DNA of 64,000 nt. Origin: a virus. Its lineage: Duplodnaviria; Caudoviricetes. The notes beneath the pieces are model-generated. The model was given only the letters and a program-made list of their open reading frames with translations. It made no database searches and was not told the DNA's origin. The DNA is taken from the IMG/VR virus record IMGVR_UViG_2868946205_000003. One strand, 5' to 3'. The translations under genes and the position numbers were made by a program. Each line of letters starts with the position of its first letter. The first letter of the stretch is position 1. Shown here piece by piece: positions 1-64,000 of this stretch.

Positions 1-699
1 AATCAGCGAGCGTCTACGGAACTGGCTGAAGCTCGGCGGCAACTGGAAGTCTTTACGCGCCAGATTAACGCCGCTGGTTTACAGCCTGCTCAACTGCCGG
101 AGAAAGCGCAGATTACACCAGAGCAGATCGCGACAGTTCGCGAGAGCTTCCCCGAGGTGGCGAATGTGCTTGATGCGCTGACGCAGAAAGTGGAATACCT
201 GCAATCTGCTCAGCCAACCCCGGTAGTTCCTCAATCTGTTAATGACAACCCCGTGATGGCGGCACTGGATGCTACGGCAGAACTGAAAAGCTGGCAAAGC
301 AGCGATCCAGACCGTTTCACACTGGCGGTACATATCGATGAAACACTCAAACTTGATCCCGCATGGAAAGATAAACCGTTAGCTGAACGATTCAGTGAAG
401 TCGAGAAGCGAACCCGCGCTGCTTATGGCGAGACTGTGGAGAGTGCACCTCAACAGCCTACACAAGCCGCGCAACAGCAACCGACCACCGCAGAACTTCA
501 GCAAAAAGCAGCAGACCTGCTGGCGAAAGCGAATGCCTCGTCACAACTGCCTGCATCACCGTCCGATGTCGGCTCAACAACGCAACACAGTGCATCGCCA
601 CTGGAGCAGGCGGCTAATGCCGATCCTGATCAATTGCAGGCGATGTTTGCTGGCATGACTGATGCGCAGATTGAGGCGCTGTTAGAACAAGCCATCTGA
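1..699 (+). CDS. Putative capsid scaffolding protein (5'-truncated by window edge)
   Basis: Frame of ORF 157..699 is open back to base 1; Q/A-rich helical protein directly before the capsid gene. Confidence 0.6.
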   Translation, partial: NQRASTELAEARRQLEVFTRQINAAGLQPAQLPEKAQITPEQIATVRESFPEVANVLDALTQKVEYLQSAQPTPVVPQSVNDNPVMAALDATAELKSWQSSDPDRFTLAVHIDETLKLDPAWKDKPLAERFSEVEKRTRAAYGETVESAPQQPTQAAQQQPTTAELQQKAADLLAKANASSQLPASPSDVGSTTQHSASPLEQAANADPDQLQAMFAGMTDAQIEALLEQAI

Positions 700-720
700 C
701 GTTACTTACTCACATCATCC

Positions 721-748
721 AACCCGCAGTGTGCGGGTTTTTCTTTTT
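721..748 (+). terminator. Intrinsic terminator-like hairpin
   Basis: AACCCGCA-GTG-TGCGGGTT followed by T-rich tract. Confidence 0.7.
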
Positions 749-759
749 AGGGAATCAAC

Positions 760-1983
760 ATGACTACCATTACCTCCGCCCAGGCGAATAAGTTGATGCA
801 GGTTGCGCTGTTTACCGCAGCCAACCGCAACCGCTCATTCGTTAACATCATGACGGAACAGCAGGAAGCGCCAAAGGCGGTAACGCCGGATAAAAAAGGC
901 GTGAAGCAAACCAGCTATACCGCGCCAGTAGTGCGCATTACCGATCTGCAAAAATCCAAGGGCGATGAAGTGGATATGCAGATCGTCCACAAGCTCAGCA
1001 AGCGCCCGACGATGGGCGATGCGAAGCTGGAAGGGCGCGGTGAAAACCTCGCGTTCGCGGATTTCTCGCTTAAGATCAATCAGGGCCGCCACCTGGTTGA
1101 TGCGGGCGGGAAAATGTCAGAACAGCGTTATAAGCACAATCTGAACAAAACCGGGCGCACCTTGCTGGGCACGTACTTTAATGACCTGCAAGATCAGTGC
1201 GCAACGGTGCATCTGGCGGGCGCACGCGGTGATTTTATCGCCGATGACACCATTCTGCCGCTGGCAGGACACAGTGAGTTCGGCAAAATCATGATCAACG
1301 ACGTGCTGCCGCCAACCTACGATCGCCATTTTTATGCCGGTGACGCAACCAGCTTTGAAGGTCTGGATGCTGCCGATCTGTTTACGCTGGGCGTGGTCGA
1401 TAATCTCTCTCTGTTTATCGATGAAATGGCGCATCCACTCCAGCCCGTCAAAATGTCGAAAGACGACATGGCGAACGACGATCCGTATTACGTCCTGAAC
1501 GTGACGCCACGCCAGTGGAACGACTGGTATACGTCCACCTCTGGTAAAGACTGGCAGGCGATGCTGTCTCGCGTTATGCAGCGATCTAAAGGCTTCGACC
1601 ATCCGTTGTTCAAAGGTGAGTGTGCGATGTGGCGTAACATCCTGGTGCGTAAATACACCGGGATGCCGATTCGCTTCAACACAGGTTCTCAGGTCGCGGT
1701 TTCCAATAACGATCTGGCTGCGACGGTAGCGCAGAAGGAAGCGAAAACCACCATTGACCGCGCCATCTTGCTGGGCGGTCAGGCGCTGGCGAACGCTTAC
1801 GGTACGGGCGAAGGCGGCGGCCACTTCGGCTACCACGAAGAGAAGGTGGATCATGGTAACGGCACAGAGATTTCAGTTCGTTGGATTAACGGCCTGAAGA
1901 AAATCCGCTTCCAGCAGAAAGATGGCCGTATGAGTGACCACGGCATCATCGTCGTCGATTCCGCGATCTCTACGGGTCGTTAA
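760..1983 (+). CDS. Major capsid protein, N4-gp56/DUF4043-like
   Basis: 407 aa; motifs GDEV..IVHKL..PTMGD..LEGRGE and INQGRH..DAGGKM typical of this capsid family. Confidence 0.85.
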   Translation: MTTITSAQANKLMQVALFTAANRNRSFVNIMTEQQEAPKAVTPDKKGVKQTSYTAPVVRITDLQKSKGDEVDMQIVHKLSKRPTMGDAKLEGRGENLAFADFSLKINQGRHLVDAGGKMSEQRYKHNLNKTGRTLLGTYFNDLQDQCATVHLAGARGDFIADDTILPLAGHSEFGKIMINDVLPPTYDRHFYAGDATSFEGLDAADLFTLGVVDNLSLFIDEMAHPLQPVKMSKDDMANDDPYYVLNVTPRQWNDWYTSTSGKDWQAMLSRVMQRSKGFDHPLFKGECAMWRNILVRKYTGMPIRFNTGSQVAVSNNDLAATVAQKEAKTTIDRAILLGGQALANAYGTGEGGGHFGYHEEKVDHGNGTEISVRWINGLKKIRFQQKDGRMSDHGIIVVDSAISTGR

Positions 1984-2044
1984 TCTATCCCTCTCATAAC
2001 AGCAGGCTTCGGCCTGCTGCTTTGCTTTATCAGGAGAAAATTTT

Positions 2045-2428
2045 ATGGCAACGATTCAAGCGCCGTCCATGCGTGATGCGGTGTACCAAGGTCCACAGGG
2101 CAACCTGTCTTTGGCAGAAAGCCAGATTGTGCTGGCTGCCGCAGCCGTCGGCGATATTGTCGAACTGCTGGAAATGCCGATCGGTATGCGTATCTGTTCC
2201 ATTGATGTGGTCAGTGAAGCGTTGGGCGCGGGCGTAACAGTGGAAGTAAAAAGCGGTACACATACGCTTATCGCGGCGGCCAGCCATGCCGATGCGGTGG
2301 CGAAATCTGTACCTGTAGTACCGTATAGCACGGCGGCCAGCGGTGAGAAAATTACCGCCATGATTGCCGGAGGTGCCGCAACGGGGCGTCTGGTCATCAA
2401 TGTGAAATATGTCGCGGTAGGCTATTAA
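2045..2428 (+). CDS. Putative capsid decoration/cement protein
   Basis: 127 aa Ala/Val-rich beta protein after the capsid gene; GGAG RBS. Confidence 0.6.
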   Translation: MATIQAPSMRDAVYQGPQGNLSLAESQIVLAAAAVGDIVELLEMPIGMRICSIDVVSEALGAGVTVEVKSGTHTLIAAASHADAVAKSVPVVPYSTAASGEKITAMIAGGAATGRLVINVKYVAVGY

Positions 2429-2447
2429 GCCACTTCCAACATTATCC

Positions 2448-2470
2448 AGCCCACTTCGGTGGGCTTTTTT
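2448..2470 (+). terminator. Intrinsic terminator
   Basis: AGCCCAC-TTCG-GTGGGCT + TTTTT. Confidence 0.85.
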
Positions 2471-2478
2471 ATAAGGAT

Positions 2479-2522
2479 TGATGCGCCGCGCGATAAATGC
2501 GGCACATCCTGCGCGATAAATG
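2479..2522 (+). repeat. Left end: two putative transposase-binding boxes GCGCGATAAATG
   Basis: Exact copies at 2488-2499 and 2511-2522 (offsets 10 and 33 from the end). Confidence 0.85.
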
Positions 2523-2564
2523 AAATACCCATACTGTTACGGATACTGAAAACAAATTACAAAA

Positions 2565-3122
2565 TTATGTGCCGCAGACAGGGAAATGCTTGTAGATAGT
2601 AGAAACGCCGACATCATAAATGATCGCTAGCTGCTGTCTGCTGTGACCTGCATTCAGTAGCCGTTTAATCATCTCTTTATCCTCAGATGTAAACACTTGC
2701 GGTCTACCGCCGATACGTCCTTTTTCCCTTGCAGCAGCCAATCCAGCTAACGTCCTCTCAACAATAAGCTCCCGCTCCATTTCTGCAAGGGCAGACATTA
2801 CGTGAAAAAAGAACCTTCCCATTGCAGTTCCTGTATCAATGCTGTCTGTTAGAGAACGAAAATGTACACCACGCTCATGCAATTCAGATATCAGCGTAAC
2901 CAGATTTTTAACGCTTCTTCCAAGCCGATCCAATTTCCAAACAACAAGAGTATCTCCCTTTTCCATACATTTTAAGGCACGTCTAAGCCCTGGTCGGTTA
3001 GCGATTCGTCCACTCATCTTGTCTTCAAAAATTTGTTCACATTCTGCGCCAATCAATGCATTACGCTGCAAGTCGCTGTTTTGGTCATTTGTTGACACCC
3101 TCATATAACCCAATTTCGCCAT
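2565..3122 (-). CDS. Serine DNA invertase (Gin/Hin/Pin family)
   Basis: GYMRVST catalytic Ser, DTLVVWKLDRLGRS, C-terminal HTH; likely start MAKLGY at 3122. Confidence 0.95.
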   Translation of the reverse strand: MAKLGYMRVSTNDQNSDLQRNALIGAECEQIFEDKMSGRIANRPGLRRALKCMEKGDTLVVWKLDRLGRSVKNLVTLISELHERGVHFRSLTDSIDTGTAMGRFFFHVMSALAEMERELIVERTLAGLAAAREKGRIGGRPQVFTSEDKEMIKRLLNAGHSRQQLAIIYDVGVSTIYKHFPVCGT

Positions 3123-3184
3123 TTGTATCACGCTATCCTTCGTCACAAAGAGGGCGATTCTTACAAATGAGCCTCAGCATGGCA

Positions 3185-3210
3185 CTACCGAAAACCTCGG
3201 TTTTGGAGAG
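3185..3210 (+). repeat. 26-bp gix/hix-like inversion site A
   Basis: CTACCGAAAACC-TC-GGTTTTGGAGAG; inverted partner at 3886-3911. Confidence 0.9.
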
Positions 3211-3468
3211 GCGCTTTTAAGTGAAAGTGGTTATCAAAAACTTTCGGGGGGATTGATCATTCAGTGGGGCGTATCAAAAGAAGGCAATAACGTATTCCCT
3301 ATTCAATTCCCTGCCCAGTGTTTTTCGTTGACCGCTACATTAAAACGAACCAGCTCGCCATGGGATGGATCTGTCACTGCTGCATACATTATTAGCAAAA
3401 GCGAATTTTATGTCGGTGTCGGTACGCCTAACAGCGATCCGATATATTGGCTCGCAATTGGAAACTAA
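3199..3468 (+). CDS. Silent alternative tail-fibre C-terminus (fused after inversion)
   Basis: Reads (NL)GFGE-ALLSESGYQKLSGGLIIQWG...YWLAIGN in frame from the crossover site; typical fibre-tip sequence. Confidence 0.88.
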   Translation, partial: GFGEALLSESGYQKLSGGLIIQWGVSKEGNNVFPIQFPAQCFSLTATLKRTSSPWDGSVTAAYIISKSEFYVGVGTPNSDPIYWLAIGN

Positions 3469-3531
3469 TATTTTCCTTGGGCGGGACGGGTGAAATTAAT
3501 CTCCCCCGTTCCGCTATAACTTACTAATTTT

Positions 3532-5466
3532 TCAAAAATTAATTATTTTTAAAACTGCAGCCCAGTTATCCAATTCATTTTGTGTTCCGATAACAATCCC
3601 ACCGCCTGATAATTTATCACCGCCAAAAAATCCACGGTTGGGGACATTGAATTGAATATGCGTTTTCGACACCCCTGCGGTTAACGGTAAATATCGTGAT
3701 GCACCTGCAATTGAAATCAGCGCGGATGGGCACATCAATACATCCCCCGCACTGTACGCCCCGATTGACGCAATACACACGATCATCACGTCTGTAATAC
3801 ATGAATCGACATTCAATTCAGATATGTGATGTTCAATTATGATTGGCTCATTCAGGATCATACGTTGCCGAGCAGAAAACCACACTTCTCCAAAACCGAG
3901 GTTTTGTGGCGTGAGGTTGATATCTGCTGACCCGTCAAACGCTACACCATTAATCTTACGTGCCGTTGCCAGCTTCGTTGCAGTACCTGCATTACCGGTT
4001 GTTGTCGTGGCTGTACCGCCATTGGCTGCGGCGGTGATGGTAATGTTTGTTGTCCCATCGAAGGCTACGCCATTAATTGTGCGTGCTGTGGCCAATTTGG
4101 TCGCCGCTGCCGCTGTACCTGCAGTAGGTAATGCGCCAACATTTGCCGGAGTAAGTGAAATATTCGCTGTGCCATCAAATGCCACGCCGTTAATAGTCCG
4201 TGCTGTGGCCAATTTGGTCGCTGCCACAGCCGTTCCCGCAGTTGGCAATGCCCCGATGTTTGCCGGAGTTAGAGTGATATCCGCCGTACCATCAAACGCC
4301 ACGCCGTTAATATTTCTCGAAACAGCCAGTTTAGTTGCGGCCGTCGCAGTACCCGCCGCAGGTAACGCCCCTACATTCGCTGGGGTAAGTGCAATATCCG
4401 CAGTACCGTCAAACGCTACCCCCGCAATTTTCCGAGCCATTGACAATTTAGTTGCCGCTGCCGCTGTCCCGTCTGCGGGTAAAGCACCAATATCCGCTGC
4501 AGCGGGCTTATTATTCGGGCTGTAGACGCGTTGGCCTTTTTCCTGAAGCACAGATGCGTTAGCCGTGTGACCAAACTCAATATTTCCAGTGGCCAGGTCA
4601 ATTCGGAGTGGTCGTAAGCTGTTAAACCCGCCACCGCTGTCATTCTTATTAGTTAGCAGGATGTAAACGCCACCGCCATCCTGCCGGAGAATCGCGCCAT
4701 ATCCACCGTAAACCATGCGTAACACATCAGCGACTGTCGAAATCAGATTACCCGTCAGTGTGCCGCCTACAGCCGGTAATGCCCCTATATTTTCAGGCGT
4801 CAGTGCAATATCCGCAGTACCATCAAACGCGATGCCAGCAATCTTTCTCGCTGCGGCCAATTTTGTTGCAGCAACCGCCGTAGCGGTTTTCCCTAAATAA
4901 CGACCATCCCCGGCTGTAATATCTGGAATATCACTGGCTCCTGTACCGACTGCGCGTGTAGCGGCAGATTTTAGCCCGACGTTGGCCATAAATTTGGTCT
5001 TGTCGGGAATGTCCGCCCCGTTTTGCTCTTTCGTCAGTTTTTGCGCCAGTTCATTCAATATCGTAGTCGAAAAGTTAGGGTCATTTCCCAACGCAGCAGC
5101 CAGCTCTTTTAACGTATCTAATGCGCCAGGAGAACCATTGACCAACGCGGCAATCGCCGCCATCACGTAGGCTGTTGTGGCGATCTGCGCGTTATTGACG
5201 CCTGCGGCCGCAGTCGGTGCCGTTGGTGTTCCGGTCAAGGCGGGGCTGGCTTTAGGGGCGTACTGTGTATGCGGATCAGTTGCTTTGGTATGGGAGAGTA
5301 AATCTGCCCCCGTTTTTTCCTGCTGTTCTTTCAGATACGCAGTGCGCTTGGCCAACTGTTCCGCCTGCCGGTTGGAAATGCCTCCGGGGCCACCAATCAC
5401 GGGATCGGATGTCTCTAGTTGGTAAATGCCGTCAATCCACTCTTTTTGTTCAGGCAGGTTAGCCAT
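3532..5466 (-). CDS. Tail fibre protein with invertible tip
   Basis: DPHTQYAPKASPALTGTPTAPT and LDTLKELAAALGNDPNF motifs; six ATKL..ARxIxGxAFDG repeats; NLGFGE crossover. Confidence 0.93.
   Translation of the reverse strand: MANLPEQKEWIDGIYQLETSDPVIGGPGGISNRQAEQLAKRTAYLKEQQEKTGADLLSHTKATDPHTQYAPKASPALTGTPTAPTAAAGVNNAQIATTAYVMAAIAALVNGSPGALDTLKELAAALGNDPNFSTTILNELAQKLTKEQNGADIPDKTKFMANVGLKSAATRAVGTGASDIPDITAGDGRYLGKTATAVAATKLAAARKIAGIAFDGTADIALTPENIGALPAVGGTLTGNLISTVADVLRMVYGGYGAILRQDGGGVYILLTNKNDSGGGFNSLRPLRIDLATGNIEFGHTANASVLQEKGQRVYSPNNKPAAADIGALPADGTAAAATKLSMARKIAGVAFDGTADIALTPANVGALPAAGTATAATKLAVSRNINGVAFDGTADITLTPANIGALPTAGTAVAATKLATARTINGVAFDGTANISLTPANVGALPTAGTAAAATKLATARTINGVAFDGTTNITITAAANGGTATTTTGNAGTATKLATARKINGVAFDGSADINLTPQNLGFGEVWFSARQRMILNEPIIIEHHISELNVDSCITDVMIVCIASIGAYSAGDVLMCPSALISIAGASRYLPLTAGVSKTHIQFNVPNRGFFGGDKLSGGGIVIGTQNELDNWAAVLKIINF
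3886..3911 (-). repeat. 26-bp gix/hix-like inversion site B (inside fibre gene)
   Basis: Minus strand CGCCACAAAACC-TC-GGTTTTGGAGAA. Confidence 0.9.
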
Positions 5467-6041
5467 TATGCACTCCCGTAATTGTAGTTACCGTCATATG
5501 ACGCGGTTTCGTTATAGCGAATAGGCACCCCCAGATATTCCAGGCTGGCCAACAGGCAGCGAGCGGGGGCAATCATTTCCAGTGTGTTACGCAGCATATG
5601 TGCCTGGTCATTGGTGATGGGTTGTTGCAGCAGAACGCGGTAAACCGGCCATTTACTGGGGTCGCCGTAAACCATGTGGCCGTTATAACTGCGGATACCG
5701 TTGTAACTGAGGCGTCCGATATGTTCGATTAACTCAACATCGCCAAATCCGAGACTACGGATAACATCACGCACGGCCCATTCCGTTCCTTTGAAGCGAT
5801 GCCGCTCTATCGCTGACTTAATCATGGCGCGGCGGGCATCTTCAGATTCAGCCAGTTGCCAGCCGTCTTCCTTCAGTGAGAATTGCTCAGCCAGTGCATC
5901 CAGTGCGCCGCCGTCAACGATGTCGACAAGATAGACAATGACGGCTTCAACCTGCAGGGCGTCAAATCTGTCCAGTAGTGATGCCAACACGCTAAATCGC
6001 AGATCAGACGCCAACGGGGGTGGGAGAAGGTCTTTACTCAT
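5466..6041 (-). CDS. Tail protein I (P2 gpI-like)
   Basis: LDALAEQF..W..AESEDARR..HRFKGT motif; between baseplate J and fibre. Confidence 0.85.
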   Translation of the reverse strand: MSKDLLPPPLASDLRFSVLASLLDRFDALQVEAVIVYLVDIVDGGALDALAEQFSLKEDGWQLAESEDARRAMIKSAIERHRFKGTEWAVRDVIRSLGFGDVELIEHIGRLSYNGIRSYNGHMVYGDPSKWPVYRVLLQQPITNDQAHMLRNTLEMIAPARCLLASLEYLGVPIRYNETASYDGNYNYGSA

Positions 6042-7140
6042 CAGCCACGCCTGCAATGGTTATTGCAATGTCGGTACAGATAGCGAGTTGCCAGGCATCA
6101 AGCACCAGCAACGCTGGAGATAACAGCTCAACGCTGTAAACCCCATCGAGTAACAAGGCGGCATTAATCTGACTGGGCACGATGTCCTGCCCCAATGTTG
6201 CCCGACGTTGTTCTGTCCAGGCTAACGCAGCCTGCTGTGCTGCCTGTTTAACTGGCAATGCCTGCACATCGCGTTTGAGCGTCAATCTGGCATGCAGTGC
6301 GTATTCAATCGGAACCGGGGATTTTGCCGCGACGGTGTCCGTGAGTGGCCGGACTTTTTCATCAGAACAAACGCTGATCACTTGCGCCAGCACACTGTCA
6401 TCAGGCAGACCTGTGGACAACAGCGGATATAAATGAACGGTGCCAGGCTCGGCTCTGACTACCCCAACGTCAACAATATCGGGGTGAGCGCTCAACGCAT
6501 GATAGCGGTACGCTAATTTTGAGCCTGCCGTGCTGAAGGACTCAGGGGCTAACTGGATACGTTCGCGCAGGCGGTCATCAGTTTCTTCATCAGAGCCACC
6601 GGCGCTGGCGGTAATATTGGTCACGGTGAAGTCGACGTCGTCAATCTCATCCAACAACGTGCTAATTTGTGCTGGCTGCCAGTTGTTGCCAACTAATCCC
6701 GCCTGCGTACACGTTGCTGCTACGGTTATGCTCAGTGCGCCAGCCTTCATTATCACATCGCTATCAGTGGCAAACACGACTCTGTCGGAGGCACTAACTC
6801 GAGTTCCAGCAGAGATCAGCGTATCGGTTAACAATGCGCTGTCGACGCTAAATTGCAGCGTCGTCTGTCCGGCTAATGCCGCGAGACGGTACGTTCCCAC
6901 CAGTTCACCGAGGTAATCCAGCATCGGAGCGCGAGCATAACGCACCAGATTTTGTTTTGCCGCATCCTGAATCGCACTGCGTACCAGCATTTCACGGTAG
7001 GCCATCAAATCAATCAACAGGCGTTCAGCCTGGGCGGGGTACAGTGTCTTACCGCTGTCTGCTTCATATTTTGCAATCATCTCAGCAGTAACTTTTGCAG
7101 CGTCGCGTTCAATGAAAACGGGTTCAGTCGTTACCGCCAT
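6034..7140 (-). CDS. Baseplate J/gp47 family protein
   Basis: GGSDEETDDRLRERI, STAGS..AYRYHA motifs; likely start MAVTT. Confidence 0.9.
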   Translation of the reverse strand: MAVTTEPVFIERDAAKVTAEMIAKYEADSGKTLYPAQAERLLIDLMAYREMLVRSAIQDAAKQNLVRYARAPMLDYLGELVGTYRLAALAGQTTLQFSVDSALLTDTLISAGTRVSASDRVVFATDSDVIMKAGALSITVAATCTQAGLVGNNWQPAQISTLLDEIDDVDFTVTNITASAGGSDEETDDRLRERIQLAPESFSTAGSKLAYRYHALSAHPDIVDVGVVRAEPGTVHLYPLLSTGLPDDSVLAQVISVCSDEKVRPLTDTVAAKSPVPIEYALHARLTLKRDVQALPVKQAAQQAALAWTEQRRATLGQDIVPSQINAALLLDGVYSVELLSPALLVLDAWQLAICTDIAITIAGVADE

Positions 7141-7478
7141 AGCACCTCCGTAGCCTGTAGCACGCCGCTTGTTGTTTCCCAACTCAGGCGCAGTGTCATG
7201 TGTGTACCATCAATTAACGGCTTCACAGCCAGCAGCTTGCAGCGCGGCTCCCAGCGTTTGATCGCTTCGACTGTCTCCCGCACGACGTGCGGAATGGCCC
7301 GGTCAATCGGGTAGTCGATGTAGCGATGCAAGTTACTGCCAAATTCGGGACGGTGTGGATCGCTGCCGCAGGGTGTGCGCAGAATGATGTGAATGGCCTG
7401 AGTGATATCGGCAACCCCCTCGACGAGTTCGCCAGGGTGTTGCAGGGCCGGTTGCCAGTAAACAGAATTAGTATTCAT
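7131..7478 (-). CDS. Baseplate W/gp25 family protein
   Basis: ILRTPCGSDPHRPEFGS..WEPR motif. Confidence 0.9.
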   Translation of the reverse strand: MNTNSVYWQPALQHPGELVEGVADITQAIHIILRTPCGSDPHRPEFGSNLHRYIDYPIDRAIPHVVRETVEAIKRWEPRCKLLAVKPLIDGTHMTLRLSWETTSGVLQATEVLWR

Positions 7479-7484
7479 GGGGGC

Positions 7485-7527
7485 AGTATCGCCCCCGGTG
7501 GGATAGTTGGTTATTAACGTGATTTAG
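7485..7527 (-). promoter_or_regulatory. Putative Mor-activated late promoter (leaderless gp25 mRNA)
   Basis: Minus strand CTAA-N6-TTAA, 23 nt, GATACT; ATG follows after 6 nt. Confidence 0.65.
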
Positions 7528-7539
7528 AAAGGCTGAACG

Positions 7540-8133
7540 CTAGTGAGAATGGTGATTTGAATTACCATCGGCATCCATCACTGTGCCGGTGGCATCAATA
7601 TTGCCTTGAACGCTGACATTGCCCTGAATGGTTGCTGCTGAGCCAGCACCGCCAGACCCTGCCATGCCGCCCTGATAAGTTAGTTTGCCTTTAACCAGTA
7701 AATTTCCAGTGACTTCCGTCTCAGGTGCATCAATTGTGGCTCGCTGTGTTTTCACCGTTACATCCGTACCGCAGGCGATCACGATATGCTTGATGCCGCC
7801 GTTGATGGTTAATGTATGTGTCTTACGGTTGTAGTAAAACGCGGTGCTGTCGGAATAGGTAACGCCGCGTGCATCCGGGTTATTGACAGGCGGTTTATCG
7901 ACACTGGAGTAGACCGCGCCCAGGATAACGCCGTCCTCGCCATTTTCATCCAACAGCACCACAACCTGTTCGCCGACGTCGGGCAGCCAGTAGTCCTTAT
8001 TGTTCTGGGTATTGCGTTGCAGCACATCTAGCCAGTTGGTGCGCATATTATCGCATTCAGGTAGGCGAACGCGGGCGCGGACGTTTTGCGAGTCAACGGC
8101 GCTGACTGTGCCCACCTGTCGTGATACGCTCAT
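7540..8133 (-). CDS. Baseplate spike V
   Basis: WLPDVGEQV..GVILGAVYS; C-terminal HxH. Confidence 0.9.
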   Translation of the reverse strand: MSVSRQVGTVSAVDSQNVRARVRLPECDNMRTNWLDVLQRNTQNNKDYWLPDVGEQVVVLLDENGEDGVILGAVYSSVDKPPVNNPDARGVTYSDSTAFYYNRKTHTLTINGGIKHIVIACGTDVTVKTQRATIDAPETEVTGNLLVKGKLTYQGGMAGSGGAGSAATIQGNVSVQGNIDATGTVMDADGNSNHHSH

Positions 8134-9281
8134 TTTTTCTTTTCCTTTACGGTCGTTGTCGTAGTGGTCGTGCCATCTGCTTTGTAAACCGTCAGCGTCT
8201 GCGTTTTCTTCTTTTTCTTGCCATTGGTCACCGGGCCACGAGCAACTTCCAGTTCGGTCACGTAACCGCTGCTGCGATCAAACGAATGCCGGGCGCTGGT
8301 GATAAGCCATTGTCCTGATAGCTGACCAAATTTCACCAGATCTATTTTGTTGCCGGCAGTGAGCTGCGGTGTTCCCATCAGCGTCAGTGAACCGGTCTGC
8401 TGATATTCGTTATGTGAATCCAGCGCGGCATCGGCTTTGAGCTGCGCACTGTCTTTGTCCGATGAACGGCTGGTGACTTTAAGCGTATCCGCACTGGTGG
8501 CTTTGCCGCTCTCTTTTCCTGTGGCTGTCGTCGCACTTCCATCTGAATGGTACGTCACCAGCTTTTTGTCGCTGGCTTTCTGGTGTTTCAGTTTTGCCGA
8601 CTTATAGACCTGGTTGATGGTGTCACGCAGAGAATAACGGGCGACGTCGGTGGGTGATAACTGCTTAATGGGATCAAGTTGTCGCAAGGTGGCCAGATGG
8701 GAAAATATCAATTGGTCGCTGACAACCTTAACGGCATAGCCATACTCGCTGGCCAGTCGCTTCAGGAAGCCGACATCGGTTTCCGCATACTGCGTGACGC
8801 GATCGACCTTTATTGACTCAATACCGCCGACCAGTTTCAGACTGTGCTTTTTGGCAATGCGACCTGCGATAGCAGCCAGTGTGGTGTTCTCAAACCCCCG
8901 ACTGGATTTGGTACGCAGCGCAGTGTTGACTGACGTGGCCACACCGCGAATGGATACCGTTGACGGCGGCGCACTGACCTCAATCTCATCAATAGAAAAC
9001 GTGCCACAAGACAGTAGTTTCTCACCGTTGTAACCGAGTTTCAGCGTCAACGTATCGCCTTTACCCGGATACCACTTGTCCAGCCAGCGACCGTCAGTGT
9101 CATCCAGTGCGACCTCGATGGTGTCCGACTCAGACTTGATATTGTCGCTATAGCTGACGCGGGTAACGTAAGGCGCGATATCGCTGGTGATATCTTTCTT
9201 CAGATACCACAGGGTAAATACCGGTTGCAGGACGTCTGAGGTGCCAGGCAGCGGCGCTGTTTGTTGAATTAACGTAGCCAC
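8130..9281 (-). CDS. Late control D / baseplate hub protein
   Basis: Q..ETDVGFLKRLA..YG motif. Confidence 0.88.
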   Translation of the reverse strand: MATLIQQTAPLPGTSDVLQPVFTLWYLKKDITSDIAPYVTRVSYSDNIKSESDTIEVALDDTDGRWLDKWYPGKGDTLTLKLGYNGEKLLSCGTFSIDEIEVSAPPSTVSIRGVATSVNTALRTKSSRGFENTTLAAIAGRIAKKHSLKLVGGIESIKVDRVTQYAETDVGFLKRLASEYGYAVKVVSDQLIFSHLATLRQLDPIKQLSPTDVARYSLRDTINQVYKSAKLKHQKASDKKLVTYHSDGSATTATGKESGKATSADTLKVTSRSSDKDSAQLKADAALDSHNEYQQTGSLTLMGTPQLTAGNKIDLVKFGQLSGQWLITSARHSFDRSSGYVTELEVARGPVTNGKKKKKTQTLTVYKADGTTTTTTTVKEKKK

Positions 9282-9484
9282 GGTGCGACCTCCTCGGCGT
9301 TTTCTACTTCATCTTGTTCAATCATTGGGATTAAGAGAACGATGCCAGACGGTAATGAGGGCGTAACGGCCACATGCGGGTTCGCCATGATGATCCGGTC
9401 ATAACCCAGCGGATCGCCATAGTAATGTTGTGACAGCGAATCCCACCGGTCACCCATTTTTGTTACATGCTCGATGTACCTCAT
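9269..9484 (-). CDS. Tail protein X (LysM-like)
   Basis: GDRWDSLSQHYYG..ANP; ends PWLR. Confidence 0.88.
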   Translation of the reverse strand: MRYIEHVTKMGDRWDSLSQHYYGDPLGYDRIIMANPHVAVTPSLPSGIVLLIPMIEQDEVENAEEVAPWLR

Positions 9485-10365
9485 GCTTTCCTCGCCACAA
9501 TGGTCGATGTCATTTTACTGAGTGCCGGAGAATTGTTTTTCAGCAGCACGCCAGCGGCATCGAACTGCCCGGAGACGGTATTCAATGCGGCGGCCAGATT
9601 GCGGCTGTCAACGCCTGCCAGCGATTGTCGCGCCGATGCCACAAACGTTGCGGCCTGACTGGTATCACGGGCTAACCGCACCGCATCAGGAAAGGACTCT
9701 TTGACGGCATTCAGCGCAGGAATAGATGACATTAGTGGCGCAGTCACGCCGCCTATCTGTGACATCAGACCGGGAATACGGGTTAGTGCAACCGTCGGAT
9801 TGGTCGCCATCTTCTGCACCGCCCGTACCGTACTGGCGGCGGTGGTGAGAGCCGATTGTGCTTTCTTCGCATAGCTCACGGCATCGCGTACCGATTGCGC
9901 CATGCCACTGGGTTTGGTGACGGCACTGGTGACAACGCCCGTACCAGGAATGGCGCTATTAATCGCGGGCGGTTTTTGAGAGCTTTTCGGGTCGCCGATG
10001 TACTCGCGCAACGTCACTTCTGCCGTCATGGCCATCACATTCCCAGACGAATCGGTCTGCTGGCTGCTAGCCGTCACGGCGGTAATCACAAACCAGCCGC
10101 GATAATCGCCATTACCGAATACCAGCGCCAGTGCCTGATGCGCACGCATCGCGCGGCGTAACCGCGACAACTCGTTATCCGGCGTGCAATACAGGCTGTG
10201 GAATACCAGGCTAATGCGGAACTCATCGAGCTGTTCGCCGACGAACTGCAATCCCGGCTTTCCCTCGATACGGCTATGCTCGGCATAATCGACGCCGAAC
10301 GTCGATTCAAAACCGTCCCAGTAGGTAATCAGCTCGAACTCAATATCACCCAATACGGCAAACAT
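9481..10365 (-). CDS. P2 GpU-like tail protein
   Basis: MFAVLGDIEF..KPGLQFVG. Confidence 0.85.
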   Translation of the reverse strand: MFAVLGDIEFELITYWDGFESTFGVDYAEHSRIEGKPGLQFVGEQLDEFRISLVFHSLYCTPDNELSRLRRAMRAHQALALVFGNGDYRGWFVITAVTASSQQTDSSGNVMAMTAEVTLREYIGDPKSSQKPPAINSAIPGTGVVTSAVTKPSGMAQSVRDAVSYAKKAQSALTTAASTVRAVQKMATNPTVALTRIPGLMSQIGGVTAPLMSSIPALNAVKESFPDAVRLARDTSQAATFVASARQSLAGVDSRNLAAALNTVSGQFDAAGVLLKNNSPALSKMTSTIVARKA

Positions 10366-12956
10366 CAGGCATACCCCCGTCGTTGTTGTTGCGCCACAAT
10401 GCGCTCCATCATCTTCTCAAGTTCGTGCAGGGACAGATTCAGGCCGCGGGTGATTTCCGGTGTGGCTGGCGTTTTCTGCCCATTGAGGTAGATGTTGGGG
10501 GAAAACGTCACGCGCAAGCCACTGTCACGCTCTCCGCTGCCAGACCGGGCTTGCTGTTGTGAGGACGGCATTACCGGTACGGCAGGAGGCTGCGGCATGT
10601 CCGGTGGTGTCTTTGTCAATGGCCCATCGGGTATTACCCTTTGTCGTGGTACAGGCTCACGGGTAAGGGACTGCATAACGGGAGCACGCAAGGGTGATAT
10701 GCCGACAGCAGGCATATCAATCGATGGCATCGTGGGTGTTAATGCATCAGCCAGATTCTGCCCAGCTTTTGCTGCCAGCGGTGTGGTGCGGCTAATTCCT
10801 ATCGCAGCCCCCTGCGATATATTATCGCCGAATGACGCAAATACCCGGCTAGGGGAATGAATACCTAATTTCTCGGCAAACCAACCCTTAATATTATCGC
10901 CTAATTCACCGACAACCTTTTTTGCGCCTTCCCATGCATTTCTAATACCGTTCACCAGACCGCTGATAATATTTGCGCCAAAGTCGGTAAACTTGCTTGG
11001 CATATCGATGCCGAAATATTTCATCACTTCGGCAAATACGGTGTAAAAAATACCGATGGGTGACCAGTTCAGAATCAACTTTGTTACTCCGCCAATGCCA
11101 CTGCTAAATGCGGTTGTAATATCATTCCAGCGTGCCCGGAACCAATTACTGATAGGTTCCCAGTAGCGATAAACCAAATAGGCTGCGACGGCGATCCCCG
11201 TCACCAATAGCCCTATAGGATTCATCAATAATGCGCGGCCCATAATCATCACGGCACGACCCACTAACGTAATACCGCGCATTAAGCCGCCGCCGAGAAT
11301 TCGTCCCAGCGATAGAGCACCACGGCCAAGTCGGGTAAACATTCCCAGCCACTGGCGAGCACGACCACCGGCCCCGAATGATGTCCGGAGCAATAGCCAT
11401 TTGGAGCGCAGCAGCACCGCGCCTTTCCAGAGGTCAACAACAGGGGATAACAAAAGATTTAAGCCCAGTTTGGTGCCGATAGCCGCTGCTTTAAAGGCCA
11501 GCAGCCCTGCAGCGGCCATCACGACACCTTTCACAATTTCTGGGTTGGCGGCGATCCATTTCCCTGCCTGGTCGATCAGCGGAATAATGGTTTCGCCCAA
11601 TGAGATTAGCGCTGGTTTTAATGACTCGCCAATGCCGATAGCCGCTTCATTCATGCGTATTTGGGTTTGTCGCCAGCGTGCCTCTAACGTATCGTTCTGC
11701 TTGGCTGCGTCTTTATCTAGTGTTTGTTGGGATTCAGGGCTATTCATTTCGGTTTTGTTGGACTGATATTTCCCCCAATCCTGACGCATTGAAATCAAAT
11801 GCTGGGCAGTCTGAATATCAGTAAAAATTTCTGCCATACCGAATGATTCAAATAATTTTTGCTGTGTCTCTTTGTCACCTCTTGCGCCTGCTTTCTGCCA
11901 TTGTTCGGCAAACGCTTTACCCTTGCCATCAATAAAACGGTTGGCAATCATGAGCGAGGCTTCATATTGCGAGAACCCCTTTGCGACGTAATCCTGCATC
12001 GAGGCTTTATAGTTAATTCCGGCTTTCTCATATTTCTGAATGGTATCGCTACGGTTCATTGCGGCCAGCCAGTTGGTCATATTAGTGACCGCCTCTTCAG
12101 CAGAACCTGAGCCTTTGGCTACCTCTAAACTGGCTACAATCTGAGTAATCGCATCTTTACCAACAATCCCTTTGGCCGCAAAAGATTTTGCCAAGCCAGG
12201 TAGCGCTTTTGCCATATCCTTCAACTCAAACGAACCCAGCTTTGCTCCCGTTGCCGCAATTGAAAATGCTTCCTCCATTTCTTTGGGGTCAGTGATTTGC
12301 AGCGCAGAGCTGAAGGCATACGTCATTTTTGCCAGTTCAGTCATATCGCCCTTCGTCGCGGTAGCGGTTTTACCCAGCATTCCTGCAAATTTTGCCGCTT
12401 CCACGGGGTTCATCCCATCCGCAACCAATTGCCCGACGCCGCCCAGTAATGCTTCCTGTGTCTGGTTGACCTTTAATGCTGCTTGTCGAATTGCTGCCCC
12501 GATAGCCTGTTCCTGCGTTTTATCCAGATCACCCGTCACTGCAATATCCCGTAGCCCCGACTCAAAGCTGGCGTATTGCTTTACCGAACTCACAATCGGT
12601 GACGCTACCGTTCTGGCCACGGCATAGGTCTCGGCACCTTTGGCATAGAGTGCCATCCGGTTTGCCCGTGCCGCATCGCTGGTTGCCGCCGCTGCTGCGA
12701 GTCGATTTTGCTGGCGCTGTAGCTGCTCCATGGTTCGCCCGATACGCTGCAGGTCGCTGTTCAGCCGCTGACTGGCGCGTGAACCGAGCTGGCCATAACG
12801 TTCTGTGGCCCGCGTAAGCGCATTTTGGCGCTCCTGCAGACGGCGCGTGGTTTCGCCAATTGAATCCAGCGTGCGGCGGGTTCCCGTTACGGCGCTGCGG
12901 AACGCACCGGATATGGCGCCGCCAATAATCACGCCTATGGAAAATTCTGTGGCCAC
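10365..12956 (-). CDS. Tail tape measure protein
   Basis: 863 aa; GSFELKDMAK, LMNPIGL, LGIHSPSRVF motifs. Confidence 0.93.
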   Translation of the reverse strand: MATEFSIGVIIGGAISGAFRSAVTGTRRTLDSIGETTRRLQERQNALTRATERYGQLGSRASQRLNSDLQRIGRTMEQLQRQQNRLAAAAATSDAARANRMALYAKGAETYAVARTVASPIVSSVKQYASFESGLRDIAVTGDLDKTQEQAIGAAIRQAALKVNQTQEALLGGVGQLVADGMNPVEAAKFAGMLGKTATATKGDMTELAKMTYAFSSALQITDPKEMEEAFSIAATGAKLGSFELKDMAKALPGLAKSFAAKGIVGKDAITQIVASLEVAKGSGSAEEAVTNMTNWLAAMNRSDTIQKYEKAGINYKASMQDYVAKGFSQYEASLMIANRFIDGKGKAFAEQWQKAGARGDKETQQKLFESFGMAEIFTDIQTAQHLISMRQDWGKYQSNKTEMNSPESQQTLDKDAAKQNDTLEARWRQTQIRMNEAAIGIGESLKPALISLGETIIPLIDQAGKWIAANPEIVKGVVMAAAGLLAFKAAAIGTKLGLNLLLSPVVDLWKGAVLLRSKWLLLRTSFGAGGRARQWLGMFTRLGRGALSLGRILGGGLMRGITLVGRAVMIMGRALLMNPIGLLVTGIAVAAYLVYRYWEPISNWFRARWNDITTAFSSGIGGVTKLILNWSPIGIFYTVFAEVMKYFGIDMPSKFTDFGANIISGLVNGIRNAWEGAKKVVGELGDNIKGWFAEKLGIHSPSRVFASFGDNISQGAAIGISRTTPLAAKAGQNLADALTPTMPSIDMPAVGISPLRAPVMQSLTREPVPRQRVIPDGPLTKTPPDMPQPPAVPVMPSSQQQARSGSGERDSGLRVTFSPNIYLNGQKTPATPEITRGLNLSLHELEKMMERIVAQQQRRGYA

Positions 12957-12998
12957 GATTTATGATTCCTTTTAACGATGCGAAACAGGGATACGGAT

Positions 12999-13268
12999 AT
13001 GGAAAACGCACTGACGGTATGTAAGGGACTGCTGATAACGGTATTCGGCGGGATATATATTTATCTGCTGGCAAAACTGGCTATCTATACCGTCAACAGC
13101 AGCAGTGAGCCGTTTGTCTGGGTGCTGATGATTGGCGGCGGTGCGGCATTATTATCGCTGGCAATGGCAGTTGCCGCGTTTCTCCTGCAACCCGCCGTCT
13201 ATTTGCTGGCCGCGATATTTGCGGGCGTTGGTGCCCTGATTAGTCGCTATCGCCGTTCTCACGTTTAA
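12999..13268 (+). CDS. Small multi-TM membrane protein, antisense to tail operon
   Basis: ~89 aa, about three hydrophobic segments; GGA upstream of ATG 12999. Confidence 0.6.
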   Translation: MENALTVCKGLLITVFGGIYIYLLAKLAIYTVNSSSEPFVWVLMIGGGAALLSLAMAVAAFLLQPAVYLLAAIFAGVGALISRYRRSHV

Positions 13269-13383
13269 TCTGTTCGCTGGCTGTTTCCAGCCAGCTCTCA
13301 AACTCATCCAGATCCAGCTCATTCAACTCACTTGGCTGAAACCGAAACCACCTCGCCAGCAGCGCCTGTGCTTGAATCAATGT
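13240..13383 (-). CDS. GpE'-like tail chaperone extension
   Basis: LARWFRFQPSELNELDLDEF..W is typical of P2 GpE'; start uncertain. Confidence 0.75.
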   Translation of the reverse strand, partial: TLIQAQALLARWFRFQPSELNELDLDEFESWLETASEQIKRENGDSD

Positions 13384-13645
13384 TTTCGGATGATGTAACC
13401 ACCCCTGTAAGGTGCTGAAATCGTTTTTGTAGCGCCAGATAGTCAGCCAAATCCATCCCATCCAAATCTTCAGGCGGCAGACCGCTGGAACGCGCAATCA
13501 GCAGGTCATCCCAGTCTTCGGCTTTATCACTGATTTTTCGTACCGCTTTCAGGTCTTTGACCTGCAGACGCCGCAGGGACAGGGATTCCAGTTTGACGCC
13601 TGCGGCAGTGGAGTAAGGGATCGATAACGTAAAGGTTTCAGACAT
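13328..13645 (-). CDS. Tail assembly chaperone (Mu gp41/P2 gpE-like)
   Basis: LRRLQVKDL...LDGMDLADY motif upstream of tape measure. Confidence 0.88.
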   Translation of the reverse strand: MSETFTLSIPYSTAAGVKLESLSLRRLQVKDLKAVRKISDKAEDWDDLLIARSSGLPPEDLDGMDLADYLALQKRFQHLTGVVTSSENIDSSTGAAGEVVSVSAK

Positions 13646-13689
13646 GCTGATGCTCCTGGTGACATTAATGTGAATTAGCGTTCAGGGGC

Positions 13690-13732
13690 AGTATGGTGCG
13701 GGGCGGGGAGAATCAATATTAATGGCAGTTAA
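13690..13732 (-). promoter_or_regulatory. Putative Mor-activated late promoter
   Basis: TTAA-N6-TTAA, 23 nt, CATACT. Confidence 0.7.
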
Positions 13733-13783
13733 CGAAAAAGGAGGGAAACCTATTCCTCCTTTATACAGAAATACAGCAGTTGC

Positions 13784-13984
13784 TTAGTTCAGTTGTAGCA
13801 CGCCATGCTGCTCAGACTCGGAATAGGCAATCAGCCCGCAATACTCCGGCACGAGAGTGCCATCATTGGCTTCAAAGGCGGGAATGGTGCCGTGGGTGAT
13901 GGTATACGCTGGCTGGCCTTCCGATTCTGCAAACTCAGCAAGCGCCTTGATCTGCTCTGCGCGTAATACGATTTTCTCACTCAT
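13784..13984 (-). CDS. Hypothetical protein
   Basis: 66-aa ORF directly after the tube gene; hairpin terminator downstream (~13736-13762). Confidence 0.6.
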   Translation of the reverse strand: MSEKIVLRAEQIKALAEFAESEGQPAYTITHGTIPAFEANDGTLVPEYCGLIAYSESEQHGVLQLN

Positions 13985-13990
13985 AGTATT

Positions 13991-14515
13991 TTAGCCCCCG
14001 ATATTCATACGATAGTCCGTCAGCTGGTCGATGCCACCCACGCGGAAGATATTGGCCAGATAATCCAGCTCCAGCAGCTCTTCGCCGTCCAGTACCTGCT
14101 TCAGATAAGAACAGGTGAAGCTACTGGAGAACTCGGCGTTCTCATGCTGCTTGAACGTACCCAACGGGTTCTTCTTGAACATGATGGTCATGTACGTCAC
14201 CAGCGGGATTTCATCAATGCGTCCCTGGGAACTGTAACGCTCAACGCTGGAGCGGCACTGCAACGCCAGCGTTTTATAAGGGTTCGCCGCACCGAGCATG
14301 GCATCACGGTAGAACGAGTTCCACTTGATCTCGCCCTCCAGTTTGTCGAACCCGGCAGGCAGTTCAACCTTACCTACCATCCCCAGCGCCTTATGCTCCT
14401 GCATCACCATGCTGACATCCGGCAGTTTCACCTCTTCAGCACGCCCCAGCAGGTTCACCCCATCCAGATAGATATTGGCGTTGGTGATGCGGTTCACTTC
14501 AATTTTCCCGGCCAT
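13991..14515 (-). CDS. Major tail tube protein (P2 FII-like)
   Basis: LGRAEEVKLP..GFDKLE; follows sheath gene. Confidence 0.9.
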   Translation of the reverse strand: MAGKIEVNRITNANIYLDGVNLLGRAEEVKLPDVSMVMQEHKALGMVGKVELPAGFDKLEGEIKWNSFYRDAMLGAANPYKTLALQCRSSVERYSSQGRIDEIPLVTYMTIMFKKNPLGTFKQHENAEFSSSFTCSYLKQVLDGEELLELDYLANIFRVGGIDQLTDYRMNIGG

Positions 14516-15942
14516 CAGCTATTGCCCTCCAACGTGACCAGATATTCGGAGGTGATCTCCGTCTCGAACGTCAACCGCTCCAACGGCGGTGGCGGCGTGT
14601 ATTTGTAGCTCAACAACAGGTGACCCGCTGCAAGCTCTGTTTCTTCATTACGTGCCGGGTCATACCAGCATTTGAAACCCAACAGCGCACCGTCACCAAT
14701 CAGCTTGCGGCCATAGCCGTTAACCGACTCGGTCAGCGCGTCGATCAACGCCTGAGTGATCGGCATATCGATGTATTGCTGGCTGAAGTAGCGGATGGAC
14801 TCGTTGATCACATCACCGGTGCGGCGCACGTTCTCAAAGTTGCGCATATGGGTCACGGTTGGCCACGCCGCACAGCGATTGCCCCACAGGCGCAGCCCGG
14901 AGCCATAGCTGTTGAACACGGTGGTGATCCCTTGTTCGTTCAGCAGGTTCACTTCACTGTTCGGGTCGTCGATCATCGCTGATAACTGACGCTCCACGCC
15001 GGTGATGCCCAGCAGCTCTTGATTGGAAGACGACCACCAGAAACCTCTCTCCAAATCGACTTTGGCACGTAATCCTGCCGCACGCTGCGACAGCGGCTCC
15101 AGCCGTTCGCTGTTGGTTTGTGCGTCATAGACTTTGACGTGCGGATAGCACAGCCGCACCCGGTCTGAACTGGTATTGAAGTTGATGCTGCCCGTTGGCC
15201 CTCGGCCCGCCAGCACCTGCGCAAACGTGGTGCCAATCGGCGCATCGATATAGGTGATGGCATCCAGTTTGTCAGCCAACGCAATCAGCTCCACGCTGAC
15301 GCTGTTCTGGGTGCAGAACACCGGCGCAATGAGGATTTTGGCAAAGAAGCCGAATTGGTTATAGGTATCGTGCAGCAGCTTCATGCCGGTACGGTTCCCC
15401 GCTGCATTGACCGCCCCGATAATTTCCGCTGCCGTTACTTTGGTCGGGTCAGCGTAATCGTAGCTGGCCAGCACCGCGTCCTCTGTCGGAATGTTGCTGT
15501 TTAGTCGGGTAATCACACCGGTTTGCGCATCGAGCTGGTAGTCTGTGCCATCAATATACGGTGTGGTTTCCAGTGACTGACGCAACACCAGCTTAGCAAT
15601 CGCACGCTGTGCCAGTTGCGCTTTTCCTGTCGCGGCGGCAAACGTCACGCTGGCATTATCGACATGGGTTTTATGCACATCCGGGTCGAGCACATTAATC
15701 ACCAGCACCGTTCCCGCTCCGTGGTCGTAAATCGCATCCAGCGCCTGCGGGATGGTGAAACCACTGTATTGGCTACCGAACTGCTCCGCATCTTTCTCTG
15801 ACAGGCACAGCGTAACGGTATTGACCGGCCCCGTGGGTGCCGTGCCGATGAGGCCGATAACGGCAGATTTCACGGTTTTCACCGGACGTGCGCCGTTTTC
15901 CACTTCCGTGGTTTCGACGCCGTGTAAATAGTTAGCTGCCAC
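14515..15942 (-). CDS. Tail sheath protein (P2 FI-like)
   Basis: YLHGVET, GFWWSSSN, GLRLWGNR, PPLERLTF. Confidence 0.95.
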   Translation of the reverse strand: MAANYLHGVETTEVENGARPVKTVKSAVIGLIGTAPTGPVNTVTLCLSEKDAEQFGSQYSGFTIPQALDAIYDHGAGTVLVINVLDPDVHKTHVDNASVTFAAATGKAQLAQRAIAKLVLRQSLETTPYIDGTDYQLDAQTGVITRLNSNIPTEDAVLASYDYADPTKVTAAEIIGAVNAAGNRTGMKLLHDTYNQFGFFAKILIAPVFCTQNSVSVELIALADKLDAITYIDAPIGTTFAQVLAGRGPTGSINFNTSSDRVRLCYPHVKVYDAQTNSERLEPLSQRAAGLRAKVDLERGFWWSSSNQELLGITGVERQLSAMIDDPNSEVNLLNEQGITTVFNSYGSGLRLWGNRCAAWPTVTHMRNFENVRRTGDVINESIRYFSQQYIDMPITQALIDALTESVNGYGRKLIGDGALLGFKCWYDPARNEETELAAGHLLLSYKYTPPPPLERLTFETEITSEYLVTLEGNS

Positions 15943-16156
15943 TGTTCACCTCCGTTTTCTCGTCAACGGTATTTTTACGGCGGGAGGCGGATACGGCGAT
16001 GACATCCGGCTCGGCGTGTAAATGCTTCAGCGCAACCAGCGTTTTGACGTAGTCGTGCGCCTCCGGTAGATCAACCACGCTGTCTGGCCACAACAGCACC
16101 TCGGTGCCGTCAGCCAGCGTGACGCCGCTGGATGGCCCGGTATAACGGTATTTCAT
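15932..16156 (-). CDS. Hypothetical virion-module protein
   Basis: 74 aa, overlaps both neighbours. Confidence 0.65.
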   Translation of the reverse strand: MKYRYTGPSSGVTLADGTEVLLWPDSVVDLPEAHDYVKTLVALKHLHAEPDVIAVSASRRKNTVDEKTEVNSGS

Positions 16157-16620
16157 GATTCGCTTTCCTCATAGTTGACCAGGGACAGTAACGGCCCATC
16201 GGGTAAATCGGTGTCTTCCAACTGGACGGATTCGGTGGAGAAATCCAGCGCGTACTGCCACAGCCCGCCGACATTGCCCAGAAACACGTCACGCACCAGC
16301 CAAATTTTGCGGCGGCAGTTCGGCGGTTTGTAACCGCACAGCACCCGACGCACTACATCCAGCACCGCCACCGCACCCTGACGTCCATTAAGTTGACGAA
16401 ACACCACGGTGGTGTTCAGCGTAATGGTGTGGGACTGCATCACCGCACCGATATCTTCCGGCTTGCCAAAGCGGGAACCGGCGTAACTCACCAGTACCGC
16501 GCCAACCGGATGATTAAGGCGGAAGTCAGCAGGCTTCTCAGGGAAATACTCAATCTGTAGCTGGGGCAGTTTTTCTTTCAGACGGGCAACCACTGCTTCG
16601 ATAACCGGATTGACGTCCAT
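16153..16620 (-). CDS. Gp37-family tail terminator-like protein
   Basis: Position after gp36 homologue; HPVGAVLVSY motif. Confidence 0.75.
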   Translation of the reverse strand: MDVNPVIEAVVARLKEKLPQLQIEYFPEKPADFRLNHPVGAVLVSYAGSRFGKPEDIGAVMQSHTITLNTTVVFRQLNGRQGAVAVLDVVRRVLCGYKPPNCRRKIWLVRDVFLGNVGGLWQYALDFSTESVQLEDTDLPDGPLLSLVNYEESES

Positions 16621-17066
16621 CAGTATTTCTCCAGCATGCCATTGTTGCCGCCAAAGGTGGCGCGGCGCGCCCGTACCCGAAACTCGCCGGATTCCGGTAC
16701 ATCCTGACTGGTTGATGGTAAGGCCAGCGTCAGCTTCGCATCACGAATATCCACCAGTTGACGCGTGGCCACCTTGTTGTCGTCTTTGACCGTATCCGGC
16801 ATCGTCCCTTCCGGGCGACGGGCATATAACCGGTAGCGGGTCAGCGTGACCGCAATGTCGCGTAGCACGGTGGGGATTTCAGCCAGCGGCAAGGTGTAAC
16901 GCCCACGTAAATGAGCATCGATCAACTCATCGGCATAGCGGATGCAACTGTCCACAACCTTGGTGTTAACCGGTGGTGGCGCATCAAAGCCAACCGTTTC
17001 ATTGGTCAACTGGATCAGCGTGGACTCCGGCACCTGTTCGAGTAAATCCGCCAACGTGCAGTACAT
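16620..17066 (-). CDS. Mu gp36/DUF1320 head-tail adaptor
   Basis: MYCTLADL...IDAHL.GRY.LPL. Confidence 0.88.
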   Translation of the reverse strand: MYCTLADLLEQVPESTLIQLTNETVGFDAPPPVNTKVVDSCIRYADELIDAHLRGRYTLPLAEIPTVLRDIAVTLTRYRLYARRPEGTMPDTVKDDNKVATRQLVDIRDAKLTLALPSTSQDVPESGEFRVRARRATFGGNNGMLEKY

Positions 17067-17068
17067 GA

Positions 17069-17407
17069 CTACACCCCGCGCAGGATTCGGATGACGTCAC
17101 CTTCGGCGAGGGCTGCATCCAGTGCGATGCCATTCGATACGCCCGCTTCCGTCAGCAGAATGGCTCGGGCTGCATTGTCGGACTGGACAGACATACCACG
17201 CCCGACAGCCGCACCGGCTTCAACGACAACAATACCGAGCACATTAACTGGCACTGCATCGCCTGCCGCACCATCTACTTCGGCAACGCCCAATGCGGCA
17301 GCACCTGCCTTACACGGAGCGTTATCCGCACCGACAAAACGCTGCTGTGCCAGGGCAGCAGTGGCCAGAACCGTGGTGGTCAGAATGACCTGTTGTGTGG
17401 CTCCCAT
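17069..17407 (-). CDS. Capsid cement protein (DUF2190-like)
   Basis: Ala/Gly-rich 112 aa; GIALDAA..GDVIRI. Confidence 0.8.
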   Translation of the reverse strand: MGATQQVILTTTVLATAALAQQRFVGADNAPCKAGAAALGVAEVDGAAGDAVPVNVLGIVVVEAGAAVGRGMSVQSDNAARAILLTEAGVSNGIALDAALAEGDVIRILRGV

Positions 17408-17417
17408 AATGCCCCCG

Positions 17418-18353
17418 TTATTTCAGGATATTGGTGATGAGATACCCGGCATCGCCGCCAACTACCGCGACTTTGTAGATATCGGTGAAACGTGCGTAGG
17501 AGACTTTGCCGCCCACGCCCGGATATTTGTCGGAAACAGGCATCCCTTTGCGCCGGAAGGTGTAGCCGAACGACGGTTCGTTTTCGTCCGCGCTTTCCGT
17601 ACCAGGCTGTGGTGGTGAAACGTAGTGCAGCATCAGGTTGTCAGCCCAAACATCAATGGGACCTTTCTTACTGTCCGGGCTGGACACTGGCTCACCGATC
17701 ACCACTTTCTGGATCTGGAAAATATCCTGCAGAATTTCTGCTGTAATGCGCTTACGCTCATTGGCACCAATCTGTGCCTGAATAGCGGGGTGATAACGCA
17801 ATACCGACATCACGCTGGCACCCATTGTCATCAAATTCGGGCGTAAGCCCGTTGCATTACGGACAGCTTCGATACCTGCTTCAATCGCGGTGACAGGTTC
17901 ACCCTTACCGTTTGCCCAACGCTCTGCGGCAGCCAGCGCCTTTTTCGAGCCAGCCAGATAAACCTTAGGGTCTTGCGCCAGTCGGGCGGCATACAGTTCG
18001 CGTTTCAGATTGACGCCGTTGGTCGCACGGCGAATGGCTTTTGCCTCTTCGTTGAACAGCGATTCGGCCTGTTCGCGGTAGTCGACTGGGGCGGCCAGAT
18101 CGTGCTCGTTGAGCACCAAATCCATCGAACTGGATTTCTCACGCAGCAGAACGTTACTTTCTGCGCCGACTGCACGTTCAGTGTCATATTCAACAAATGC
18201 GCCTTTACCGAACAGCGGCACCACAATGCCTTCCTTTTCCACCTGAACGATGGGGAAAATGCTCTCGCCGATAAACGCGGCATTCTTGTAACCCCGTGCC
18301 ACACTGGTCAACACAGGGTCAACGACGCGTTTACCTCTTAAATAATCAGACAT
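17418..18353 (-). CDS. Major capsid protein of inner phage
   Basis: VVDPVLT.VARGY.N..FIG; follows protease. Confidence 0.85.
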   Translation of the reverse strand: MSDYLRGKRVVDPVLTSVARGYKNAAFIGESIFPIVQVEKEGIVVPLFGKGAFVEYDTERAVGAESNVLLREKSSSMDLVLNEHDLAAPVDYREQAESLFNEEAKAIRRATNGVNLKRELYAARLAQDPKVYLAGSKKALAAAERWANGKGEPVTAIEAGIEAVRNATGLRPNLMTMGASVMSVLRYHPAIQAQIGANERKRITAEILQDIFQIQKVVIGEPVSSPDSKKGPIDVWADNLMLHYVSPPQPGTESADENEPSFGYTFRRKGMPVSDKYPGVGGKVSYARFTDIYKVAVVGGDAGYLITNILK

Positions 18354-18389
18354 GATGTCTCCTTTTCTTACAGTGACGGATTTCAGCGG

Positions 18390-19499
18390 TTACAGGCAGC
18401 GTGCGACAGCAGCGTCGTAGCTAATGCCTTCTTTCTTCGCCAGCGCCGTGGCTTTTTGGTGCAGTGCCAGGCGCTCAGGATCGGCTTCAGCAAATTCCGC
18501 TGACATCGTGGTGAGATCGACGTTGACGCGATCTTTGGTGGCGTGCTCACTGAAATCCAGTACAGGTGTCGCACCGCCTAACAGCTCCTTAAACGCGCTG
18601 GCCAGCGGCTTTTTCACCTCACCTTCGGCGAACTCAACCGGCTGCTCGCCTTTGGAGACTTCATCCAGCAGCGCCACGACAACCGCTTTTGCGGCTGGCA
18701 CCAGACGGCCTTCCGTCACCAGTTTTTCAGCAAAGGCGACGTTGCCGGTATGTACCGTTTCCTGCCGCTGCTTCACATCAGCAGCCAGTCGGGTGGCAGC
18801 ATCTGCCTTCAGGCGGGCGTTCTCGGCCTGCAGGGCCTCAATTTCTTCTTTGGTCACAGTGGTGTCCTCATGGGTAGATGTAGGATTAGCGGGGTTGGGT
18901 TCCTGAAATGCCGGGTCGGCTTGTACGGTTTTGTCCTCCCGCATCGCTTCATCACGCAGCGTATCGAGTTGCCACGACGGCAGAACGCTATCGGCGTCTT
19001 CCATGCCGAATTTGCTGATGATGAACTCACGCAGGCGACTGAACAGGCTGGCGCTGGTCATCATTCCCCAGTCGGCGAACTCGACCACGCCATCTTCCTG
19101 TTCATTGAAGGCTACCTGCTTCAACCCCTTAATCGACGGCGGCTGTGCGCCGAGGAACCCTACATGGCGCAGATAGAGCGTGCCGGGCTTCGGGTTATTG
19201 GGCGAATCAGGCAGGTAGAACGAGGCGGAGACTTTCTTGTAACGGCCTGCATCCACGAGTTCAGCGAACTGCGGATCGACCTGCTTAGGTTCAGCCAGCA
19301 GATCGCCGCCGCTGGTTGACAATGAAGCCACCCAGCCATAGGCCGGAGCATCCGCTTTAGGGTGGCCGATCACCATCGGGGCCTCATGCACCGCCGGATC
19401 ATAAGCAGCCGCACACGCGACCAAATCAGCAGGCGTGAACGGCAATTTCGTGCCGTGCATATCGGTATGGGTGCCGGATTTAAAAATGTGGAGTGGCAT
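18390..19499 (-). CDS. Prohead protease/scaffold (Mu gpI-like)
   Basis: AP.VIGHP..DAPAYGW, YLRHVGFLGAQPP. Confidence 0.88.
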   Translation of the reverse strand: MPLHIFKSGTHTDMHGTKLPFTPADLVACAAAYDPAVHEAPMVIGHPKADAPAYGWVASLSTSGGDLLAEPKQVDPQFAELVDAGRYKKVSASFYLPDSPNNPKPGTLYLRHVGFLGAQPPSIKGLKQVAFNEQEDGVVEFADWGMMTSASLFSRLREFIISKFGMEDADSVLPSWQLDTLRDEAMREDKTVQADPAFQEPNPANPTSTHEDTTVTKEEIEALQAENARLKADAATRLAADVKQRQETVHTGNVAFAEKLVTEGRLVPAAKAVVVALLDEVSKGEQPVEFAEGEVKKPLASAFKELLGGATPVLDFSEHATKDRVNVDLTTMSAEFAEADPERLALHQKATALAKKEGISYDAAVARCL

Positions 19500-19529
19500 A
19501 GTGCTGTCCCGGTTTGGAAAACTCAGAAC

Positions 19530-19572
19530 AGTGTCGACGGAACCGTTAAATCTGGCTGTTAACCCCCATTAA
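19530..19572 (-). promoter_or_regulatory. Putative Mor-activated late promoter
   Basis: TTAA-N6-TTAA, 23 nt, GACACT. Confidence 0.7.
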
Positions 19573-19694
19573 GAAAAACGGGGAGCAAAGCCGGTTTGGT
19601 ATGATGGGAATAGTGCGGCTGTAAAGCCTTTATAAAGGAATTTAAGCCATTTTTCAGGATAGGCGGCACATTGGCTTAACCGTGCCGCCTGAAA

Positions 19695-20144
19695 TCAACG
19701 CTGCGCCGCAGATTCAAGATGCCGTTGAATGGTATCCAGTACCGAATTGGCGGCATCCTGTGACAGGTTACCACTGTCATCCACGGGCAGGTACGGACGG
19801 GCCGGCAACTCGACGGATTGATTACGGCCAGCTTTACCGCCGAACTGATGGATAGCTCCATAAACGGTATTGGTGCCGACCATCGCACGGCTGGCATCAT
19901 ATTCTGTCGATACCGACCCTTGCAATCGACCCGTATCGCGCAGCGTCTGGCCGCTGCGGTCTTCTGCCGCCTGCGACACAATCCATTCAGGTCGTCCGCT
20001 CTCATCAAAATTGATATCGGTTTCCGCGTGCAGCGTACCGGCAATCTTGCGCATAGCCGGGGTCATATCCGCTGCTGCGCTCTCCAGAGCACGCAGTCCA
20101 CGCCGCAGATCGCTGTCGTTAATCGTGATGCTGACAGTACTCAT
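19695..20144 (-). CDS. Virion morphogenesis protein (Mu gpG/P2 S-like)
   Basis: L.DTGRL..S, YGAIHQFGG, LPARPYL. Confidence 0.88.
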   Translation of the reverse strand: MSTVSITINDSDLRRGLRALESAAADMTPAMRKIAGTLHAETDINFDESGRPEWIVSQAAEDRSGQTLRDTGRLQGSVSTEYDASRAMVGTNTVYGAIHQFGGKAGRNQSVELPARPYLPVDDSGNLSQDAANSVLDTIQRHLESAAQR

Positions 20145-20962
20145 GACGATAACTCCTGTTTTGCCAGGGACGTGAGGCTGCCCTGATAACGGGCCAAATC
20201 CGGGCGATAGGCGGCACCCGGTGCATATGACCAGCCAAGATCGGTACTGATTGTTGTGCTGCCGGTGTTGAACGTTGCCACACGCTGCATCTCACCCGTT
20301 TTCTCTGAGACCAGCTTCAGCTCCCACCCCATAGCATTAATGGCGTTAGCCACCTTCAGCCCACGCCGTTCGATATCACGCTGGCTCAGAGCAATCACGC
20401 TACAGCGGCAGCGCCAACCGTTCGGCGGATAGAATGCCTGCCAGAACGGAGCATCGAAACGAAAAACCAGCCCGTGCATCGACAGATGGCTTTGCCGCGT
20501 ATGCTTGTCACGAATGGCGCTATACATCCAGTAGGGCCGGTCATCGACATTTTCCATCTGCTCAGCCCAGCGGCCCGCGCTGTAGAGCACCGACATATTG
20601 GTACGGAAAATGGTATCCAGCCGCCATGGGCTACCCTGCTGAATAGTGACGGGTTCACCGGTCACCGGGTCGGTGGTATCGCGCGGCCCCCACCAGCCTT
20701 TCTTCTGCAGCACCGGCTCCAACTCCTTACGAAACCAGCGGTCAGTCTTGCCGTCATCCAGCGTTTCCTGCAGGGCGCGGCGGATATCTTCCAGAATATC
20801 CAGACGAGTCACTTTAGCGACGGTAAAAGCGCGGACGTGGGCGTCCTGCCAGACCTCTTCCCAGTCCCAGCTTATCGCGTACCCCTTTGCCTGCAGGTAA
20901 CTGATGGCCCGTTTAGGTGGCAACGTCATGCAGTAGGCTAATTCAGTCGCGGTTACGCTCAT
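20141..20962 (-). CDS. Mu gpF-like minor head protein
   Basis: RLDTIFRTN, YPPNGWRCRC. Confidence 0.9.
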   Translation of the reverse strand: MSVTATELAYCMTLPPKRAISYLQAKGYAISWDWEEVWQDAHVRAFTVAKVTRLDILEDIRRALQETLDDGKTDRWFRKELEPVLQKKGWWGPRDTTDPVTGEPVTIQQGSPWRLDTIFRTNMSVLYSAGRWAEQMENVDDRPYWMYSAIRDKHTRQSHLSMHGLVFRFDAPFWQAFYPPNGWRCRCSVIALSQRDIERRGLKVANAINAMGWELKLVSEKTGEMQRVATFNTGSTTISTDLGWSYAPGAAYRPDLARYQGSLTSLAKQELSS

Positions 20963-22436
20963 GCAAACGCCCCCAAATATTGGCGACGAACAGGATGCGT
21001 GCCAGCCGCTCCTGCAGGTCGTCAGCCTTCATCTGCGGATACAGCTCCGCCAGTTCACCCAACAGATCGCCGGGACGAACGCCGGACTGAACACGTTCAA
21101 ACAGCGGAGCCAGCAGCGGCTCCAGCGTGTCGTCAAGCTGACCACCGTTCATCACAACATCTAGCGCGGCATCGAGTGCATCCTGTGCGTTGACGTCGGC
21201 ATTGACGGCTTCCGCGAACGCCAGTGATTGACCAGGGCGCGTCTCTTTGGGCGTTTCGTCGATATCGCCGTCCTGCAGTTGGTATTCACGCTTCCAGTAT
21301 TGCGGGGTGAAGACCACACCCGCGCTACTGAGCCGTTCGTCACGTTCAGCCTGCACCTTATCGACTGATTCCTGCTCCCACAGCTTATACACCGGCGCGA
21401 CAACGTTACTGCCAAAATTAAGGTCAACCACCCAGCGGATGAGCTGATTGATAGCCCCTTCCACAATGTCGGCATCACCATCACGGATATCGTCGGTGAC
21501 TTCCAGTCCGGCCTGCGCTGAGGCTTTGTTCGCTGTCGCTTCGGTGGTCTGGTTTTGCCCCAGCAATGCGATAGCAATTTCGCCACGCGATACGGCGATC
21601 AGATTCTGGTAGATCTCGCTACTGTCTGCTTTGCCTGCCGCTTCTTTGATATCGACAGACGAGTCATCAGGGATTGCGGCAACGGCGTCCTCGATCATCG
21701 ATTCCAGTGAATCCAGCAGGTTGTCGATTTCCCCCTGCGGCGTACCGCGAGGATGTTTGCCAATGACCCACGGTGAACCGTATTTTTCGGCAAACCGCAC
21801 CCAGAACTTCATGCCGCCTTTTTTGAAGGTGACAGGCCAGAAGCACATCGACAGATCGGGAAAGCCATATGGGTTGTCGTAGGTTGCATCCTGACGCGGT
21901 ACAAGGAATTTGTAGTCTGGTATGACTTCCCCCTCAAACCCGCTGTCACGGGAACGGAAACGCAGCCGGTTGTCGGTGTCGAACTGGAACCAGTCAGCGG
22001 GCTTACCGACGATATCGCCAACATGCCAACTTGTCCCAGAGCGTTGCCACATCACTTCACAGGGCTGGTAGCCGTACAGCACCGCATCGGTCATTTCTCC
22101 GATAATGCGCGACATATCCATGTCCGTCAGCATGTCACGGATAAAGCTGAATACCTGTTCAGAGGCGTTCCCTCTGTCCACGCCGCGCTCCAGCGCTTTC
22201 ACTGCGGCCTTGCGGCGACGAATACAACCGCCGACTAACGGGTCAGTGCGCAACTCACGATAAATACGGATGTCTTTTCCCTGTGCTTTCAGAATCGGGT
22301 CGGGGTTCGGCAGATACATGCCCAATCCGTAGAAATCCATGCTGCGGTCACGTGAGGCGATCTGCTCGCTGAGTGATTTCTTAGGCTCGGAAAAGGAAAC
22401 AAATTCGGTGGGGGAAACCCAGAGTCCGCGTGCCAT
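20943..22436 (-). CDS. Portal protein (DUF935, Mu gp29-like)
   Basis: W..FAEKYG.P, LLGQNQTT. Confidence 0.9.
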   Translation of the reverse strand: MARGLWVSPTEFVSFSEPKKSLSEQIASRDRSMDFYGLGMYLPNPDPILKAQGKDIRIYRELRTDPLVGGCIRRRKAAVKALERGVDRGNASEQVFSFIRDMLTDMDMSRIIGEMTDAVLYGYQPCEVMWQRSGTSWHVGDIVGKPADWFQFDTDNRLRFRSRDSGFEGEVIPDYKFLVPRQDATYDNPYGFPDLSMCFWPVTFKKGGMKFWVRFAEKYGSPWVIGKHPRGTPQGEIDNLLDSLESMIEDAVAAIPDDSSVDIKEAAGKADSSEIYQNLIAVSRGEIAIALLGQNQTTEATANKASAQAGLEVTDDIRDGDADIVEGAINQLIRWVVDLNFGSNVVAPVYKLWEQESVDKVQAERDERLSSAGVVFTPQYWKREYQLQDGDIDETPKETRPGQSLAFAEAVNADVNAQDALDAALDVVMNGGQLDDTLEPLLAPLFERVQSGVRPGDLLGELAELYPQMKADDLQERLARILFVANIWGRLHERNRD

Positions 22437-23959
22437 TAGTAGTTCTCCAGTAACCGTGCAGACGTTCTGCGTCTGCGGGAGGATGCCGTCACCGGCCCTT
22501 TATTGATTTCCCGGCTGGCGTAGTAGGCCAGCGCCAGTGCAATGGCCGCGTCACCGTGGCGTTTACCGCCATCTGATTTGGCTTTTGAACGCTGCTCCGG
22601 CACGCGGGGAACGCCATTCACCACCTGAACAGCCCGCAGATCATCCAGCGTGTCCTCATCTTTTGGCAGGTCGACAAGATTACCGTCTTCCAGCGCAGCT
22701 TTGACAGGCGGCATATTGTCCCGATACCAGCCTTCTGTTGGCATGACCTGCTGCACCCGGCTGGCACCGTAACGCTGCATGGCGTATTCCGCCAGATAGG
22801 CACCGTTGCCCCGCGCGTCGAATGCCGCACCCAGCAACATCGGCAGACCGTCCATCAGATACCAGGTGATCTGCTCCTGCTGTTTGAACGGCACATTACG
22901 CAGCTCCAGCACGAACGGCACCTGCCGTACCAGATTCTTCTGTTGCAACAGGGGATAATCTACCGACAGGTCACCACTGCGGCCAAAGTCACGCCCCAGA
23001 AACGAGCGGGCACCTCTCGGTAGCGCATCCAGCAACGGCTTCAGATGGGTGTCCAGCCAGTCCTGTGTTTCGCCCCAGCGGGTTTCATCGGATTTCAGCT
23101 CATAGCCTTCCGGGCAGGTCAGACGTAAAACAGGGGTATCGGCTGACATTCGGGATTCAATCAGGGCACGAGACAGCCAGGCTCCGCCACCATTAGCCGG
23201 GATGCAGTCCAGTTCTTCGGATGCACCCGCACCATAGAATTTATATACCGATGCCATCCACGTCTGTTCGGCTTCTTCCGACCACGCTTTCCCAGTACGC
23301 AAGCAGACGCGGTGAAATAGTCCCTGTGCTACCGCCTCCTTAAAGGTGATGCGATGTACGCTTCCACCTTGTCGTCCCGCTCGGATGTCGGTGATCGTAG
23401 TATTAAATTCATTGTCATCGCTATCATGGGTGGAGATAACCCTTACTTTACCGCCCCAGATAAGCATGGCCATTGCCGCTTTAAGCAGTTCTTTTAATTG
23501 CTCATGGAACGCGGCTTCATCAATGACGATAACACCCTGACGGCCACGCAGGTTAGACGGTCGACTGGACAACGCAACGACACGAAAGCCTGAGTCGGGG
23601 AATTTGATGGTGTAGGTCTTGATGTGCTTGTCGTCTTCGTCCTCTTCCCAGAAACCTTCTTCAATCTCGCTGGCCGCGTAGTTAAACGCCCGGGCCCACA
23701 TCGCACAGGCCTGAATATACTCAACCGTCATGTCCTGGTTGTACGCGATGTAGTAGACGTTCATTCCCCCAGCGGTAGCTGAGGACGCGGCAGTCAGCAC
23801 GTTATCGGATGCCTCTGCCCAGGTAATACCGGTACGGCGGCTTTTTTCAATGACTTTGAGTGGAGACGGATCAGCAATCCAGCTTTGTTGATAGGGTAAG
23901 AGTACCGGAGGCGCTTCATAACCAGAGGTATCGGGTAAAACCGGAGCAAGCTGGCTCAT
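22436..23959 (-). CDS. Terminase large subunit (Mu gp28-like)
   Basis: KSRRTGITW Walker A, IIDEAAFH Walker B, GRDFGRSGD, HGDAA. Confidence 0.93.
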   Translation of the reverse strand: MSQLAPVLPDTSGYEAPPVLLPYQQSWIADPSPLKVIEKSRRTGITWAEASDNVLTAASSATAGGMNVYYIAYNQDMTVEYIQACAMWARAFNYAASEIEEGFWEEDEDDKHIKTYTIKFPDSGFRVVALSSRPSNLRGRQGVIVIDEAAFHEQLKELLKAAMAMLIWGGKVRVISTHDSDDNEFNTTITDIRAGRQGGSVHRITFKEAVAQGLFHRVCLRTGKAWSEEAEQTWMASVYKFYGAGASEELDCIPANGGGAWLSRALIESRMSADTPVLRLTCPEGYELKSDETRWGETQDWLDTHLKPLLDALPRGARSFLGRDFGRSGDLSVDYPLLQQKNLVRQVPFVLELRNVPFKQQEQITWYLMDGLPMLLGAAFDARGNGAYLAEYAMQRYGASRVQQVMPTEGWYRDNMPPVKAALEDGNLVDLPKDEDTLDDLRAVQVVNGVPRVPEQRSKAKSDGGKRHGDAAIALALAYYASREINKGPVTASSRRRRTSARLLENY

Positions 23960-24501
23960 GACGCAATCCCCAGAATCTCCCGACGCAGCGCCTGTACCGC
24001 CTCAGTTGATAAGCCACCTTTGCGAGCAATTTTTTCGGCATTGCTTGCCGCTTGTTGCGCTTTGGTTCTGACTTCAGCCTGGAACTTCTTCAGATTGACG
24101 CTGGCCCGCGACAGCGTGGCGACGTTCTTGGCCACTTTGGACAACAGCGCGACACGCTCTTTCGGATCGATTTCCTCTTCGTCAGCTTCCTGTAACTGGA
24201 CGATACTTTCGAAAAGTTCAGTCTGGATCAGTGCGATGACCGCCTCCGAACGCGCATCCTGATCGTCTGCTGCGCCTTCGGTTAACATGCGGGCGGCTTC
24301 CGTTGCGGCACGAATAGCCCCGAAACGTTTTTCAATCTTCTGCCCGTAACGGTGGATCGCCGACTTACTGATGATGTAACCCTGCTCACGCAGCAGGCTT
24401 TCCAGTTCGGCATAACCGCTGAAGCCGGATTCGGTCAGCGCCCGCTCCAGCCAGCGGCGGGCATCCTCCGGCAGTTTGTCGATAGTGCTGCGACGAGCCA
24501 T
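23956..24501 (-). CDS. DUF3486 / Mu gp27-like small terminase candidate
   Basis: MARRSTIDKLP..ISKSAIHRYG. Confidence 0.85.
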   Translation of the reverse strand: MARRSTIDKLPEDARRWLERALTESGFSGYAELESLLREQGYIISKSAIHRYGQKIEKRFGAIRAATEAARMLTEGAADDQDARSEAVIALIQTELFESIVQLQEADEEEIDPKERVALLSKVAKNVATLSRASVNLKKFQAEVRTKAQQAASNAEKIARKGGLSTEAVQALRREILGIAS

Positions 24502-24502
24502 A

Positions 24503-24814
24503 TCATTCGCTCCAGTATTTTTCAGGCCGGGCGATCCCAGGGCCACACTCCACGGTGTACTCAACGATATCAACGCCGAGCCGCGTTAAGTCAGCGAACC
24601 AGTCCCCGCTGGGGCGTTTGGTCAGTTCCACCATCTTGCGGTCAGACAGATAATCCAGTTCGCGCCGTAGCTCCAATGGCGTGGTATCCGGGTAAATCGC
24701 CAGTGCAATATCCAGCAACAGCGTCTCACTGGCGGTATACGGGCGGGTTTTATTGAGTGCGACCAGCAGACTCCAGCGCAGTCCCTCTCTGCGTGCACGA
24801 GCGATATCAACCAT
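24503..24814 (-). CDS. Mu gp26-like protein
   Basis: LRRELDYL..LTRLGVD..PGIARP. Confidence 0.75.
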   Translation of the reverse strand: MVDIARARREGLRWSLLVALNKTRPYTASETLLLDIALAIYPDTTPLELRRELDYLSDRKMVELTKRPSGDWFADLTRLGVDIVEYTVECGPGIARPEKYWSE

Positions 24815-25139
24815 GTTGTCCTCCGTTCATTCGGTGCTGTTGCACCAGTTCCAGTTTGTTGTAAACCGCATCCAGTTTGGCTTCGATTACCGTCTGCCCC
24901 CGGATGTAGTCTTCACGGCGGACATAGGTCACCGGAAGTTCGGCACGAAACTCCAGAAATTCCCGCTCCAGCCGCTGCCAGCCTTTTTCGCTCTGAGAAC
25001 GGGCCTGTTCCAGTGCGCCAAAACGCTCGTTCAGGCGCTGCTCTATCTGTGCCAGCAGAATTTTTCCGGCTGCAAAGACAAACCCTAAAAAACCCAGCAA
25101 CAGGCCCACCAGTTGCCAGAACTCGACTTCAATTTTCAT
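24807..25139 (-). CDS. Mu gp25-like membrane-anchored coiled-coil protein
   Basis: N-terminal TM; YVRREDY motif. Confidence 0.7.
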   Translation of the reverse strand: MKIEVEFWQLVGLLLGFLGFVFAAGKILLAQIEQRLNERFGALEQARSQSEKGWQRLEREFLEFRAELPVTYVRREDYIRGQTVIEAKLDAVYNKLELVQQHRMNGGQHG

Positions 25140-25810
25140 TATTCTTTCCTGTTCTGTAGTGCAGCGAGGTAATCCAACAGGCCATTTACCTGCGCGGCAA
25201 GCTGCTGGTAACGTTCTCCGGCGTCGGTGCTGTGGGCGAGGATGTCGCGTTGGGTAACACCGGAGTCGCGTAGCCGGGCGTCAAGGGTGGCAGCGGCTGC
25301 GGACGTATTGCCAGCCCTGCTGGCAGCGGTGGTAGCGTCTGTTCCTGCAACGGCATCAAAGGCGGCGTTGTACTGCTGCACGAAACCAGCAGTAAACACG
25401 CACTCAATAGGACGACTCTGGCCGCGTTCATCAATCCAGCGTTGCGTGACATCATCAATTCTCCGCTTCAGGTTTTCGTTTTGCTGGCGCAATGACGCCG
25501 TGGTAGCGAGGTAATGCTGCTCGGCGGTATTCGCGGATGTGACCAGTTGCTGATAGCGCTGCTGCCATGCCTGTAAAGCAGCGTTGGCCTGTTCCGCCCG
25601 TTGCTGTTGCTGCTGAGCGATATCCGCCTGAAAGCGTGCCAGCGTTGCATCGGATGCCGATTTCTGTTTATCCAGTGCGGTATTACCCGCGGATTCTGCC
25701 CTGGCGAATCCGCTCTCATAACCGTTCTGGTAAATCAGCCACAGCGCCAGCAATACGGCAGCAACCCATAGCAAGGTTTTCCACGGCAGCATTTTAAGCA
25801 GGTTCAGCAC
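25139..25810 (-). CDS. Inner-membrane spanin (Rz-like)
   Basis: N-terminal TM + long coiled coil after the endolysin. Confidence 0.75.
   Translation of the reverse strand: MLNLLKMLPWKTLLWVAAVLLALWLIYQNGYESGFARAESAGNTALDKQKSASDATLARFQADIAQQQQQRAEQANAALQAWQQRYQQLVTSANTAEQHYLATTASLRQQNENLKRRIDDVTQRWIDERGQSRPIECVFTAGFVQQYNAAFDAVAGTDATTAASRAGNTSAAAATLDARLRDSGVTQRDILAHSTDAGERYQQLAAQVNGLLDYLAALQNRKE
25186..25431 (-). CDS. Embedded outer-membrane spanin lipoprotein (Rz1-like)
   Basis: Signal + lipobox LVSC, Pro-rich, nested out of frame in the Rz-like gene. Confidence 0.7.
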   Translation of the reverse strand: MNAARVVLLSACLLLVSCSSTTPPLMPLQEQTLPPLPAGLAIRPQPLPPLTPGYATPVLPNATSSPTAPTPENVTSSLPRR

Positions 25811-26522
25811 AGCTACGGCCTCCCCACGTCAGATAGCGCGGCGCTAACTCCTGCAGGATGCGCGGCGGGTAATGGCGGTTCTCACGCCAGTTAGCCGCAG
25901 AACGTCCGGCATTGACGGTAGCGACATGCCCAAACCAGCGCTGACGATCTAACCCACGTTGTGCCGCCAGTTTCTGATCGCGCTGTACCCAGCCCAGCCC
26001 GCCGTTATAGCCGGAGAGCGTCATCGCCATCCGTTCGCAGTTGTCAGCCGCATTAACACGCTGCCAGATCCAGCGGTCATAGCGGGTCAATGCACGAATT
26101 GACCACGCAGGATTAAACGGCTGATTAGCTTTTAGTTCCGGCATGATGTCGCTAATCCACGCCGATGTAGCAGGCATAAACTGCGCTAATCCCTGTGCGC
26201 CAACGGGCGAGATTGCGCGGGGATTCCAGCCGGACTCCTGATGGAGTTGCGCCGCGAAATCGGCCACCGGCGCATTCAGCCCCCAGTCCAGCCGGGCATT
26301 ACGGATAAGGTCGCTGCGGTATTGTTGGGCAGCTGCAGGCGGCTGGGCGGCATGAGCCTGACTGAAGAAACCACCTGACCAGAGCAACCACGCCGTAGCC
26401 AGCGCGCCGAATAGTGACCACCAGACGCTGTGTTTATCCGTTCGTGGTTCGCCATGTTTCATCAATGTCATGCCTAACCCCAGCGACACCAACACAATCC
26501 AGGTGATTTGCGGCCAGTTCAT
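25794..26522 (-). CDS. Endolysin, SLT lytic transglycosylase with N-terminal TM segments
   Basis: QES.W, GAQGLAQFMP.T, YNGG.G. Confidence 0.92.
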   Translation of the reverse strand: MNWPQITWIVLVSLGLGMTLMKHGEPRTDKHSVWWSLFGALATAWLLWSGGFFSQAHAAQPPAAAQQYRSDLIRNARLDWGLNAPVADFAAQLHQESGWNPRAISPVGAQGLAQFMPATSAWISDIMPELKANQPFNPAWSIRALTRYDRWIWQRVNAADNCERMAMTLSGYNGGLGWVQRDQKLAAQRGLDRQRWFGHVATVNAGRSAANWRENRHYPPRILQELAPRYLTWGGRSCAEPA

Positions 26523-26524
26523 AG

Positions 26525-26866
26525 CTATAGCCCCATCGCTACGGCCAGACAGACCGCCGCCACGATAATGGCGCGACGGATCAATGCCGCAGCAAATATC
26601 CGTTGATAGCCATTTTTGACCGGGTATTCGCCGTGCTTCATCCGTTCAGGCTCATGCACCAGGTACTGGCCTAGCGCCGACTTAGGGAACAATGAACGGT
26701 CGAGCCAGTAGCCCAACACTGCAGCCAGCGTGATCAATGAGATTTTGTAGATGACTACGGGGAGTTGCTGCGGTGATACCAACGCGATCACAGCCAGCAG
26801 TAACACGGCAGTCAGTTGCCAGCCGATAAGGCGCTTCAGGCGTGTGAGGCGAAAGAGGTTTTTCAT
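26525..26866 (-). CDS. Putative holin
   Basis: Three hydrophobic segments, GYWLDRSLFP; first late gene. Confidence 0.8.
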   Translation of the reverse strand: MKNLFRLTRLKRLIGWQLTAVLLLAVIALVSPQQLPVVIYKISLITLAAVLGYWLDRSLFPKSALGQYLVHEPERMKHGEYPVKNGYQRIFAAALIRRAIIVAAVCLAVAMGL

Positions 26867-26892
26867 AGCTGTCTCCTTATGTAAGTGGAGAC

Positions 26893-26935
26893 AGCATGGC
26901 GCATTACGTCACACAGGGATTTTAAACGGCGTTAA
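26893..26935 (-). promoter_or_regulatory. Putative Mor-activated lysis/late promoter (possibly bidirectional)
   Basis: TTAA-N6-TTAA, 23 nt, CATGCT; on + strand CAGTAT lies 24 nt from the same site. Confidence 0.7.
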
Positions 26936-26968
26936 TAGTGGCAAGAGAGGGGGAAACACCAGTATGGC

Positions 26969-27070
26969 GGGGAAAAGAGCGACCTGTCTGGTGGTGGAAC
27001 ACCGGACAAGCCGTCAACACACAGATGTGGCCTGTGAGTCAACCGAGGCTCTCCCGTTCTCGAGAACCGG
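26969..27070 (+). ncRNA. Structured 5' leader upstream of methylase
   Basis: GGG..AGAGC/GCTCTCCC closing stem enclosing hairpins TGTCTGGTG/CACCGGACA and CACAG/CTGTG. Confidence 0.5.
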
Positions 27071-27114
27071 AAAAGCCTACCGTATTTTCATCCTGTGAAA
27101 AAGGCTTACAGATA

Positions 27115-27879
27115 ATGAAAGAGCAATCTTTGCCCATCGTCCCGTGGATTGGTGGCAAACGCCGTCTGGCCAAACACATCCTGCCGCTGTTTCCTGCTCA
27201 TACCTGCTATGTAGAGCCGTTCTGCGGTGCGGCAGCGCTGTACTTTCTGAAGCACCCCAGCAAGGCTGAAGTCATTAACGATATCAATGGCGAACTGGTA
27301 AACCTGTATCGGGTGGTGAAACACCATCTGGAAGAGTTTGTACGGCAATTCAAGTGGGCGCTGGTCAGCCGTCAGATCTACAAATGGTTGCAGGCTGTTC
27401 CAGAAGAGACGCTGACGGATATTCAGCGTGCCGCCCGGTTCTATTATCTGCAAAAACAGGCGTTCGGCGGCAAAGTAGAAGAACGCACGTTCGGTACGGC
27501 GACGACATCGCCGCCACGTTTTAACCTGCTGCGTATTGAGGAAGAACTGTCAATGGCCCACCTACGGTTATCCCGAACCGTAATTGAGCACCTTGGTTGG
27601 GCGGAGTGCATCCAGCGTTATGATCGCCCCCACACGCTGTTCTACTGCGACCCACCGTACTGGGGAACGGAAGGCTATGGCGTCGAGTTCGGGCTAGAAA
27701 ACTATGTCCAGATGGCGCAATTGGCACGAGATATCAAAGGGAAAATGATTATCTCGGTGAACGATATACCAGAAATGCGACAGGCGTTTGAGGGATTGAA
27801 TTTACAGAGTGTGGAGATCAATTACAGCCTGTCGGGAAAACCAGTTCCCCGGCGGGAACTGGTGATTTGTAATTTTTGA
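27115..27879 (+). CDS. DNA adenine methyltransferase (D12/Dam class)
   Basis: WIGGK, YVEPFCG, ND, DPPY; likely start MKEQSL. Confidence 0.93.
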   Translation: MKEQSLPIVPWIGGKRRLAKHILPLFPAHTCYVEPFCGAAALYFLKHPSKAEVINDINGELVNLYRVVKHHLEEFVRQFKWALVSRQIYKWLQAVPEETLTDIQRAARFYYLQKQAFGGKVEERTFGTATTSPPRFNLLRIEEELSMAHLRLSRTVIEHLGWAECIQRYDRPHTLFYCDPPYWGTEGYGVEFGLENYVQMAQLARDIKGKMIISVNDIPEMRQAFEGLNLQSVEINYSLSGKPVPRRELVICNF

Positions 27880-27916
27880 TGAGATATAGACATATCATAG
27901 TGGGACTTAACGCCCA

Positions 27917-28354
27917 CTATGATAGCACCTTAATTATATTAAAAAGCCGTCTTCCAGTTCGCAGCAAACACATAACAGATGTGGTAACAATACCGATTAA
28001 CACCGTTATAGCCAGTCCCTGAAACTTTGTATGCAACATCAGCCCAATTAAACATGTTAATACCAGTATCAACAACATTAGGCAGGTATCAAAAGCATCT
28101 GTCATTAGACGCCGATAGTGCCCAGTCTTTTGCATATTCCTGAGCAAGGGCTTGTCCAGTAAGGAAACCAAAAGCGCAACAGCCGTTATAATAAATCCAA
28201 GCAACGTTGCAAAAACACTAGCTAAGGTCGTCATCAAATTAGGGATCGCCGCCTCTGGCATGTGAGGCGATTTTTGCCAGTACAAGACCGCTATAGCAAC
28301 GCCTATAGCCAGATTAAACAATAGCCCCGGAATCCTCTGATCCAATATACGCAT
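27917..28354 (-). CDS. 4-TM membrane protein, RexB-like
   Basis: 145 aa from ATG 28354 (GGGAGAG RBS); ATLLGFIITAVALL..LRNMQKTGHY; overlaps the upstream gene. Confidence 0.65.
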   Translation of the reverse strand: MRILDQRIPGLLFNLAIGVAIAVLYWQKSPHMPEAAIPNLMTTLASVFATLLGFIITAVALLVSLLDKPLLRNMQKTGHYRRLMTDAFDTCLMLLILVLTCLIGLMLHTKFQGLAITVLIGIVTTSVMCLLRTGRRLFNIIKVLS

Positions 28355-29204
28355 TAATACTCTCCCGGTTTTCATCGTATGCCGTATCAATGAGGCGATA
28401 CATTGTTCCTGCAGGAGGGAAACGAGCATCGGTTGGTATTGATTGTTTGGAGACAATCCGATCTGCTATCAGATCTATGGGATGAACAACACCATCAGCT
28501 TCAAACACTTCAATCACTGCCTTCCTAGCTCCTAGATCAACCAGCTCCTGCATAGCAAATTTAATGCCCTGTTTGAGTCTGCCATCACTATCTCCACGTC
28601 TGGTATTAATCCCCATTACAACTTGCATTGTATCCGCGCCAGCCGCGCCAAGTAATTGAAGCGTTTTTTGACTGAAATCCGTATCGGGATACAGTTCTGG
28701 GTTACGAGGACGAGGGAGCGTCAAAGTGAGTTTCTTCATGTTGACGTCACCTTTCATAAGCATAGCAATAGCTTCTTTCCCTAGCAGAGGTGCAGCTTTT
28801 ACACTGGTTGAGAAAATTATCGATAAAAATGCAGTGAAACGGCTCATTCCCCCAGCCAAATGATTTCGGTGCCAACCAATAATATTGTGCTGTGAATAAT
28901 ATACAAAAAAGTTACGTTCAATAATGCCTTCATCTTCTTCTAAAGGAATCGGGGATGAATGTTTCCCAGGAGCTCCTTTATCAGGGATATCAGAATTACG
29001 GAATTTCCTTACCTCACCTGCATAAGTGCCGTCATCTCGCTTTTTCAAAGCCCAGATTTCCCTTGTGCAGCCTTCCCGATCAGACGAACTGGGTGACGTT
29101 TTATCTATAGCAGATTGAAATGCTGCATCAAGCGATGCCAGTCTTACAGATGGTTTAAATGACAACTGATAAAATTCAATTCGATAAGTTTTAACATCAC
29201 TCAT
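28314..29204 (-). CDS. RexA-like (DUF6731-type) soluble protein, putative defence sensor
   Basis: 296 aa, paired with a 4-TM gene downstream of the repressor; IPLEEDEGI.E.NFFVY motif. Confidence 0.6.
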   Translation of the reverse strand: MSDVKTYRIEFYQLSFKPSVRLASLDAAFQSAIDKTSPSSSDREGCTREIWALKKRDDGTYAGEVRKFRNSDIPDKGAPGKHSSPIPLEEDEGIIERNFFVYYSQHNIIGWHRNHLAGGMSRFTAFLSIIFSTSVKAAPLLGKEAIAMLMKGDVNMKKLTLTLPRPRNPELYPDTDFSQKTLQLLGAAGADTMQVVMGINTRRGDSDGRLKQGIKFAMQELVDLGARKAVIEVFEADGVVHPIDLIADRIVSKQSIPTDARFPPAGTMYRLIDTAYDENRESINAYIGSEDSGAIV

Positions 29205-29334
29205 TCAGAGAGGCCCTCTTTAATTTGCTGTTTGTAATCCTGTAATTAACTAGTCACTAGATAATATAAATTAATTCAGATGGTTATGTGCGATAAGGTT
29301 AAGTTTTATGTGGAATCCTAATATCAACTCATAT

Positions 29335-29733
29335 TCAATGTTTCATCACTACTGCCGCTAACTTTTCCGCTGTCTGTGGAGTTAAACCGCTATTTAACTG
29401 AGCAACGATGAGGCCGTTCTTCGATTGGTAAAGGTAAGGGCCTGCAAAGGCTTTGAGTGCATCAAAGTAGGCATAAATCGCATCACAGTATTCTTTCTTC
29501 TCACAGATAAAGACTTGTCCACCTTTGGGGGAAACTTCTGAAAGAACAAAAGTAACATGCTCTTTGTAGCTGTTAGGTACAGGCGTTTTTACACTGCGAT
29601 CTGGCGTTTGGATATCAGTGACCGTGACACCTGTTTTTTGGAACTGATCCATAATGCTCTGTGTCGTAATAGCTTTATCGCCGCAACCTGCCAAAAGAAA
29701 TACAACTGGTATTAATAGTTTATGCATAACCAA
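29335..29733 (-). CDS. Lipoprotein, unknown function
   Basis: Signal peptide with lipobox LLAGC. Confidence 0.8.
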   Translation of the reverse strand: MVMHKLLIPVVFLLAGCGDKAITTQSIMDQFQKTGVTVTDIQTPDRSVKTPVPNSYKEHVTFVLSEVSPKGGQVFICEKKEYCDAIYAYFDALKAFAGPYLYQSKNGLIVAQLNSGLTPQTAEKLAAVVMKH

Positions 29734-29738
29734 TATCC

Positions 29739-30323
29739 TTATCTAAATAAAAAAGATGTAAAAAATCCTAAAAAGAAAATACCGATAAATACTTTAGGGT
29801 GAGCTTTTATAAGTTCTTGCCAATCCACTGCTTTAGGCTGTGTGGGGTTTGGCTGGCGTTGCCGCAATTCATCTCGGTCAAAATGGTCAAAAGCCACTTG
29901 AAGTTGTTCACGGGATAAATCGTTGAGCGTTTTCGTACCAAATTTTTTCAGACAAAATCTATCGCGTTCTGTTGCGGTATCCACGGTTAATCGCAAGATT
30001 TCGCTGACTAATCGGCGGCACTCTTTTGCCAGCTTAGCCTCTGCCAGTCTATGTCGCAGATACGTCTCAGCTTTATGATATTTCTTGGTTGTAATGCCAT
30101 TGATACTGTGAACATCAATATGGGCATGAACGGCTCGCCACAGATCTTTCTTAGGCTCGCCGCTGGCAGTAACAAGGTCATCTAGCAATTGGTGCAGGCG
30201 ATGACGCTGAGCCGGAAGTAGCGACTCATCATCTGTCGGGTTTTCACCTGAAGGGGGATGTATATTGATAATGTCTCTGGATGAGAACTGTCCCTGTGCA
30301 GTTCCATTAAATTCCTGCCGCAT
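29739..30323 (-). CDS. Membrane-anchored protein with N-terminal QxFNGxxxGQFxxxxIIN motif
   Basis: AGGAG RBS; helical core reminiscent of ORF6C antirepressor domains; C-terminal TM. Confidence 0.75.
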   Translation of the reverse strand: MRQEFNGTAQGQFSSRDIINIHPPSGENPTDDESLLPAQRHRLHQLLDDLVTASGEPKKDLWRAVHAHIDVHSINGITTKKYHKAETYLRHRLAEAKLAKECRRLVSEILRLTVDTATERDRFCLKKFGTKTLNDLSREQLQVAFDHFDRDELRQRQPNPTQPKAVDWQELIKAHPKVFIGIFFLGFFTSFLFR

Positions 30324-30355
30324 CCTATCTCCTTTATTACTGTGTGTTACTCGTT

Positions 30356-30787
30356 CTATTTATTTTTTTTATTACTGACCGCGCCATTATTAATAATCTG
30401 ATTACCGGCAAATTGACCACTAATATCGCCATTGAATATCTGACTTGAACTTGTCGGTTGAGACGACGTACCTGCTGTTAATGCAGCCAAAACCGCAGCT
30501 TTCACTGCTAATGGTGCATTTCTGTAATGCTGTATCAGTTCTGACTCATCTTTAGTGATGCGATTCTCAACAGATGGCGGGTTACTGCCAGTAAGAATGA
30601 ATTGCACGTTTGCACCAGCCATTGCAAACAACATCAGAACCTCACCGCCAGGTACGGCTATACCACGCTCGTACTTGCTCCACATTTCACGAGAAACCCC
30701 GCATATATCTGCCACCTCGCCTTGTTTCAGCGATAAGCGGGAACGTTCAGATTTGATACGGGGTGCAAAAAGAGAATCAAAGTTCAC
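30356..30787 (-). CDS. Prophage repressor (XRE/Cro-C1 HTH)
   Basis: N-terminal HTH (QGEVADICGVSREMWSKYERG); divergent from ner-like gene. Confidence 0.88.
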   Translation of the reverse strand: MNFDSLFAPRIKSERSRLSLKQGEVADICGVSREMWSKYERGIAVPGGEVLMLFAMAGANVQFILTGSNPPSVENRITKDESELIQHYRNAPLAVKAAVLAALTAGTSSQPTSSSQIFNGDISGQFAGNQIINNGAVSNKKNK

Positions 30788-30826
30788 AAAAACCTCATTG
30801 ACAATGAGAACTAAAGTTCACATAAT
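30771..30826 (+). promoter_or_regulatory. Early promoter with two operators
   Basis: TTGACA(30798)-17-CATAAT; TGAGAACTAAAGTTCACA at 30805-30822 and AGAGAATCAAAGTTCACA at 30771-30788. Confidence 0.75.
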
Positions 30827-30872
30827 CTATCACGTATTCTACAAACATCATTGCATAACCGGAGGCCGTAGC

Positions 30873-31061
30873 ATGACACCCGAACAAGTTAAAAGCCGCT
30901 TTCAACAGCACGGTATCACCGTCACCCAATGGGCGCTGGAGAATGGTTACTCCCGTGAAGCGGTCTATCGCGTACTGAACGGCATTACCAAAGCGAAATA
31001 CGGACAGGCACATGAAATCGCCGTCAAACTTGGCCTTAAAACCACGGCCCGAGCCGCCTGA
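30873..31061 (+). CDS. Ner/Cro-like DNA-binding protein (BcepMu gp16-like)
   Basis: MTPEQVK..G.T..QWA..GY..VY.VLNG..G..HEIAVKLGLK; GGAGG RBS. Confidence 0.85.
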   Translation: MTPEQVKSRFQQHGITVTQWALENGYSREAVYRVLNGITKAKYGQAHEIAVKLGLKTTARAA

Positions 31062-31113
31062 TATCTATCAGCCTGCGTAACAGATTATCACATATCGCAA
31101 AAAGGGGAATGAC

Positions 31114-31419
31114 ATGACTAAGGCAAATGTTTCCAGCGCAGGCGCTCGGATCTTGCGCGTTCTCAAAGCACTGCGCGGCCATACCCTGAACGGGGTATCA
31201 AACGGCGAGCTGGCGGCGGCGCTGGCTGATTCCCCGGCCAACGTTAACCGCGCCTTGAACACCCTTATTGAGGAAGGACTGGCGCAAAAACTGGATAACG
31301 GCAGATTTGCCCTCTCAATGCAGGCGCTGCAAATCGCACAAGCTCATGCGAACGAAATCTCCCGTGCGCAAGACCGTATTAACGAAATGAATCAACGCCT
31401 GCTGGCTGGCAGTCGCTAA
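31114..31419 (+). CDS. IclR-type winged-HTH protein
   Basis: RILRVLKAL..ELAAAL..NVNRALNTL. Confidence 0.8.
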   Translation: MTKANVSSAGARILRVLKALRGHTLNGVSNGELAAALADSPANVNRALNTLIEEGLAQKLDNGRFALSMQALQIAQAHANEISRAQDRINEMNQRLLAGSR

Positions 31420-31428
31420 GGATAAGAA

Positions 31429-32337
31429 ATGGCACGCACCAAATCACAAACGGTTGAACTAGTAGAGGATGCCCCGTTAGCGGGTGATCTGAATGTGAAA
31501 CTCAATGCACTGACCGAGCACCGTATACAGGTAATGGCTCAGTTCGGTGACGGTCTGCCGTATGAGCGAGATCGTATCGTTCACGAAGCACGCTTTTATA
31601 TGGCCCAAAGTGCTGAAGCTATGCTGGAGGCTGGTAAGCGTTTGATTATGCTCAAAGAGAATGAGCCACATGGCGAGTTTGTTGAGATTGTCAGAGAACA
31701 TCTCGGCATTGAACCTCGTATTGCGCAAAAAATGGCTCAGGCTGCTCTTAAATTTTTATCACCAGAACTGGTGTCAAAAGCGAAAACGTTTTCGCTTTTA
31801 GGTCGTTCAAAATTATACGAGCTGATGCTGGAAGATGATGAAGAACTGGCTCAACTAGCCGATGGCGGTACTGTAGTAGGTCTGACGCTAGATGATGTTG
31901 ATCGCATGTCAGTACGTGAATTGCGGCAGTCTCTGCGCGAAGCCCGCGAAACCAATACCGCCCAGCAGCGTGTACTGACCGACAAAAACCAGAAGATAGA
32001 TGACCTGACCACCAAGCTGGATAAGAAATCCCGCATTCAGCCGCCGCCACCCGATCAGGAAGCCGAGAAACTGCGCAAAGAGGTTAGCGCTATTGCGTAT
32101 GAAGCAGAAGCGGCTATCACCGTCCGTCTTCACACCGCCTTTTCAACCTTGACTACCTTCACATCCGATAACGATGTAGAGCCACCGTATGACTTTATGG
32201 CGGGCTTGGTGTGCCAGATAGAACGGGCGTTACACCATATCCGAGAGGTTTACGACTTAGAGGCAGCGCCTACTGGTAGCGAACGTCCGACATGGCTGGA
32301 TGCGCCGGAACCCGTGATTCCGCGTACCGACGCATAA
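31429..32337 (+). CDS. DUF3102-family protein
   Basis: EAGKRLI.LKE.EPHGEF. Confidence 0.8.
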   Translation: MARTKSQTVELVEDAPLAGDLNVKLNALTEHRIQVMAQFGDGLPYERDRIVHEARFYMAQSAEAMLEAGKRLIMLKENEPHGEFVEIVREHLGIEPRIAQKMAQAALKFLSPELVSKAKTFSLLGRSKLYELMLEDDEELAQLADGGTVVGLTLDDVDRMSVRELRQSLREARETNTAQQRVLTDKNQKIDDLTTKLDKKSRIQPPPPDQEAEKLRKEVSAIAYEAEAAITVRLHTAFSTLTTFTSDNDVEPPYDFMAGLVCQIERALHHIREVYDLEAAPTGSERPTWLDAPEPVIPRTDA

Positions 32338-32346
32338 GGGGACGCC

Positions 32347-34116
32347 ATGAGTGCCGCCCTGACAGAACGATTAGTAGCTGTAGCCCGCGCCGCACGGCAG
32401 GCCGGGCATGGCGAACGCGGTGCCATCTATGACGCCGCCTGTATTGAACTGGGGCTATCTCGCGCCACGTTGCTACGCAAGTTAAAGGAGGTTGCCGTGA
32501 CTGACAAACGCAAAAAACGTGCCGATGCCGGACAAAGCGCCTTGACGAGGGATGAAGCCGCCATGATTTCCGCCACATTGATGGAAGCAACCCGTAAAAA
32601 CGGCAAGCGCTTGTACTCCATCGCTGACGCAGTCGAAACACTACGGGCAAACGACATGATCGCTGCCGGGCGTATTGATGAAACCACGGGTGAATTTTAT
32701 GCCCTGTCAGAGACCGCTATCAGCCGCGCTCTGCGTAATTATGGCCTGCATCCCGATCAGTTGAGTCAGCCAGCACCCGTGACCGAGCTGGCCAGTCTGC
32801 ACCCTAATCATGTGTGGGAAATCGACGCCTCACTTTGCACCCTTTATTACCTGAGCAACGGACATAAGGGCTTGCAGGTGATGGACAGCGCGAAGTTCTA
32901 CAAGAACAAACCGGCCAATGTGGCACGTATCGCCAGTGACCGCGTTTGGAGCTATGAAATCACTGACCACACCAGCGGCTGGATCTACGTCGAGTATGTG
33001 ATGGGCGCTGAATCTGGCGAAAACCTGTGCTCTGTTCTCATCAACGCCCTGCAAGAGCGCAGCGGCGCGGACGTGCTGCACGGCGTGCCTAAGTTGCTGT
33101 ATCTCGACCCCGGTTCTGCCAACACCGCAAGCATGACAAAAAACCTGTGTCGTGCACTGGGTATCGATTTAAAGGCACATAAAGCCCATGCGGCACGCTC
33201 AACAGGCAGCGTTGAGAAGGCCCGCGACATCATCGAACGCAAACTGGAGCCGGGTCTGAAGTTCCAACCGGTTCATAGCCTGGAAGAGCTGAATGCGCTG
33301 GCTGTGAAATGGCGTTCTCACTTCAATGCTACCGCTGTTCATAGCCGCCACGGACAGACCCGTACCGATATCTGGCTGAAAATCACCGCCGAACAGCTAG
33401 TGAAAGCGCCGCCTATTGAGGTTTGCCGCGAACTGGCCGTCGCTACACCGGAAGAGCGCAAGGTCAAACCGAAGCTGCGCGTGTCGTTCCGTGGCATTGA
33501 GTACGATGTGTCTACCGTACCCGGTGTGATGGTCGGTGAGAAGTTGCTGATCACCCGCAATCCTTGGCGTACAGATGCCGCGCAAGTGGTGCTGACAGGT
33601 GAAGATGGCCACGACACATTCTTCCTGATCGATGAAGTCACCAAAAATGAATTTGGCTTTGCCGACTCTGCCGCAGTGATAGGCGAAAACTACAAATCAC
33701 ACGCCGATACGCCAGCCCAAACCGCAGCGAAAGAAATTGAGCAGTTGGTGACGGGAACGGATAACGCGACGGATGCAGCAGCAGCACGTAAAGCGAAAGC
33801 GCTACCGTTCGGCGGCAAACTTGACCCATACAAACACATTGATGACACCACGTTACCTGCGTTTATGCCACGCCGTGGTACGGAATCTGATGTACGCAGC
33901 CCACGTATCGAACAGCGGCCTCTTACACATGTTGAAGCTGCCAAAGCGCTGCGTGAGCGGTTTGCAGCCCGCAACCAGACATGGACAGCCGGACACTTTC
34001 GCCAGTTGGTTCAGCTTTATCCTGCAGGAGTACAGGAAGAACAACTGGATGAGGCTATCGATGCACTAATGACGCCTGTTTCCGGCAATGTCATCAACAT
34101 CGTCAACGGGAATTAA
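32347..34116 (+). CDS. DDE (rve-type) transposase A
   Basis: HPNHVWEIDAS, LYLDPGSAN, GSVE catalytic-type motifs. Confidence 0.92.
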   Translation: MSAALTERLVAVARAARQAGHGERGAIYDAACIELGLSRATLLRKLKEVAVTDKRKKRADAGQSALTRDEAAMISATLMEATRKNGKRLYSIADAVETLRANDMIAAGRIDETTGEFYALSETAISRALRNYGLHPDQLSQPAPVTELASLHPNHVWEIDASLCTLYYLSNGHKGLQVMDSAKFYKNKPANVARIASDRVWSYEITDHTSGWIYVEYVMGAESGENLCSVLINALQERSGADVLHGVPKLLYLDPGSANTASMTKNLCRALGIDLKAHKAHAARSTGSVEKARDIIERKLEPGLKFQPVHSLEELNALAVKWRSHFNATAVHSRHGQTRTDIWLKITAEQLVKAPPIEVCRELAVATPEERKVKPKLRVSFRGIEYDVSTVPGVMVGEKLLITRNPWRTDAAQVVLTGEDGHDTFFLIDEVTKNEFGFADSAAVIGENYKSHADTPAQTAAKEIEQLVTGTDNATDAAAARKAKALPFGGKLDPYKHIDDTTLPAFMPRRGTESDVRSPRIEQRPLTHVEAAKALRERFAARNQTWTAGHFRQLVQLYPAGVQEEQLDEAIDALMTPVSGNVINIVNGN

Positions 34117-34125
34117 GGGGGGAGC

Positions 34126-35277
34126 ATGCTGGTACTGAAACAACAGTTAAAACAGGCACGGCTCTCGCAGGCCGTTGTAGCCAGACATATCGCTGTGTCA
34201 GAGGCCACGCTGGCACAGATTGTTAATCATGACCAGTGGCCACGCACCAACACCGGGGAAATTCGCCAGCGCCTGACAGCCTTTCTGTCGGCTAATGGCA
34301 TTGAAACACAATGTAGTTTTGATGCTGTGCAGGACCGCACATCCCGCACAGCAGATACAACAGACCTCACAACGGAGGAAAACATGTTACTCAAAAAACA
34401 GGTGTTATTTCCAGCAACAAAAAAGGCATTCGGACTGTTCCGTGACCCATTTTCCGATGATGCCATGCAGGGCGCGGAAGACGTTTTTACTACGCCGGAT
34501 AGCCGCTATGTGCGTGAGTCACTGTATCAGACCGCAAAACATGGTGGCCTGATGGCGGTTATCGGCGAGTCTGGCGCGGGTAAATCGACGCTGCGCCGTG
34601 ACCTTATCGAACGCATCAATCGCGAGAACGTGCCAGTGATAGTGATTGAGCCTTATGTGATTGCGATGGAGGACAATGATGTTAAAGGTAAGACGCTGAA
34701 AGCCGCCGCCATTGCCGAAGCGATCATCAACACCATCGCCCCGCTGGAAGGTGTGAAACGGTCGCAAGAAGCACGCTATCGCCAACTACATCGCGTACTA
34801 AAAGACAGCAGTAATGCGGGCTACAGCCACGTTCTGGTGATTGAAGAGGCGCATAGCCTGCCAATCCCCACGCTGAAGCATTTGAAGCGATTTTACGAGC
34901 TGGAAAGCGGGTTTAAAAAGTTGCTGTCTATTGTCCTGATCGGCCAGCCAGAGTTAGCCGTCAAGTTAAGCGAACGCAATATGGAGGTACGCGAGGTTGT
35001 CCAGCGCTGTGAAATCGTCGAGTTGTTGCCGCTGGATAACAGCCTGGAAGCGTTTCTGACGTTCAAAATCGAACGCACAGGCAAGAAGCTCGCTGACATT
35101 ATGGACAGCAGCGCGATTGACGCTATCCGGGGTCGTCTTAGTAGCAATCTCGGCGGCAGAAAGAACGTCAGTCTGCTGTACCCGCTGGCCGTTTCCAATC
35201 TGGTGATTGCGGCCATGAATCTGGCCGCTGAGATTGGCGTGCCGGTGGTTAATGCTGATGTGGTTAAGGGGGTTTGA
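34126..35277 (+). CDS. Transposition ATPase B (ExeA-like AAA, N-terminal HTH)
   Basis: GESGAGKS, LVIEEAH, LIGQPEL. Confidence 0.92.
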   Translation: MLVLKQQLKQARLSQAVVARHIAVSEATLAQIVNHDQWPRTNTGEIRQRLTAFLSANGIETQCSFDAVQDRTSRTADTTDLTTEENMLLKKQVLFPATKKAFGLFRDPFSDDAMQGAEDVFTTPDSRYVRESLYQTAKHGGLMAVIGESGAGKSTLRRDLIERINRENVPVIVIEPYVIAMEDNDVKGKTLKAAAIAEAIINTIAPLEGVKRSQEARYRQLHRVLKDSSNAGYSHVLVIEEAHSLPIPTLKHLKRFYELESGFKKLLSIVLIGQPELAVKLSERNMEVREVVQRCEIVELLPLDNSLEAFLTFKIERTGKKLADIMDSSAIDAIRGRLSSNLGGRKNVSLLYPLAVSNLVIAAMNLAAEIGVPVVNADVVKGV

Positions 35278-35537
35278 CGGTGGCCAAAATCATTATTTCT
35301 GTACAACAACTGCCTGCTGCACTGGTAAAGAAAGATCAGGAACTCAGCCAGTCTATTAACGTTTCAATTGAAAATGAAACAGGTGACATCGTTGTGACAC
35401 AGCTGCTGGCAACGATGATTAAAGATGAGATGGCTAACGCTATTAAGGCGGCTAATACAAAACTGATGAAACATCTTAATGCGGCAGGAATGACCTTCAC
35501 CAGCCAAATGATGCGTAATCACAGGGATCTGCACTGA
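35274..35537 (+). CDS. Hypothetical early protein
   Basis: Overlaps the ATPase stop codon. Confidence 0.55.
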   Translation: MTVAKIIISVQQLPAALVKKDQELSQSINVSIENETGDIVVTQLLATMIKDEMANAIKAANTKLMKHLNAAGMTFTSQMMRNHRDLH

Positions 35538-35565
35538 GCACCTTATATTCTGGGGGGACTGATAT

Positions 35566-35835
35566 ATGACGTCAGTTTTGAATATTGATGAGCAATTATC
35601 TAATGTGCAAGCCGTCATGACGGCGTTACGTGCCATGAATGCGACGGTCCACAGCGTGATGATTAAGGGAAGCCAACCGATTATCCGCATTGCCAGAAAT
35701 GGCCACTGTGAAAAGTTGATTAAAAACGGCGTGGCGCGTTATGTGCTGACCGGCGTGAATAACAATGGTCGGTTTCGACAAGGGGAATTTGAACAGCATG
35801 GGTGCCGTATTATTTGGTCCGAGTCATTACATTGA
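35566..35835 (+). CDS. Hypothetical early protein
   Basis: 89-aa ORF with RBS in the early operon. Confidence 0.65.
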   Translation: MTSVLNIDEQLSNVQAVMTALRAMNATVHSVMIKGSQPIIRIARNGHCEKLIKNGVARYVLTGVNNNGRFRQGEFEQHGCRIIWSESLH

Positions 35836-35847
35836 GGGGAAATAAAC

Positions 35848-36456
35848 GTGGAAATTAATAAAGATGATTACATGACTGACCGTAAAGGTCGGTTAGTCCC
35901 AATTAGCCAGATCTCTGATTACGATCTGGCAATGGACGCATTTGTAAATGAACGAGTTGATGCAGCAGAAATTAAAAGCGCCGATTTGTCTGATTTTAAA
36001 ACGCGCTCTTTTGATGAGTGCTATGCGTTCATGGATTTAGTTGCAGAAAAATATGGTAGGACCCGCGGCGGTGTGAAAGGGAATGTAACGTTTTCCAACT
36101 TTAACGGCAGTAAGCAGGTCACCATCAAAGTGCAGGAATCACTGACGTTCGGGCCAGAGTTGCACATTGCAAAAGAAATGATTGATGAGTGTGTTAAGGA
36201 ATGGTCACAAGGAGCCGACGAAAAGCTGCTGGCGCTGATTTCTGACGCCTTTCAGGTTGATAAAGAAGGCAATCTCAGTACCACCCGCATTTTGTCTTTG
36301 CGCAGGGTAAAAATTGATGACGAGCGCTGGAAAAAGGCGATGGAAGCTATTTCAGAATCGTTACTGGTCGCTGTATCGAAAACGTATATCAATTTTAGAA
36401 AGAAAGACGAATCGGGGAAATTAGTCAATATTCCGTTAGATATCGCCGCCATTTAA
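35848..36456 (+). CDS. DUF3164 family protein
   Basis: GG.KGNVTF..F.G, FGPELHIAK.MIDEC. Confidence 0.85.
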   Translation: MEINKDDYMTDRKGRLVPISQISDYDLAMDAFVNERVDAAEIKSADLSDFKTRSFDECYAFMDLVAEKYGRTRGGVKGNVTFSNFNGSKQVTIKVQESLTFGPELHIAKEMIDECVKEWSQGADEKLLALISDAFQVDKEGNLSTTRILSLRRVKIDDERWKKAMEAISESLLVAVSKTYINFRKKDESGKLVNIPLDIAAI

Positions 36457-36546
36457 TTATTAAAAAATGAAATTTGCTTTTATTTCGGCGTCAACGCCGG
36501 GGAATCCTGCACGCGTAATTCAGCATAACCACTATTTGGAGAGCAC

Positions 36547-36852
36547 ATGATTAAAGGTATTGCACACAATCGCTCAACGCTGTACCGCATGGCGTTAAAG
36601 CACTTTGGCCCTGAATCTCAGGCACTAAAGCTAATCGAAGAAGCAGCGGAGTTGGGAGCGGCTGCATCACGCAACCTGAATGGGAATGGCCTCGGTAACG
36701 AGGTCGATTTAGCGGAGAAAATGGCAGGCATTGAGATAATGGTCGAACAATTCCGCCTGAATGGCATGGATAAATTAATCGAACTGGCAAAACATAATAA
36801 ATTAAAACGACTGGCTGAGAGGCTGGAGGTGGAATATGTCGGCGACAAATAA
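36547..36852 (+). CDS. MazG-like helical protein (possibly degenerate)
   Basis: Q.LKLIEEAAEL motif; expected second acidic motif altered (AEKMAG). Confidence 0.5.
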   Translation: MIKGIAHNRSTLYRMALKHFGPESQALKLIEEAAELGAAASRNLNGNGLGNEVDLAEKMAGIEIMVEQFRLNGMDKLIELAKHNKLKRLAERLEVEYVGDK

Positions 36853-37261
36853 AGCCCAGGTTATGGCAACTTTGACGAATGAAAGGCTGGAAGAGATAGC
36901 AAGCGGAAAAGGATGTATTCCGTTGACAGTTGAAGCGCAGCAAATGGCCCACGAGAATCTATTTCTTCGTACACAACTGGCTGAACTGGGGAAGCAAAAG
37001 CCGGTCGCGTGGACTAATGCCGACAACTTATTCGATGTCAGTATTGGACATGCTGCGCATATAGCCCCACGTGATGAAAATACCTATCGTATGCCGCTCT
37101 ACGCCAGCCCCGTTGTACAAGCTCTACAACCTTACACGACGCCAGATGAGGTAAACGAAACCGACGATATGTTTCGCAAGCTCAATGCGAGAGAGAGCGT
37201 TATAGCTGCGAGATGGTGGAACGCCTGCCGCTCTGCCTTTATTGCAGGAGGTGATGCGTGA
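36836..37261 (+). CDS. Hypothetical protein (Ea/Eaa-like)
   Basis: LTNERLEEIA, KPVAW, WNACRSA motifs seen in lambdoid accessory proteins. Confidence 0.6.
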   Translation: MSATNKAQVMATLTNERLEEIASGKGCIPLTVEAQQMAHENLFLRTQLAELGKQKPVAWTNADNLFDVSIGHAAHIAPRDENTYRMPLYASPVVQALQPYTTPDEVNETDDMFRKLNARESVIAARWWNACRSAFIAGGDA

Positions 37262-37458
37262 TTATCGGTTTTGTATTACTGGTATCAGCCTGCGGCGCTG
37301 ATTTCTGCGATGCCATGCCTGTGTCAGACGACATCTACCTGAACCAAGAGTCGTGTCAGTTAGTGTTGGATGCTATCCATGAACGCCGCCCTGAAGCCAT
37401 CTTGCTGTGCGGCGAAGTCTGGCGGGAGGAAAGCGATGACAAAGAATCAACTGATTAA
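37258..37458 (+). CDS. Small Cys-containing protein (DUF1482-like)
   Basis: FVLLVSAC...C..Y...ESC. Confidence 0.55.
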   Translation: MIIGFVLLVSACGADFCDAMPVSDDIYLNQESCQLVLDAIHERRPEAILLCGEVWREESDDKESTD

Positions 37459-37858
37459 GTTGATCCACATAGCCAAACGAGACCTGCAACTGGACGATGA
37501 TACCTATCGCCAGTTGCTAATCACCGTTACAGGCAAGTCATCTACGCGGGACATGACAGTCCCGCAGTTAGATAATGTGCTGAATGCCATGAAGAAACGC
37601 GGGTTTAAGATTAAATCGGCAAAAAAGGCTAGCAGCACTCGTCCATTGGATGATTCTCCCCAGTCCAGAAAAATCCGCTCATTATGGTTAGAAATGGCTG
37701 ATGCAGGCATCGTTCGTGACCGTTCTGAAGCAGCGCTAGCGCGTTGGGTGAAGCGTGAAACCGGCGTTGATAGCCTGCAATGGCTGAATTCAGAACAGGC
37801 CAGCGTCATTATTGAGAAGCTGAAGCAGTGGCAACGCCGCGTAAGGAATCCAGAATGA
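37436..37858 (+). CDS. gemA: GemA/gp16 (DUF1018) regulatory protein
   Basis: LIHIAK..L.LDDDTYR..L...TGK.S; KIRSLW. Confidence 0.88.
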   Translation: MTKNQLIKLIHIAKRDLQLDDDTYRQLLITVTGKSSTRDMTVPQLDNVLNAMKKRGFKIKSAKKASSTRPLDDSPQSRKIRSLWLEMADAGIVRDRSEAALARWVKRETGVDSLQWLNSEQASVIIEKLKQWQRRVRNPE

Positions 37859-38247
37859 ACAACGGCAATAATTTCCGCAGCAAAGGGCCTGAGCTATTGG
37901 TGGAACTGGCGCAGCATACTACAAGCACAATAAAGGAGGTTGTCGAGATCGATACTGCTATCGCCGAGCAAATCGGCGAGGCAGTGGCCAACCGTATGAT
38001 GCAGGTCTGGGGCGGTCAAAGCGTCTACTTTCCGATGGGAACGCTATGGCGTATCTCTCAGCGCGATCACGACATCTTCAACGACTTCAATGGCCGCAAT
38101 CATCATGACCTGGCACGTAAATACGGCGTTTCTCTTCAGTGGGTTTACAGCGTGATTAAACGCGTCAGAAAGTCTGAGACAGACAGGCTGCAGGGACGCC
38201 TGTTTGATGATGGTGAATTTGATGACGAACCACAGCAAGAGGAGTAA
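37855..38247 (+). CDS. mor: Mor/C-family transcription activator
   Basis: WGGQ.VYFP, RD..IF..FNG.N..DLARKYG.S. Confidence 0.92.
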   Translation: MNNGNNFRSKGPELLVELAQHTTSTIKEVVEIDTAIAEQIGEAVANRMMQVWGGQSVYFPMGTLWRISQRDHDIFNDFNGRNHHDLARKYGVSLQWVYSVIKRVRKSETDRLQGRLFDDGEFDDEPQQEE

Positions 38248-38365
38248 AATTCTGCAGGCCGCATAGAAGAATTACTAAATTTTTCGTCCGGCCTGTTTTT
38301 TCACATACTGTAAGAGAATTACAATTACCATCCTGTCTCTTCCCTGTTCACCCCACGTAGTCCCA

Positions 38366-38409
38366 CAATTATCTCGCAGACTCTGTATTATTTATCTCAC
38401 TTCTAATCA
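38366..38409 (-). repeat. Right end: two putative transposase-binding boxes
   Basis: Read inward: GTGAGATAAATA (offset 10) and GCGAGATAATTG (offset 33), same offsets as left end. Confidence 0.85.
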
Positions 38410-38421
38410 AAGGATTCAAAG

Positions 38422-38859
38422 ATGGCAGAGATTTCTGTTGTGTACATTGGTGATAAAGATAAAAAGCGCGATACCGTAACAGGTAGCCGCTTGATCTTTC
38501 CTCGGCTTAAACCTGTCAGTGTTGAAAGTGGGGTTGCGCATCAACTGCTGGAGTTTCCTACCGTGTGGGTACGTGAAGATCTAGTGAAATCGGTCTTGGC
38601 ACAATCGGAGGAGGACGAGGCATTAAAAGTTCAACTGGCGGCGGAAGCGTTGGCACGCCAGCAGGCTGAAGCGGCGGCAAATAGCTGGGTAGTCAAAATC
38701 GGTAACGATGATGTTGATTTGGCAAAATTGACTTCCGTCCAACTGGCGACGCTGGTTGAAGCGGAGGACCTGGCAGATCTGAAACAAGGTGCTCAGGAAA
38801 AAGTTGATGATTTCCGTGCACGCGTGCGTGAAGCTATCAAAGTAAAGGGCGCTGAATAA
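38422..38859 (+). CDS. Outer-phage head-module protein
   Basis: Late operon resumes here; its RBS is the duplicated AAGGAT. Confidence 0.7.
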   Translation: MAEISVVYIGDKDKKRDTVTGSRLIFPRLKPVSVESGVAHQLLEFPTVWVREDLVKSVLAQSEEDEALKVQLAAEALARQQAEAAANSWVVKIGNDDVDLAKLTSVQLATLVEAEDLADLKQGAQEKVDDFRARVREAIKVKGAE

Positions 38860-39440
38860 TGGCATCGCTTGACGCATTTCTGCCAGCGATCCGTAAGCAT
38901 ATTAGCGGTCCGCTAGACTTCATGATGCGGCAATCGGTACTGGAAGCTGCTATCACGTTTTGCCGCGAGTCGTTGTTTTGCCGTGAATCACTGGCGCTGG
39001 CAGAGATTGAAGCTGGTGTAACGCTCACGCTGACGGAGAGTTTGGAAGTGAAGTGCGTCAAGCGTTTGCGGGTCACCGATACCAGCAACCCTGATGATCC
39101 GTCCACACTGGTTGCGGGTGTAGATTTTACCGTGATTTCAGCGAATCACATCGCGTTTACGCGCCCGTTTGGCCACATCATCATTCTCTTTGCTGTGGAG
39201 CCCCGGCGTACTGCGGATGCGGTGCCGGATGCGTTGGCTGATGATTACACGGATGTGATTGCTGCCGGTGCGTTAGAAGACCTCTACTTGATGCCGGGCA
39301 AACCGTGGAGCGATCCGCAACGAGCCGCCTATTTTAGATCTATCTTCACCGACGGCTATCGACGAGCCTATCGTGATTCGCTTGATAACTCTCCGATAAC
39401 CGGCTTCCACAACCCCGTCCGTAAACACGAATTCTACTAA
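38859..39440 (+). CDS. Putative head-tail adaptor
   Basis: AAI.FC.ES, MPGKPWSDP motifs; position. Confidence 0.65.
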   Translation: MASLDAFLPAIRKHISGPLDFMMRQSVLEAAITFCRESLFCRESLALAEIEAGVTLTLTESLEVKCVKRLRVTDTSNPDDPSTLVAGVDFTVISANHIAFTRPFGHIIILFAVEPRRTADAVPDALADDYTDVIAAGALEDLYLMPGKPWSDPQRAAYFRSIFTDGYRRAYRDSLDNSPITGFHNPVRKHEFY

Positions 39441-40102
39441 TGACAACGATTAACGACATTATCGGCAGAGCAAACTCGCAACTGCTGGATTCGCTGTGGC
39501 TGCGCTGGCCTAAATCCGAACTTCTGGATTATTACAATGATGCGATTAACGCTGTCATCATCATTCGGCCAGATGCCGGGGCGTCAATTGAGACATTCGA
39601 TTGCGTGCCGGGTACGCGGCAACATTTGCCTGATGGTGCAATACGGTTGCTGGAAATTACGCGAGTCATCGGAGAACGTGCTATTCAGCCGTTTCCGCGT
39701 GACGCGCTCGATTATCAGTATCCCGATTGGCACAGCATTACGGGTCCGATTGAACGCTATTGTTACGACGAGCAGACGCCTAAAAGCTTCTTTGTATTCC
39801 CCGGCGCATTGGCGGGTGCCCAGTTGGAAATCAACGTAGCGCGTTTGCCTTCTCCTGCCAATATTGCCGATCTGTCGCCGCAGAACGCCCGGTCATTCCC
39901 TCTTGATGAACTATATTTTAACCCTGTTCTTGAATTCATCCTGTTTCGCGCCTACGGCAAAGACGCAGAAAACGGCAATAACGCGATGTTGTCATCCCAG
40001 CACTATCAAACCTTTGTCGATCTGCTGGGCGTTAAATCACAAACTGATACCGCTGCCGGGCAGAAAAAGCAGGCGCAATATAACGGGAGTTCGCAAGCGT
40101 GA
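39440..40102 (+). CDS. Adaptor / DUF6682-like virion protein
   Basis: RW...ELL.YYNDA..RPDA; GTRQ.LP. Confidence 0.7.
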   Translation: MTTINDIIGRANSQLLDSLWLRWPKSELLDYYNDAINAVIIIRPDAGASIETFDCVPGTRQHLPDGAIRLLEITRVIGERAIQPFPRDALDYQYPDWHSITGPIERYCYDEQTPKSFFVFPGALAGAQLEINVARLPSPANIADLSPQNARSFPLDELYFNPVLEFILFRAYGKDAENGNNAMLSSQHYQTFVDLLGVKSQTDTAAGQKKQAQYNGSSQA

Positions 40103-42411
40103 GTGTATTAATCAGTGGCGTGTTAATGAATCCGGCAGGTGTACCTGTTTCCGGTGCTGAAGTTACCTTTAGTGCACTGACCAACGGGCCCTCGGTATTG
40201 AACGGTTTCTCTGCATCCGTCATGACCGATCAGGATGGTAATTACTCTATTCCGTTGGAGATCTGCGAGTACGCCATTTCAATCCAGAGCGATGGTTACA
40301 ATTCGGTCTATGGTTCGGTTTCTATTAATGAGAAGTCGACACCGGCGACGATCAATGAATTATTAAAACTGGCAGCGATGGAACAAACCGTTACGCCAGC
40401 GATCATTGTCTATTTCCGCGAAATCCAAACCGACGTTGCCGCGAAGTTGGCTACGATACAGACGTTGGGTACTAATGCGGCAGATGCTGCGAGTACCGCC
40501 ATTGCAGCCAAAAATGAGGCAGTTCAGTACGCCCAGGCTCTCAGCGCGGCGGTAGCTCAGGCACAGCAAGCCAGCGCGTCAGCGACTGCTTCAGCCAATA
40601 CAGCTACGGCTGCTAAAAATTCGGCTGAGACGGCGGCGGGAAATGCTCAGGCAACATTTGCTGGTGCAATGAAGAAATCCGCCAACGGGGCTGATATTGT
40701 TAACCCTGCCGCGTTTCGTGAAAACATTGGCCTGAGTAATGCAATGCTGAAGGGGGAATTCGGCTGGGGCGGTAGTACGCCAAGCATCACTGCACCGACG
40801 TTAAATGATTTTTTCGTCATTAATAAAGCTGCCAGTGGTTTATACAGCGCTGACCCCGCCGTTGTTGCGGGGCTCCCGCCGGGCTACGGACCGTGCATTC
40901 TCACGTGGACTTCAGGAACCCTAGGGGCGTACGGCGAGTTAACGGCGGTCGATGTGACCAATAGCAACCATCGAGCCGCAAGAAACGTGCTCACCGCTGA
41001 GGTTTGGCAGGGCTGGGATTACATTCCGCAATATAAAAACGATGACCCCGGATTTGTTCGCAATGCACTCGCCAATGAATACCAAACTGAATCAGATTTT
41101 ATGTATTCATTACGTCTTCAGCAAAACATAGGCAGCAGCTTAGTTAACGGGGATAACTGGAGATCGTTCGTAAATGTCAGGCACCGAGGGGGCCAAGGCA
41201 CTGATAGTCCCGACTGGGGGTATGCAATTATCGATGAGAATATGACTCAGGGGAATTATAACTCGTTCAAATTGTGGAAGACCCAAGCCGGGGTGTGGCT
41301 ACCACCAGTAGTTTTATGGCATACAGGGAATTTGGCACCGTTTACGCTTGACACTGATCAGGATATAACAGGGGTGAAATACTTTCGAAGAGATGGCAAC
41401 GCTTTCAATTTGAGGCCGTCGCCAAACCATTCATCTTATATTTTTTGCCAGGACACCGCCGACAAAAATAAATGGTATATAGGGACAGGTGCAGACAACA
41501 GCAACAATGCCGAGTTTTACAATTATATTGGTAGAACAGGTATAGAATTGACTGCGTTTGGTGATGTTAATCTTGTGGCTCCCAGCAATGCTCTCATTAA
41601 CAATAATATTGTGTGGCATGAGGGGAATCTTCAGAAACCCGCAAACCTAAACACTAGTCAGACCTTTACTGGAGATAAAGTATTCACAACACAGACATCA
41701 GTACGCGGGGCTTGGCCTTCATTTTTATTTTTCAATTCAGATATTCCGCCAACAACAGTCGGACATTTAACACGCATTGAAATCAGCATAGACGGAGCTA
41801 TTACACTAATAAGTAGGAACGCAACAGACACTATCGGGCAGAGGGTTATAACATTCCCGAAAATAACTGGCGGAAACGTTCTAGTCACGGGCAATAACGT
41901 GGTAGCTGATTCGGGCGGATTCTATAAAACCGCATCTCCCGTCATCAACATCTACGCCGACGGTTCATTTACTACTACACATGAAGCGATTGGCGTTAAT
42001 GTCGAACGGTTGAGCGAGGGGGTTTATAAAATCACCGGCTGTCAGGGTATGCACTCGGATGCGGCGTGGAATGGTATAGACGGCGGCGTCAGCAATCCGA
42101 AATGCCGGAACGACAAAGCGCTGCTGTGGAACAATTATGAGGTCGCTGAGGACGGTTCCGTCACTGTCTACACGTTCCACCGAGTTCACCCTGATGCGAT
42201 GCCGTTTGCGCAAAACCGTTTGACGCTGGATAAACAGCCATTTGACGCTAAAAAGGGACACAAACTCGAAGAAACATGGCCGGATCAGTCGCCTATTGAT
42301 GTTCCACGCGGCGCATTCATTCAAGTCCGCGTGAACATGCCAGGGCGCATCGAGCCGTATCACGCAATCAGCCACAGCAACGTTTACTGCAATACTATAT
42401 TCCTCGCTTAG
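40099..42411 (+). CDS. Tail fibre of outer phage
   Basis: Stf-like N-terminus (ISGVL..PAG.P), Ala-rich coil, C-terminal GFYKTASP fibre domain. Confidence 0.88.
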   Translation: MSVLISGVLMNPAGVPVSGAEVTFSALTNGPSVLNGFSASVMTDQDGNYSIPLEICEYAISIQSDGYNSVYGSVSINEKSTPATINELLKLAAMEQTVTPAIIVYFREIQTDVAAKLATIQTLGTNAADAASTAIAAKNEAVQYAQALSAAVAQAQQASASATASANTATAAKNSAETAAGNAQATFAGAMKKSANGADIVNPAAFRENIGLSNAMLKGEFGWGGSTPSITAPTLNDFFVINKAASGLYSADPAVVAGLPPGYGPCILTWTSGTLGAYGELTAVDVTNSNHRAARNVLTAEVWQGWDYIPQYKNDDPGFVRNALANEYQTESDFMYSLRLQQNIGSSLVNGDNWRSFVNVRHRGGQGTDSPDWGYAIIDENMTQGNYNSFKLWKTQAGVWLPPVVLWHTGNLAPFTLDTDQDITGVKYFRRDGNAFNLRPSPNHSSYIFCQDTADKNKWYIGTGADNSNNAEFYNYIGRTGIELTAFGDVNLVAPSNALINNNIVWHEGNLQKPANLNTSQTFTGDKVFTTQTSVRGAWPSFLFFNSDIPPTTVGHLTRIEISIDGAITLISRNATDTIGQRVITFPKITGGNVLVTGNNVVADSGGFYKTASPVINIYADGSFTTTHEAIGVNVERLSEGVYKITGCQGMHSDAAWNGIDGGVSNPKCRNDKALLWNNYEVAEDGSVTVYTFHRVHPDAMPFAQNRLTLDKQPFDAKKGHKLEETWPDQSPIDVPRGAFIQVRVNMPGRIEPYHAISHSNVYCNTIFLA

Positions 42412-42461
42412 TAATGAAAATTAGTTTTTTTAATTAATGGGATAAGAAAGACGTCCATCAA

Positions 42462-42511
42462 TTGACATCAACGGGAATATTACATACAGTTTTTACTGTA
42501 TGTATGTACAG
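42462..42511 (+). promoter_or_regulatory. Sigma70 promoter with LexA (SOS) box
   Basis: TTGACA-17-TACAGT, then CTGTATGTATGTACAG at 42496-42511. Confidence 0.9.
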
Positions 42512-42557
42512 TGAAATTGTTTTTAATTTCCATTTGACTAATCAAGGATATATTATC

Positions 42558-43886
42558 ATGACACAACCTTCATATTACAAAGATGGCGTTCCCTTTGATT
42601 CTACTGGGCAGGTAATTATTACGATCACAGGGGGGCCGACAGGTTCTTATCTAAATCCGTCATCAAATCCTAATGCATCAAGACCGGTATATGTAAACTG
42701 GCCAGGAATTAATGTTCCACATGGAGGCGGTGGGATTGTGAATTATAATCCTCGTAATCTACCTTTTTCCGGTTTATATTCCCTCCGAGAAGGGCAGAAG
42801 AAAATTAATCAATTTTTGGAGCAAGCTAGAAATGCCTACCCGAAAAATGTTGAGCAAGTAAAAGAAGAAGCAAACACGCTATTAAAAAACTTAAGAGAAT
42901 CAGGGCTTATTGGTAACTCTGAAATTAATTTAGCCGCAAACTCTCTACAGGAATCTGTCGACTCCTTGCAGGTAAATATTGAGTTAACCAAGTCGGGGGA
43001 GCTGCTAGTTAATAGTAAAACAAATGAGACTGAAAAAACTTTCATTGATTTTATGAATAACAATAAACTTTCGAATTTTATCGGAAAACCTGACGATATG
43101 ATTGATTTGGCTATAGCGACTACCGGCCAATGGTTTCATCGGTTATGGGATAGAACTGTACCACCAACGTTCGTTGAGGAAATTAAAGAAAAAAATAATC
43201 TTGTGACTTATCTTGATCGAGTGAAAATCGTAAATGATGATGTGTTAGATAAAAAAGAAAAATTAAATAACATTAAAAATTCATTTGAGGTCGAAAATGA
43301 GGTGCTTACAAAAACCAGTGAATTAATTGTAGGGATGGGGCAGGAAGTTGGTAGTCATTTAGGTGATAAGTATAAAGCTATCGCGGATGAAATAGCTGGT
43401 GATATCAGAAATTTTCAGGGAAAGAAAATCAGAAGTTTTGATGATGCGATGAAATCATTAGATAAAATCACATCAAATCCAGAAATGAAAATCAATAAAT
43501 CCGATAGGGACGCACTTATTAATGCATGGAAACATGTTGATGCCCAAGATATGGCAAATAAACTTGGCAACCTTGGCAAGGCGTTCAAGGTAGCAGACGT
43601 GGTGATAAAAATCGGAAAGGTTAGAGAAAAAAGCATTGAGGGCTATGAGACTGGCAACTGGAGCCCATTAATGTTAGAGGTGGAATCTTGGGTGTTGAGT
43701 GGGGTTGCATCTGGTGTTGCGTTGGGGATCCTTGCTTACGTAGCTCCAGCTATTGCAATGACTGTAGGATTGCCTGTGTCCGCGATAATGATAGCAGGGA
43801 TTATAGGGATTGGTTTGGTAGCATCATTTATAGATGACAAATTTGCTGATAAATTAAATAATGAACTAATTCGCCCTGTGCATTAA
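42558..43886 (+). CDS. Pore-forming colicin-like bacteriocin (colicin A-type pore domain)
   Basis: C-terminus IRSFDDAM..DAQDMANKLGNL..EGYETGNW.PLMLEVESW..IDDKFAD.LNNE.IRP; ATG 42558 with AAGGA RBS. Confidence 0.93.
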   Translation: MTQPSYYKDGVPFDSTGQVIITITGGPTGSYLNPSSNPNASRPVYVNWPGINVPHGGGGIVNYNPRNLPFSGLYSLREGQKKINQFLEQARNAYPKNVEQVKEEANTLLKNLRESGLIGNSEINLAANSLQESVDSLQVNIELTKSGELLVNSKTNETEKTFIDFMNNNKLSNFIGKPDDMIDLAIATTGQWFHRLWDRTVPPTFVEEIKEKNNLVTYLDRVKIVNDDVLDKKEKLNNIKNSFEVENEVLTKTSELIVGMGQEVGSHLGDKYKAIADEIAGDIRNFQGKKIRSFDDAMKSLDKITSNPEMKINKSDRDALINAWKHVDAQDMANKLGNLGKAFKVADVVIKIGKVREKSIEGYETGNWSPLMLEVESWVLSGVASGVALGILAYVAPAIAMTVGLPVSAIMIAGIIGIGLVASFIDDKFADKLNNELIRPVH

Positions 43887-43892
43887 ACATTG

Positions 43893-43915
43893 TGGCAGGT
43901 GGCTGACACCTGCCA
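43893..43915. terminator. Hairpin between convergent toxin and immunity genes
   Basis: TGGCAGGTG-GCTGA-CACCTGCCA. Confidence 0.65.
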
Positions 43916-43957
43916 TTTAACATTATCAATGTTTAACTATGACTTTTGTTATCTTTA

Positions 43958-44467
43958 TCACTTTCCTTTGAAAAAAGAAATAATAAAACTAAGATAATAT
44001 ACGGTAAAAATATAACAAACTGAAAATATTGAAATATAGAAAAATGTAAGTAGATAGTCATTTTCCGATATTACCTTTAGCCAGTTCCTTGAATCATTAA
44101 GTTCCTTGTTGTGAGCTAGTAATAAAATTGTGATTGTGAAGTACAAAACTGAAAATAAAATAAATACCCAGACTAATTTTTGGGTTGTCATTATTTTCTT
44201 GAATTCAAAGTGGCGGTATGATACTGCTATGAATAACAACGCCAGTAATGGTGATGCTTTGCAGTAAATATCCATGGCCTTACTCATTAGCAGGCTTTTA
44301 TTGGATGTGATTGTTGGGAGGTTTTTGAAAGTTGCAGCGAATTCATTAAGGATTAGAGCATCGGGGTTGTTTAAATGAATGATGAGGATTATGAATAAAG
44401 GTATTATTCCAATAATCAGTAAAAAAAACATTCTTTTCTCAATGCTATCGGTTCCTTGTTTACTCAT
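43958..44467 (-). CDS. Colicin A-type (Cai-like) immunity protein
   Basis: 169 aa, four hydrophobic segments, SKAMDIYCKASP motif, convergent with the toxin. Confidence 0.88.
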   Translation of the reverse strand: MSKQGTDSIEKRMFFLLIIGIIPLFIILIIHLNNPDALILNEFAATFKNLPTITSNKSLLMSKAMDIYCKASPLLALLFIAVSYRHFEFKKIMTTQKLVWVFILFSVLYFTITILLLAHNKELNDSRNWLKVISENDYLLTFFYISIFSVCYIFTVYYLSFIISFFKGK

Positions 44468-44680
44468 TTTTTAATCCCTCCAAGTATGTAAAGTTTGATG
44501 CATGGTTTTTAACTATGAAGAAATAGGATACTATTTTTAGTAAAAAGAAGTAAATTTGAATAATCTCAATGTTTGCATTTCTGATTAAATCTATGGTGCT
44601 GCTTGTGATTCATGAAGCAATTGAGCACTTATGCTAACAGGGGAGCACAGAATATGAGTTTATTTAGTGGCTGTTAAGCC

Positions 44681-44751
44681 TTGCCACAGTGAGTTATACG
44701 CGCTAAATTCCCCAAAGATACCAAGCCTCGCCTTAAAAGCGGGGCTTTTTT
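44681..44751 (+). promoter_or_regulatory. Promoter + short leader + terminator cassette, copy 1
   Basis: TTGCCA-17-TAAATT then AGCCTCGC/GCGGGGCT + T tract. Confidence 0.7.
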
Positions 44752-44772
44752 GTTTTCTGTTTCAGGATACCC

Positions 44773-46398
44773 ATGGCGACCATCGATATCACCACAATGC
44801 GCGGAACTATGCCACGCGTTGCTGAACACCTTTTGCCTGAATCTAACGCGACGGTAGCGGAGAACTGTCACTTTCGGCATGGCGTTATCACTCCTATGCT
44901 GGATGATACCGACCAGGGCAAGACCTTCACCTTCAAGCCCAAAACGATATTCCACTATCGAGATAGTTTTTGGTTTGCCTGGAGCAAGATCGTTGACGCG
45001 ATCCGCAGTCCGGTCGCCAATGATGATTATGGGCGCGTTTACTATACCGACGATGAATTTCCAAAGGTTACCTCTGCGCAGGTCGCGACGGGCGGCAACG
45101 GCAATTATCCCGCCGCTTTTTTCCGTCTTGGCGTCCCGGTCCCAGCTAACGCGATCGTCATTGGCACAATCACGCCACCGGCTGACGTTAAAGAAGATGA
45201 TCCTACTGATGATGAAACGCGTTTCTACACTGAAACCTATGTCACGGCATATGGTGAAGAGGGTCCGCCGGGGCCCGCCTCTGCGGAGCTGACGATAAAG
45301 TATTCTGGTAGTTCGATAGAACTACATTTGCAGCCGCCCGGACAGCAGAACAACAATATAACCAAACGCCGGATTTATCGTTCGGCGACCAGCAGTCAAG
45401 CGGCTGATTTCTTATTGGTGGCTGAACTGGACATTGCCGTTGGCGTATTTGTTGACGGTCTGTCAGATGCTCAGCTTAGCGCTTCACTGGAGACTTACGA
45501 TTATTACATGCCGCCGGATGGCATGATCGGCTTGTGCATGATGTCTAACGGCATTGCTGCTGGTTTTAAAGGCAATCAGGTGATGTTCAGTGAAGCCTAT
45601 TTGCCTTACGCATGGAAAGACAGCAACAAGCAGACCACGCAGGATGATGTTGTCGCGATCGCGCCAATAGGCACAACGTTGGTCGTCGGTACGAAAGGCA
45701 TTCCCTATATTTTTTCAGGCATTACGCCGTCGAATATCACATCAACGCATTCCCTGATCGCGCTGTCCTGCGTCTCACGCCAATCGATGGTAACGATGGA
45801 TGGCTTTGCTTTGTATGCCTCACCGAATGGTCTTGTTTCTATCAGTGCCGATGGCGCGGCAGCGATTGCCACGGCGAATATCATTGAGGCTAAGCAGTGG
45901 CGGAAAGATTTTAATCCGACAACTCTCCGAGCTTGGCGCGTGGAAAATGAATATCTGGCGTTGTATGACACAGATAACGGCGTGGCTGGGTTTATCTTCG
46001 ATCCTGCCAGCATGGATATTCGCCACATCACGACATCGTTTGATACAGCCTATAACGATCCATCTGGTGACACGCTCTATATCGTGAAAGGGCGGCAGCT
46101 ATATACGTTTAATGATGGCGCTTTCAACCTGAATATGCGCTGGCGGTCAAAGCAATATCTGGCTCCGGCGAATACGGCCTTTTCCTGCCTGCGAGTGATG
46201 AGTAATGCGTTATCGCACGTCGGCGTCATTCTGCATGTCGATGGTCGCGCAGCGTTGCATTTGCCGCCGGGCAGCCTGCGAGAGTCGTTAGTTAAGCTGC
46301 CTCCGATTCGTGGTAAACGCTGGCAGGTTGAAGTCTACGGCAGCGTGCAGGTTGACCGGATTACGTTAACTACATCGATGCAGGAAATGACAGCATGA
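44773..46398 (+). CDS. Putative tail nozzle/tubular protein
   Basis: 541 aa beta-rich; FSEAYLPYAW motif; position. Confidence 0.65.
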   Translation: MATIDITTMRGTMPRVAEHLLPESNATVAENCHFRHGVITPMLDDTDQGKTFTFKPKTIFHYRDSFWFAWSKIVDAIRSPVANDDYGRVYYTDDEFPKVTSAQVATGGNGNYPAAFFRLGVPVPANAIVIGTITPPADVKEDDPTDDETRFYTETYVTAYGEEGPPGPASAELTIKYSGSSIELHLQPPGQQNNNITKRRIYRSATSSQAADFLLVAELDIAVGVFVDGLSDAQLSASLETYDYYMPPDGMIGLCMMSNGIAAGFKGNQVMFSEAYLPYAWKDSNKQTTQDDVVAIAPIGTTLVVGTKGIPYIFSGITPSNITSTHSLIALSCVSRQSMVTMDGFALYASPNGLVSISADGAAAIATANIIEAKQWRKDFNPTTLRAWRVENEYLALYDTDNGVAGFIFDPASMDIRHITTSFDTAYNDPSGDTLYIVKGRQLYTFNDGAFNLNMRWRSKQYLAPANTAFSCLRVMSNALSHVGVILHVDGRAALHLPPGSLRESLVKLPPIRGKRWQVEVYGSVQVDRITLTTSMQEMTA

Positions 46399-48059
46399 CG
46401 GCAAAGTTTAGAGCAGGTAAAGATCAGACGGCGGTTTTAGAGAATGTTGAAACGCTGACAGGCCAGCGTGGTGACGGACGCAATCGTGCGGTGACGTATG
46501 GTGATTTGGCAACGCTTGGTCTGGCTAATTTGCGTCAGCTCGGGGGTGGAAAGGTTGCTTTGACGCACGGTAATGGTTCGGGTGGTTCAAATGCAGGCGG
46601 CGGCGTGCAGAAGCCATCTAAACCTACTAATTTCAAAGCGACAGGCGGCTTCGCTTACGTGTTGCTTGAGTGGGACATGCCTAATTATCGCGGTCGGTCG
46701 CTGACGGAAATCTATCGTTCTCCTGAAGACAACCTGGCAAATGCTGTGCTGATCGCCAGCTCTGCGGCTGGTGTTTACGGCGACCCCGTAGATCCCGATT
46801 GGAAAGGGTACTACTGGATACGGCATGTTAATTCATTGGGCGATCCGGGACCGTTCAATGATTCAAAAGGTACTTTTGCACAAACACATCCCGATCCGGC
46901 GGCCATCATTGATGTTATTAAGGAGCAGTTAAATAAATCGCCACTGATTTCCAATCTTACTGAGAAGCTGGAAACAAATATAAAAAATATTGGCACGGTT
47001 GATTCAAACGTAAAAATATTGTCTGAGTCTGTTAACAAACAAAACAGTGCTATGGCAAAGCGGGTAACCGATGTTGAAACGTCATCACAAACCAATGCGT
47101 CAGCAGTAAGGGAGTTATCGCAGTCGGTATCTGAACGGTTTTCATCATCAGCAGAACGTGTTGAAAAGGTAGAAGCTGCAACGAGAGAAAATAATGCAGT
47201 GGTGCAGACAAACGCAAAAGCCATCACTGAAATAGATAAAAATGGCTCAGCGTCATATCGGGCGATGTGGAGTGCGAAAGCGCAAGCCGGAGATGTGACG
47301 GCAGGAATTGGTATTGTGGCCGGTCGTGATGCAAACGGTAATACCATTAGCCAGGTCGCGGTAGCTGCCAATCAATTCTTTATCTTCGACCCTAATCATC
47401 CCAACGATAAAACCACCTATGCGATCCCCTTTGCCGTCGTGGATGGCAAAGTGGTTATTGATGAATTGATCGCCAAAGATGCCGTAATTAAAATATTGGC
47501 TGCGCAAACTATTATTGCTGACAGCGTGAAGGCAGGAATTGAAATAGTTTCTCCGTTCATCAAAACAGCGCGGATTGAGAGCGGTAATTTCACCGTTGAT
47601 CAGAACGGTAATATGACAGCTAAAAATGCCAAGATTGAAGGTGAGATAACTGCAACATCGGGTTCATTTACAGGTACGGTAAATGCAAAAGACGGTGTGT
47701 TTCGCGGAACGGTTTATGCAACAGATGGAGAATTTAGCGGAACGGTTTATGCAAATAAGATTGTAGGCGATGTCGTTAAGCCCATAATTCATGCAATCGG
47801 CTCAACAACGATTATACCGGCTGAGCCCTTTATAAGGCGGATTTTTTCATCTCCTGTAGTTCTGGCGACCAACGCCCCAAATGGTACTGTAAACATTTAC
47901 TTTAATGGTAATAACGTTATGTCTGCATCTGCTGGCGGCGGAAGGTATAACAATGCGATAGCGATAGGTGTAATTTCTGCTAATGAGGAATTTAAAATAA
48001 CAAGCGATCGCTGGGGCGAATCTCCACCGCAGGTTGTGTTTACAGTAATGAAATTTTAA
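46395..48059 (+). CDS. Tail tip/fibre protein with DUF1983/J-like C-terminal region
   Basis: YYWIRHVN..G..GP (FnIII-like), AGIGI..VAANQF..PFAVVDGKV, F.GTV.A repeats. Confidence 0.7.
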   Translation: MTAKFRAGKDQTAVLENVETLTGQRGDGRNRAVTYGDLATLGLANLRQLGGGKVALTHGNGSGGSNAGGGVQKPSKPTNFKATGGFAYVLLEWDMPNYRGRSLTEIYRSPEDNLANAVLIASSAAGVYGDPVDPDWKGYYWIRHVNSLGDPGPFNDSKGTFAQTHPDPAAIIDVIKEQLNKSPLISNLTEKLETNIKNIGTVDSNVKILSESVNKQNSAMAKRVTDVETSSQTNASAVRELSQSVSERFSSSAERVEKVEAATRENNAVVQTNAKAITEIDKNGSASYRAMWSAKAQAGDVTAGIGIVAGRDANGNTISQVAVAANQFFIFDPNHPNDKTTYAIPFAVVDGKVVIDELIAKDAVIKILAAQTIIADSVKAGIEIVSPFIKTARIESGNFTVDQNGNMTAKNAKIEGEITATSGSFTGTVNAKDGVFRGTVYATDGEFSGTVYANKIVGDVVKPIIHAIGSTTIIPAEPFIRRIFSSPVVLATNAPNGTVNIYFNGNNVMSASAGGGRYNNAIAIGVISANEEFKITSDRWGESPPQVVFTVMKF

Positions 48060-48080
48060 TGGCTAAATTGAATTTAAATT

Positions 48081-48452
48081 ATGACAGAAATTGTGAAACA
48101 ACTAATTAGTCGCGTCTCAATAGACAGCCGAGAGCCCAACTTAATCACCAACATCCAAAACGCCTGCCGTAAAAAGCAGGCGTTTTGCTTTGGTACGGAT
48201 GATACGCGGATTGTTCTGCGGCCACTGAGTTACTACGGAATCCCATACGTGGTTGTGTGGCTGGGTGTCAGCACAAGAAAAGATGCACTGACCTACTGGC
48301 TGCCTCATGTTCAAGAGTTAACGCGTATGGCAGGTGGACGTTGGGCTGAGTTCTACACGGCAAGAAAGGGGTTCATTCGGGTAGCGCGGCGTCTTGGATT
48401 TGAGCGTCTTCCTGATGAGTTCGGGTTAATGAAATTCAAGATATCAGTATGA
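48081..48452 (+). CDS. Small virion-associated protein (GNAT-like fold possible)
   Basis: EF.TARKGF.R.ARRLGF; precedes ejection genes. Confidence 0.55.
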   Translation: MTEIVKQLISRVSIDSREPNLITNIQNACRKKQAFCFGTDDTRIVLRPLSYYGIPYVVVWLGVSTRKDALTYWLPHVQELTRMAGGRWAEFYTARKGFIRVARRLGFERLPDEFGLMKFKISV

Positions 48453-48460
48453 GGTGATAT

Positions 48461-49129
48461 GTGGGAAAAGGTGGCGGTGGCAGTACAGAGGTTAAGGAAA
48501 CATCCCAGCAAGCGGCGGCGGCTGGTGTCGCGCGGCAACAATGGGATCTCTACCAGAACGAGCTGAAACCCTATGAAAACTTGTTCATGGATAAGGTAGA
48601 AGGGCTTAACGATCAGCAGAAGTACGACGGCATTGCTGGCGATGTCAATCTGGGCTATCAACAACAGTTTGGTCAGGCCAGACGGCAAGCGGCCGATGGC
48701 CTTGCATCGATAGGTGTCGATCCCAGCAGCGGTAAGTTCCAGTCAACGCTTAAGGATGTGGCGACCGATCAAGTAGCTGGCTCAATTGATGCGACGAACC
48801 GTTCCCAGACCGACCAGCAGAATAAGTATGTTGCCGGTTTGCAAGATGTTCAGGCAATGGGCGCGGGGCAAAAAGCGGAGGCGATGCAAGGCTATCAGGG
48901 GATCGCGGCAGCGTCGCAGCAGAAAGCGATTTCGGATGCACAGAGTTCCCTTTCCAAACAGCAGGCTAGTAAAGGGTTGATTGGAACCATTGGTGGTGCG
49001 CTGGTTAGTCAGGGGCTATCTAGCTTACCAAAGAGTACGCCAACGCCAACAGGTGGCAGCTCCAGCGGTGTATTTGGGGTTTCTGATACGCCATTTATGA
49101 GTACAAATTTTAGAAATATTGGGGGATAG
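48461..49129 (+). CDS. Putative DNA ejection protein
   Basis: MGKGGGGS start, Q/A/G-rich. Confidence 0.6.
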   Translation: MGKGGGGSTEVKETSQQAAAAGVARQQWDLYQNELKPYENLFMDKVEGLNDQQKYDGIAGDVNLGYQQQFGQARRQAADGLASIGVDPSSGKFQSTLKDVATDQVAGSIDATNRSQTDQQNKYVAGLQDVQAMGAGQKAEAMQGYQGIAAASQQKAISDAQSSLSKQQASKGLIGTIGGALVSQGLSSLPKSTPTPTGGSSSGVFGVSDTPFMSTNFRNIGG

Positions 49130-49130
49130 G

Positions 49131-49511
49131 ATGGGCTACGCATCGGATACGTTCGCTGACGTTACGCGCAAACAATATGCCGACTGGCAGCAGCGATACT
49201 TCCCAAAGCTACAAGGCCTGATGGATTTATCAACCAGTGGGCAACTGATGAACAACCAGTTGGTTCGGGCAGATGCGACGCAGCAACAGGCGCTGAATAC
49301 GGCAACCGTCGGTTCTGCTAATCAGCAGGCTCGTTATGGGGCAACTCAACAAATAAATCAAAATGATAACAGCCTTGGACTTAAATCTGCACTCGCCGCC
49401 GCAGGGGCGAAAAACGGTATTCGTGATGCAGAAACGGATCGGCAGATGAGCATCTTGACCGGCGGTTCTACTGGGCTGCGCGAACTTCTCAAAATTGGGA
49501 GTGAAACATAA
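49131..49511 (+). CDS. Putative ejection protein
   Basis: Q/A-rich, operonic. Confidence 0.55.
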   Translation: MGYASDTFADVTRKQYADWQQRYFPKLQGLMDLSTSGQLMNNQLVRADATQQQALNTATVGSANQQARYGATQQINQNDNSLGLKSALAAAGAKNGIRDAETDRQMSILTGGSTGLRELLKIGSET

Positions 49512-49786
49512 TGGGATACGGCCTAATTGATATTGCTGCGCAGACGCGCCAGCAGGGTTTACAGGGTATGCAGCAGGCGGCAGAGCTGGAGCAGCAACGT
49601 GAGTCGGCTAACGAACAGCTTAAGACCCAACAGAAGCAGGCCGCCAACCAGATGAAAGGTACGATGGCCGGAATGGGGGCGATGGGTGGCGCTGCGATGG
49701 GGGCCTCTTATGGTGCATGGGGGGGACCAATCGGTGCAGGGATTGGCGCGGCGGTGGGTTTAGTCGCGGGTTCATTGTTTTCATAA
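49511..49786 (+). CDS. Putative ejection protein with glycine-zipper tail
   Basis: GGPIGAGIGAAVG. Confidence 0.6.
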   Translation: MGYGLIDIAAQTRQQGLQGMQQAAELEQQRESANEQLKTQQKQAANQMKGTMAGMGAMGGAAMGASYGAWGGPIGAGIGAAVGLVAGSLFS

Positions 49787-49798
49787 TTAGGGGGCACT

Positions 49799-51139
49799 AT
49801 GGCAGATGTAAGAGGACTAGCAGACGGCTTTCTTGCCGGATTCAACACGATGGACAATGCATTACAGCGACGTGAAGAGTCAGAGCTACGGCGCTTGCAG
49901 GTTCAGCAACAGCAGCAAAATGAAGATCGGCGTTTTGGATTGGCACAGGCGCAGTTTGATTACGGTAAAGAAACTGGACTGCGTGATCATCAACGTCAGC
50001 TTGGGCGGGATAAGAAGCAGGATGAGCAGTGGGGATTAAGCCATGCTCTAAATGCGAAAAATGCCGATCGGTCATACGCTCTGCAAGCGCAGAGTAATAA
50101 TCTGGCGCAACAGCGATTTAATTTTCAGGTGAATGAGCAGAAGCGGCAACAGCGTATTCAAGATGAAATGCCTGTTATCAAAATGTTTGCGGAACAGTTG
50201 GATAAGACTGGGGATGTTGATCCCGAATTGCTTAAGCAAATATCATCCGATAATCCATTACACCCTAAGCGATTTATTGGTGATAAAGCGATTAAGAACG
50301 TGACGGAAATCAATCGCATCATGCCAGCCGTTCTCAATGGCGATATGGACTATAACGATCCGGCGGCTATCCGCGTGATGAATGGCGTATTATCCGCTCG
50401 TATACAACGTGGCATTGGTGATAAGGACGTGGAGACGGGTAAGACGATTACATCCAAAGAACTTGCCCACATTGGATTAACGGAAGATGGTCGGGGCGTC
50501 ATTCCAACCTTAAAAGTGACGTATAACGATGGCTCTACCGCGCTAAAACCCATGACCCGTTTTGGTTCGACAGACCCTAACGACACCATTGCACCAATTG
50601 CACTGCCTCGTCTAATGGAAGAGTTTAGAGGCTACAGTCAGATGGTCGGTCAGCTAAATTATGGCGGCCGGGCGAAGTTTCTTAACGAAATGGTTAACCC
50701 GCCAGATAAGGCGGCAGTTCGTGAAGAAGCCCGTGGGATGCGTAAAGACTTGCTGGATGTTGGCAAGGCGAGAGCAAAAGCATTGTCCGATCCAATGGCG
50801 CAAGATCCGCAGACTGCCGCGGGGATTAATGCGCAGTTTGATCAGTTGGAACAGCAGGTGAAAGATTCATATGGGCAGTCTCAGCAGCAACCGAAAGCAC
50901 AAGGTAGCAGTGGGGTGCAGCAATGGGCTGGTGGCGATCCAGATAAGCAGGCATTTGCCCAAGCTGCGCTTGCTTCTGGTCAGTTGAATGGAGATGTAAC
51001 AAACAAAGAGTTGGATGACAACTATGCTATCGCCAAAAAAGCGCAGGCTCAGCAACAGAATAGCCAAACTGCCCAGCAGCTACGTAAACGTAATCAGGCG
51101 GATCCTCCAGCATATCCGCCGTATTATACTGGGAAGTAA
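49799..51139 (+). CDS. Putative DNA transfer/ejection protein
   Basis: GLADGFLAGF N-terminus, Q-rich coiled coil. Confidence 0.6.
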   Translation: MADVRGLADGFLAGFNTMDNALQRREESELRRLQVQQQQQNEDRRFGLAQAQFDYGKETGLRDHQRQLGRDKKQDEQWGLSHALNAKNADRSYALQAQSNNLAQQRFNFQVNEQKRQQRIQDEMPVIKMFAEQLDKTGDVDPELLKQISSDNPLHPKRFIGDKAIKNVTEINRIMPAVLNGDMDYNDPAAIRVMNGVLSARIQRGIGDKDVETGKTITSKELAHIGLTEDGRGVIPTLKVTYNDGSTALKPMTRFGSTDPNDTIAPIALPRLMEEFRGYSQMVGQLNYGGRAKFLNEMVNPPDKAAVREEARGMRKDLLDVGKARAKALSDPMAQDPQTAAGINAQFDQLEQQVKDSYGQSQQQPKAQGSSGVQQWAGGDPDKQAFAQAALASGQLNGDVTNKELDDNYAIAKKAQAQQQNSQTAQQLRKRNQADPPAYPPYYTGK

Positions 51140-51181
51140 ATGGTGAATGCCCCGACCTGTGATTAGTTTCGGGGCTTTTGA

Positions 51182-51517
51182 TTATTTCAACCACGGATTA
51201 TTTTTGTTGTCATCATGGTTACTGGCTTGTAACTCTGACACGCTTTCCCCTTTTTTATCCTGCTTTATTGTGCAATAAAAAACGTATGCAGCGAGAAATG
51301 CAAATGTGAAGTTTGGCGTTGTATGCACGGCTAAAAATGGTTGCCATTCAATAAAATGAACGGTGAAAAATAAATTAGGAATGGCAACGATAGTGGAAAG
51401 GATGATGGATAAAACCAACCCAGCGCCGTTGTTTTTTTTGAAAAGAATTTTCTTTATTAGTGTGCCGGAAATAGCAATGAAAAATATCACGATAAAATAG
51501 TTAATAAGGTTTAGCAT
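51182..51517 (-). CDS. Moron membrane protein (about three TM)
   Basis: AT-rich, opposite strand, hydrophobic. Confidence 0.65.
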   Translation of the reverse strand: MLNLINYFIVIFFIAISGTLIKKILFKKNNGAGLVLSIILSTIVAIPNLFFTVHFIEWQPFLAVHTTPNFTFAFLAAYVFYCTIKQDKKGESVSELQASNHDDNKNNPWLK

Positions 51518-51536
51518 CGTGTTCTCAACCCCTAAG

Positions 51537-51959
51537 TTATTCACAAATTTCTTTACTAAAGAATAGTGAGTGAATTTCTCCATCCTTATCCATTGCTACT
51601 AAGTTAATCGTACCCTTGTTATCGTATAGGATAGATTTGTTATCTGAACTACAGTATTCAACTTTAAGGCCATCACGCAACGTGTTTTTCATATCACGAT
51701 AGGAGTCAAATAACTCTGAGAATGATGAGCGGAATATGTAAAACTTAGATATAACCCTATATTGAGGTTCAACAACAGTCTTCAGGGAAATAAACGGGCC
51801 ATAATCTTTTGGTAAGATTTTATTGTTCATTTCAACTATTATTTTTAATTGATAAGATTCCCAGAATTTATTTATTGACTGCTCATCAAGAGATGATGCA
51901 GTTGCTGTAAATGAAAAAAGCAGCATTGATAATGCGGCAGCACATTTTACCATTCCCAT
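51537..51959 (-). CDS. Moron exported protein
   Basis: Signal peptide ending ATA-S; AT-rich. Confidence 0.65.
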   Translation of the reverse strand: MGMVKCAAALSMLLFSFTATASSLDEQSINKFWESYQLKIIVEMNNKILPKDYGPFISLKTVVEPQYRVISKFYIFRSSFSELFDSYRDMKNTLRDGLKVEYCSSDNKSILYDNKGTINLVAMDKDGEIHSLFFSKEICE

Positions 51960-52099
51960 TAACGACAATCCTTTTTTGTCTATTCTTTATCAAATTTATT
52001 ATTTTTTCAGTGTGGTGCGGGTGACATCTAAGATCGCTAAGTCAGATGACACTTGTGAATTCATCTTAACATAATCTCAGTGCTTGCAGGTAAGAACAC

Positions 52100-52173
52100 T
52101 TCCCATAAGGGAACTTACGCGCTAAATTCCCCAAAGATACCAAGCCTCGCCTTAAAAAGCGGGGCTTTTTTTT
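52100..52173 (+). promoter_or_regulatory. Promoter + short leader + terminator cassette, copy 2
   Basis: TTCCCA-17-TAAATT; 52116-52171 matches 44697-44751 except one extra A. Confidence 0.7.
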
Positions 52174-52192
52174 GCCCTAAATTCTGGAGTCC

Positions 52193-55100
52193 GTGATGGT
52201 TTACGATCCACAACAGCAGCGCCCCGAACAGCAATTGACGAATAGCAACCGCCAGGCCCTCAATATTCAGCAGCCGGATGAACAGCAGCAATCTGCGGCA
52301 GCAGCCAATCCATATCAGCAGTTTTTCGCATCAGGTGGGTGGAACAAGCCGGTTGTCGAACCAAAATCGACTTGGGGTGATGATCTCAAGGCGCTGGCGG
52401 CAGCCCCTTTTAACATGGTAGCGAGTGTGGGGCAGTTATTCAAAGCAGACAAACAGGCGTTGGAAGATAGAGAGGTGGAGTTCAGAAGAGACGCAATGGC
52501 TAGAGGGATGAAACTCCCGTTCAGTGAGGATGAAGAAAAGTTCATACGGGAGTGGGGTGGCAATCCTCTTGATACTATAGGAACAAAGGTGATTATAGGT
52601 GCTGGCGATCTGGCTGAAAGTGCCGCCAAATCTATTTTGGACTCTCGAACCGAAGGTGCAAAGCAGGCGGCGGCTTTGGATTTTGCAACACTTGATCGAG
52701 ACAGTAACGGCAATGTCACGGGTGCCAGCGTGGGTGAAGGGACATTCAATGCTAGCTCATGGATGCAAAATGCAATTCCTAGTATAGCGACTATGATGAC
52801 ATCCGGTTTGTTATCAAAAATGTCAGCCAAAGCTGCTACGAAAATTGCAGAGCGGGCGACCTTCAACCGCCTTAGTAAAACCATGCCAGAAGAGGCCGCC
52901 CGGCAGATTGCCAAAGAAACCGCCGATCGTGCCGCAGTCGTTGCAGGGAAAACGACATTTGTTGGCGCTATGTCAGCAACCGCACAGGGTCAGGGCGGTA
53001 TCGACATGCGGGAGCAGATCAACAACCTGCCATTCAATGAGTTGATGGAAAGCCCCACGTTTCAATCTGCATTCAGTGCCGTCGATGCCAGCCCCAGCAA
53101 TGCCCATATGTCCGATACCCAAAAATTAGAATTAGCTCGCAGTCAGGTAGCCGAACAGGCCGCAAGTGCTGTAACTGCCGATCCCCGTCTGTTAGCTGTC
53201 AATATTGCTGCATCAATACTGGGTGACCATATCTTGTTGAAGCTGTTAACTCAGAAAAGCGCATCAGGGATTTTATCTGGCATGGCGACAGGGGCTGTGG
53301 CTGAAGGCGTTACTGAATTTGCTCAGGGTGCGACGCAACGGTATGCACAGAATGAACAATTGATTGACACTGCAGGGCAAAAAATCGATCCGATGAAAGA
53401 TGTCTTAGAGATCGGCCTTAATAATGCAGTGGTTGGCGCTGGCATGGGGAGCTCTATCGGTGCTGTCGGCGGTATGCGCGGTCGTAATAACCACTCAACA
53501 TCGGAACCGAATCCGAACATCGATACCAATCCGGCAACAGAGCAGCAATCGTCAACGCAGGTCGATGTACCCGAATGGCAGTCTTCAGAACAACCCTCTT
53601 CCGATGGCTCTGGTTCGTCTATTCCTGTCGTGAAAATGGGAGAAGATTCACCACCTCCAGGTTATGATGGCGAGTGGCGTGATGGCGGTCCCGTGATATC
53701 TGTTACTCAGGGGGCTGATAACTCACAATTCAATCCTGAAAATGTTGCTGGCACGCCGCAAAGTCGTATCGATGAGTTTCGTGATACACCAGCCTACCTC
53801 CGGCAAGATCCACGTGTTCAGGGGTTTGCTGAAGACAGTGATGTGCAACAAGCCTTATCTGAGCAGCAACCAGCCCCAACCGCAGAGCAACTGATTCGCC
53901 AGCAGATTGAGCAGGGCGATCAGGGGTATTCGCCGCAAGAGTTGGAGGCATTGGAGCAGGCTGAAAGCATTATCGCCGCGCGTCGTCCACGCCTTCCCGC
54001 ACCCGGTCAAACTTCGGTGATTGCTATGCCCGGCGACGTTCGCGCCCCCATTGGTGATGATGCGCAAGCAGGAATTGGCCCACAATTTGATGCAGGGCAG
54101 CAGGTGCGCGGGCAAGAATTCATTCCTGCTGAGCGGCCACCGGCTATCAATGAGGTTGGCCGTGCCAGTCAGACATATGACAGTGAGGCTGTGCCAATCA
54201 ACGCCATTGAGAATAAAAATATTATTTTCTCTGGTTCGCCGACTATCGACGAAGGCCAGACGGCACAGTCGCCGCAGTTTACTGAAGGGGAAACACACAG
54301 CCAGCGGCAGGCACGGGAATTTAGTGATGCGATGGGCGTTAACGATCAGGCCGCATTGCCCGATCAGAGCCATCGCGTCGGCGGTGTGCCCGTTGATGCG
54401 CAAACGGAAGCCTACGCGCGAGGGGAGCCGGTAGGAGAGTTGGAACTGTTTGCTCCGGGCAGGCCCTATTCCAGCGAACGAGTGGCCAAGGCCAGTAAAT
54501 GGGGGAAGATGCCAGGCGCAGAAATTGAGTCGGTTGGGGAGGGTTACGGTGTGCGTTTGCCGTCAAAACCTAAAGGTGATGGACAGCCTGCCAGTCAGCG
54601 TACAGATCTCGTGGCCAGCGAACCTGAAGCGGCGCTCGGAGAATTGAAACTCTACGCGCCCGACAAACCTTACTCCAGTGAAAGAGTGGCAAAAGCCTCT
54701 CGCTGGGGAAAAATGCCTGGCGCCACGATTGAAAAAGTTGACGGTGGCTATGCGGTGCGGTTACCTGCACCCAGGCAATCAAAACCGTATTATTCTCGAC
54801 AGGTAAATCGCAATGATGGACTTACCGTTCCTGAGACCCGCCGCATTGCCGATGATTTTGTGCGCGAGTACAATGGCAATATTCCATTAGATATTCGGGT
54901 ATATGCCCGACAGGAGGATGCTTATGGCCCGCAAGCAACGCGAGAAAACGTCGGCAGAATCAAGGGTGCGTATCATGCCGCCGGAGAAGGAAGGATCGTA
55001 CTTAACGCTGCCAGCATTCGTGACGCGGGCGACGGGAGAAGAACACTCCGTCACGAAGTGCTTGGCCACTATGGGCTCAACACCTTTAAGCCAGCGGATA

Positions 55101-58100
55101 AAAGACTGGTTCTTGATGCGATTCTTAAAGCACGGCAAGACCCAAAATTCCGAACGCTCTGGGAACAAATAGACAAACATTACAGCGATAAATCTGATTC
55201 TGTTCAGGCCGAAGAAGTCTTTGCTCATGCTGCTGAACTTGAGCGTGGCGAACGAGGTTCCCGTACTCGCCGCCGCGTTATCCCTGCCTCTGTTTTACAC
55301 GCTTTCCAGATGGCGCTGCGCCATAGTGGTTTGGTTAAAGGGCCGATGAAAATCAGCGAGCTTTACGATGCAGTGGATGCGGTCGCTGATGGTATTCGTA
55401 ATGGCCGACGAAAGCAGCAGACCTTTCCTAAAACCGATCAGGATCAGTTCCGACGGGACAATAAACACAAGCAAAACGCCTCCAAATCTGGGGGCGTTTC
55501 TGTTTCTGGTGCTGATATCGGCGGCGGCAACATCATTTACGATGGTAGCTTTAGCCGTGATGGCAGTAAGCCAGAAAGCGGTATGTCGCGCGACCGCGTA
55601 CAGTTGGCCGCCGATGGGTTTGTCTCCCACCTTAACGGAGCGGCCAAAATTAAAGTGAAAGCGGTGCAGACGCAGGCCGAAGCCGCCGCGATGATGCCTA
55701 ACGGCATTTCTGCGGAATTCGGCACAGTTCATGCCATTTACCAGCCAGAGTTGAGCCGTGTGATTGTCATCGCGGACAACATCGCAAACGCCCGTGAACT
55801 ACGTGCCAAGTTGCGTCATGAAGTGATTGCGCACCATGGCTTAGCGTCAGTGATTGGCGATGTGGAATACGACCGCATCATGCGTGTGCTACACCAGACG
55901 CGGGACAGCCAGAATAAAACCATTCAGGATGTTTGGCAGCAGGTTGAGCAATCCTATGGGCAAGAGTCACTAGAAACGCAGGCGAATGAGTTTTTGGCGC
56001 ACATGGCGGAGCGTACCGAGCTAACGAAGTTGGGTGGTGTGTGGGATCGTTTCGTTACGCTGTTGACCAATGCGCTGCGCAAAGCTGGTGTGCTTAACCC
56101 TATGGATATCACGCCAGCGGAGATCAGCAACATTCTGCGCACCATCACCGGCCGCTTCCAGAAAACGGCGATGTATGCCAACGAGCAGCCAGGCACCCGC
56201 GAGTTCGATAACACTTTCTCGCGCACCGATGCGCTGTACTCAAAAGCGGATGAGGATGTTGACCCTCTGCGGCCATTATCGCAGGAGGCGGAACAGTACC
56301 GCGCCGATCTTGACCGAGCTATGCGGTCGTTGAAGTCTGGTGAGATTAATATTGGATTGGGTCGAACCCCCGCCGTATTGCTTGCAACGGGAGCACCAGA
56401 TTTGCCTATGGCTATATCACGAGATGTCGTGAGGAAAGCAAGTAATGGCATCAAACATGATGTACCGATGGATGTTATTTCACGATTACCAGAGCTTCTC
56501 CACGATCCAGAGGCTGTGTTCGAGTCGAAGACTCAGAACAATGGAGCTGCTGTATTACTAAACGCTAAAGATAGCTCAGGGCGGCAGGTGATGGCCGCAG
56601 TTCATATGCAGGTGCAATCAGGACGTTTAATTATTAACCGCATTGCCAGTGTGTATGGACGGGATGCTAAACAGTACCAAGGCTGGATCGAGGAAGGGTT
56701 GCTGCGTTATCGAAGGGTGAAAAAGAAAAACCCTGATAACCCTCATTCACAGGGGCTCCAATTGCCCAAGGAGGAGCGTTCTTATCAGGGTTCTAAACCC
56801 GAATCCGGTACGACCCAAGGGCTGCAATTGCCCCAGCGTGGTTCTCCGGATCAAGGTTCAAGTAAAAATATACTCTCTTCTGCCGACATCCGCAAGAATA
56901 AGACGCTGTACTCCCGCTCTGGCAATCCAGCACTGGACGCCGAAACCAGCCGCAAAATGGGCTTCAACGTCGAAAAAGGCTGGTTTGATAAAGCCAAAGA
57001 CTTCTACCAGATGGCTGCCGACAGCGATCGGACGGAACTGAAGCAGTGGTGGCAAGAAACCTTCCGTAAGCTGAACACCAAGACCTTTGACGGGCTTGCC
57101 CCATTAAAATATGCCGAAGATGCGGTGGGTAAATCTGATGCGATGGTTTCCGGCTACACGGCGGCGCGTATGTCAGCAGGTGCAGGCTCGGTGACATCGG
57201 CAGTTCTTGAACATGGCCTGGTGCGCTATAACAAGAAAGAGGGGATTACTGAACGCATTCCGGGTACAGGTAAGGCTGATTCTTTGATGGGCATTCTGGA
57301 CGGGCTCGGTAACCACCGTGAAAACTTCCTCAAGTGGATCGCCGGCCACCGCTCTGAGCGCCTCATGTCCGAGGGCAAAGAGAATAATTTTACCGCTGAT
57401 GAGGTTGCCTACATGAAATCGCTGAACCATGGGAATGAGCAACTGTTTGCCGATCAAAAGATAAAATACGATGCGTTTATCAAGTCCATCATCGATCTAC
57501 AGCAGGACATGGGGTTGATTGATGCGAATAGCCGAGCGACATGGGAGGATGCCTGGTATCTGCCGTATTACCGTGAAGCAGAAAACGGCGAAACACACGG
57601 CCCGTGGACGACACGCGGCATTGCCAACCAGAGCAGCACCATCCGTAAACTGAAAGGCTCCGACCTCACTATCAAAGACCCGATTGAAAACCTGTTCAAC
57701 TACGTTGCTAAGTCGGTTGATGCGTCGATGAAGAACGAGGCTATGCGCCGTTCTGTCACGAATCTGGCCGATACTGGGGTCATCGATATTATCGATAGCC
57801 CCAACGAGATGGATTACCAACGCCTAAAGAAAGACACAGTGAAGGTATTTGTTGATGGCAAAGAGCAACTGGCTCGCGTCAATGATCCCGACCTTTATCG
57901 CGCTTTCACTATGATTGATCTGGAACGTAGCAATTCTCTGTTCATGCGAGCTGCACGGCAGGCCAAGCGCGTGTTGACCATCGGCACCACATCTATGCCT
58001 GATTTCATTATTCGCAACTTCATGCGTGATGCCGTCCATTCATGGGCGATCAATAAAGATGGCTTCAAGTCCGCGATTTCCTCATGGCAGGGGCTGAAAA

Positions 58101-59500
58101 AGGCGATGCGCACAGATGATACGCTGGTTGATATGATGTTTGCCGGCGCTACGTTTGGTGGTGGCTATTCCAATGTTTACGATCCGGCGGGTACAGCTTC
58201 CAGCATCCGTAAGGTGCTGCGGCGTAAAGGTTATCACGACAGCCAGATCCGAGAATTTGAATCATCGATTGTGCGCAATAGCAAAGAGGTGATGGATAAA
58301 ATCGGAGCTGGGCTGAGCAAATATCAGAAGGTTAGTGAAGGGGCAGAGAATGCGAACCGTATCGCGACTTACGATGCGGCGCTAAAGGCAGGAAAGAGCA
58401 AGGCACAGGCTGCCTTTGAATCTCGCGATCTGATGGATTTCAGTATGCAGGGATCGAGCAGTGTTGTTATCGCGCTATCTGATATGGTTCCCTTCTTCAA
58501 TGCACGCTTGCAGGGTATGAGCAAACTTGGGCGCGCCATTAAAGCCGATCCGCGTGAAGTGTTGAAACGTGGTGGTTACATAGCGGGTTTATCACTGGCG
58601 TTGCTGGCGATGAACTGGGGCGATGAACGCTATGAAGAGCTACCTGATTGGGATAAAGACGCCTACTGGCATGCATGGATTGGCGATCAGCATTTTCGCA
58701 TCCCTAAACCGTTTGAGATCGGTTTGATGTTCGGCACTCTGCCAGAGCGTTTTACTCGAGCGCTCGGCGGTGAGGACACTCCTGGGAAATTTGGGAAAGT
58801 GGTAGCACGTAACTTCTTTGAAACGATGGCATTCAACCCGATACCGCAGGTGACGCGCCCCATTCTGGAAGCGTTCGTGAATTACGACTTCTTCAAAGGT
58901 GGCCCGATTGAGAACATGGCTGATAGCAACGTCATTGCCGGAGCGCGTTATAACGACCAAACCACGCTGTTGATGCGCGAAATAGGCGGTGCGATGAATC
59001 TTTCTCCTAAAATGATGGATCACATCATTACCGGATATACCGGCACGCTAGGTTCATACATTCTCGGCGCGACGAATATTATCATGCGTAACATGGGTGA
59101 TAACGGTGCGTCGCCGTCGATGCGGCTGGATGAAATGCCTGTCATCAAGGCGTTCGCCCGTGGGGCCGATCCGGCGAAATCCACCCAGTTCACTGAGGAC
59201 TTCTACCGCATGATGACGGAAGCCAACCAGATAAACAGCACGATTAATGATTATCGGAAGCAGGGGAAACTGGGTGAGGCTAATGAGTTGCTGCAAGACA
59301 ACCGTGAAAAACTATCGCAGCGCAAGGTATTCACGGCAACACAAAAGCAGGTGAAGCAACTCAACGACCAAATCGAGCTAACCCGGATTGATCGCATCTT
59401 AACGGCAGACCAGAAGCGAGAGCGTATTGATCGCCTGATGGGTAAGCGGAATAAACTGGTTCAGCAGACCGTGAAGCGGATACATCCGTATTTTGACTAA
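52193..59500 (+). CDS. Giant polyvalent virion/ejection protein (two zincin-like domains, MuF-C/PBECR-like domain, LPD38-like C-terminus)
   Basis: 2435 aa; LRHEVLGH and LRHEVIAH; KHDVP..LPELL.DP..NRIASVYGR; YEELPDWDKD.YW..RIPKPFE. Confidence 0.8.
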   Translation: MMVYDPQQQRPEQQLTNSNRQALNIQQPDEQQQSAAAANPYQQFFASGGWNKPVVEPKSTWGDDLKALAAAPFNMVASVGQLFKADKQALEDREVEFRRDAMARGMKLPFSEDEEKFIREWGGNPLDTIGTKVIIGAGDLAESAAKSILDSRTEGAKQAAALDFATLDRDSNGNVTGASVGEGTFNASSWMQNAIPSIATMMTSGLLSKMSAKAATKIAERATFNRLSKTMPEEAARQIAKETADRAAVVAGKTTFVGAMSATAQGQGGIDMREQINNLPFNELMESPTFQSAFSAVDASPSNAHMSDTQKLELARSQVAEQAASAVTADPRLLAVNIAASILGDHILLKLLTQKSASGILSGMATGAVAEGVTEFAQGATQRYAQNEQLIDTAGQKIDPMKDVLEIGLNNAVVGAGMGSSIGAVGGMRGRNNHSTSEPNPNIDTNPATEQQSSTQVDVPEWQSSEQPSSDGSGSSIPVVKMGEDSPPPGYDGEWRDGGPVISVTQGADNSQFNPENVAGTPQSRIDEFRDTPAYLRQDPRVQGFAEDSDVQQALSEQQPAPTAEQLIRQQIEQGDQGYSPQELEALEQAESIIAARRPRLPAPGQTSVIAMPGDVRAPIGDDAQAGIGPQFDAGQQVRGQEFIPAERPPAINEVGRASQTYDSEAVPINAIENKNIIFSGSPTIDEGQTAQSPQFTEGETHSQRQAREFSDAMGVNDQAALPDQSHRVGGVPVDAQTEAYARGEPVGELELFAPGRPYSSERVAKASKWGKMPGAEIESVGEGYGVRLPSKPKGDGQPASQRTDLVASEPEAALGELKLYAPDKPYSSERVAKASRWGKMPGATIEKVDGGYAVRLPAPRQSKPYYSRQVNRNDGLTVPETRRIADDFVREYNGNIPLDIRVYARQEDAYGPQATRENVGRIKGAYHAAGEGRIVLNAASIRDAGDGRRTLRHEVLGHYGLNTFKPADKRLVLDAILKARQDPKFRTLWEQIDKHYSDKSDSVQAEEVFAHAAELERGERGSRTRRRVIPASVLHAFQMALRHSGLVKGPMKISELYDAVDAVADGIRNGRRKQQTFPKTDQDQFRRDNKHKQNASKSGGVSVSGADIGGGNIIYDGSFSRDGSKPESGMSRDRVQLAADGFVSHLNGAAKIKVKAVQTQAEAAAMMPNGISAEFGTVHAIYQPELSRVIVIADNIANARELRAKLRHEVIAHHGLASVIGDVEYDRIMRVLHQTRDSQNKTIQDVWQQVEQSYGQESLETQANEFLAHMAERTELTKLGGVWDRFVTLLTNALRKAGVLNPMDITPAEISNILRTITGRFQKTAMYANEQPGTREFDNTFSRTDALYSKADEDVDPLRPLSQEAEQYRADLDRAMRSLKSGEINIGLGRTPAVLLATGAPDLPMAISRDVVRKASNGIKHDVPMDVISRLPELLHDPEAVFESKTQNNGAAVLLNAKDSSGRQVMAAVHMQVQSGRLIINRIASVYGRDAKQYQGWIEEGLLRYRRVKKKNPDNPHSQGLQLPKEERSYQGSKPESGTTQGLQLPQRGSPDQGSSKNILSSADIRKNKTLYSRSGNPALDAETSRKMGFNVEKGWFDKAKDFYQMAADSDRTELKQWWQETFRKLNTKTFDGLAPLKYAEDAVGKSDAMVSGYTAARMSAGAGSVTSAVLEHGLVRYNKKEGITERIPGTGKADSLMGILDGLGNHRENFLKWIAGHRSERLMSEGKENNFTADEVAYMKSLNHGNEQLFADQKIKYDAFIKSIIDLQQDMGLIDANSRATWEDAWYLPYYREAENGETHGPWTTRGIANQSSTIRKLKGSDLTIKDPIENLFNYVAKSVDASMKNEAMRRSVTNLADTGVIDIIDSPNEMDYQRLKKDTVKVFVDGKEQLARVNDPDLYRAFTMIDLERSNSLFMRAARQAKRVLTIGTTSMPDFIIRNFMRDAVHSWAINKDGFKSAISSWQGLKKAMRTDDTLVDMMFAGATFGGGYSNVYDPAGTASSIRKVLRRKGYHDSQIREFESSIVRNSKEVMDKIGAGLSKYQKVSEGAENANRIATYDAALKAGKSKAQAAFESRDLMDFSMQGSSSVVIALSDMVPFFNARLQGMSKLGRAIKADPREVLKRGGYIAGLSLALLAMNWGDERYEELPDWDKDAYWHAWIGDQHFRIPKPFEIGLMFGTLPERFTRALGGEDTPGKFGKVVARNFFETMAFNPIPQVTRPILEAFVNYDFFKGGPIENMADSNVIAGARYNDQTTLLMREIGGAMNLSPKMMDHIITGYTGTLGSYILGATNIIMRNMGDNGASPSMRLDEMPVIKAFARGADPAKSTQFTEDFYRMMTEANQINSTINDYRKQGKLGEANELLQDNREKLSQRKVFTATQKQVKQLNDQIELTRIDRILTADQKRERIDRLMGKRNKLVQQTVKRIHPYFD
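56720..56859 (-). ncRNA. Putative antisense RNA of two tandem ~66-nt stem-loops inside the giant gene
   Basis: Promoter TTGCGG-17-TATATT (56895-56867); two GAACC..GGGC-AAUUGSA-GCCC..GGGUUU units; U-tract after the last stem. Confidence 0.6.
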
Positions 59501-59505
59501 TCAGA

Positions 59506-59718
59506 TTACCTCAGCCAACTCCTGATGCACATAATGAGTGTCAGGAGTAACAGAAAGCCGGTAATACCGATAATGATGCTGGTCGTGCTATCCAGGTGCA
59601 TGCGAGATTTGCTGGTTATCAGGCACGCGCCAATGATAAATGGCACTGAGAAAGCGGGATACACCAGCACCATAACGGCAGCAAGGATCAGGAAAATAAT
59701 GAAGGCAGTAGATGGCAT
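59506..59718 (-). CDS. Small membrane protein
   Basis: 70 aa, highly hydrophobic, convergent with the giant gene. Confidence 0.5.
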
Positions 59719-59907
59719 GCTATTAGTCCGTTAAATTTGTTAAGAGGTGAAATTGCAGGCAATTTCTGGGGGAAGGTATTCAGTAAAATACAAAGTAGCT
59801 CACTGTTTTCTATCGATATTTATCTTAACGAAAACGATGCTACCCAATGCGCTATTTTGTATTTTTCTTTATATGATTCATTATGTTGTGGTTTATCTTT
59901 CAATCTA

Positions 59908-60072
59908 CTGCTGCGTCACCTGCAATGGTTCGAAGCGGCTGACCTGATTGTTAAGGGCGTTGAAGGCGCGATCAAGAACAAGACCGTGACTTACGATTTC
60001 GAACGTCTGATGGAAGGCGCTAAGCTGCGGAAATGTAGCGAGTTTGCGCAGGACATCATTGATAACATGTAA
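59908..60072 (+). pseudogene. icd: Displaced 3' end of isocitrate dehydrogenase gene (att junction)
   Basis: [36 protein letters not shown] = Icd C-terminus; 165 bp; terminator at ~60100-60126. Confidence 0.92.
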
Positions 60073-60193
60073 TCTGCTGTTCAGTGTAGATTAACAATAG
60101 GGGCCAGATTCGGCCCCTTATTTTTGTGCTAAAAATCTTTCCCCAAAACTCTCCTGTTTTGTATTAATCCCCGTTGACCCTATCCGCCATTTA

Positions 60194-61300
60194 TTAATGG
60201 CTAATGTTCTGTGAATCGGGAATGAGTCGGAAATACATATGCTCGGGAATCGGGCTGTCCCAGCCGCCGGTATACATCGCAAAGCCGATCATGCCGAAAA
60301 GGATACCGAGTACCAGTACGGTCATCGTAATACCGGACAACGCGGTTTGTCGCCATAGCGGTTTGGCTGTGGAACTGTCTTTTTCCTGCGATCCTGATGG
60401 TTTCATCAGTGAGAAGTGGAGCGTCGATGTCACCGGGCAGGATTCGACGCAGGTCATGCAGGCTGTGCATTCTGCGGTTCTTACCTGAATCAGTTTATCC
60501 ACTGGGATGTTAGACGGGCAGGCCTTAGCACACTTGCCACAGTCAATACAGCTAGTGGCATTACGACGAATTTTGAAGGGAGACAGCAGCGAAAATACGC
60601 CTAAAAGTGCGCCGTAGGGACAAAGGTAGCGGCACCAGAAATGGCGAATAAACAGGCTGGCAAACATAAAAAGAAAGACACAGGCCAGCGTAATGGTGCC
60701 GACATTGCGGAAGAAGCCGAGCATTTTAACGTCAGCGATCAAACCGTAGGGTGACATCAGGAACATATAAATGCCCTGTGCTGGCATTGATAACGCAATG
60801 TAGAGAAAAAAACTTAATAATAGATATTTCAGGCTACGCAACGGAATGTCTAGCCACTTCGGAAGAATGAAGTGGCGGCCAAACAGTTTTTTCCCCAGTA
60901 TACCGACCCACTCGGATAACGTACCGATAGGGCACAGCCAAGAACAAAATGATTTCTTCAGTAACAGGCTGGTGAGAATAAAGGCGAGAAGTAACAGCAT
61001 TGATGCAAGGTGGATAGGGGGAAGATTGCCCGTTTCCCATGTGAACTTAACGTTCATTAATCCTGCAATCGGTAGCCAGCCCTCAATACCGCCAGGTCTC
61101 GATATATAAAGACTTGTGCCGCCAGTTTCAAAGTAGCGTACCCAAAAATAAAAAGTGATGCCGATATAGATGTTGATCGCCAGCAGCAGAAATTGTATTG
61201 CTCTGCGCCAGGTCAGGGCGTTGCGCCAGTCGTTCCAAGGGAGTTTGCCGCCAGTTGTTCCGGGGCGACGTTGCCACCGTTTCCTTGCTTTCTCACTCAT
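60194..61300 (-). CDS. yccM: YccM-like membrane 4Fe-4S protein
   Basis: FCSWLCP, WCRYLCP, two CxxCxxCxxxCP motifs. Confidence 0.85.
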   Translation of the reverse strand: MSEKARKRWQRRPGTTGGKLPWNDWRNALTWRRAIQFLLLAINIYIGITFYFWVRYFETGGTSLYISRPGGIEGWLPIAGLMNVKFTWETGNLPPIHLASMLLLLAFILTSLLLKKSFCSWLCPIGTLSEWVGILGKKLFGRHFILPKWLDIPLRSLKYLLLSFFLYIALSMPAQGIYMFLMSPYGLIADVKMLGFFRNVGTITLACVFLFMFASLFIRHFWCRYLCPYGALLGVFSLLSPFKIRRNATSCIDCGKCAKACPSNIPVDKLIQVRTAECTACMTCVESCPVTSTLHFSLMKPSGSQEKDSSTAKPLWRQTALSGITMTVLVLGILFGMIGFAMYTGGWDSPIPEHMYFRLIPDSQNISH

Positions 61301-61770
61301 TGCTCTCAATTGCCCCTATTTATTTTTTCACTCGGTGCTTTCAACACACCGAAGGGATCGTGGGGCAACGTTATCATGCTCTCAGTGGTTAAAAATTGAT
61401 TTGTGCATTGTAAATGCATGTTTCTGGTTTTTTTAGCTGATTGATTTACATAAGGAGATGGGAAGTCGTGTGCTTGTCATAGCCTGATTGAATATCGTAC
61501 TAAAAGAGGGGGGGATTAAGGTTAAAGGTGGTAATAGGATGAGTACAAAATGCACTCATCCTATTAATTACCTTCCGGTATTGTCTTTGAGTATATATTT
61601 AATATTTCAAACAGCGTGTGTTGGCTGGTGTTAGCGCATCGAAATCTCTTGCTGCATTTGCCTCAATTCGGATTGATATAAGTTATATTTTATTAAAATA
61701 AGAAATTATTATTGTTATTAAATTATCTGCTTTTATTATCTCCTGAGTTTTTAATTTATGGCCTTTTGCA

Positions 61771-62121
61771 TTACTCCTGCATTTGTTGTTTTGCCTGCAA
61801 CTCATCTTTTCTCATGGTCCTGACAATTTTATAAATCCATTGCAGCGAGACATTATATTTCTTCGCCAGAGCGCTATGATTGCGGCCATCAAATTCTTCA
61901 TAGATTTGAAGATCGCGTTGAGAGGCACGCCAGGAAATTCCCATCGGGAAATAAACGTTTTGTCCACCCCATACGCTCATCATATGTTTGGCAACGGCAT
62001 TACCGACCAGTTCGGCGGTTTGTAGATCCAACTCTGTGACGTTTTTGACCGTATCGGCAACGTGTTGGGAAAGCTCGACCAGAAGTTCGGGACCTTTACT
62101 GCGAAATTGTGGCTCAGTCAT
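61771..62121 (-). CDS. rdgB: Mor-family activator RdgB (pectin lyase/carotovoricin regulator)
   Basis: Mor motifs; chromosomal, downstream of rdgA-like gene near icd. Confidence 0.8.
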   Translation of the reverse strand: MTEPQFRSKGPELLVELSQHVADTVKNVTELDLQTAELVGNAVAKHMMSVWGGQNVYFPMGISWRASQRDLQIYEEFDGRNHSALAKKYNVSLQWIYKIVRTMRKDELQAKQQMQE

Positions 62122-62612
62122 AAATCACCTTATCCTTAAAGAAAATAATTACTGCTTATGTGAGAGTTCGAGTATTGGTATCTTGAGGGATAACAACCGC
62201 GCTATGTGTTCATTTAAAACTATAGTTGTTGTTGTGTCAACATCTTTAGTTTTAATTTGGGTTGTTTTTGGTTGTAAAGCGAAATGGCGGTCTGCGGGCT
62301 ATACACTAAAAAAGTTCGATGAAGGGGTAAAAAAATCCCGCCATAGGGCGGGAAAGCAACACATAGACAGGAGGAATAACACAACATCAACAAGGGGTGA
62401 TGAAACAATAGCACGATGATTGTATAAAACTGTGACGTGTGGGTAAGGTTATCTGGGTGAGGGTAAACGTTTTTTAGTGGTAAAATTTTTATTGGTAGGG
62501 CTGTTATTGATAAGACGGCTATCAATAAAATGAGGCCGGCATCTGTATCAATCAACCGGCTTTGGGGAGAGGAAAAGAACGCGCTATGGCGTGGGATACC
62601 GCCAGTATCGGG

Positions 62613-63347
62613 TTATAACAGGACCGAATACCAGAATACGCGACCAATGATTTCGACCTCTGATTCGTCGGTCTCTTCATCGGTATCTCGATTAAAACTG
62701 TGAATGACGAGAAGGCCGCCTGGTTTGCGGTAAAGTTGTTTGATTCGCTTGAGCTTATCGTTACCGCCTCCTTCCTGAGCGATGGCGTACAGTTTTCCAT
62801 CAATGATGCGCTTGTTGTTGGTATCAACGGCGACGGTGGTGCCATCCGGGATGATGGGCTCCATGCTGTCACCCGCTGCCGGGAAACAAAGAACACCTGA
62901 ACCATCGGTATTGGCACCGACTTTGCGCAGTGTAGCTTTGGAAAAACGGAGCTTAAAGCCGTTATAATCCTCGCTTTGAATGCGCCCATCGCCGCAGGCA
63001 AACTCAATATCTTTTAAAAAAGGCACTTCAACCTCGTCCTTTGATAGTTCTGTCGTGCTGTCCCAAGCTGATACAGTGCCCCATTCTGATGTTGGTGGAA
63101 TGCTCGATTCCTGAAGTGATCGAACCACCCTGTCGCTACGCATCGGGCCTTCGCCATTTGCCAGCCATTCAGGGCGAATATGGAGGGCATTGGAAAGCTC
63201 AACAATTTTAGTTGTCTGTGACGCTTTTCCCCCCTCTATCTTCTGTATGGCGGCCTGAGAGACGCCAACCATGTCGCCAAGTGCTTTTTGACTAAGCCCT
63301 TGTGAAGTTCTGACTGTTTTTAATCGTTCTGCAAGTGTCGTTTTCAT
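62613..63347 (-). CDS. rdgA: HTH + S24 autopeptidase regulator RdgA
   Basis: N-terminal HTH, ACGDG cleavage region, GDSMEP Ser, IKQL Lys; 244 aa from MKTTL. Confidence 0.82.
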   Translation of the reverse strand: MKTTLAERLKTVRTSQGLSQKALGDMVGVSQAAIQKIEGGKASQTTKIVELSNALHIRPEWLANGEGPMRSDRVVRSLQESSIPPTSEWGTVSAWDSTTELSKDEVEVPFLKDIEFACGDGRIQSEDYNGFKLRFSKATLRKVGANTDGSGVLCFPAAGDSMEPIIPDGTTVAVDTNNKRIIDGKLYAIAQEGGGNDKLKRIKQLYRKPGGLLVIHSFNRDTDEETDESEVEIIGRVFWYSVLL

Positions 63348-63742
63348 TTGGTCAATGTACAACCTTAGTTGTCGTTTATCAAGTGAGTATTAATCTGTTT
63401 TAAAAAAACCAAAGTAATGTCGCGTTGAGGCACGTGTGATGTGATCGCAAATACAACCATGGAACAATTAAAGTTGTTGTTTCACAAAAGGAGTCCACGT
63501 GAATGTGTGGGATAACATCAAAATAAACGCTATCGTCTGATCATCAAAAATCCTAATAAATGTCAGGCGGTCATAGTATTGTCTTATTCTATCCTCTGAT
63601 TTGACTTAAACCTGTGTGTCATTTGATCTAAATCACAATCTGGCCGTAACCATTTTGCTCTTATGGAAATCCCGCTGTGGGAAATATAACCAATGAAATC
63701 GTTTTATTAAGCATGCGCATGACTGCGTGTCGCGGAGGATGT

Positions 63743-64000
63743 ATGTCTGTAATTCGCACGTGTTTAAGTCTGTTTGGTGGTGATACGGTAATTGTCCGGT
63801 GTGCTAATACGTTTGAAGTCAAAATGAGCAATAGTGAGCAGGAAACAATGACGGAAGATAATAACGATATGCAGGGGGCTATTTGCCGTTATGCTGAAGG
63901 TGAAGTGTATTTAACTGTCCCTTACACAGGGGTTTGGGATGTCGTTATTAGAGCAAAGAATGACACCCCTGAGCATTCAATAACCTATTTTCCCGCTTGA
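63743..64000 (+). CDS. DUF1883-like small protein
   Basis: GDTVIV.C..V.M...VPYTG.W.VVI. Confidence 0.65.
   Translation: MSVIRTCLSLFGGDTVIVRCANTFEVKMSNSEQETMTEDNNDMQGAICRYAEGEVYLTVPYTGVWDVVIRAKNDTPEHSITYFPA

What the first reader, a model, noticed from the sequence alone, without database searches (positions are those of the whole stretch)
42462..44467. Prophage-borne chimeric pore-forming bacteriocin: colicin-E1-like N-terminus, unrecognised middle, colicin-A-like pore
SEEN: AT-rich moron between tail genes with TTGACA-17-TACAGT, a consensus LexA box, a 442-aa toxin, a convergent 4-TM immunity gene and no lysis gene. KNOWN (from recalled sequences): YYKDGVPFDSTGQVIIT resembles the colicin E1 N-terminus (YYKDGVPYDDKGQVIIT), while the last ~200 aa closely follow colicin A. 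The soluble Pectobacterium bacteriocins I know are nucleases (carocins) or cell-wall-targeting pectocins M/P. INFERENCE: a possibly new pore-forming bacteriocin with an unknown receptor-binding region, released by SOS-coupled phage or tailocin lysis.
Basis: partly seen in the sequence, partly recalled or inferred. Interest (0 to 1): 0.7.

Follow-up and report, generated by a model that had tools for sequence, protein, structure and literature searches.

The report
Prophage-borne colicin-like pore toxin cassette
A prophage of a soft-rot-type plant bacterium carries a DNA-damage-inducible gene pair for a colicin-like membrane-pore toxin and its immunity protein: a new combination of known parts, not a new kind of weapon.

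Summary
Window 42412-44695 is a 2.3-kb AT-rich insert between a tail-fibre gene and an internal-virion-protein gene. The prophage is integrase-type and Stx-phage-like; its nearest relatives are in Pectobacterium.

The insert carries:
- a TTGACA-17-TACAGT promoter and one near-consensus LexA box;
- a 442-aa toxin;
- a convergent 169-aa, four-segment immunity gene (Pfam Colicin_im);
- no lysis gene.

The toxin has two modules rather than three.
- **Residues 246-442** are a colicin-A-type pore domain: 73% identical to colicin A, E 5e-91 to PDB 1COL.
- **Residues 1-245** are one conserved but rare delivery module, with 20 representative clusters among 1.84 billion proteins. In Serratia, Erwinia, Mixta and E. 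coli it is fused to E1/Ia-type pores, HNH DNases or colicin-D tRNases.
- Only its first 25-31 residues resemble colicin E1. The rest is a disordered Gly-rich stretch plus a helical bundle with no specific structural match.

None of 17 related prophage loci carries the cassette; that slot holds other cargo. No full-length match exceeds 37% identity.

Most likely it is an SOS-induced bacteriocin released by prophage lysis. This release step, Tol-dependent import and the receptor are inferred. It is a new member of a known kind. Telomere-phage "telocins" (2025) are the precedent.

The parts
42412..44695 (.). The 2.3-kb AT-rich insert (moron) between the tail-fibre stop codon and the point where related prophages become alignable again
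   Evidence: DNA homology to 17 related loci ends by about 42394 and resumes at 44693-44698. GC is 0.28-0.42 here against about 0.5 in the flanks. No flanking repeats above chance.
42462..42490 (+). Sigma-70-type promoter TTGACA-17-TACAGT
   Evidence: Best-scoring site in the region, 10 of 12 matches. A consensus match only; activity was not tested.
42494..42513 (+). Single LexA (SOS) box TACTGTATGTATGTACAGTG, 4 nt downstream of the -10 hexamer
   Evidence: 1 mismatch to the 20-nt consensus. The call lists 3 matches at up to 3 mismatches (this site on both strands plus one 3-mismatch site), 0.84 expected by chance. The consensus itself is recalled from memory.
42558..43886 (+). Toxin gene, 442 aa plus stop (P0001); Shine-Dalgarno AAGGA at 42544-42548
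   Evidence: Pfam Colicin PF01024 at 53.1 bits against a cut-off of 23.4.
42558..42650 (+). Residues 1-31: colicin-E1-like N-terminal motif (YYKDGVP.D..GQVIIT), predicted beta-hairpin; inferred Tol(A)-engaging epitope
   Evidence: 6wxh_D E 4.7e-5. Family profile E 1.9e-6. BLASTP against pColE1 Cea gives 64% over 25 residues. pLDDT about 82, strands at 6-8 and 11-13. The TolA box is placed in E1's first 40 residues by PMC9020818 (passages read).
42651..42773 (+). Residues 32-72: Gly/Pro/Asn-rich, predicted disordered stretch with family-invariant P43, V46, G58, Y63
   Evidence: pLDDT below 50 at 25-42 and 49-61. Invariant columns.
42774..43292 (+). Residues 73-245: elongated helical bundle; presumed receptor-binding/translocation body of the shared delivery module
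   Evidence: pLDDT 83-96, helices 73-93, 98-115, 121-168, 179-187, 191-200 and 202-249. 33-59% identical to family members. Foldseek found nothing at E 1e-3 or better. Best VIA-align Z is 9.2, within the generic range for helical proteins.
43293..43883 (+). Residues 246-442: colicin-A-type pore-forming domain with a long hydrophobic hairpin
   Evidence: 1col_A E 4.6e-91, ungapped over 198 residues; colicins S4, B and N follow. 73.1% identical to ColA, 79.7% to P0004, 71.3% to the P. aroidearum protein.
43893..43915 (.). GC-rich stem-loop between the two convergent genes (likely bidirectional terminator or attenuator)
   Evidence: RNA fold of 43880-43960 gives -26.5 kcal/mol, z = -5.25, with 0 of 200 shuffles as stable. 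There is no T-run, so terminator function is an inference.
43958..44467 (-). Immunity gene, 169 aa (P0002), A-type with four hydrophobic segments; GGAGG precedes its ATG
   Evidence: Pfam Colicin_im at 69.3 bits against 25.8. 34.8% identical to Cai of pColA. Nearest database relatives are 35-38% identical. Hydropathy.
44468..44695 (-). AT-rich non-coding arm that must hold the immunity gene's own promoter
   Evidence: Only a weak consensus match, TTAACA-17-TATTCT at 44677-44649. No plausible ORF. Inference.
44697..44751 (+). 55-nt phage-backbone element with a terminator-like hairpin (44723-44747 plus T-run). It marks the right edge of the slot and is not part of the cassette.
   Evidence: Repeated at 52116-52171. 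27-nt cores lie upstream of the lysis and scaffold genes. Present twice in several relatives. Hairpin.

Best explanation
The cassette is a colicin-like bacteriocin system carried as cargo by a temperate phage.

**Shown by homology**
- The 442-aa protein ends in a colicin-A-type pore-forming domain.
- The convergent 169-aa inner-membrane protein is an A-type immunity protein. It would protect the lysogen by blocking the pore's hydrophobic hairpin in the membrane.
- The toxin gene has its own strong promoter, overlapped just downstream by one LexA box.
- The first 245 residues are a self-contained delivery module. In other Enterobacterales the same module is fused to E1/Ia-type pores, DNases and tRNases. 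This protein therefore arose by swapping an A-type pore-plus-immunity unit onto it.

**Inferred**
- DNA damage removes LexA repression and the toxin accumulates in the cytoplasm.
- The cassette has no colicin lysis gene, so release most likely rides on phage lysis, which the same SOS signal triggers. The host prophage has a CI-like S24 repressor, a Q-like antiterminator, an endolysin, two holins and an Rz spanin. The Mu-like prophage inserted into it has its own holin, endolysin and spanin.
- On the target cell, the helical body (residues 73-245) binds an unidentified outer-membrane receptor.
- The disordered stretch threads through an outer-membrane protein.
- The E1-like N-terminal beta-hairpin engages the Tol system, probably TolA.
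- The pore domain then depolarises the inner membrane.
For: **Pore domain.** Pfam PF01024 at 53.1 bits against 23.4. 1col_A at E 4.6e-91, ungapped over 198 residues. 73.1% identical to ColA.

**Immunity.** PF03857 at 69.3 bits against 25.8. Four hydrophobic segments. The convergent toxin/immunity layout matches pColA.

**SOS control.** Promoter and LexA box with 1 mismatch to the 20-nt consensus.

**Cargo status.**
- 0 of 17 related prophage loci have toxin or immunity by tblastn at E 1e-5 or better. Thirteen of them span both flanks, and L005/L016 and L009/L017 are duplicates.
- Homology breaks at about 42394 and 44696.
- The same slot holds unrelated small genes in relatives.
- There is a clear GC dip.

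**Modularity.**
- 17 clusters share residues 1-245 at 36-57% identity.
- Of the 13 scanned proteins with the module, 7 have pore domains, 2 have Col-Pyo DNase, 2 have Colicin_D and 2 have Pyocin_S only.
- Pores checked in five members carrying the module are only 23-29% identical to this one.

**E1-like tip.**. The TolA box is placed in E1's first 40 residues by PMC9020818 (passages read).

**Lysis machinery.** Record 18349-21475 holds Q-like, endolysin, two holins and Rz; a CI-like repressor is at 9887-10843. The Mu-like holin, endolysin and Rz are at window 25142-26866.

**Precedent.** Phage-encoded pore-forming bacteriocin-immunity pairs (telocins) kill competitors; PMC12042878 (abstract and passages read).

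**Persistence in nature.** The identical toxin and immunity each occur on 20 public contigs.
Against: - No experiment or expression data exists. The only RNA-library trace is one 156-nt identical contig (X3), which could be contaminating DNA.
- There is one LexA box, whereas I recall that most colicin operons have two overlapping boxes.
- None of the 6 chromosomal loci with the same N-module has a CTG-N10-CAG within 260 nt upstream. So SOS control is not a family trait.
- Release by phage lysis is pure inference. Several colicins without lysis genes exist (recalled), and the passages read show the telocin TelA expressed in phage-carrying host cells.
- The host prophage's late region is split by a 36-kb Mu-like insertion. 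This may disturb late-gene timing, although the lysis genes lie upstream of the insertion.
- The E1 likeness covers only 25-31 residues. E1's TolC box and BtuB-binding region have no counterpart, so the import route is weakly grounded.
- N-terminally truncated toxin variants of 277 and 382 aa exist in other genomes. The toxin is therefore dispensable in some lineages.
Confidence: 0.75

Rival explanations
1. The same bacteriocin, but released without phage lysis. Release would be by leakage, vesicles or low-level constitutive expression in lysogens, as reported for telocin A and, as I recall, for colicins that lack lysis genes. The prophage would be only a vehicle.
For: There is no lysis gene in the cassette. 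TelA was detected among the few phage proteins expressed in phage-carrying host cells (PMC12042878 abstract and passages). The cassette has its own promoter and is bounded by hairpins, so it is transcriptionally independent of the late operon.
Against: A near-consensus LexA box right at the promoter argues for tight repression until SOS. That is the same signal that cleaves CI-type repressors. Cytoplasmic colicins have no signal peptide, so some lysis-like step is normally needed (established knowledge).
Confidence: 0.3
2. Import is TonB-dependent rather than Tol-dependent. On this reading the N-terminal beta-strand (GQVIITIT) acts as a TonB box that pairs with TonB, as in group B colicins and telocin A.
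For: The conserved N-terminal segment is a short hydrophobic beta-strand, the general form of TonB boxes (recalled). TelA import needs OmpK36, TonB and ExbB (PMC12042878). Nuclease members of the module family carry Pyocin_S domains, which are common in TonB-dependent pyocins (recalled).
Against: The only characterised protein sharing the motif is colicin E1. It is TolA-dependent, with its TolA box in the first 40 residues (PMC9020818). No classic acidic-residue TonB-box pentapeptide is evident in the sequence (my reading).
Confidence: 0.2
3. The toxin is an inactive or decaying relic, and what selection keeps is the immunity gene, as protection against relatives' bacteriocins.
For: Truncated toxin versions (277 and 382 aa) occur in the toxin's 90% cluster on 5.2-Mb contigs; an immunity variant (P0155) also occurs on a contig of that length.
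Against: In this window the ORF is intact. Its pore domain aligns ungapped to colicin A. All 29 family-invariant N-module positions are kept. The identical full-length protein occurs on 20 contigs, and promoter, SOS box and RBS are intact.
Confidence: 0.07

Closest known systems
Colicin A system of pColA (caa-cai-cal)
   Same: The pore domain is 73% identical and aligns ungapped to 1COL. The immunity protein belongs to the same Pfam family and is encoded convergently just downstream. Both are SOS-type promoters.
   Different: The first 245 residues are unrelated to colicin A's T and R domains. The immunity protein is only 34.8% identical, so it is likely a separate immunity group. There is no cal-type lysis gene. 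The location is a prophage, not a small plasmid.
Colicin E1
   Same: Residues 2-26 are 64% identical to the E1 N-terminus, the region said to hold E1's TolA box (PMC9020818).
   Different: Nothing else matches. There is no TolC-box or BtuB-binding counterpart, the pore is A-type rather than E1-type, and the immunity protein has four hydrophobic segments rather than being E1-type.
Uncharacterised 'E1-tip plus helical bundle' delivery-module family (Serratia, Erwinia, Mixta, E. coli pSTEC640_2 and others)
   Same: Residues 1-245 are 36-57% identical, with 29 invariant positions. The overall bacteriocin architecture is the same.
   Different: Those members carry E1/Ia-type pores, HNH DNase or colicin-D tRNase domains. 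This is the only member found with an A-type pore. The 6 loci found in species-representative genomes lie on large (105 kb-5.4 Mb) chromosome-scale contigs and lack a LexA-like box.
Telocins of Klebsiella telomere (N15-like) phages (PMC12042878)
   Same: Both are phage-encoded pore-forming bacteriocin plus inner-membrane immunity pairs in a variable cargo slot, absent from some sibling phages. The telocin phages are the only 5 of 50,697 phage records with a pore-domain match.
   Different: Pore domains are only about 40% identical. The vehicle here is an integrated, integrase-type, Stx-phage-like podovirus-type prophage, not a linear plasmid prophage. The host family is different.
Characterised Pectobacterium soluble bacteriocins (carocins S1-S4 and D, pectocins M1, M2 and P)
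   Same: Same presumed ecological role and host genus.
   Different: Those are nucleases or cell-wall-targeting toxins (titles and abstracts listed). No pore-former from the genus appears in the papers found (passages of PMC6963963 and PMC6813493).

Membership tests
Pore-forming colicins, A-type subgroup (colicins A, B, N, S4) | C-terminal colicin pore-forming domain (Pfam PF01024) above the curated threshold | tested here: met
   53.1 bits against a cut-off of 23.4, residues 259-435
Pore-forming colicins, A-type subgroup (colicins A, B, N, S4) | Closer to the A, S4, B and N pores than to the E1, Ia and Ib pores, with the long hydrophobic hairpin | tested here: met
   E 4.6e-91 to 4.2e-67 for A, S4, B and N, against 1.9e-13 to 5e-10 for Ib, S5, E1 and Ia. 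Ungapped over the hairpin.
Pore-forming colicins, A-type subgroup (colicins A, B, N, S4) | Demonstrated channel formation and killing | not testable with these tools
   Needs purified protein, indicator strains and a membrane-depolarisation assay
A-type colicin immunity proteins (Cai-like) | Pfam Colicin_im (PF03857) match and four membrane-spanning segments | tested here: met
   69.3 bits against 25.8. Four hydrophobic segments by Kyte-Doolittle analysis.
A-type colicin immunity proteins (Cai-like) | Specific protection against the cognate toxin | not testable with these tools
   Needs an immunity assay. Only 34.8% identical to Cai.
Classical colicin operon | SOS (LexA)-controlled promoter in front of the toxin gene | tested here: met
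   One box with 1 mismatch, 4 nt after the -10 hexamer. Sequence evidence only.
Classical colicin operon | Lysis (release) lipoprotein gene downstream | tested here: not met
   No candidate among the 10 ORFs of 20 aa or more in 44440-44780. pColA, pColE1 and pSTEC640_2 each have one.
Classical colicin operon | Plasmid-borne | tested here: not met
   Lies within an integrated provirus record between phage structural genes
Colicin E1 family | E1-type T domain with TolC box and BtuB-binding coiled-coil R domain | tested here: not met
   BLASTP to pColE1 Cea matches only residues 2-26. hhalign aligns only pore regions.
Telocins (bacteriocins of telomere phages) | Encoded by an N15-like linear-plasmid telomere phage | tested here: not met
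   The vehicle has an integrase and lambdoid CI/Q/lysis genes, and its structural genes are nearest to Stx2a-converting phages. A protelomerase was not specifically searched for.
E1-tip plus helical-bundle delivery-module family (unnamed) | Full-length alignment of residues 1-245 that keeps the family-invariant positions | tested here: met
   16 relatives at 37-56% identity, 29 invariant columns. E 1e-40 to 1e-83.

The most novel reading that the evidence does not exclude
A lysis-gene-less colicin that has handed its release step over to prophage lysis. The carrier would be a Stx-phage-like prophage whose virion-gene operon has been split by a Mu-like insertion. It would be kept in a plant-pathogen lineage chiefly as an SOS-triggered device for releasing bacteriocin. 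The toxin's 245-residue front end would define an unstudied import module, with an E1-type Tol epitope plus a new receptor-binding helical bundle. Enterobacterales would reuse this module for pores, DNases and tRNases, and it would target a receptor not yet exploited by any known colicin.
Probability: 0.3. Interest if true: 0.6.

Novelty: new member of a known kind. Interest (0 to 1): 0.42.

Why it matters
No pore-forming soluble bacteriocin of Pectobacterium turned up in three library searches. This one would be a candidate narrow-spectrum agent against soft-rot bacteria.

It is also a second, independent case of a temperate phage carrying a colicin-type pore toxin, after the Klebsiella telocins. 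The phage here is of a quite different type and sits in a plant-associated host.

The shared 245-residue delivery module is rare and uncharacterised. Finding its receptor and its Tol or Ton dependence would add an import route to the colicin catalogue.

None of this changes how such systems are understood. All the parts are of known kinds.

Tried and rejected
- **The genome search 'relatives'** is not available for a virus record. Related loci were found with the search for related loci instead.
- **Close-relative scans with the toxin** found nothing in genome contigs or viral contigs. Megablast of the cassette against phages also found nothing. The tools warn that the window's own genome may be left out, so this is not evidence of rarity.
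- **Fold searches of the N-module** gave no specific match. The best Foldseek hit was the pyocin S2 receptor-binding domain 5odw_C at E 0.23. The best VIA-align Z was 9.2, to unrelated helical proteins, with colicin E9 and Ia coiled coils at Z about 7. These values are below the level the tool says is meaningful for helical proteins, so no fold assignment is made.
- **ESM Atlas** gave no usable hit.
- **PHROGs, NCBIfam and the P. aroidearum locus.** PHROGs and NCBIfam have no family for toxin or immunity. A scan with P0006 to fetch the P. aroidearum locus returned only a Cedecea locus, which was not followed.
- **Repeats.** No direct or inverted repeats bracket the cassette beyond short AT-rich chance matches, so the insertion mechanism is unknown.
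- **Sequencing runs.** Apart from the probable source (X1), only three runs hold short identical contigs of 55-191 nt (four contigs in all). One of them is an RNA-seq library. That is too little to claim expression or habitat.
- **TolB box.** I considered and rejected a TolB box: no DG[ST]GW-type motif in the sequence (my reading; the motif is recalled).
- **Tailocin release.** I considered tailocin-mediated release. The contractile-tail gene set in the window belongs to a complete Mu-like prophage with head genes, not to a tailocin.
Full report
**What is there**

The window is the last 64 kb of a 93,086-base IMG/VR provirus record.

- **Toxin gene.** At 42558-43886 (+) lies a 442-aa ORF. It is preceded by AAGGA and by the promoter TTGACA-17-TACAGT at 42462-42490. 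That is the best sigma-70-like site in the region, though such sites are not enriched there overall.
- **LexA box.** Four bases after the -10 hexamer sits TACTGTATGTATGTACAGTG (42494-42513). It has one mismatch to the recalled 20-nt LexA consensus. At up to 3 mismatches the call lists 3 matches in the window: this site on both strands and one 3-mismatch site, against 0.84 expected by chance.
- **Immunity gene.** Converging on the toxin gene from 44467 to 43958 is a 169-aa ORF. It matches Pfam Colicin_im at 69.3 bits against a cut-off of 25.8 and has four hydrophobic segments.
- **Stem-loop.** A stable GC stem-loop separates the two stop codons: -26.5 kcal/mol, z = -5.25.
- **No lysis gene.** No small lipoprotein-type ORF follows.
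- **Base composition.** GC falls to 0.28-0.42 across 42400-44700, against about 0.5 on either side.

**The toxin, domain by domain**

Residues 245-442 align without gaps to the colicin A pore-domain structure 1COL at E 4.6e-91. Colicins S4, B and N follow, and the E1/Ia/Ib group is far behind at E 1e-13 to 1e-10. Identity over residues 246-442 is 73.1% to colicin A, 79.7% to the best database protein (P0004) and 71.3% to an annotated 'colicin-like pore-forming protein' of Pectobacterium aroidearum.

Residues 3-31 match colicin E1 residues 4-33:
- E 4.7e-5 with the fragment alone;
- E 1.9e-6 with a family profile;
- 64% identity over 25 residues against Cea of pColE1.

Beyond that tip nothing in E1 matches.

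Residues 32-245 have no Pfam, NCBIfam, PHROG or PDB-sequence match.

**The 'unrecognised middle' is part of a conserved module**

Searching residues 1-245 alone in the 5.8-billion-protein collection gave 17 clusters. An exhaustive phmmer search of 1.84 billion representatives gave 20 hits at E 1e-3 or better and 14 at E 1e-10 or better.

The full 245 residues align end to end at 37-56% identity with 29 invariant positions. The relatives come from Serratia, Erwinia, Mixta, E. coli and unnamed metagenome contigs.

After residue ~245 they diverge completely. Of the 14 proteins scanned, 13 carry the module:
- 7 have colicin pore domains; the pores checked in five module-carrying members are only 23-29% identical to this one;
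- 2 have Pyocin_S plus an HNH-type DNase;
- 2 have Pyocin_S plus the colicin D tRNase;
- 2 have Pyocin_S plus an unassigned C-terminus.

An E. coli mobilisable plasmid, pSTEC640_2, encodes a 626/637-aa version. It carries a colicin-D-type end, a colicin D immunity gene, a lysis gene and a LexA-like box.

So the protein is best read as two modules: a rare, portable delivery module joined to an A-type pore. It is the only member found with that combination.

An AlphaFold2 model of residues 1-250, built on the 17-sequence alignment, has mean pLDDT 80.9 and pTM 0.80. It shows:
- a short beta-hairpin at residues 6-13;
- a disordered Gly/Pro/Asn-rich stretch, with pLDDT below 50 at 25-42 and 49-61;
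- an elongated bundle of long helices at 73-249, with pLDDT 83-96.

Foldseek found nothing at E 1e-3 or better; its best hit was the pyocin S2 receptor-binding domain at E 0.23. The exhaustive VIA-align search peaked at Z 9.2 on unrelated helical proteins, which the tool itself rates as non-specific for helical folds.

The architecture is a short epitope, a disordered thread and a helical body. That is what colicin T and R regions generally look like, but no specific family can be assigned.

**The immunity protein**

It is only 34.8% identical to Cai of pColA. It is at most 44% identical to anything in 72,556 plasmid records. It is 35-38% identical to its three nearest neighbours in the large protein collection. 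With a 73%-identical pore but a 35%-identical immunity protein, a separate immunity specificity is likely. This is an inference.

**Genomic setting**

The flanking genes are phage structural genes: an SU10-type adaptor, a tail fibre, an internal virion protein, tail-tip fibres and a 2,435-aa DarB-like protein.

The upstream part of the record holds an integrase, a CI-like S24 repressor, a Q-like antiterminator, an endolysin, two holins, an Rz spanin, terminase, portal and capsid genes.

The internal virion protein is 53% identical to those of Stx2a-converting phages and Escherichia phage PhiR12_3. It is 80-95% identical to prophage copies in Pectobacterium fontis, P. betavasculorum, Pectobacterium sp., Symbiopectobacterium and Brenneria. 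The host is therefore most likely a Pectobacterium; this rests on the relatives, since the record itself is unnamed.

In 0 of 17 related loci is there a toxin or immunity homologue. Thirteen of those loci span both flanking genes, and two pairs are the same DNA from two collections. DNA homology stops near 42394 and resumes at 44693-44698.

In the relatives the same slot holds other small genes: a trypsin-like lipoprotein, a YdgH/BhsA-like protein, a resolvase fragment and several unknowns. The cassette is thus one of many alternative cargoes at a variable site between two late transcription units. No bracketing repeats reveal how it arrived.

**How common**

- In the phage collection only 5 of 50,697 records encode a matching pore domain, at about 40% identity. 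All five are Klebsiella phage records, one of them NAR688; the four ~52-55-kb records besides Kpn74 match at the same level. NAR688 is the telomere phage whose 'telocin' toxins were described in 2025 (PMC12042878; abstract and passages read).
- The identical toxin and immunity proteins each occur on 20 public contigs, the longest 5.1 Mb.
- The 90% cluster also contains N-terminally truncated versions of 277 and 382 aa from contigs of up to 5.2 Mb.
- Species-representative genomes hold only 6 loci with the N-module, all on large (105 kb-5.4 Mb) contigs of Serratia (four), Erwinia and Rouxiella. None has a LexA-like box within 260 nt upstream.

**Mechanism**

Shown by homology: an A-type pore toxin, a cognate-type immunity protein and an SOS-type promoter.

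Inferred:
1. LexA cleavage after DNA damage switches the toxin on.
2. Because there is no lysis gene, the toxin leaves the cell when a prophage lyses it. The carrier prophage's CI/Q/holin-endolysin-spanin genes are intact and lie upstream of the Mu-like insertion. The Mu-like prophage has its own lysis cassette.
3. The helical body binds an unknown outer-membrane receptor.
4. The E1-like tip engages the Tol system. The eLife study of colicin E1 places its TolA box within the first 40 residues (PMC9020818, passages).

TonB dependence remains a live alternative.

Expression evidence is limited to one identical 156-nt contig in one RNA-seq run. That proves nothing.

**Literature**

Three full-text searches found only nuclease carocins and cell-wall-targeting pectocins as characterised soluble bacteriocins of the genus. 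I also read passages of two Pectobacterium genome and competition papers. Neither paper contains the term 'pore-forming'; one reports unnamed colicin-like and colicin/pyocin-like bacteriocins. The papers' supplementary tables were not opened. Subscription-only papers are outside the library.

**Verdict**

This is a real, intact, well-formed bacteriocin cassette. All of its parts belong to known kinds, but the combination is new and so is the vehicle. The delivery module has not been studied. It is a new member of a known kind, of moderate interest.

Noticed in passing
window 2479-38409: A Mu/BcepMu-like transposable prophage of about 35.9 kb is inserted into the colicin-carrying prophage. It sits between a virion structural gene (2045-2428) and the next structural gene (38422). 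Its ends read TG...CA and it is flanked by an AAGGAT duplication. In the 12 related loci where both genes were found they are about 60-210 bp apart (13 loci carry this flank; one lacks the second gene). The early genes (Ner-like, MuA, MuB, Mor) run rightward from about 31114. The late genes (holin/endolysin/Rz, heads, contractile tail, fibres, Gin-like invertase) run leftward from about 26866.
   Followed up: partly
window 44697-44751 and 52116-52171; record positions 19567-19593 and 28526-28552: A 55-nt element ending in a terminator-like hairpin is repeated upstream of the internal-virion-protein gene and of the 2,435-aa gene. 27-nt cores lie upstream of the lysis genes and the scaffold gene. 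It also occurs twice in several related prophages. It may be a late-operon regulatory signal.
   Followed up: partly
L005 6440-6904, L008 6006-6893, L014 6113-6772, L007 6527-6817, L015 6561-6896 and others: The tail-fibre / internal-virion-protein intergenic slot is a cargo hot spot in related prophages. It holds a trypsin-like lipoprotein, a YdgH/BhsA-like protein, a resolvase fragment and several ORFs with no family.
   Followed up: partly
window 52193-59500: A 2,435-aa ORF in the prophage's structural region with DarB-like antirestriction and methyltransferase-type PHROG matches.
   Followed up: no
window 61771-63362 (minus strand): A second Mor-like late activator and a second CI-like repressor lie near the end of the record. 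They suggest part of yet another phage-like element next to the colicin-carrying prophage.
   Followed up: no
L030, L032, L033 at about 3510-4930: In three of the four Serratia loci, the N-module bacteriocin genes are preceded by a conserved 383-398-aa gene of unknown role. These loci lack a LexA-like box, which hints at a different regulation in those species.
   Followed up: no
proteins P0153, P0154, P0155: The toxin's 90% cluster includes versions annotated only from residue 61 or 166 onward, on contigs of up to 5.2 Mb. An immunity variant (P0155) also occurs on a contig of that length. This may be decay of the toxin with retention of immunity.
   Followed up: partly
L001 (E. coli plasmid pSTEC640_2) 2962-5352: An intact 626/637-aa bacteriocin gene is not listed in the plasmid's gene table. 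It has this N-module and a colicin-D-type tRNase end, followed by a colicin D immunity gene and a lysis gene.
   Followed up: partly
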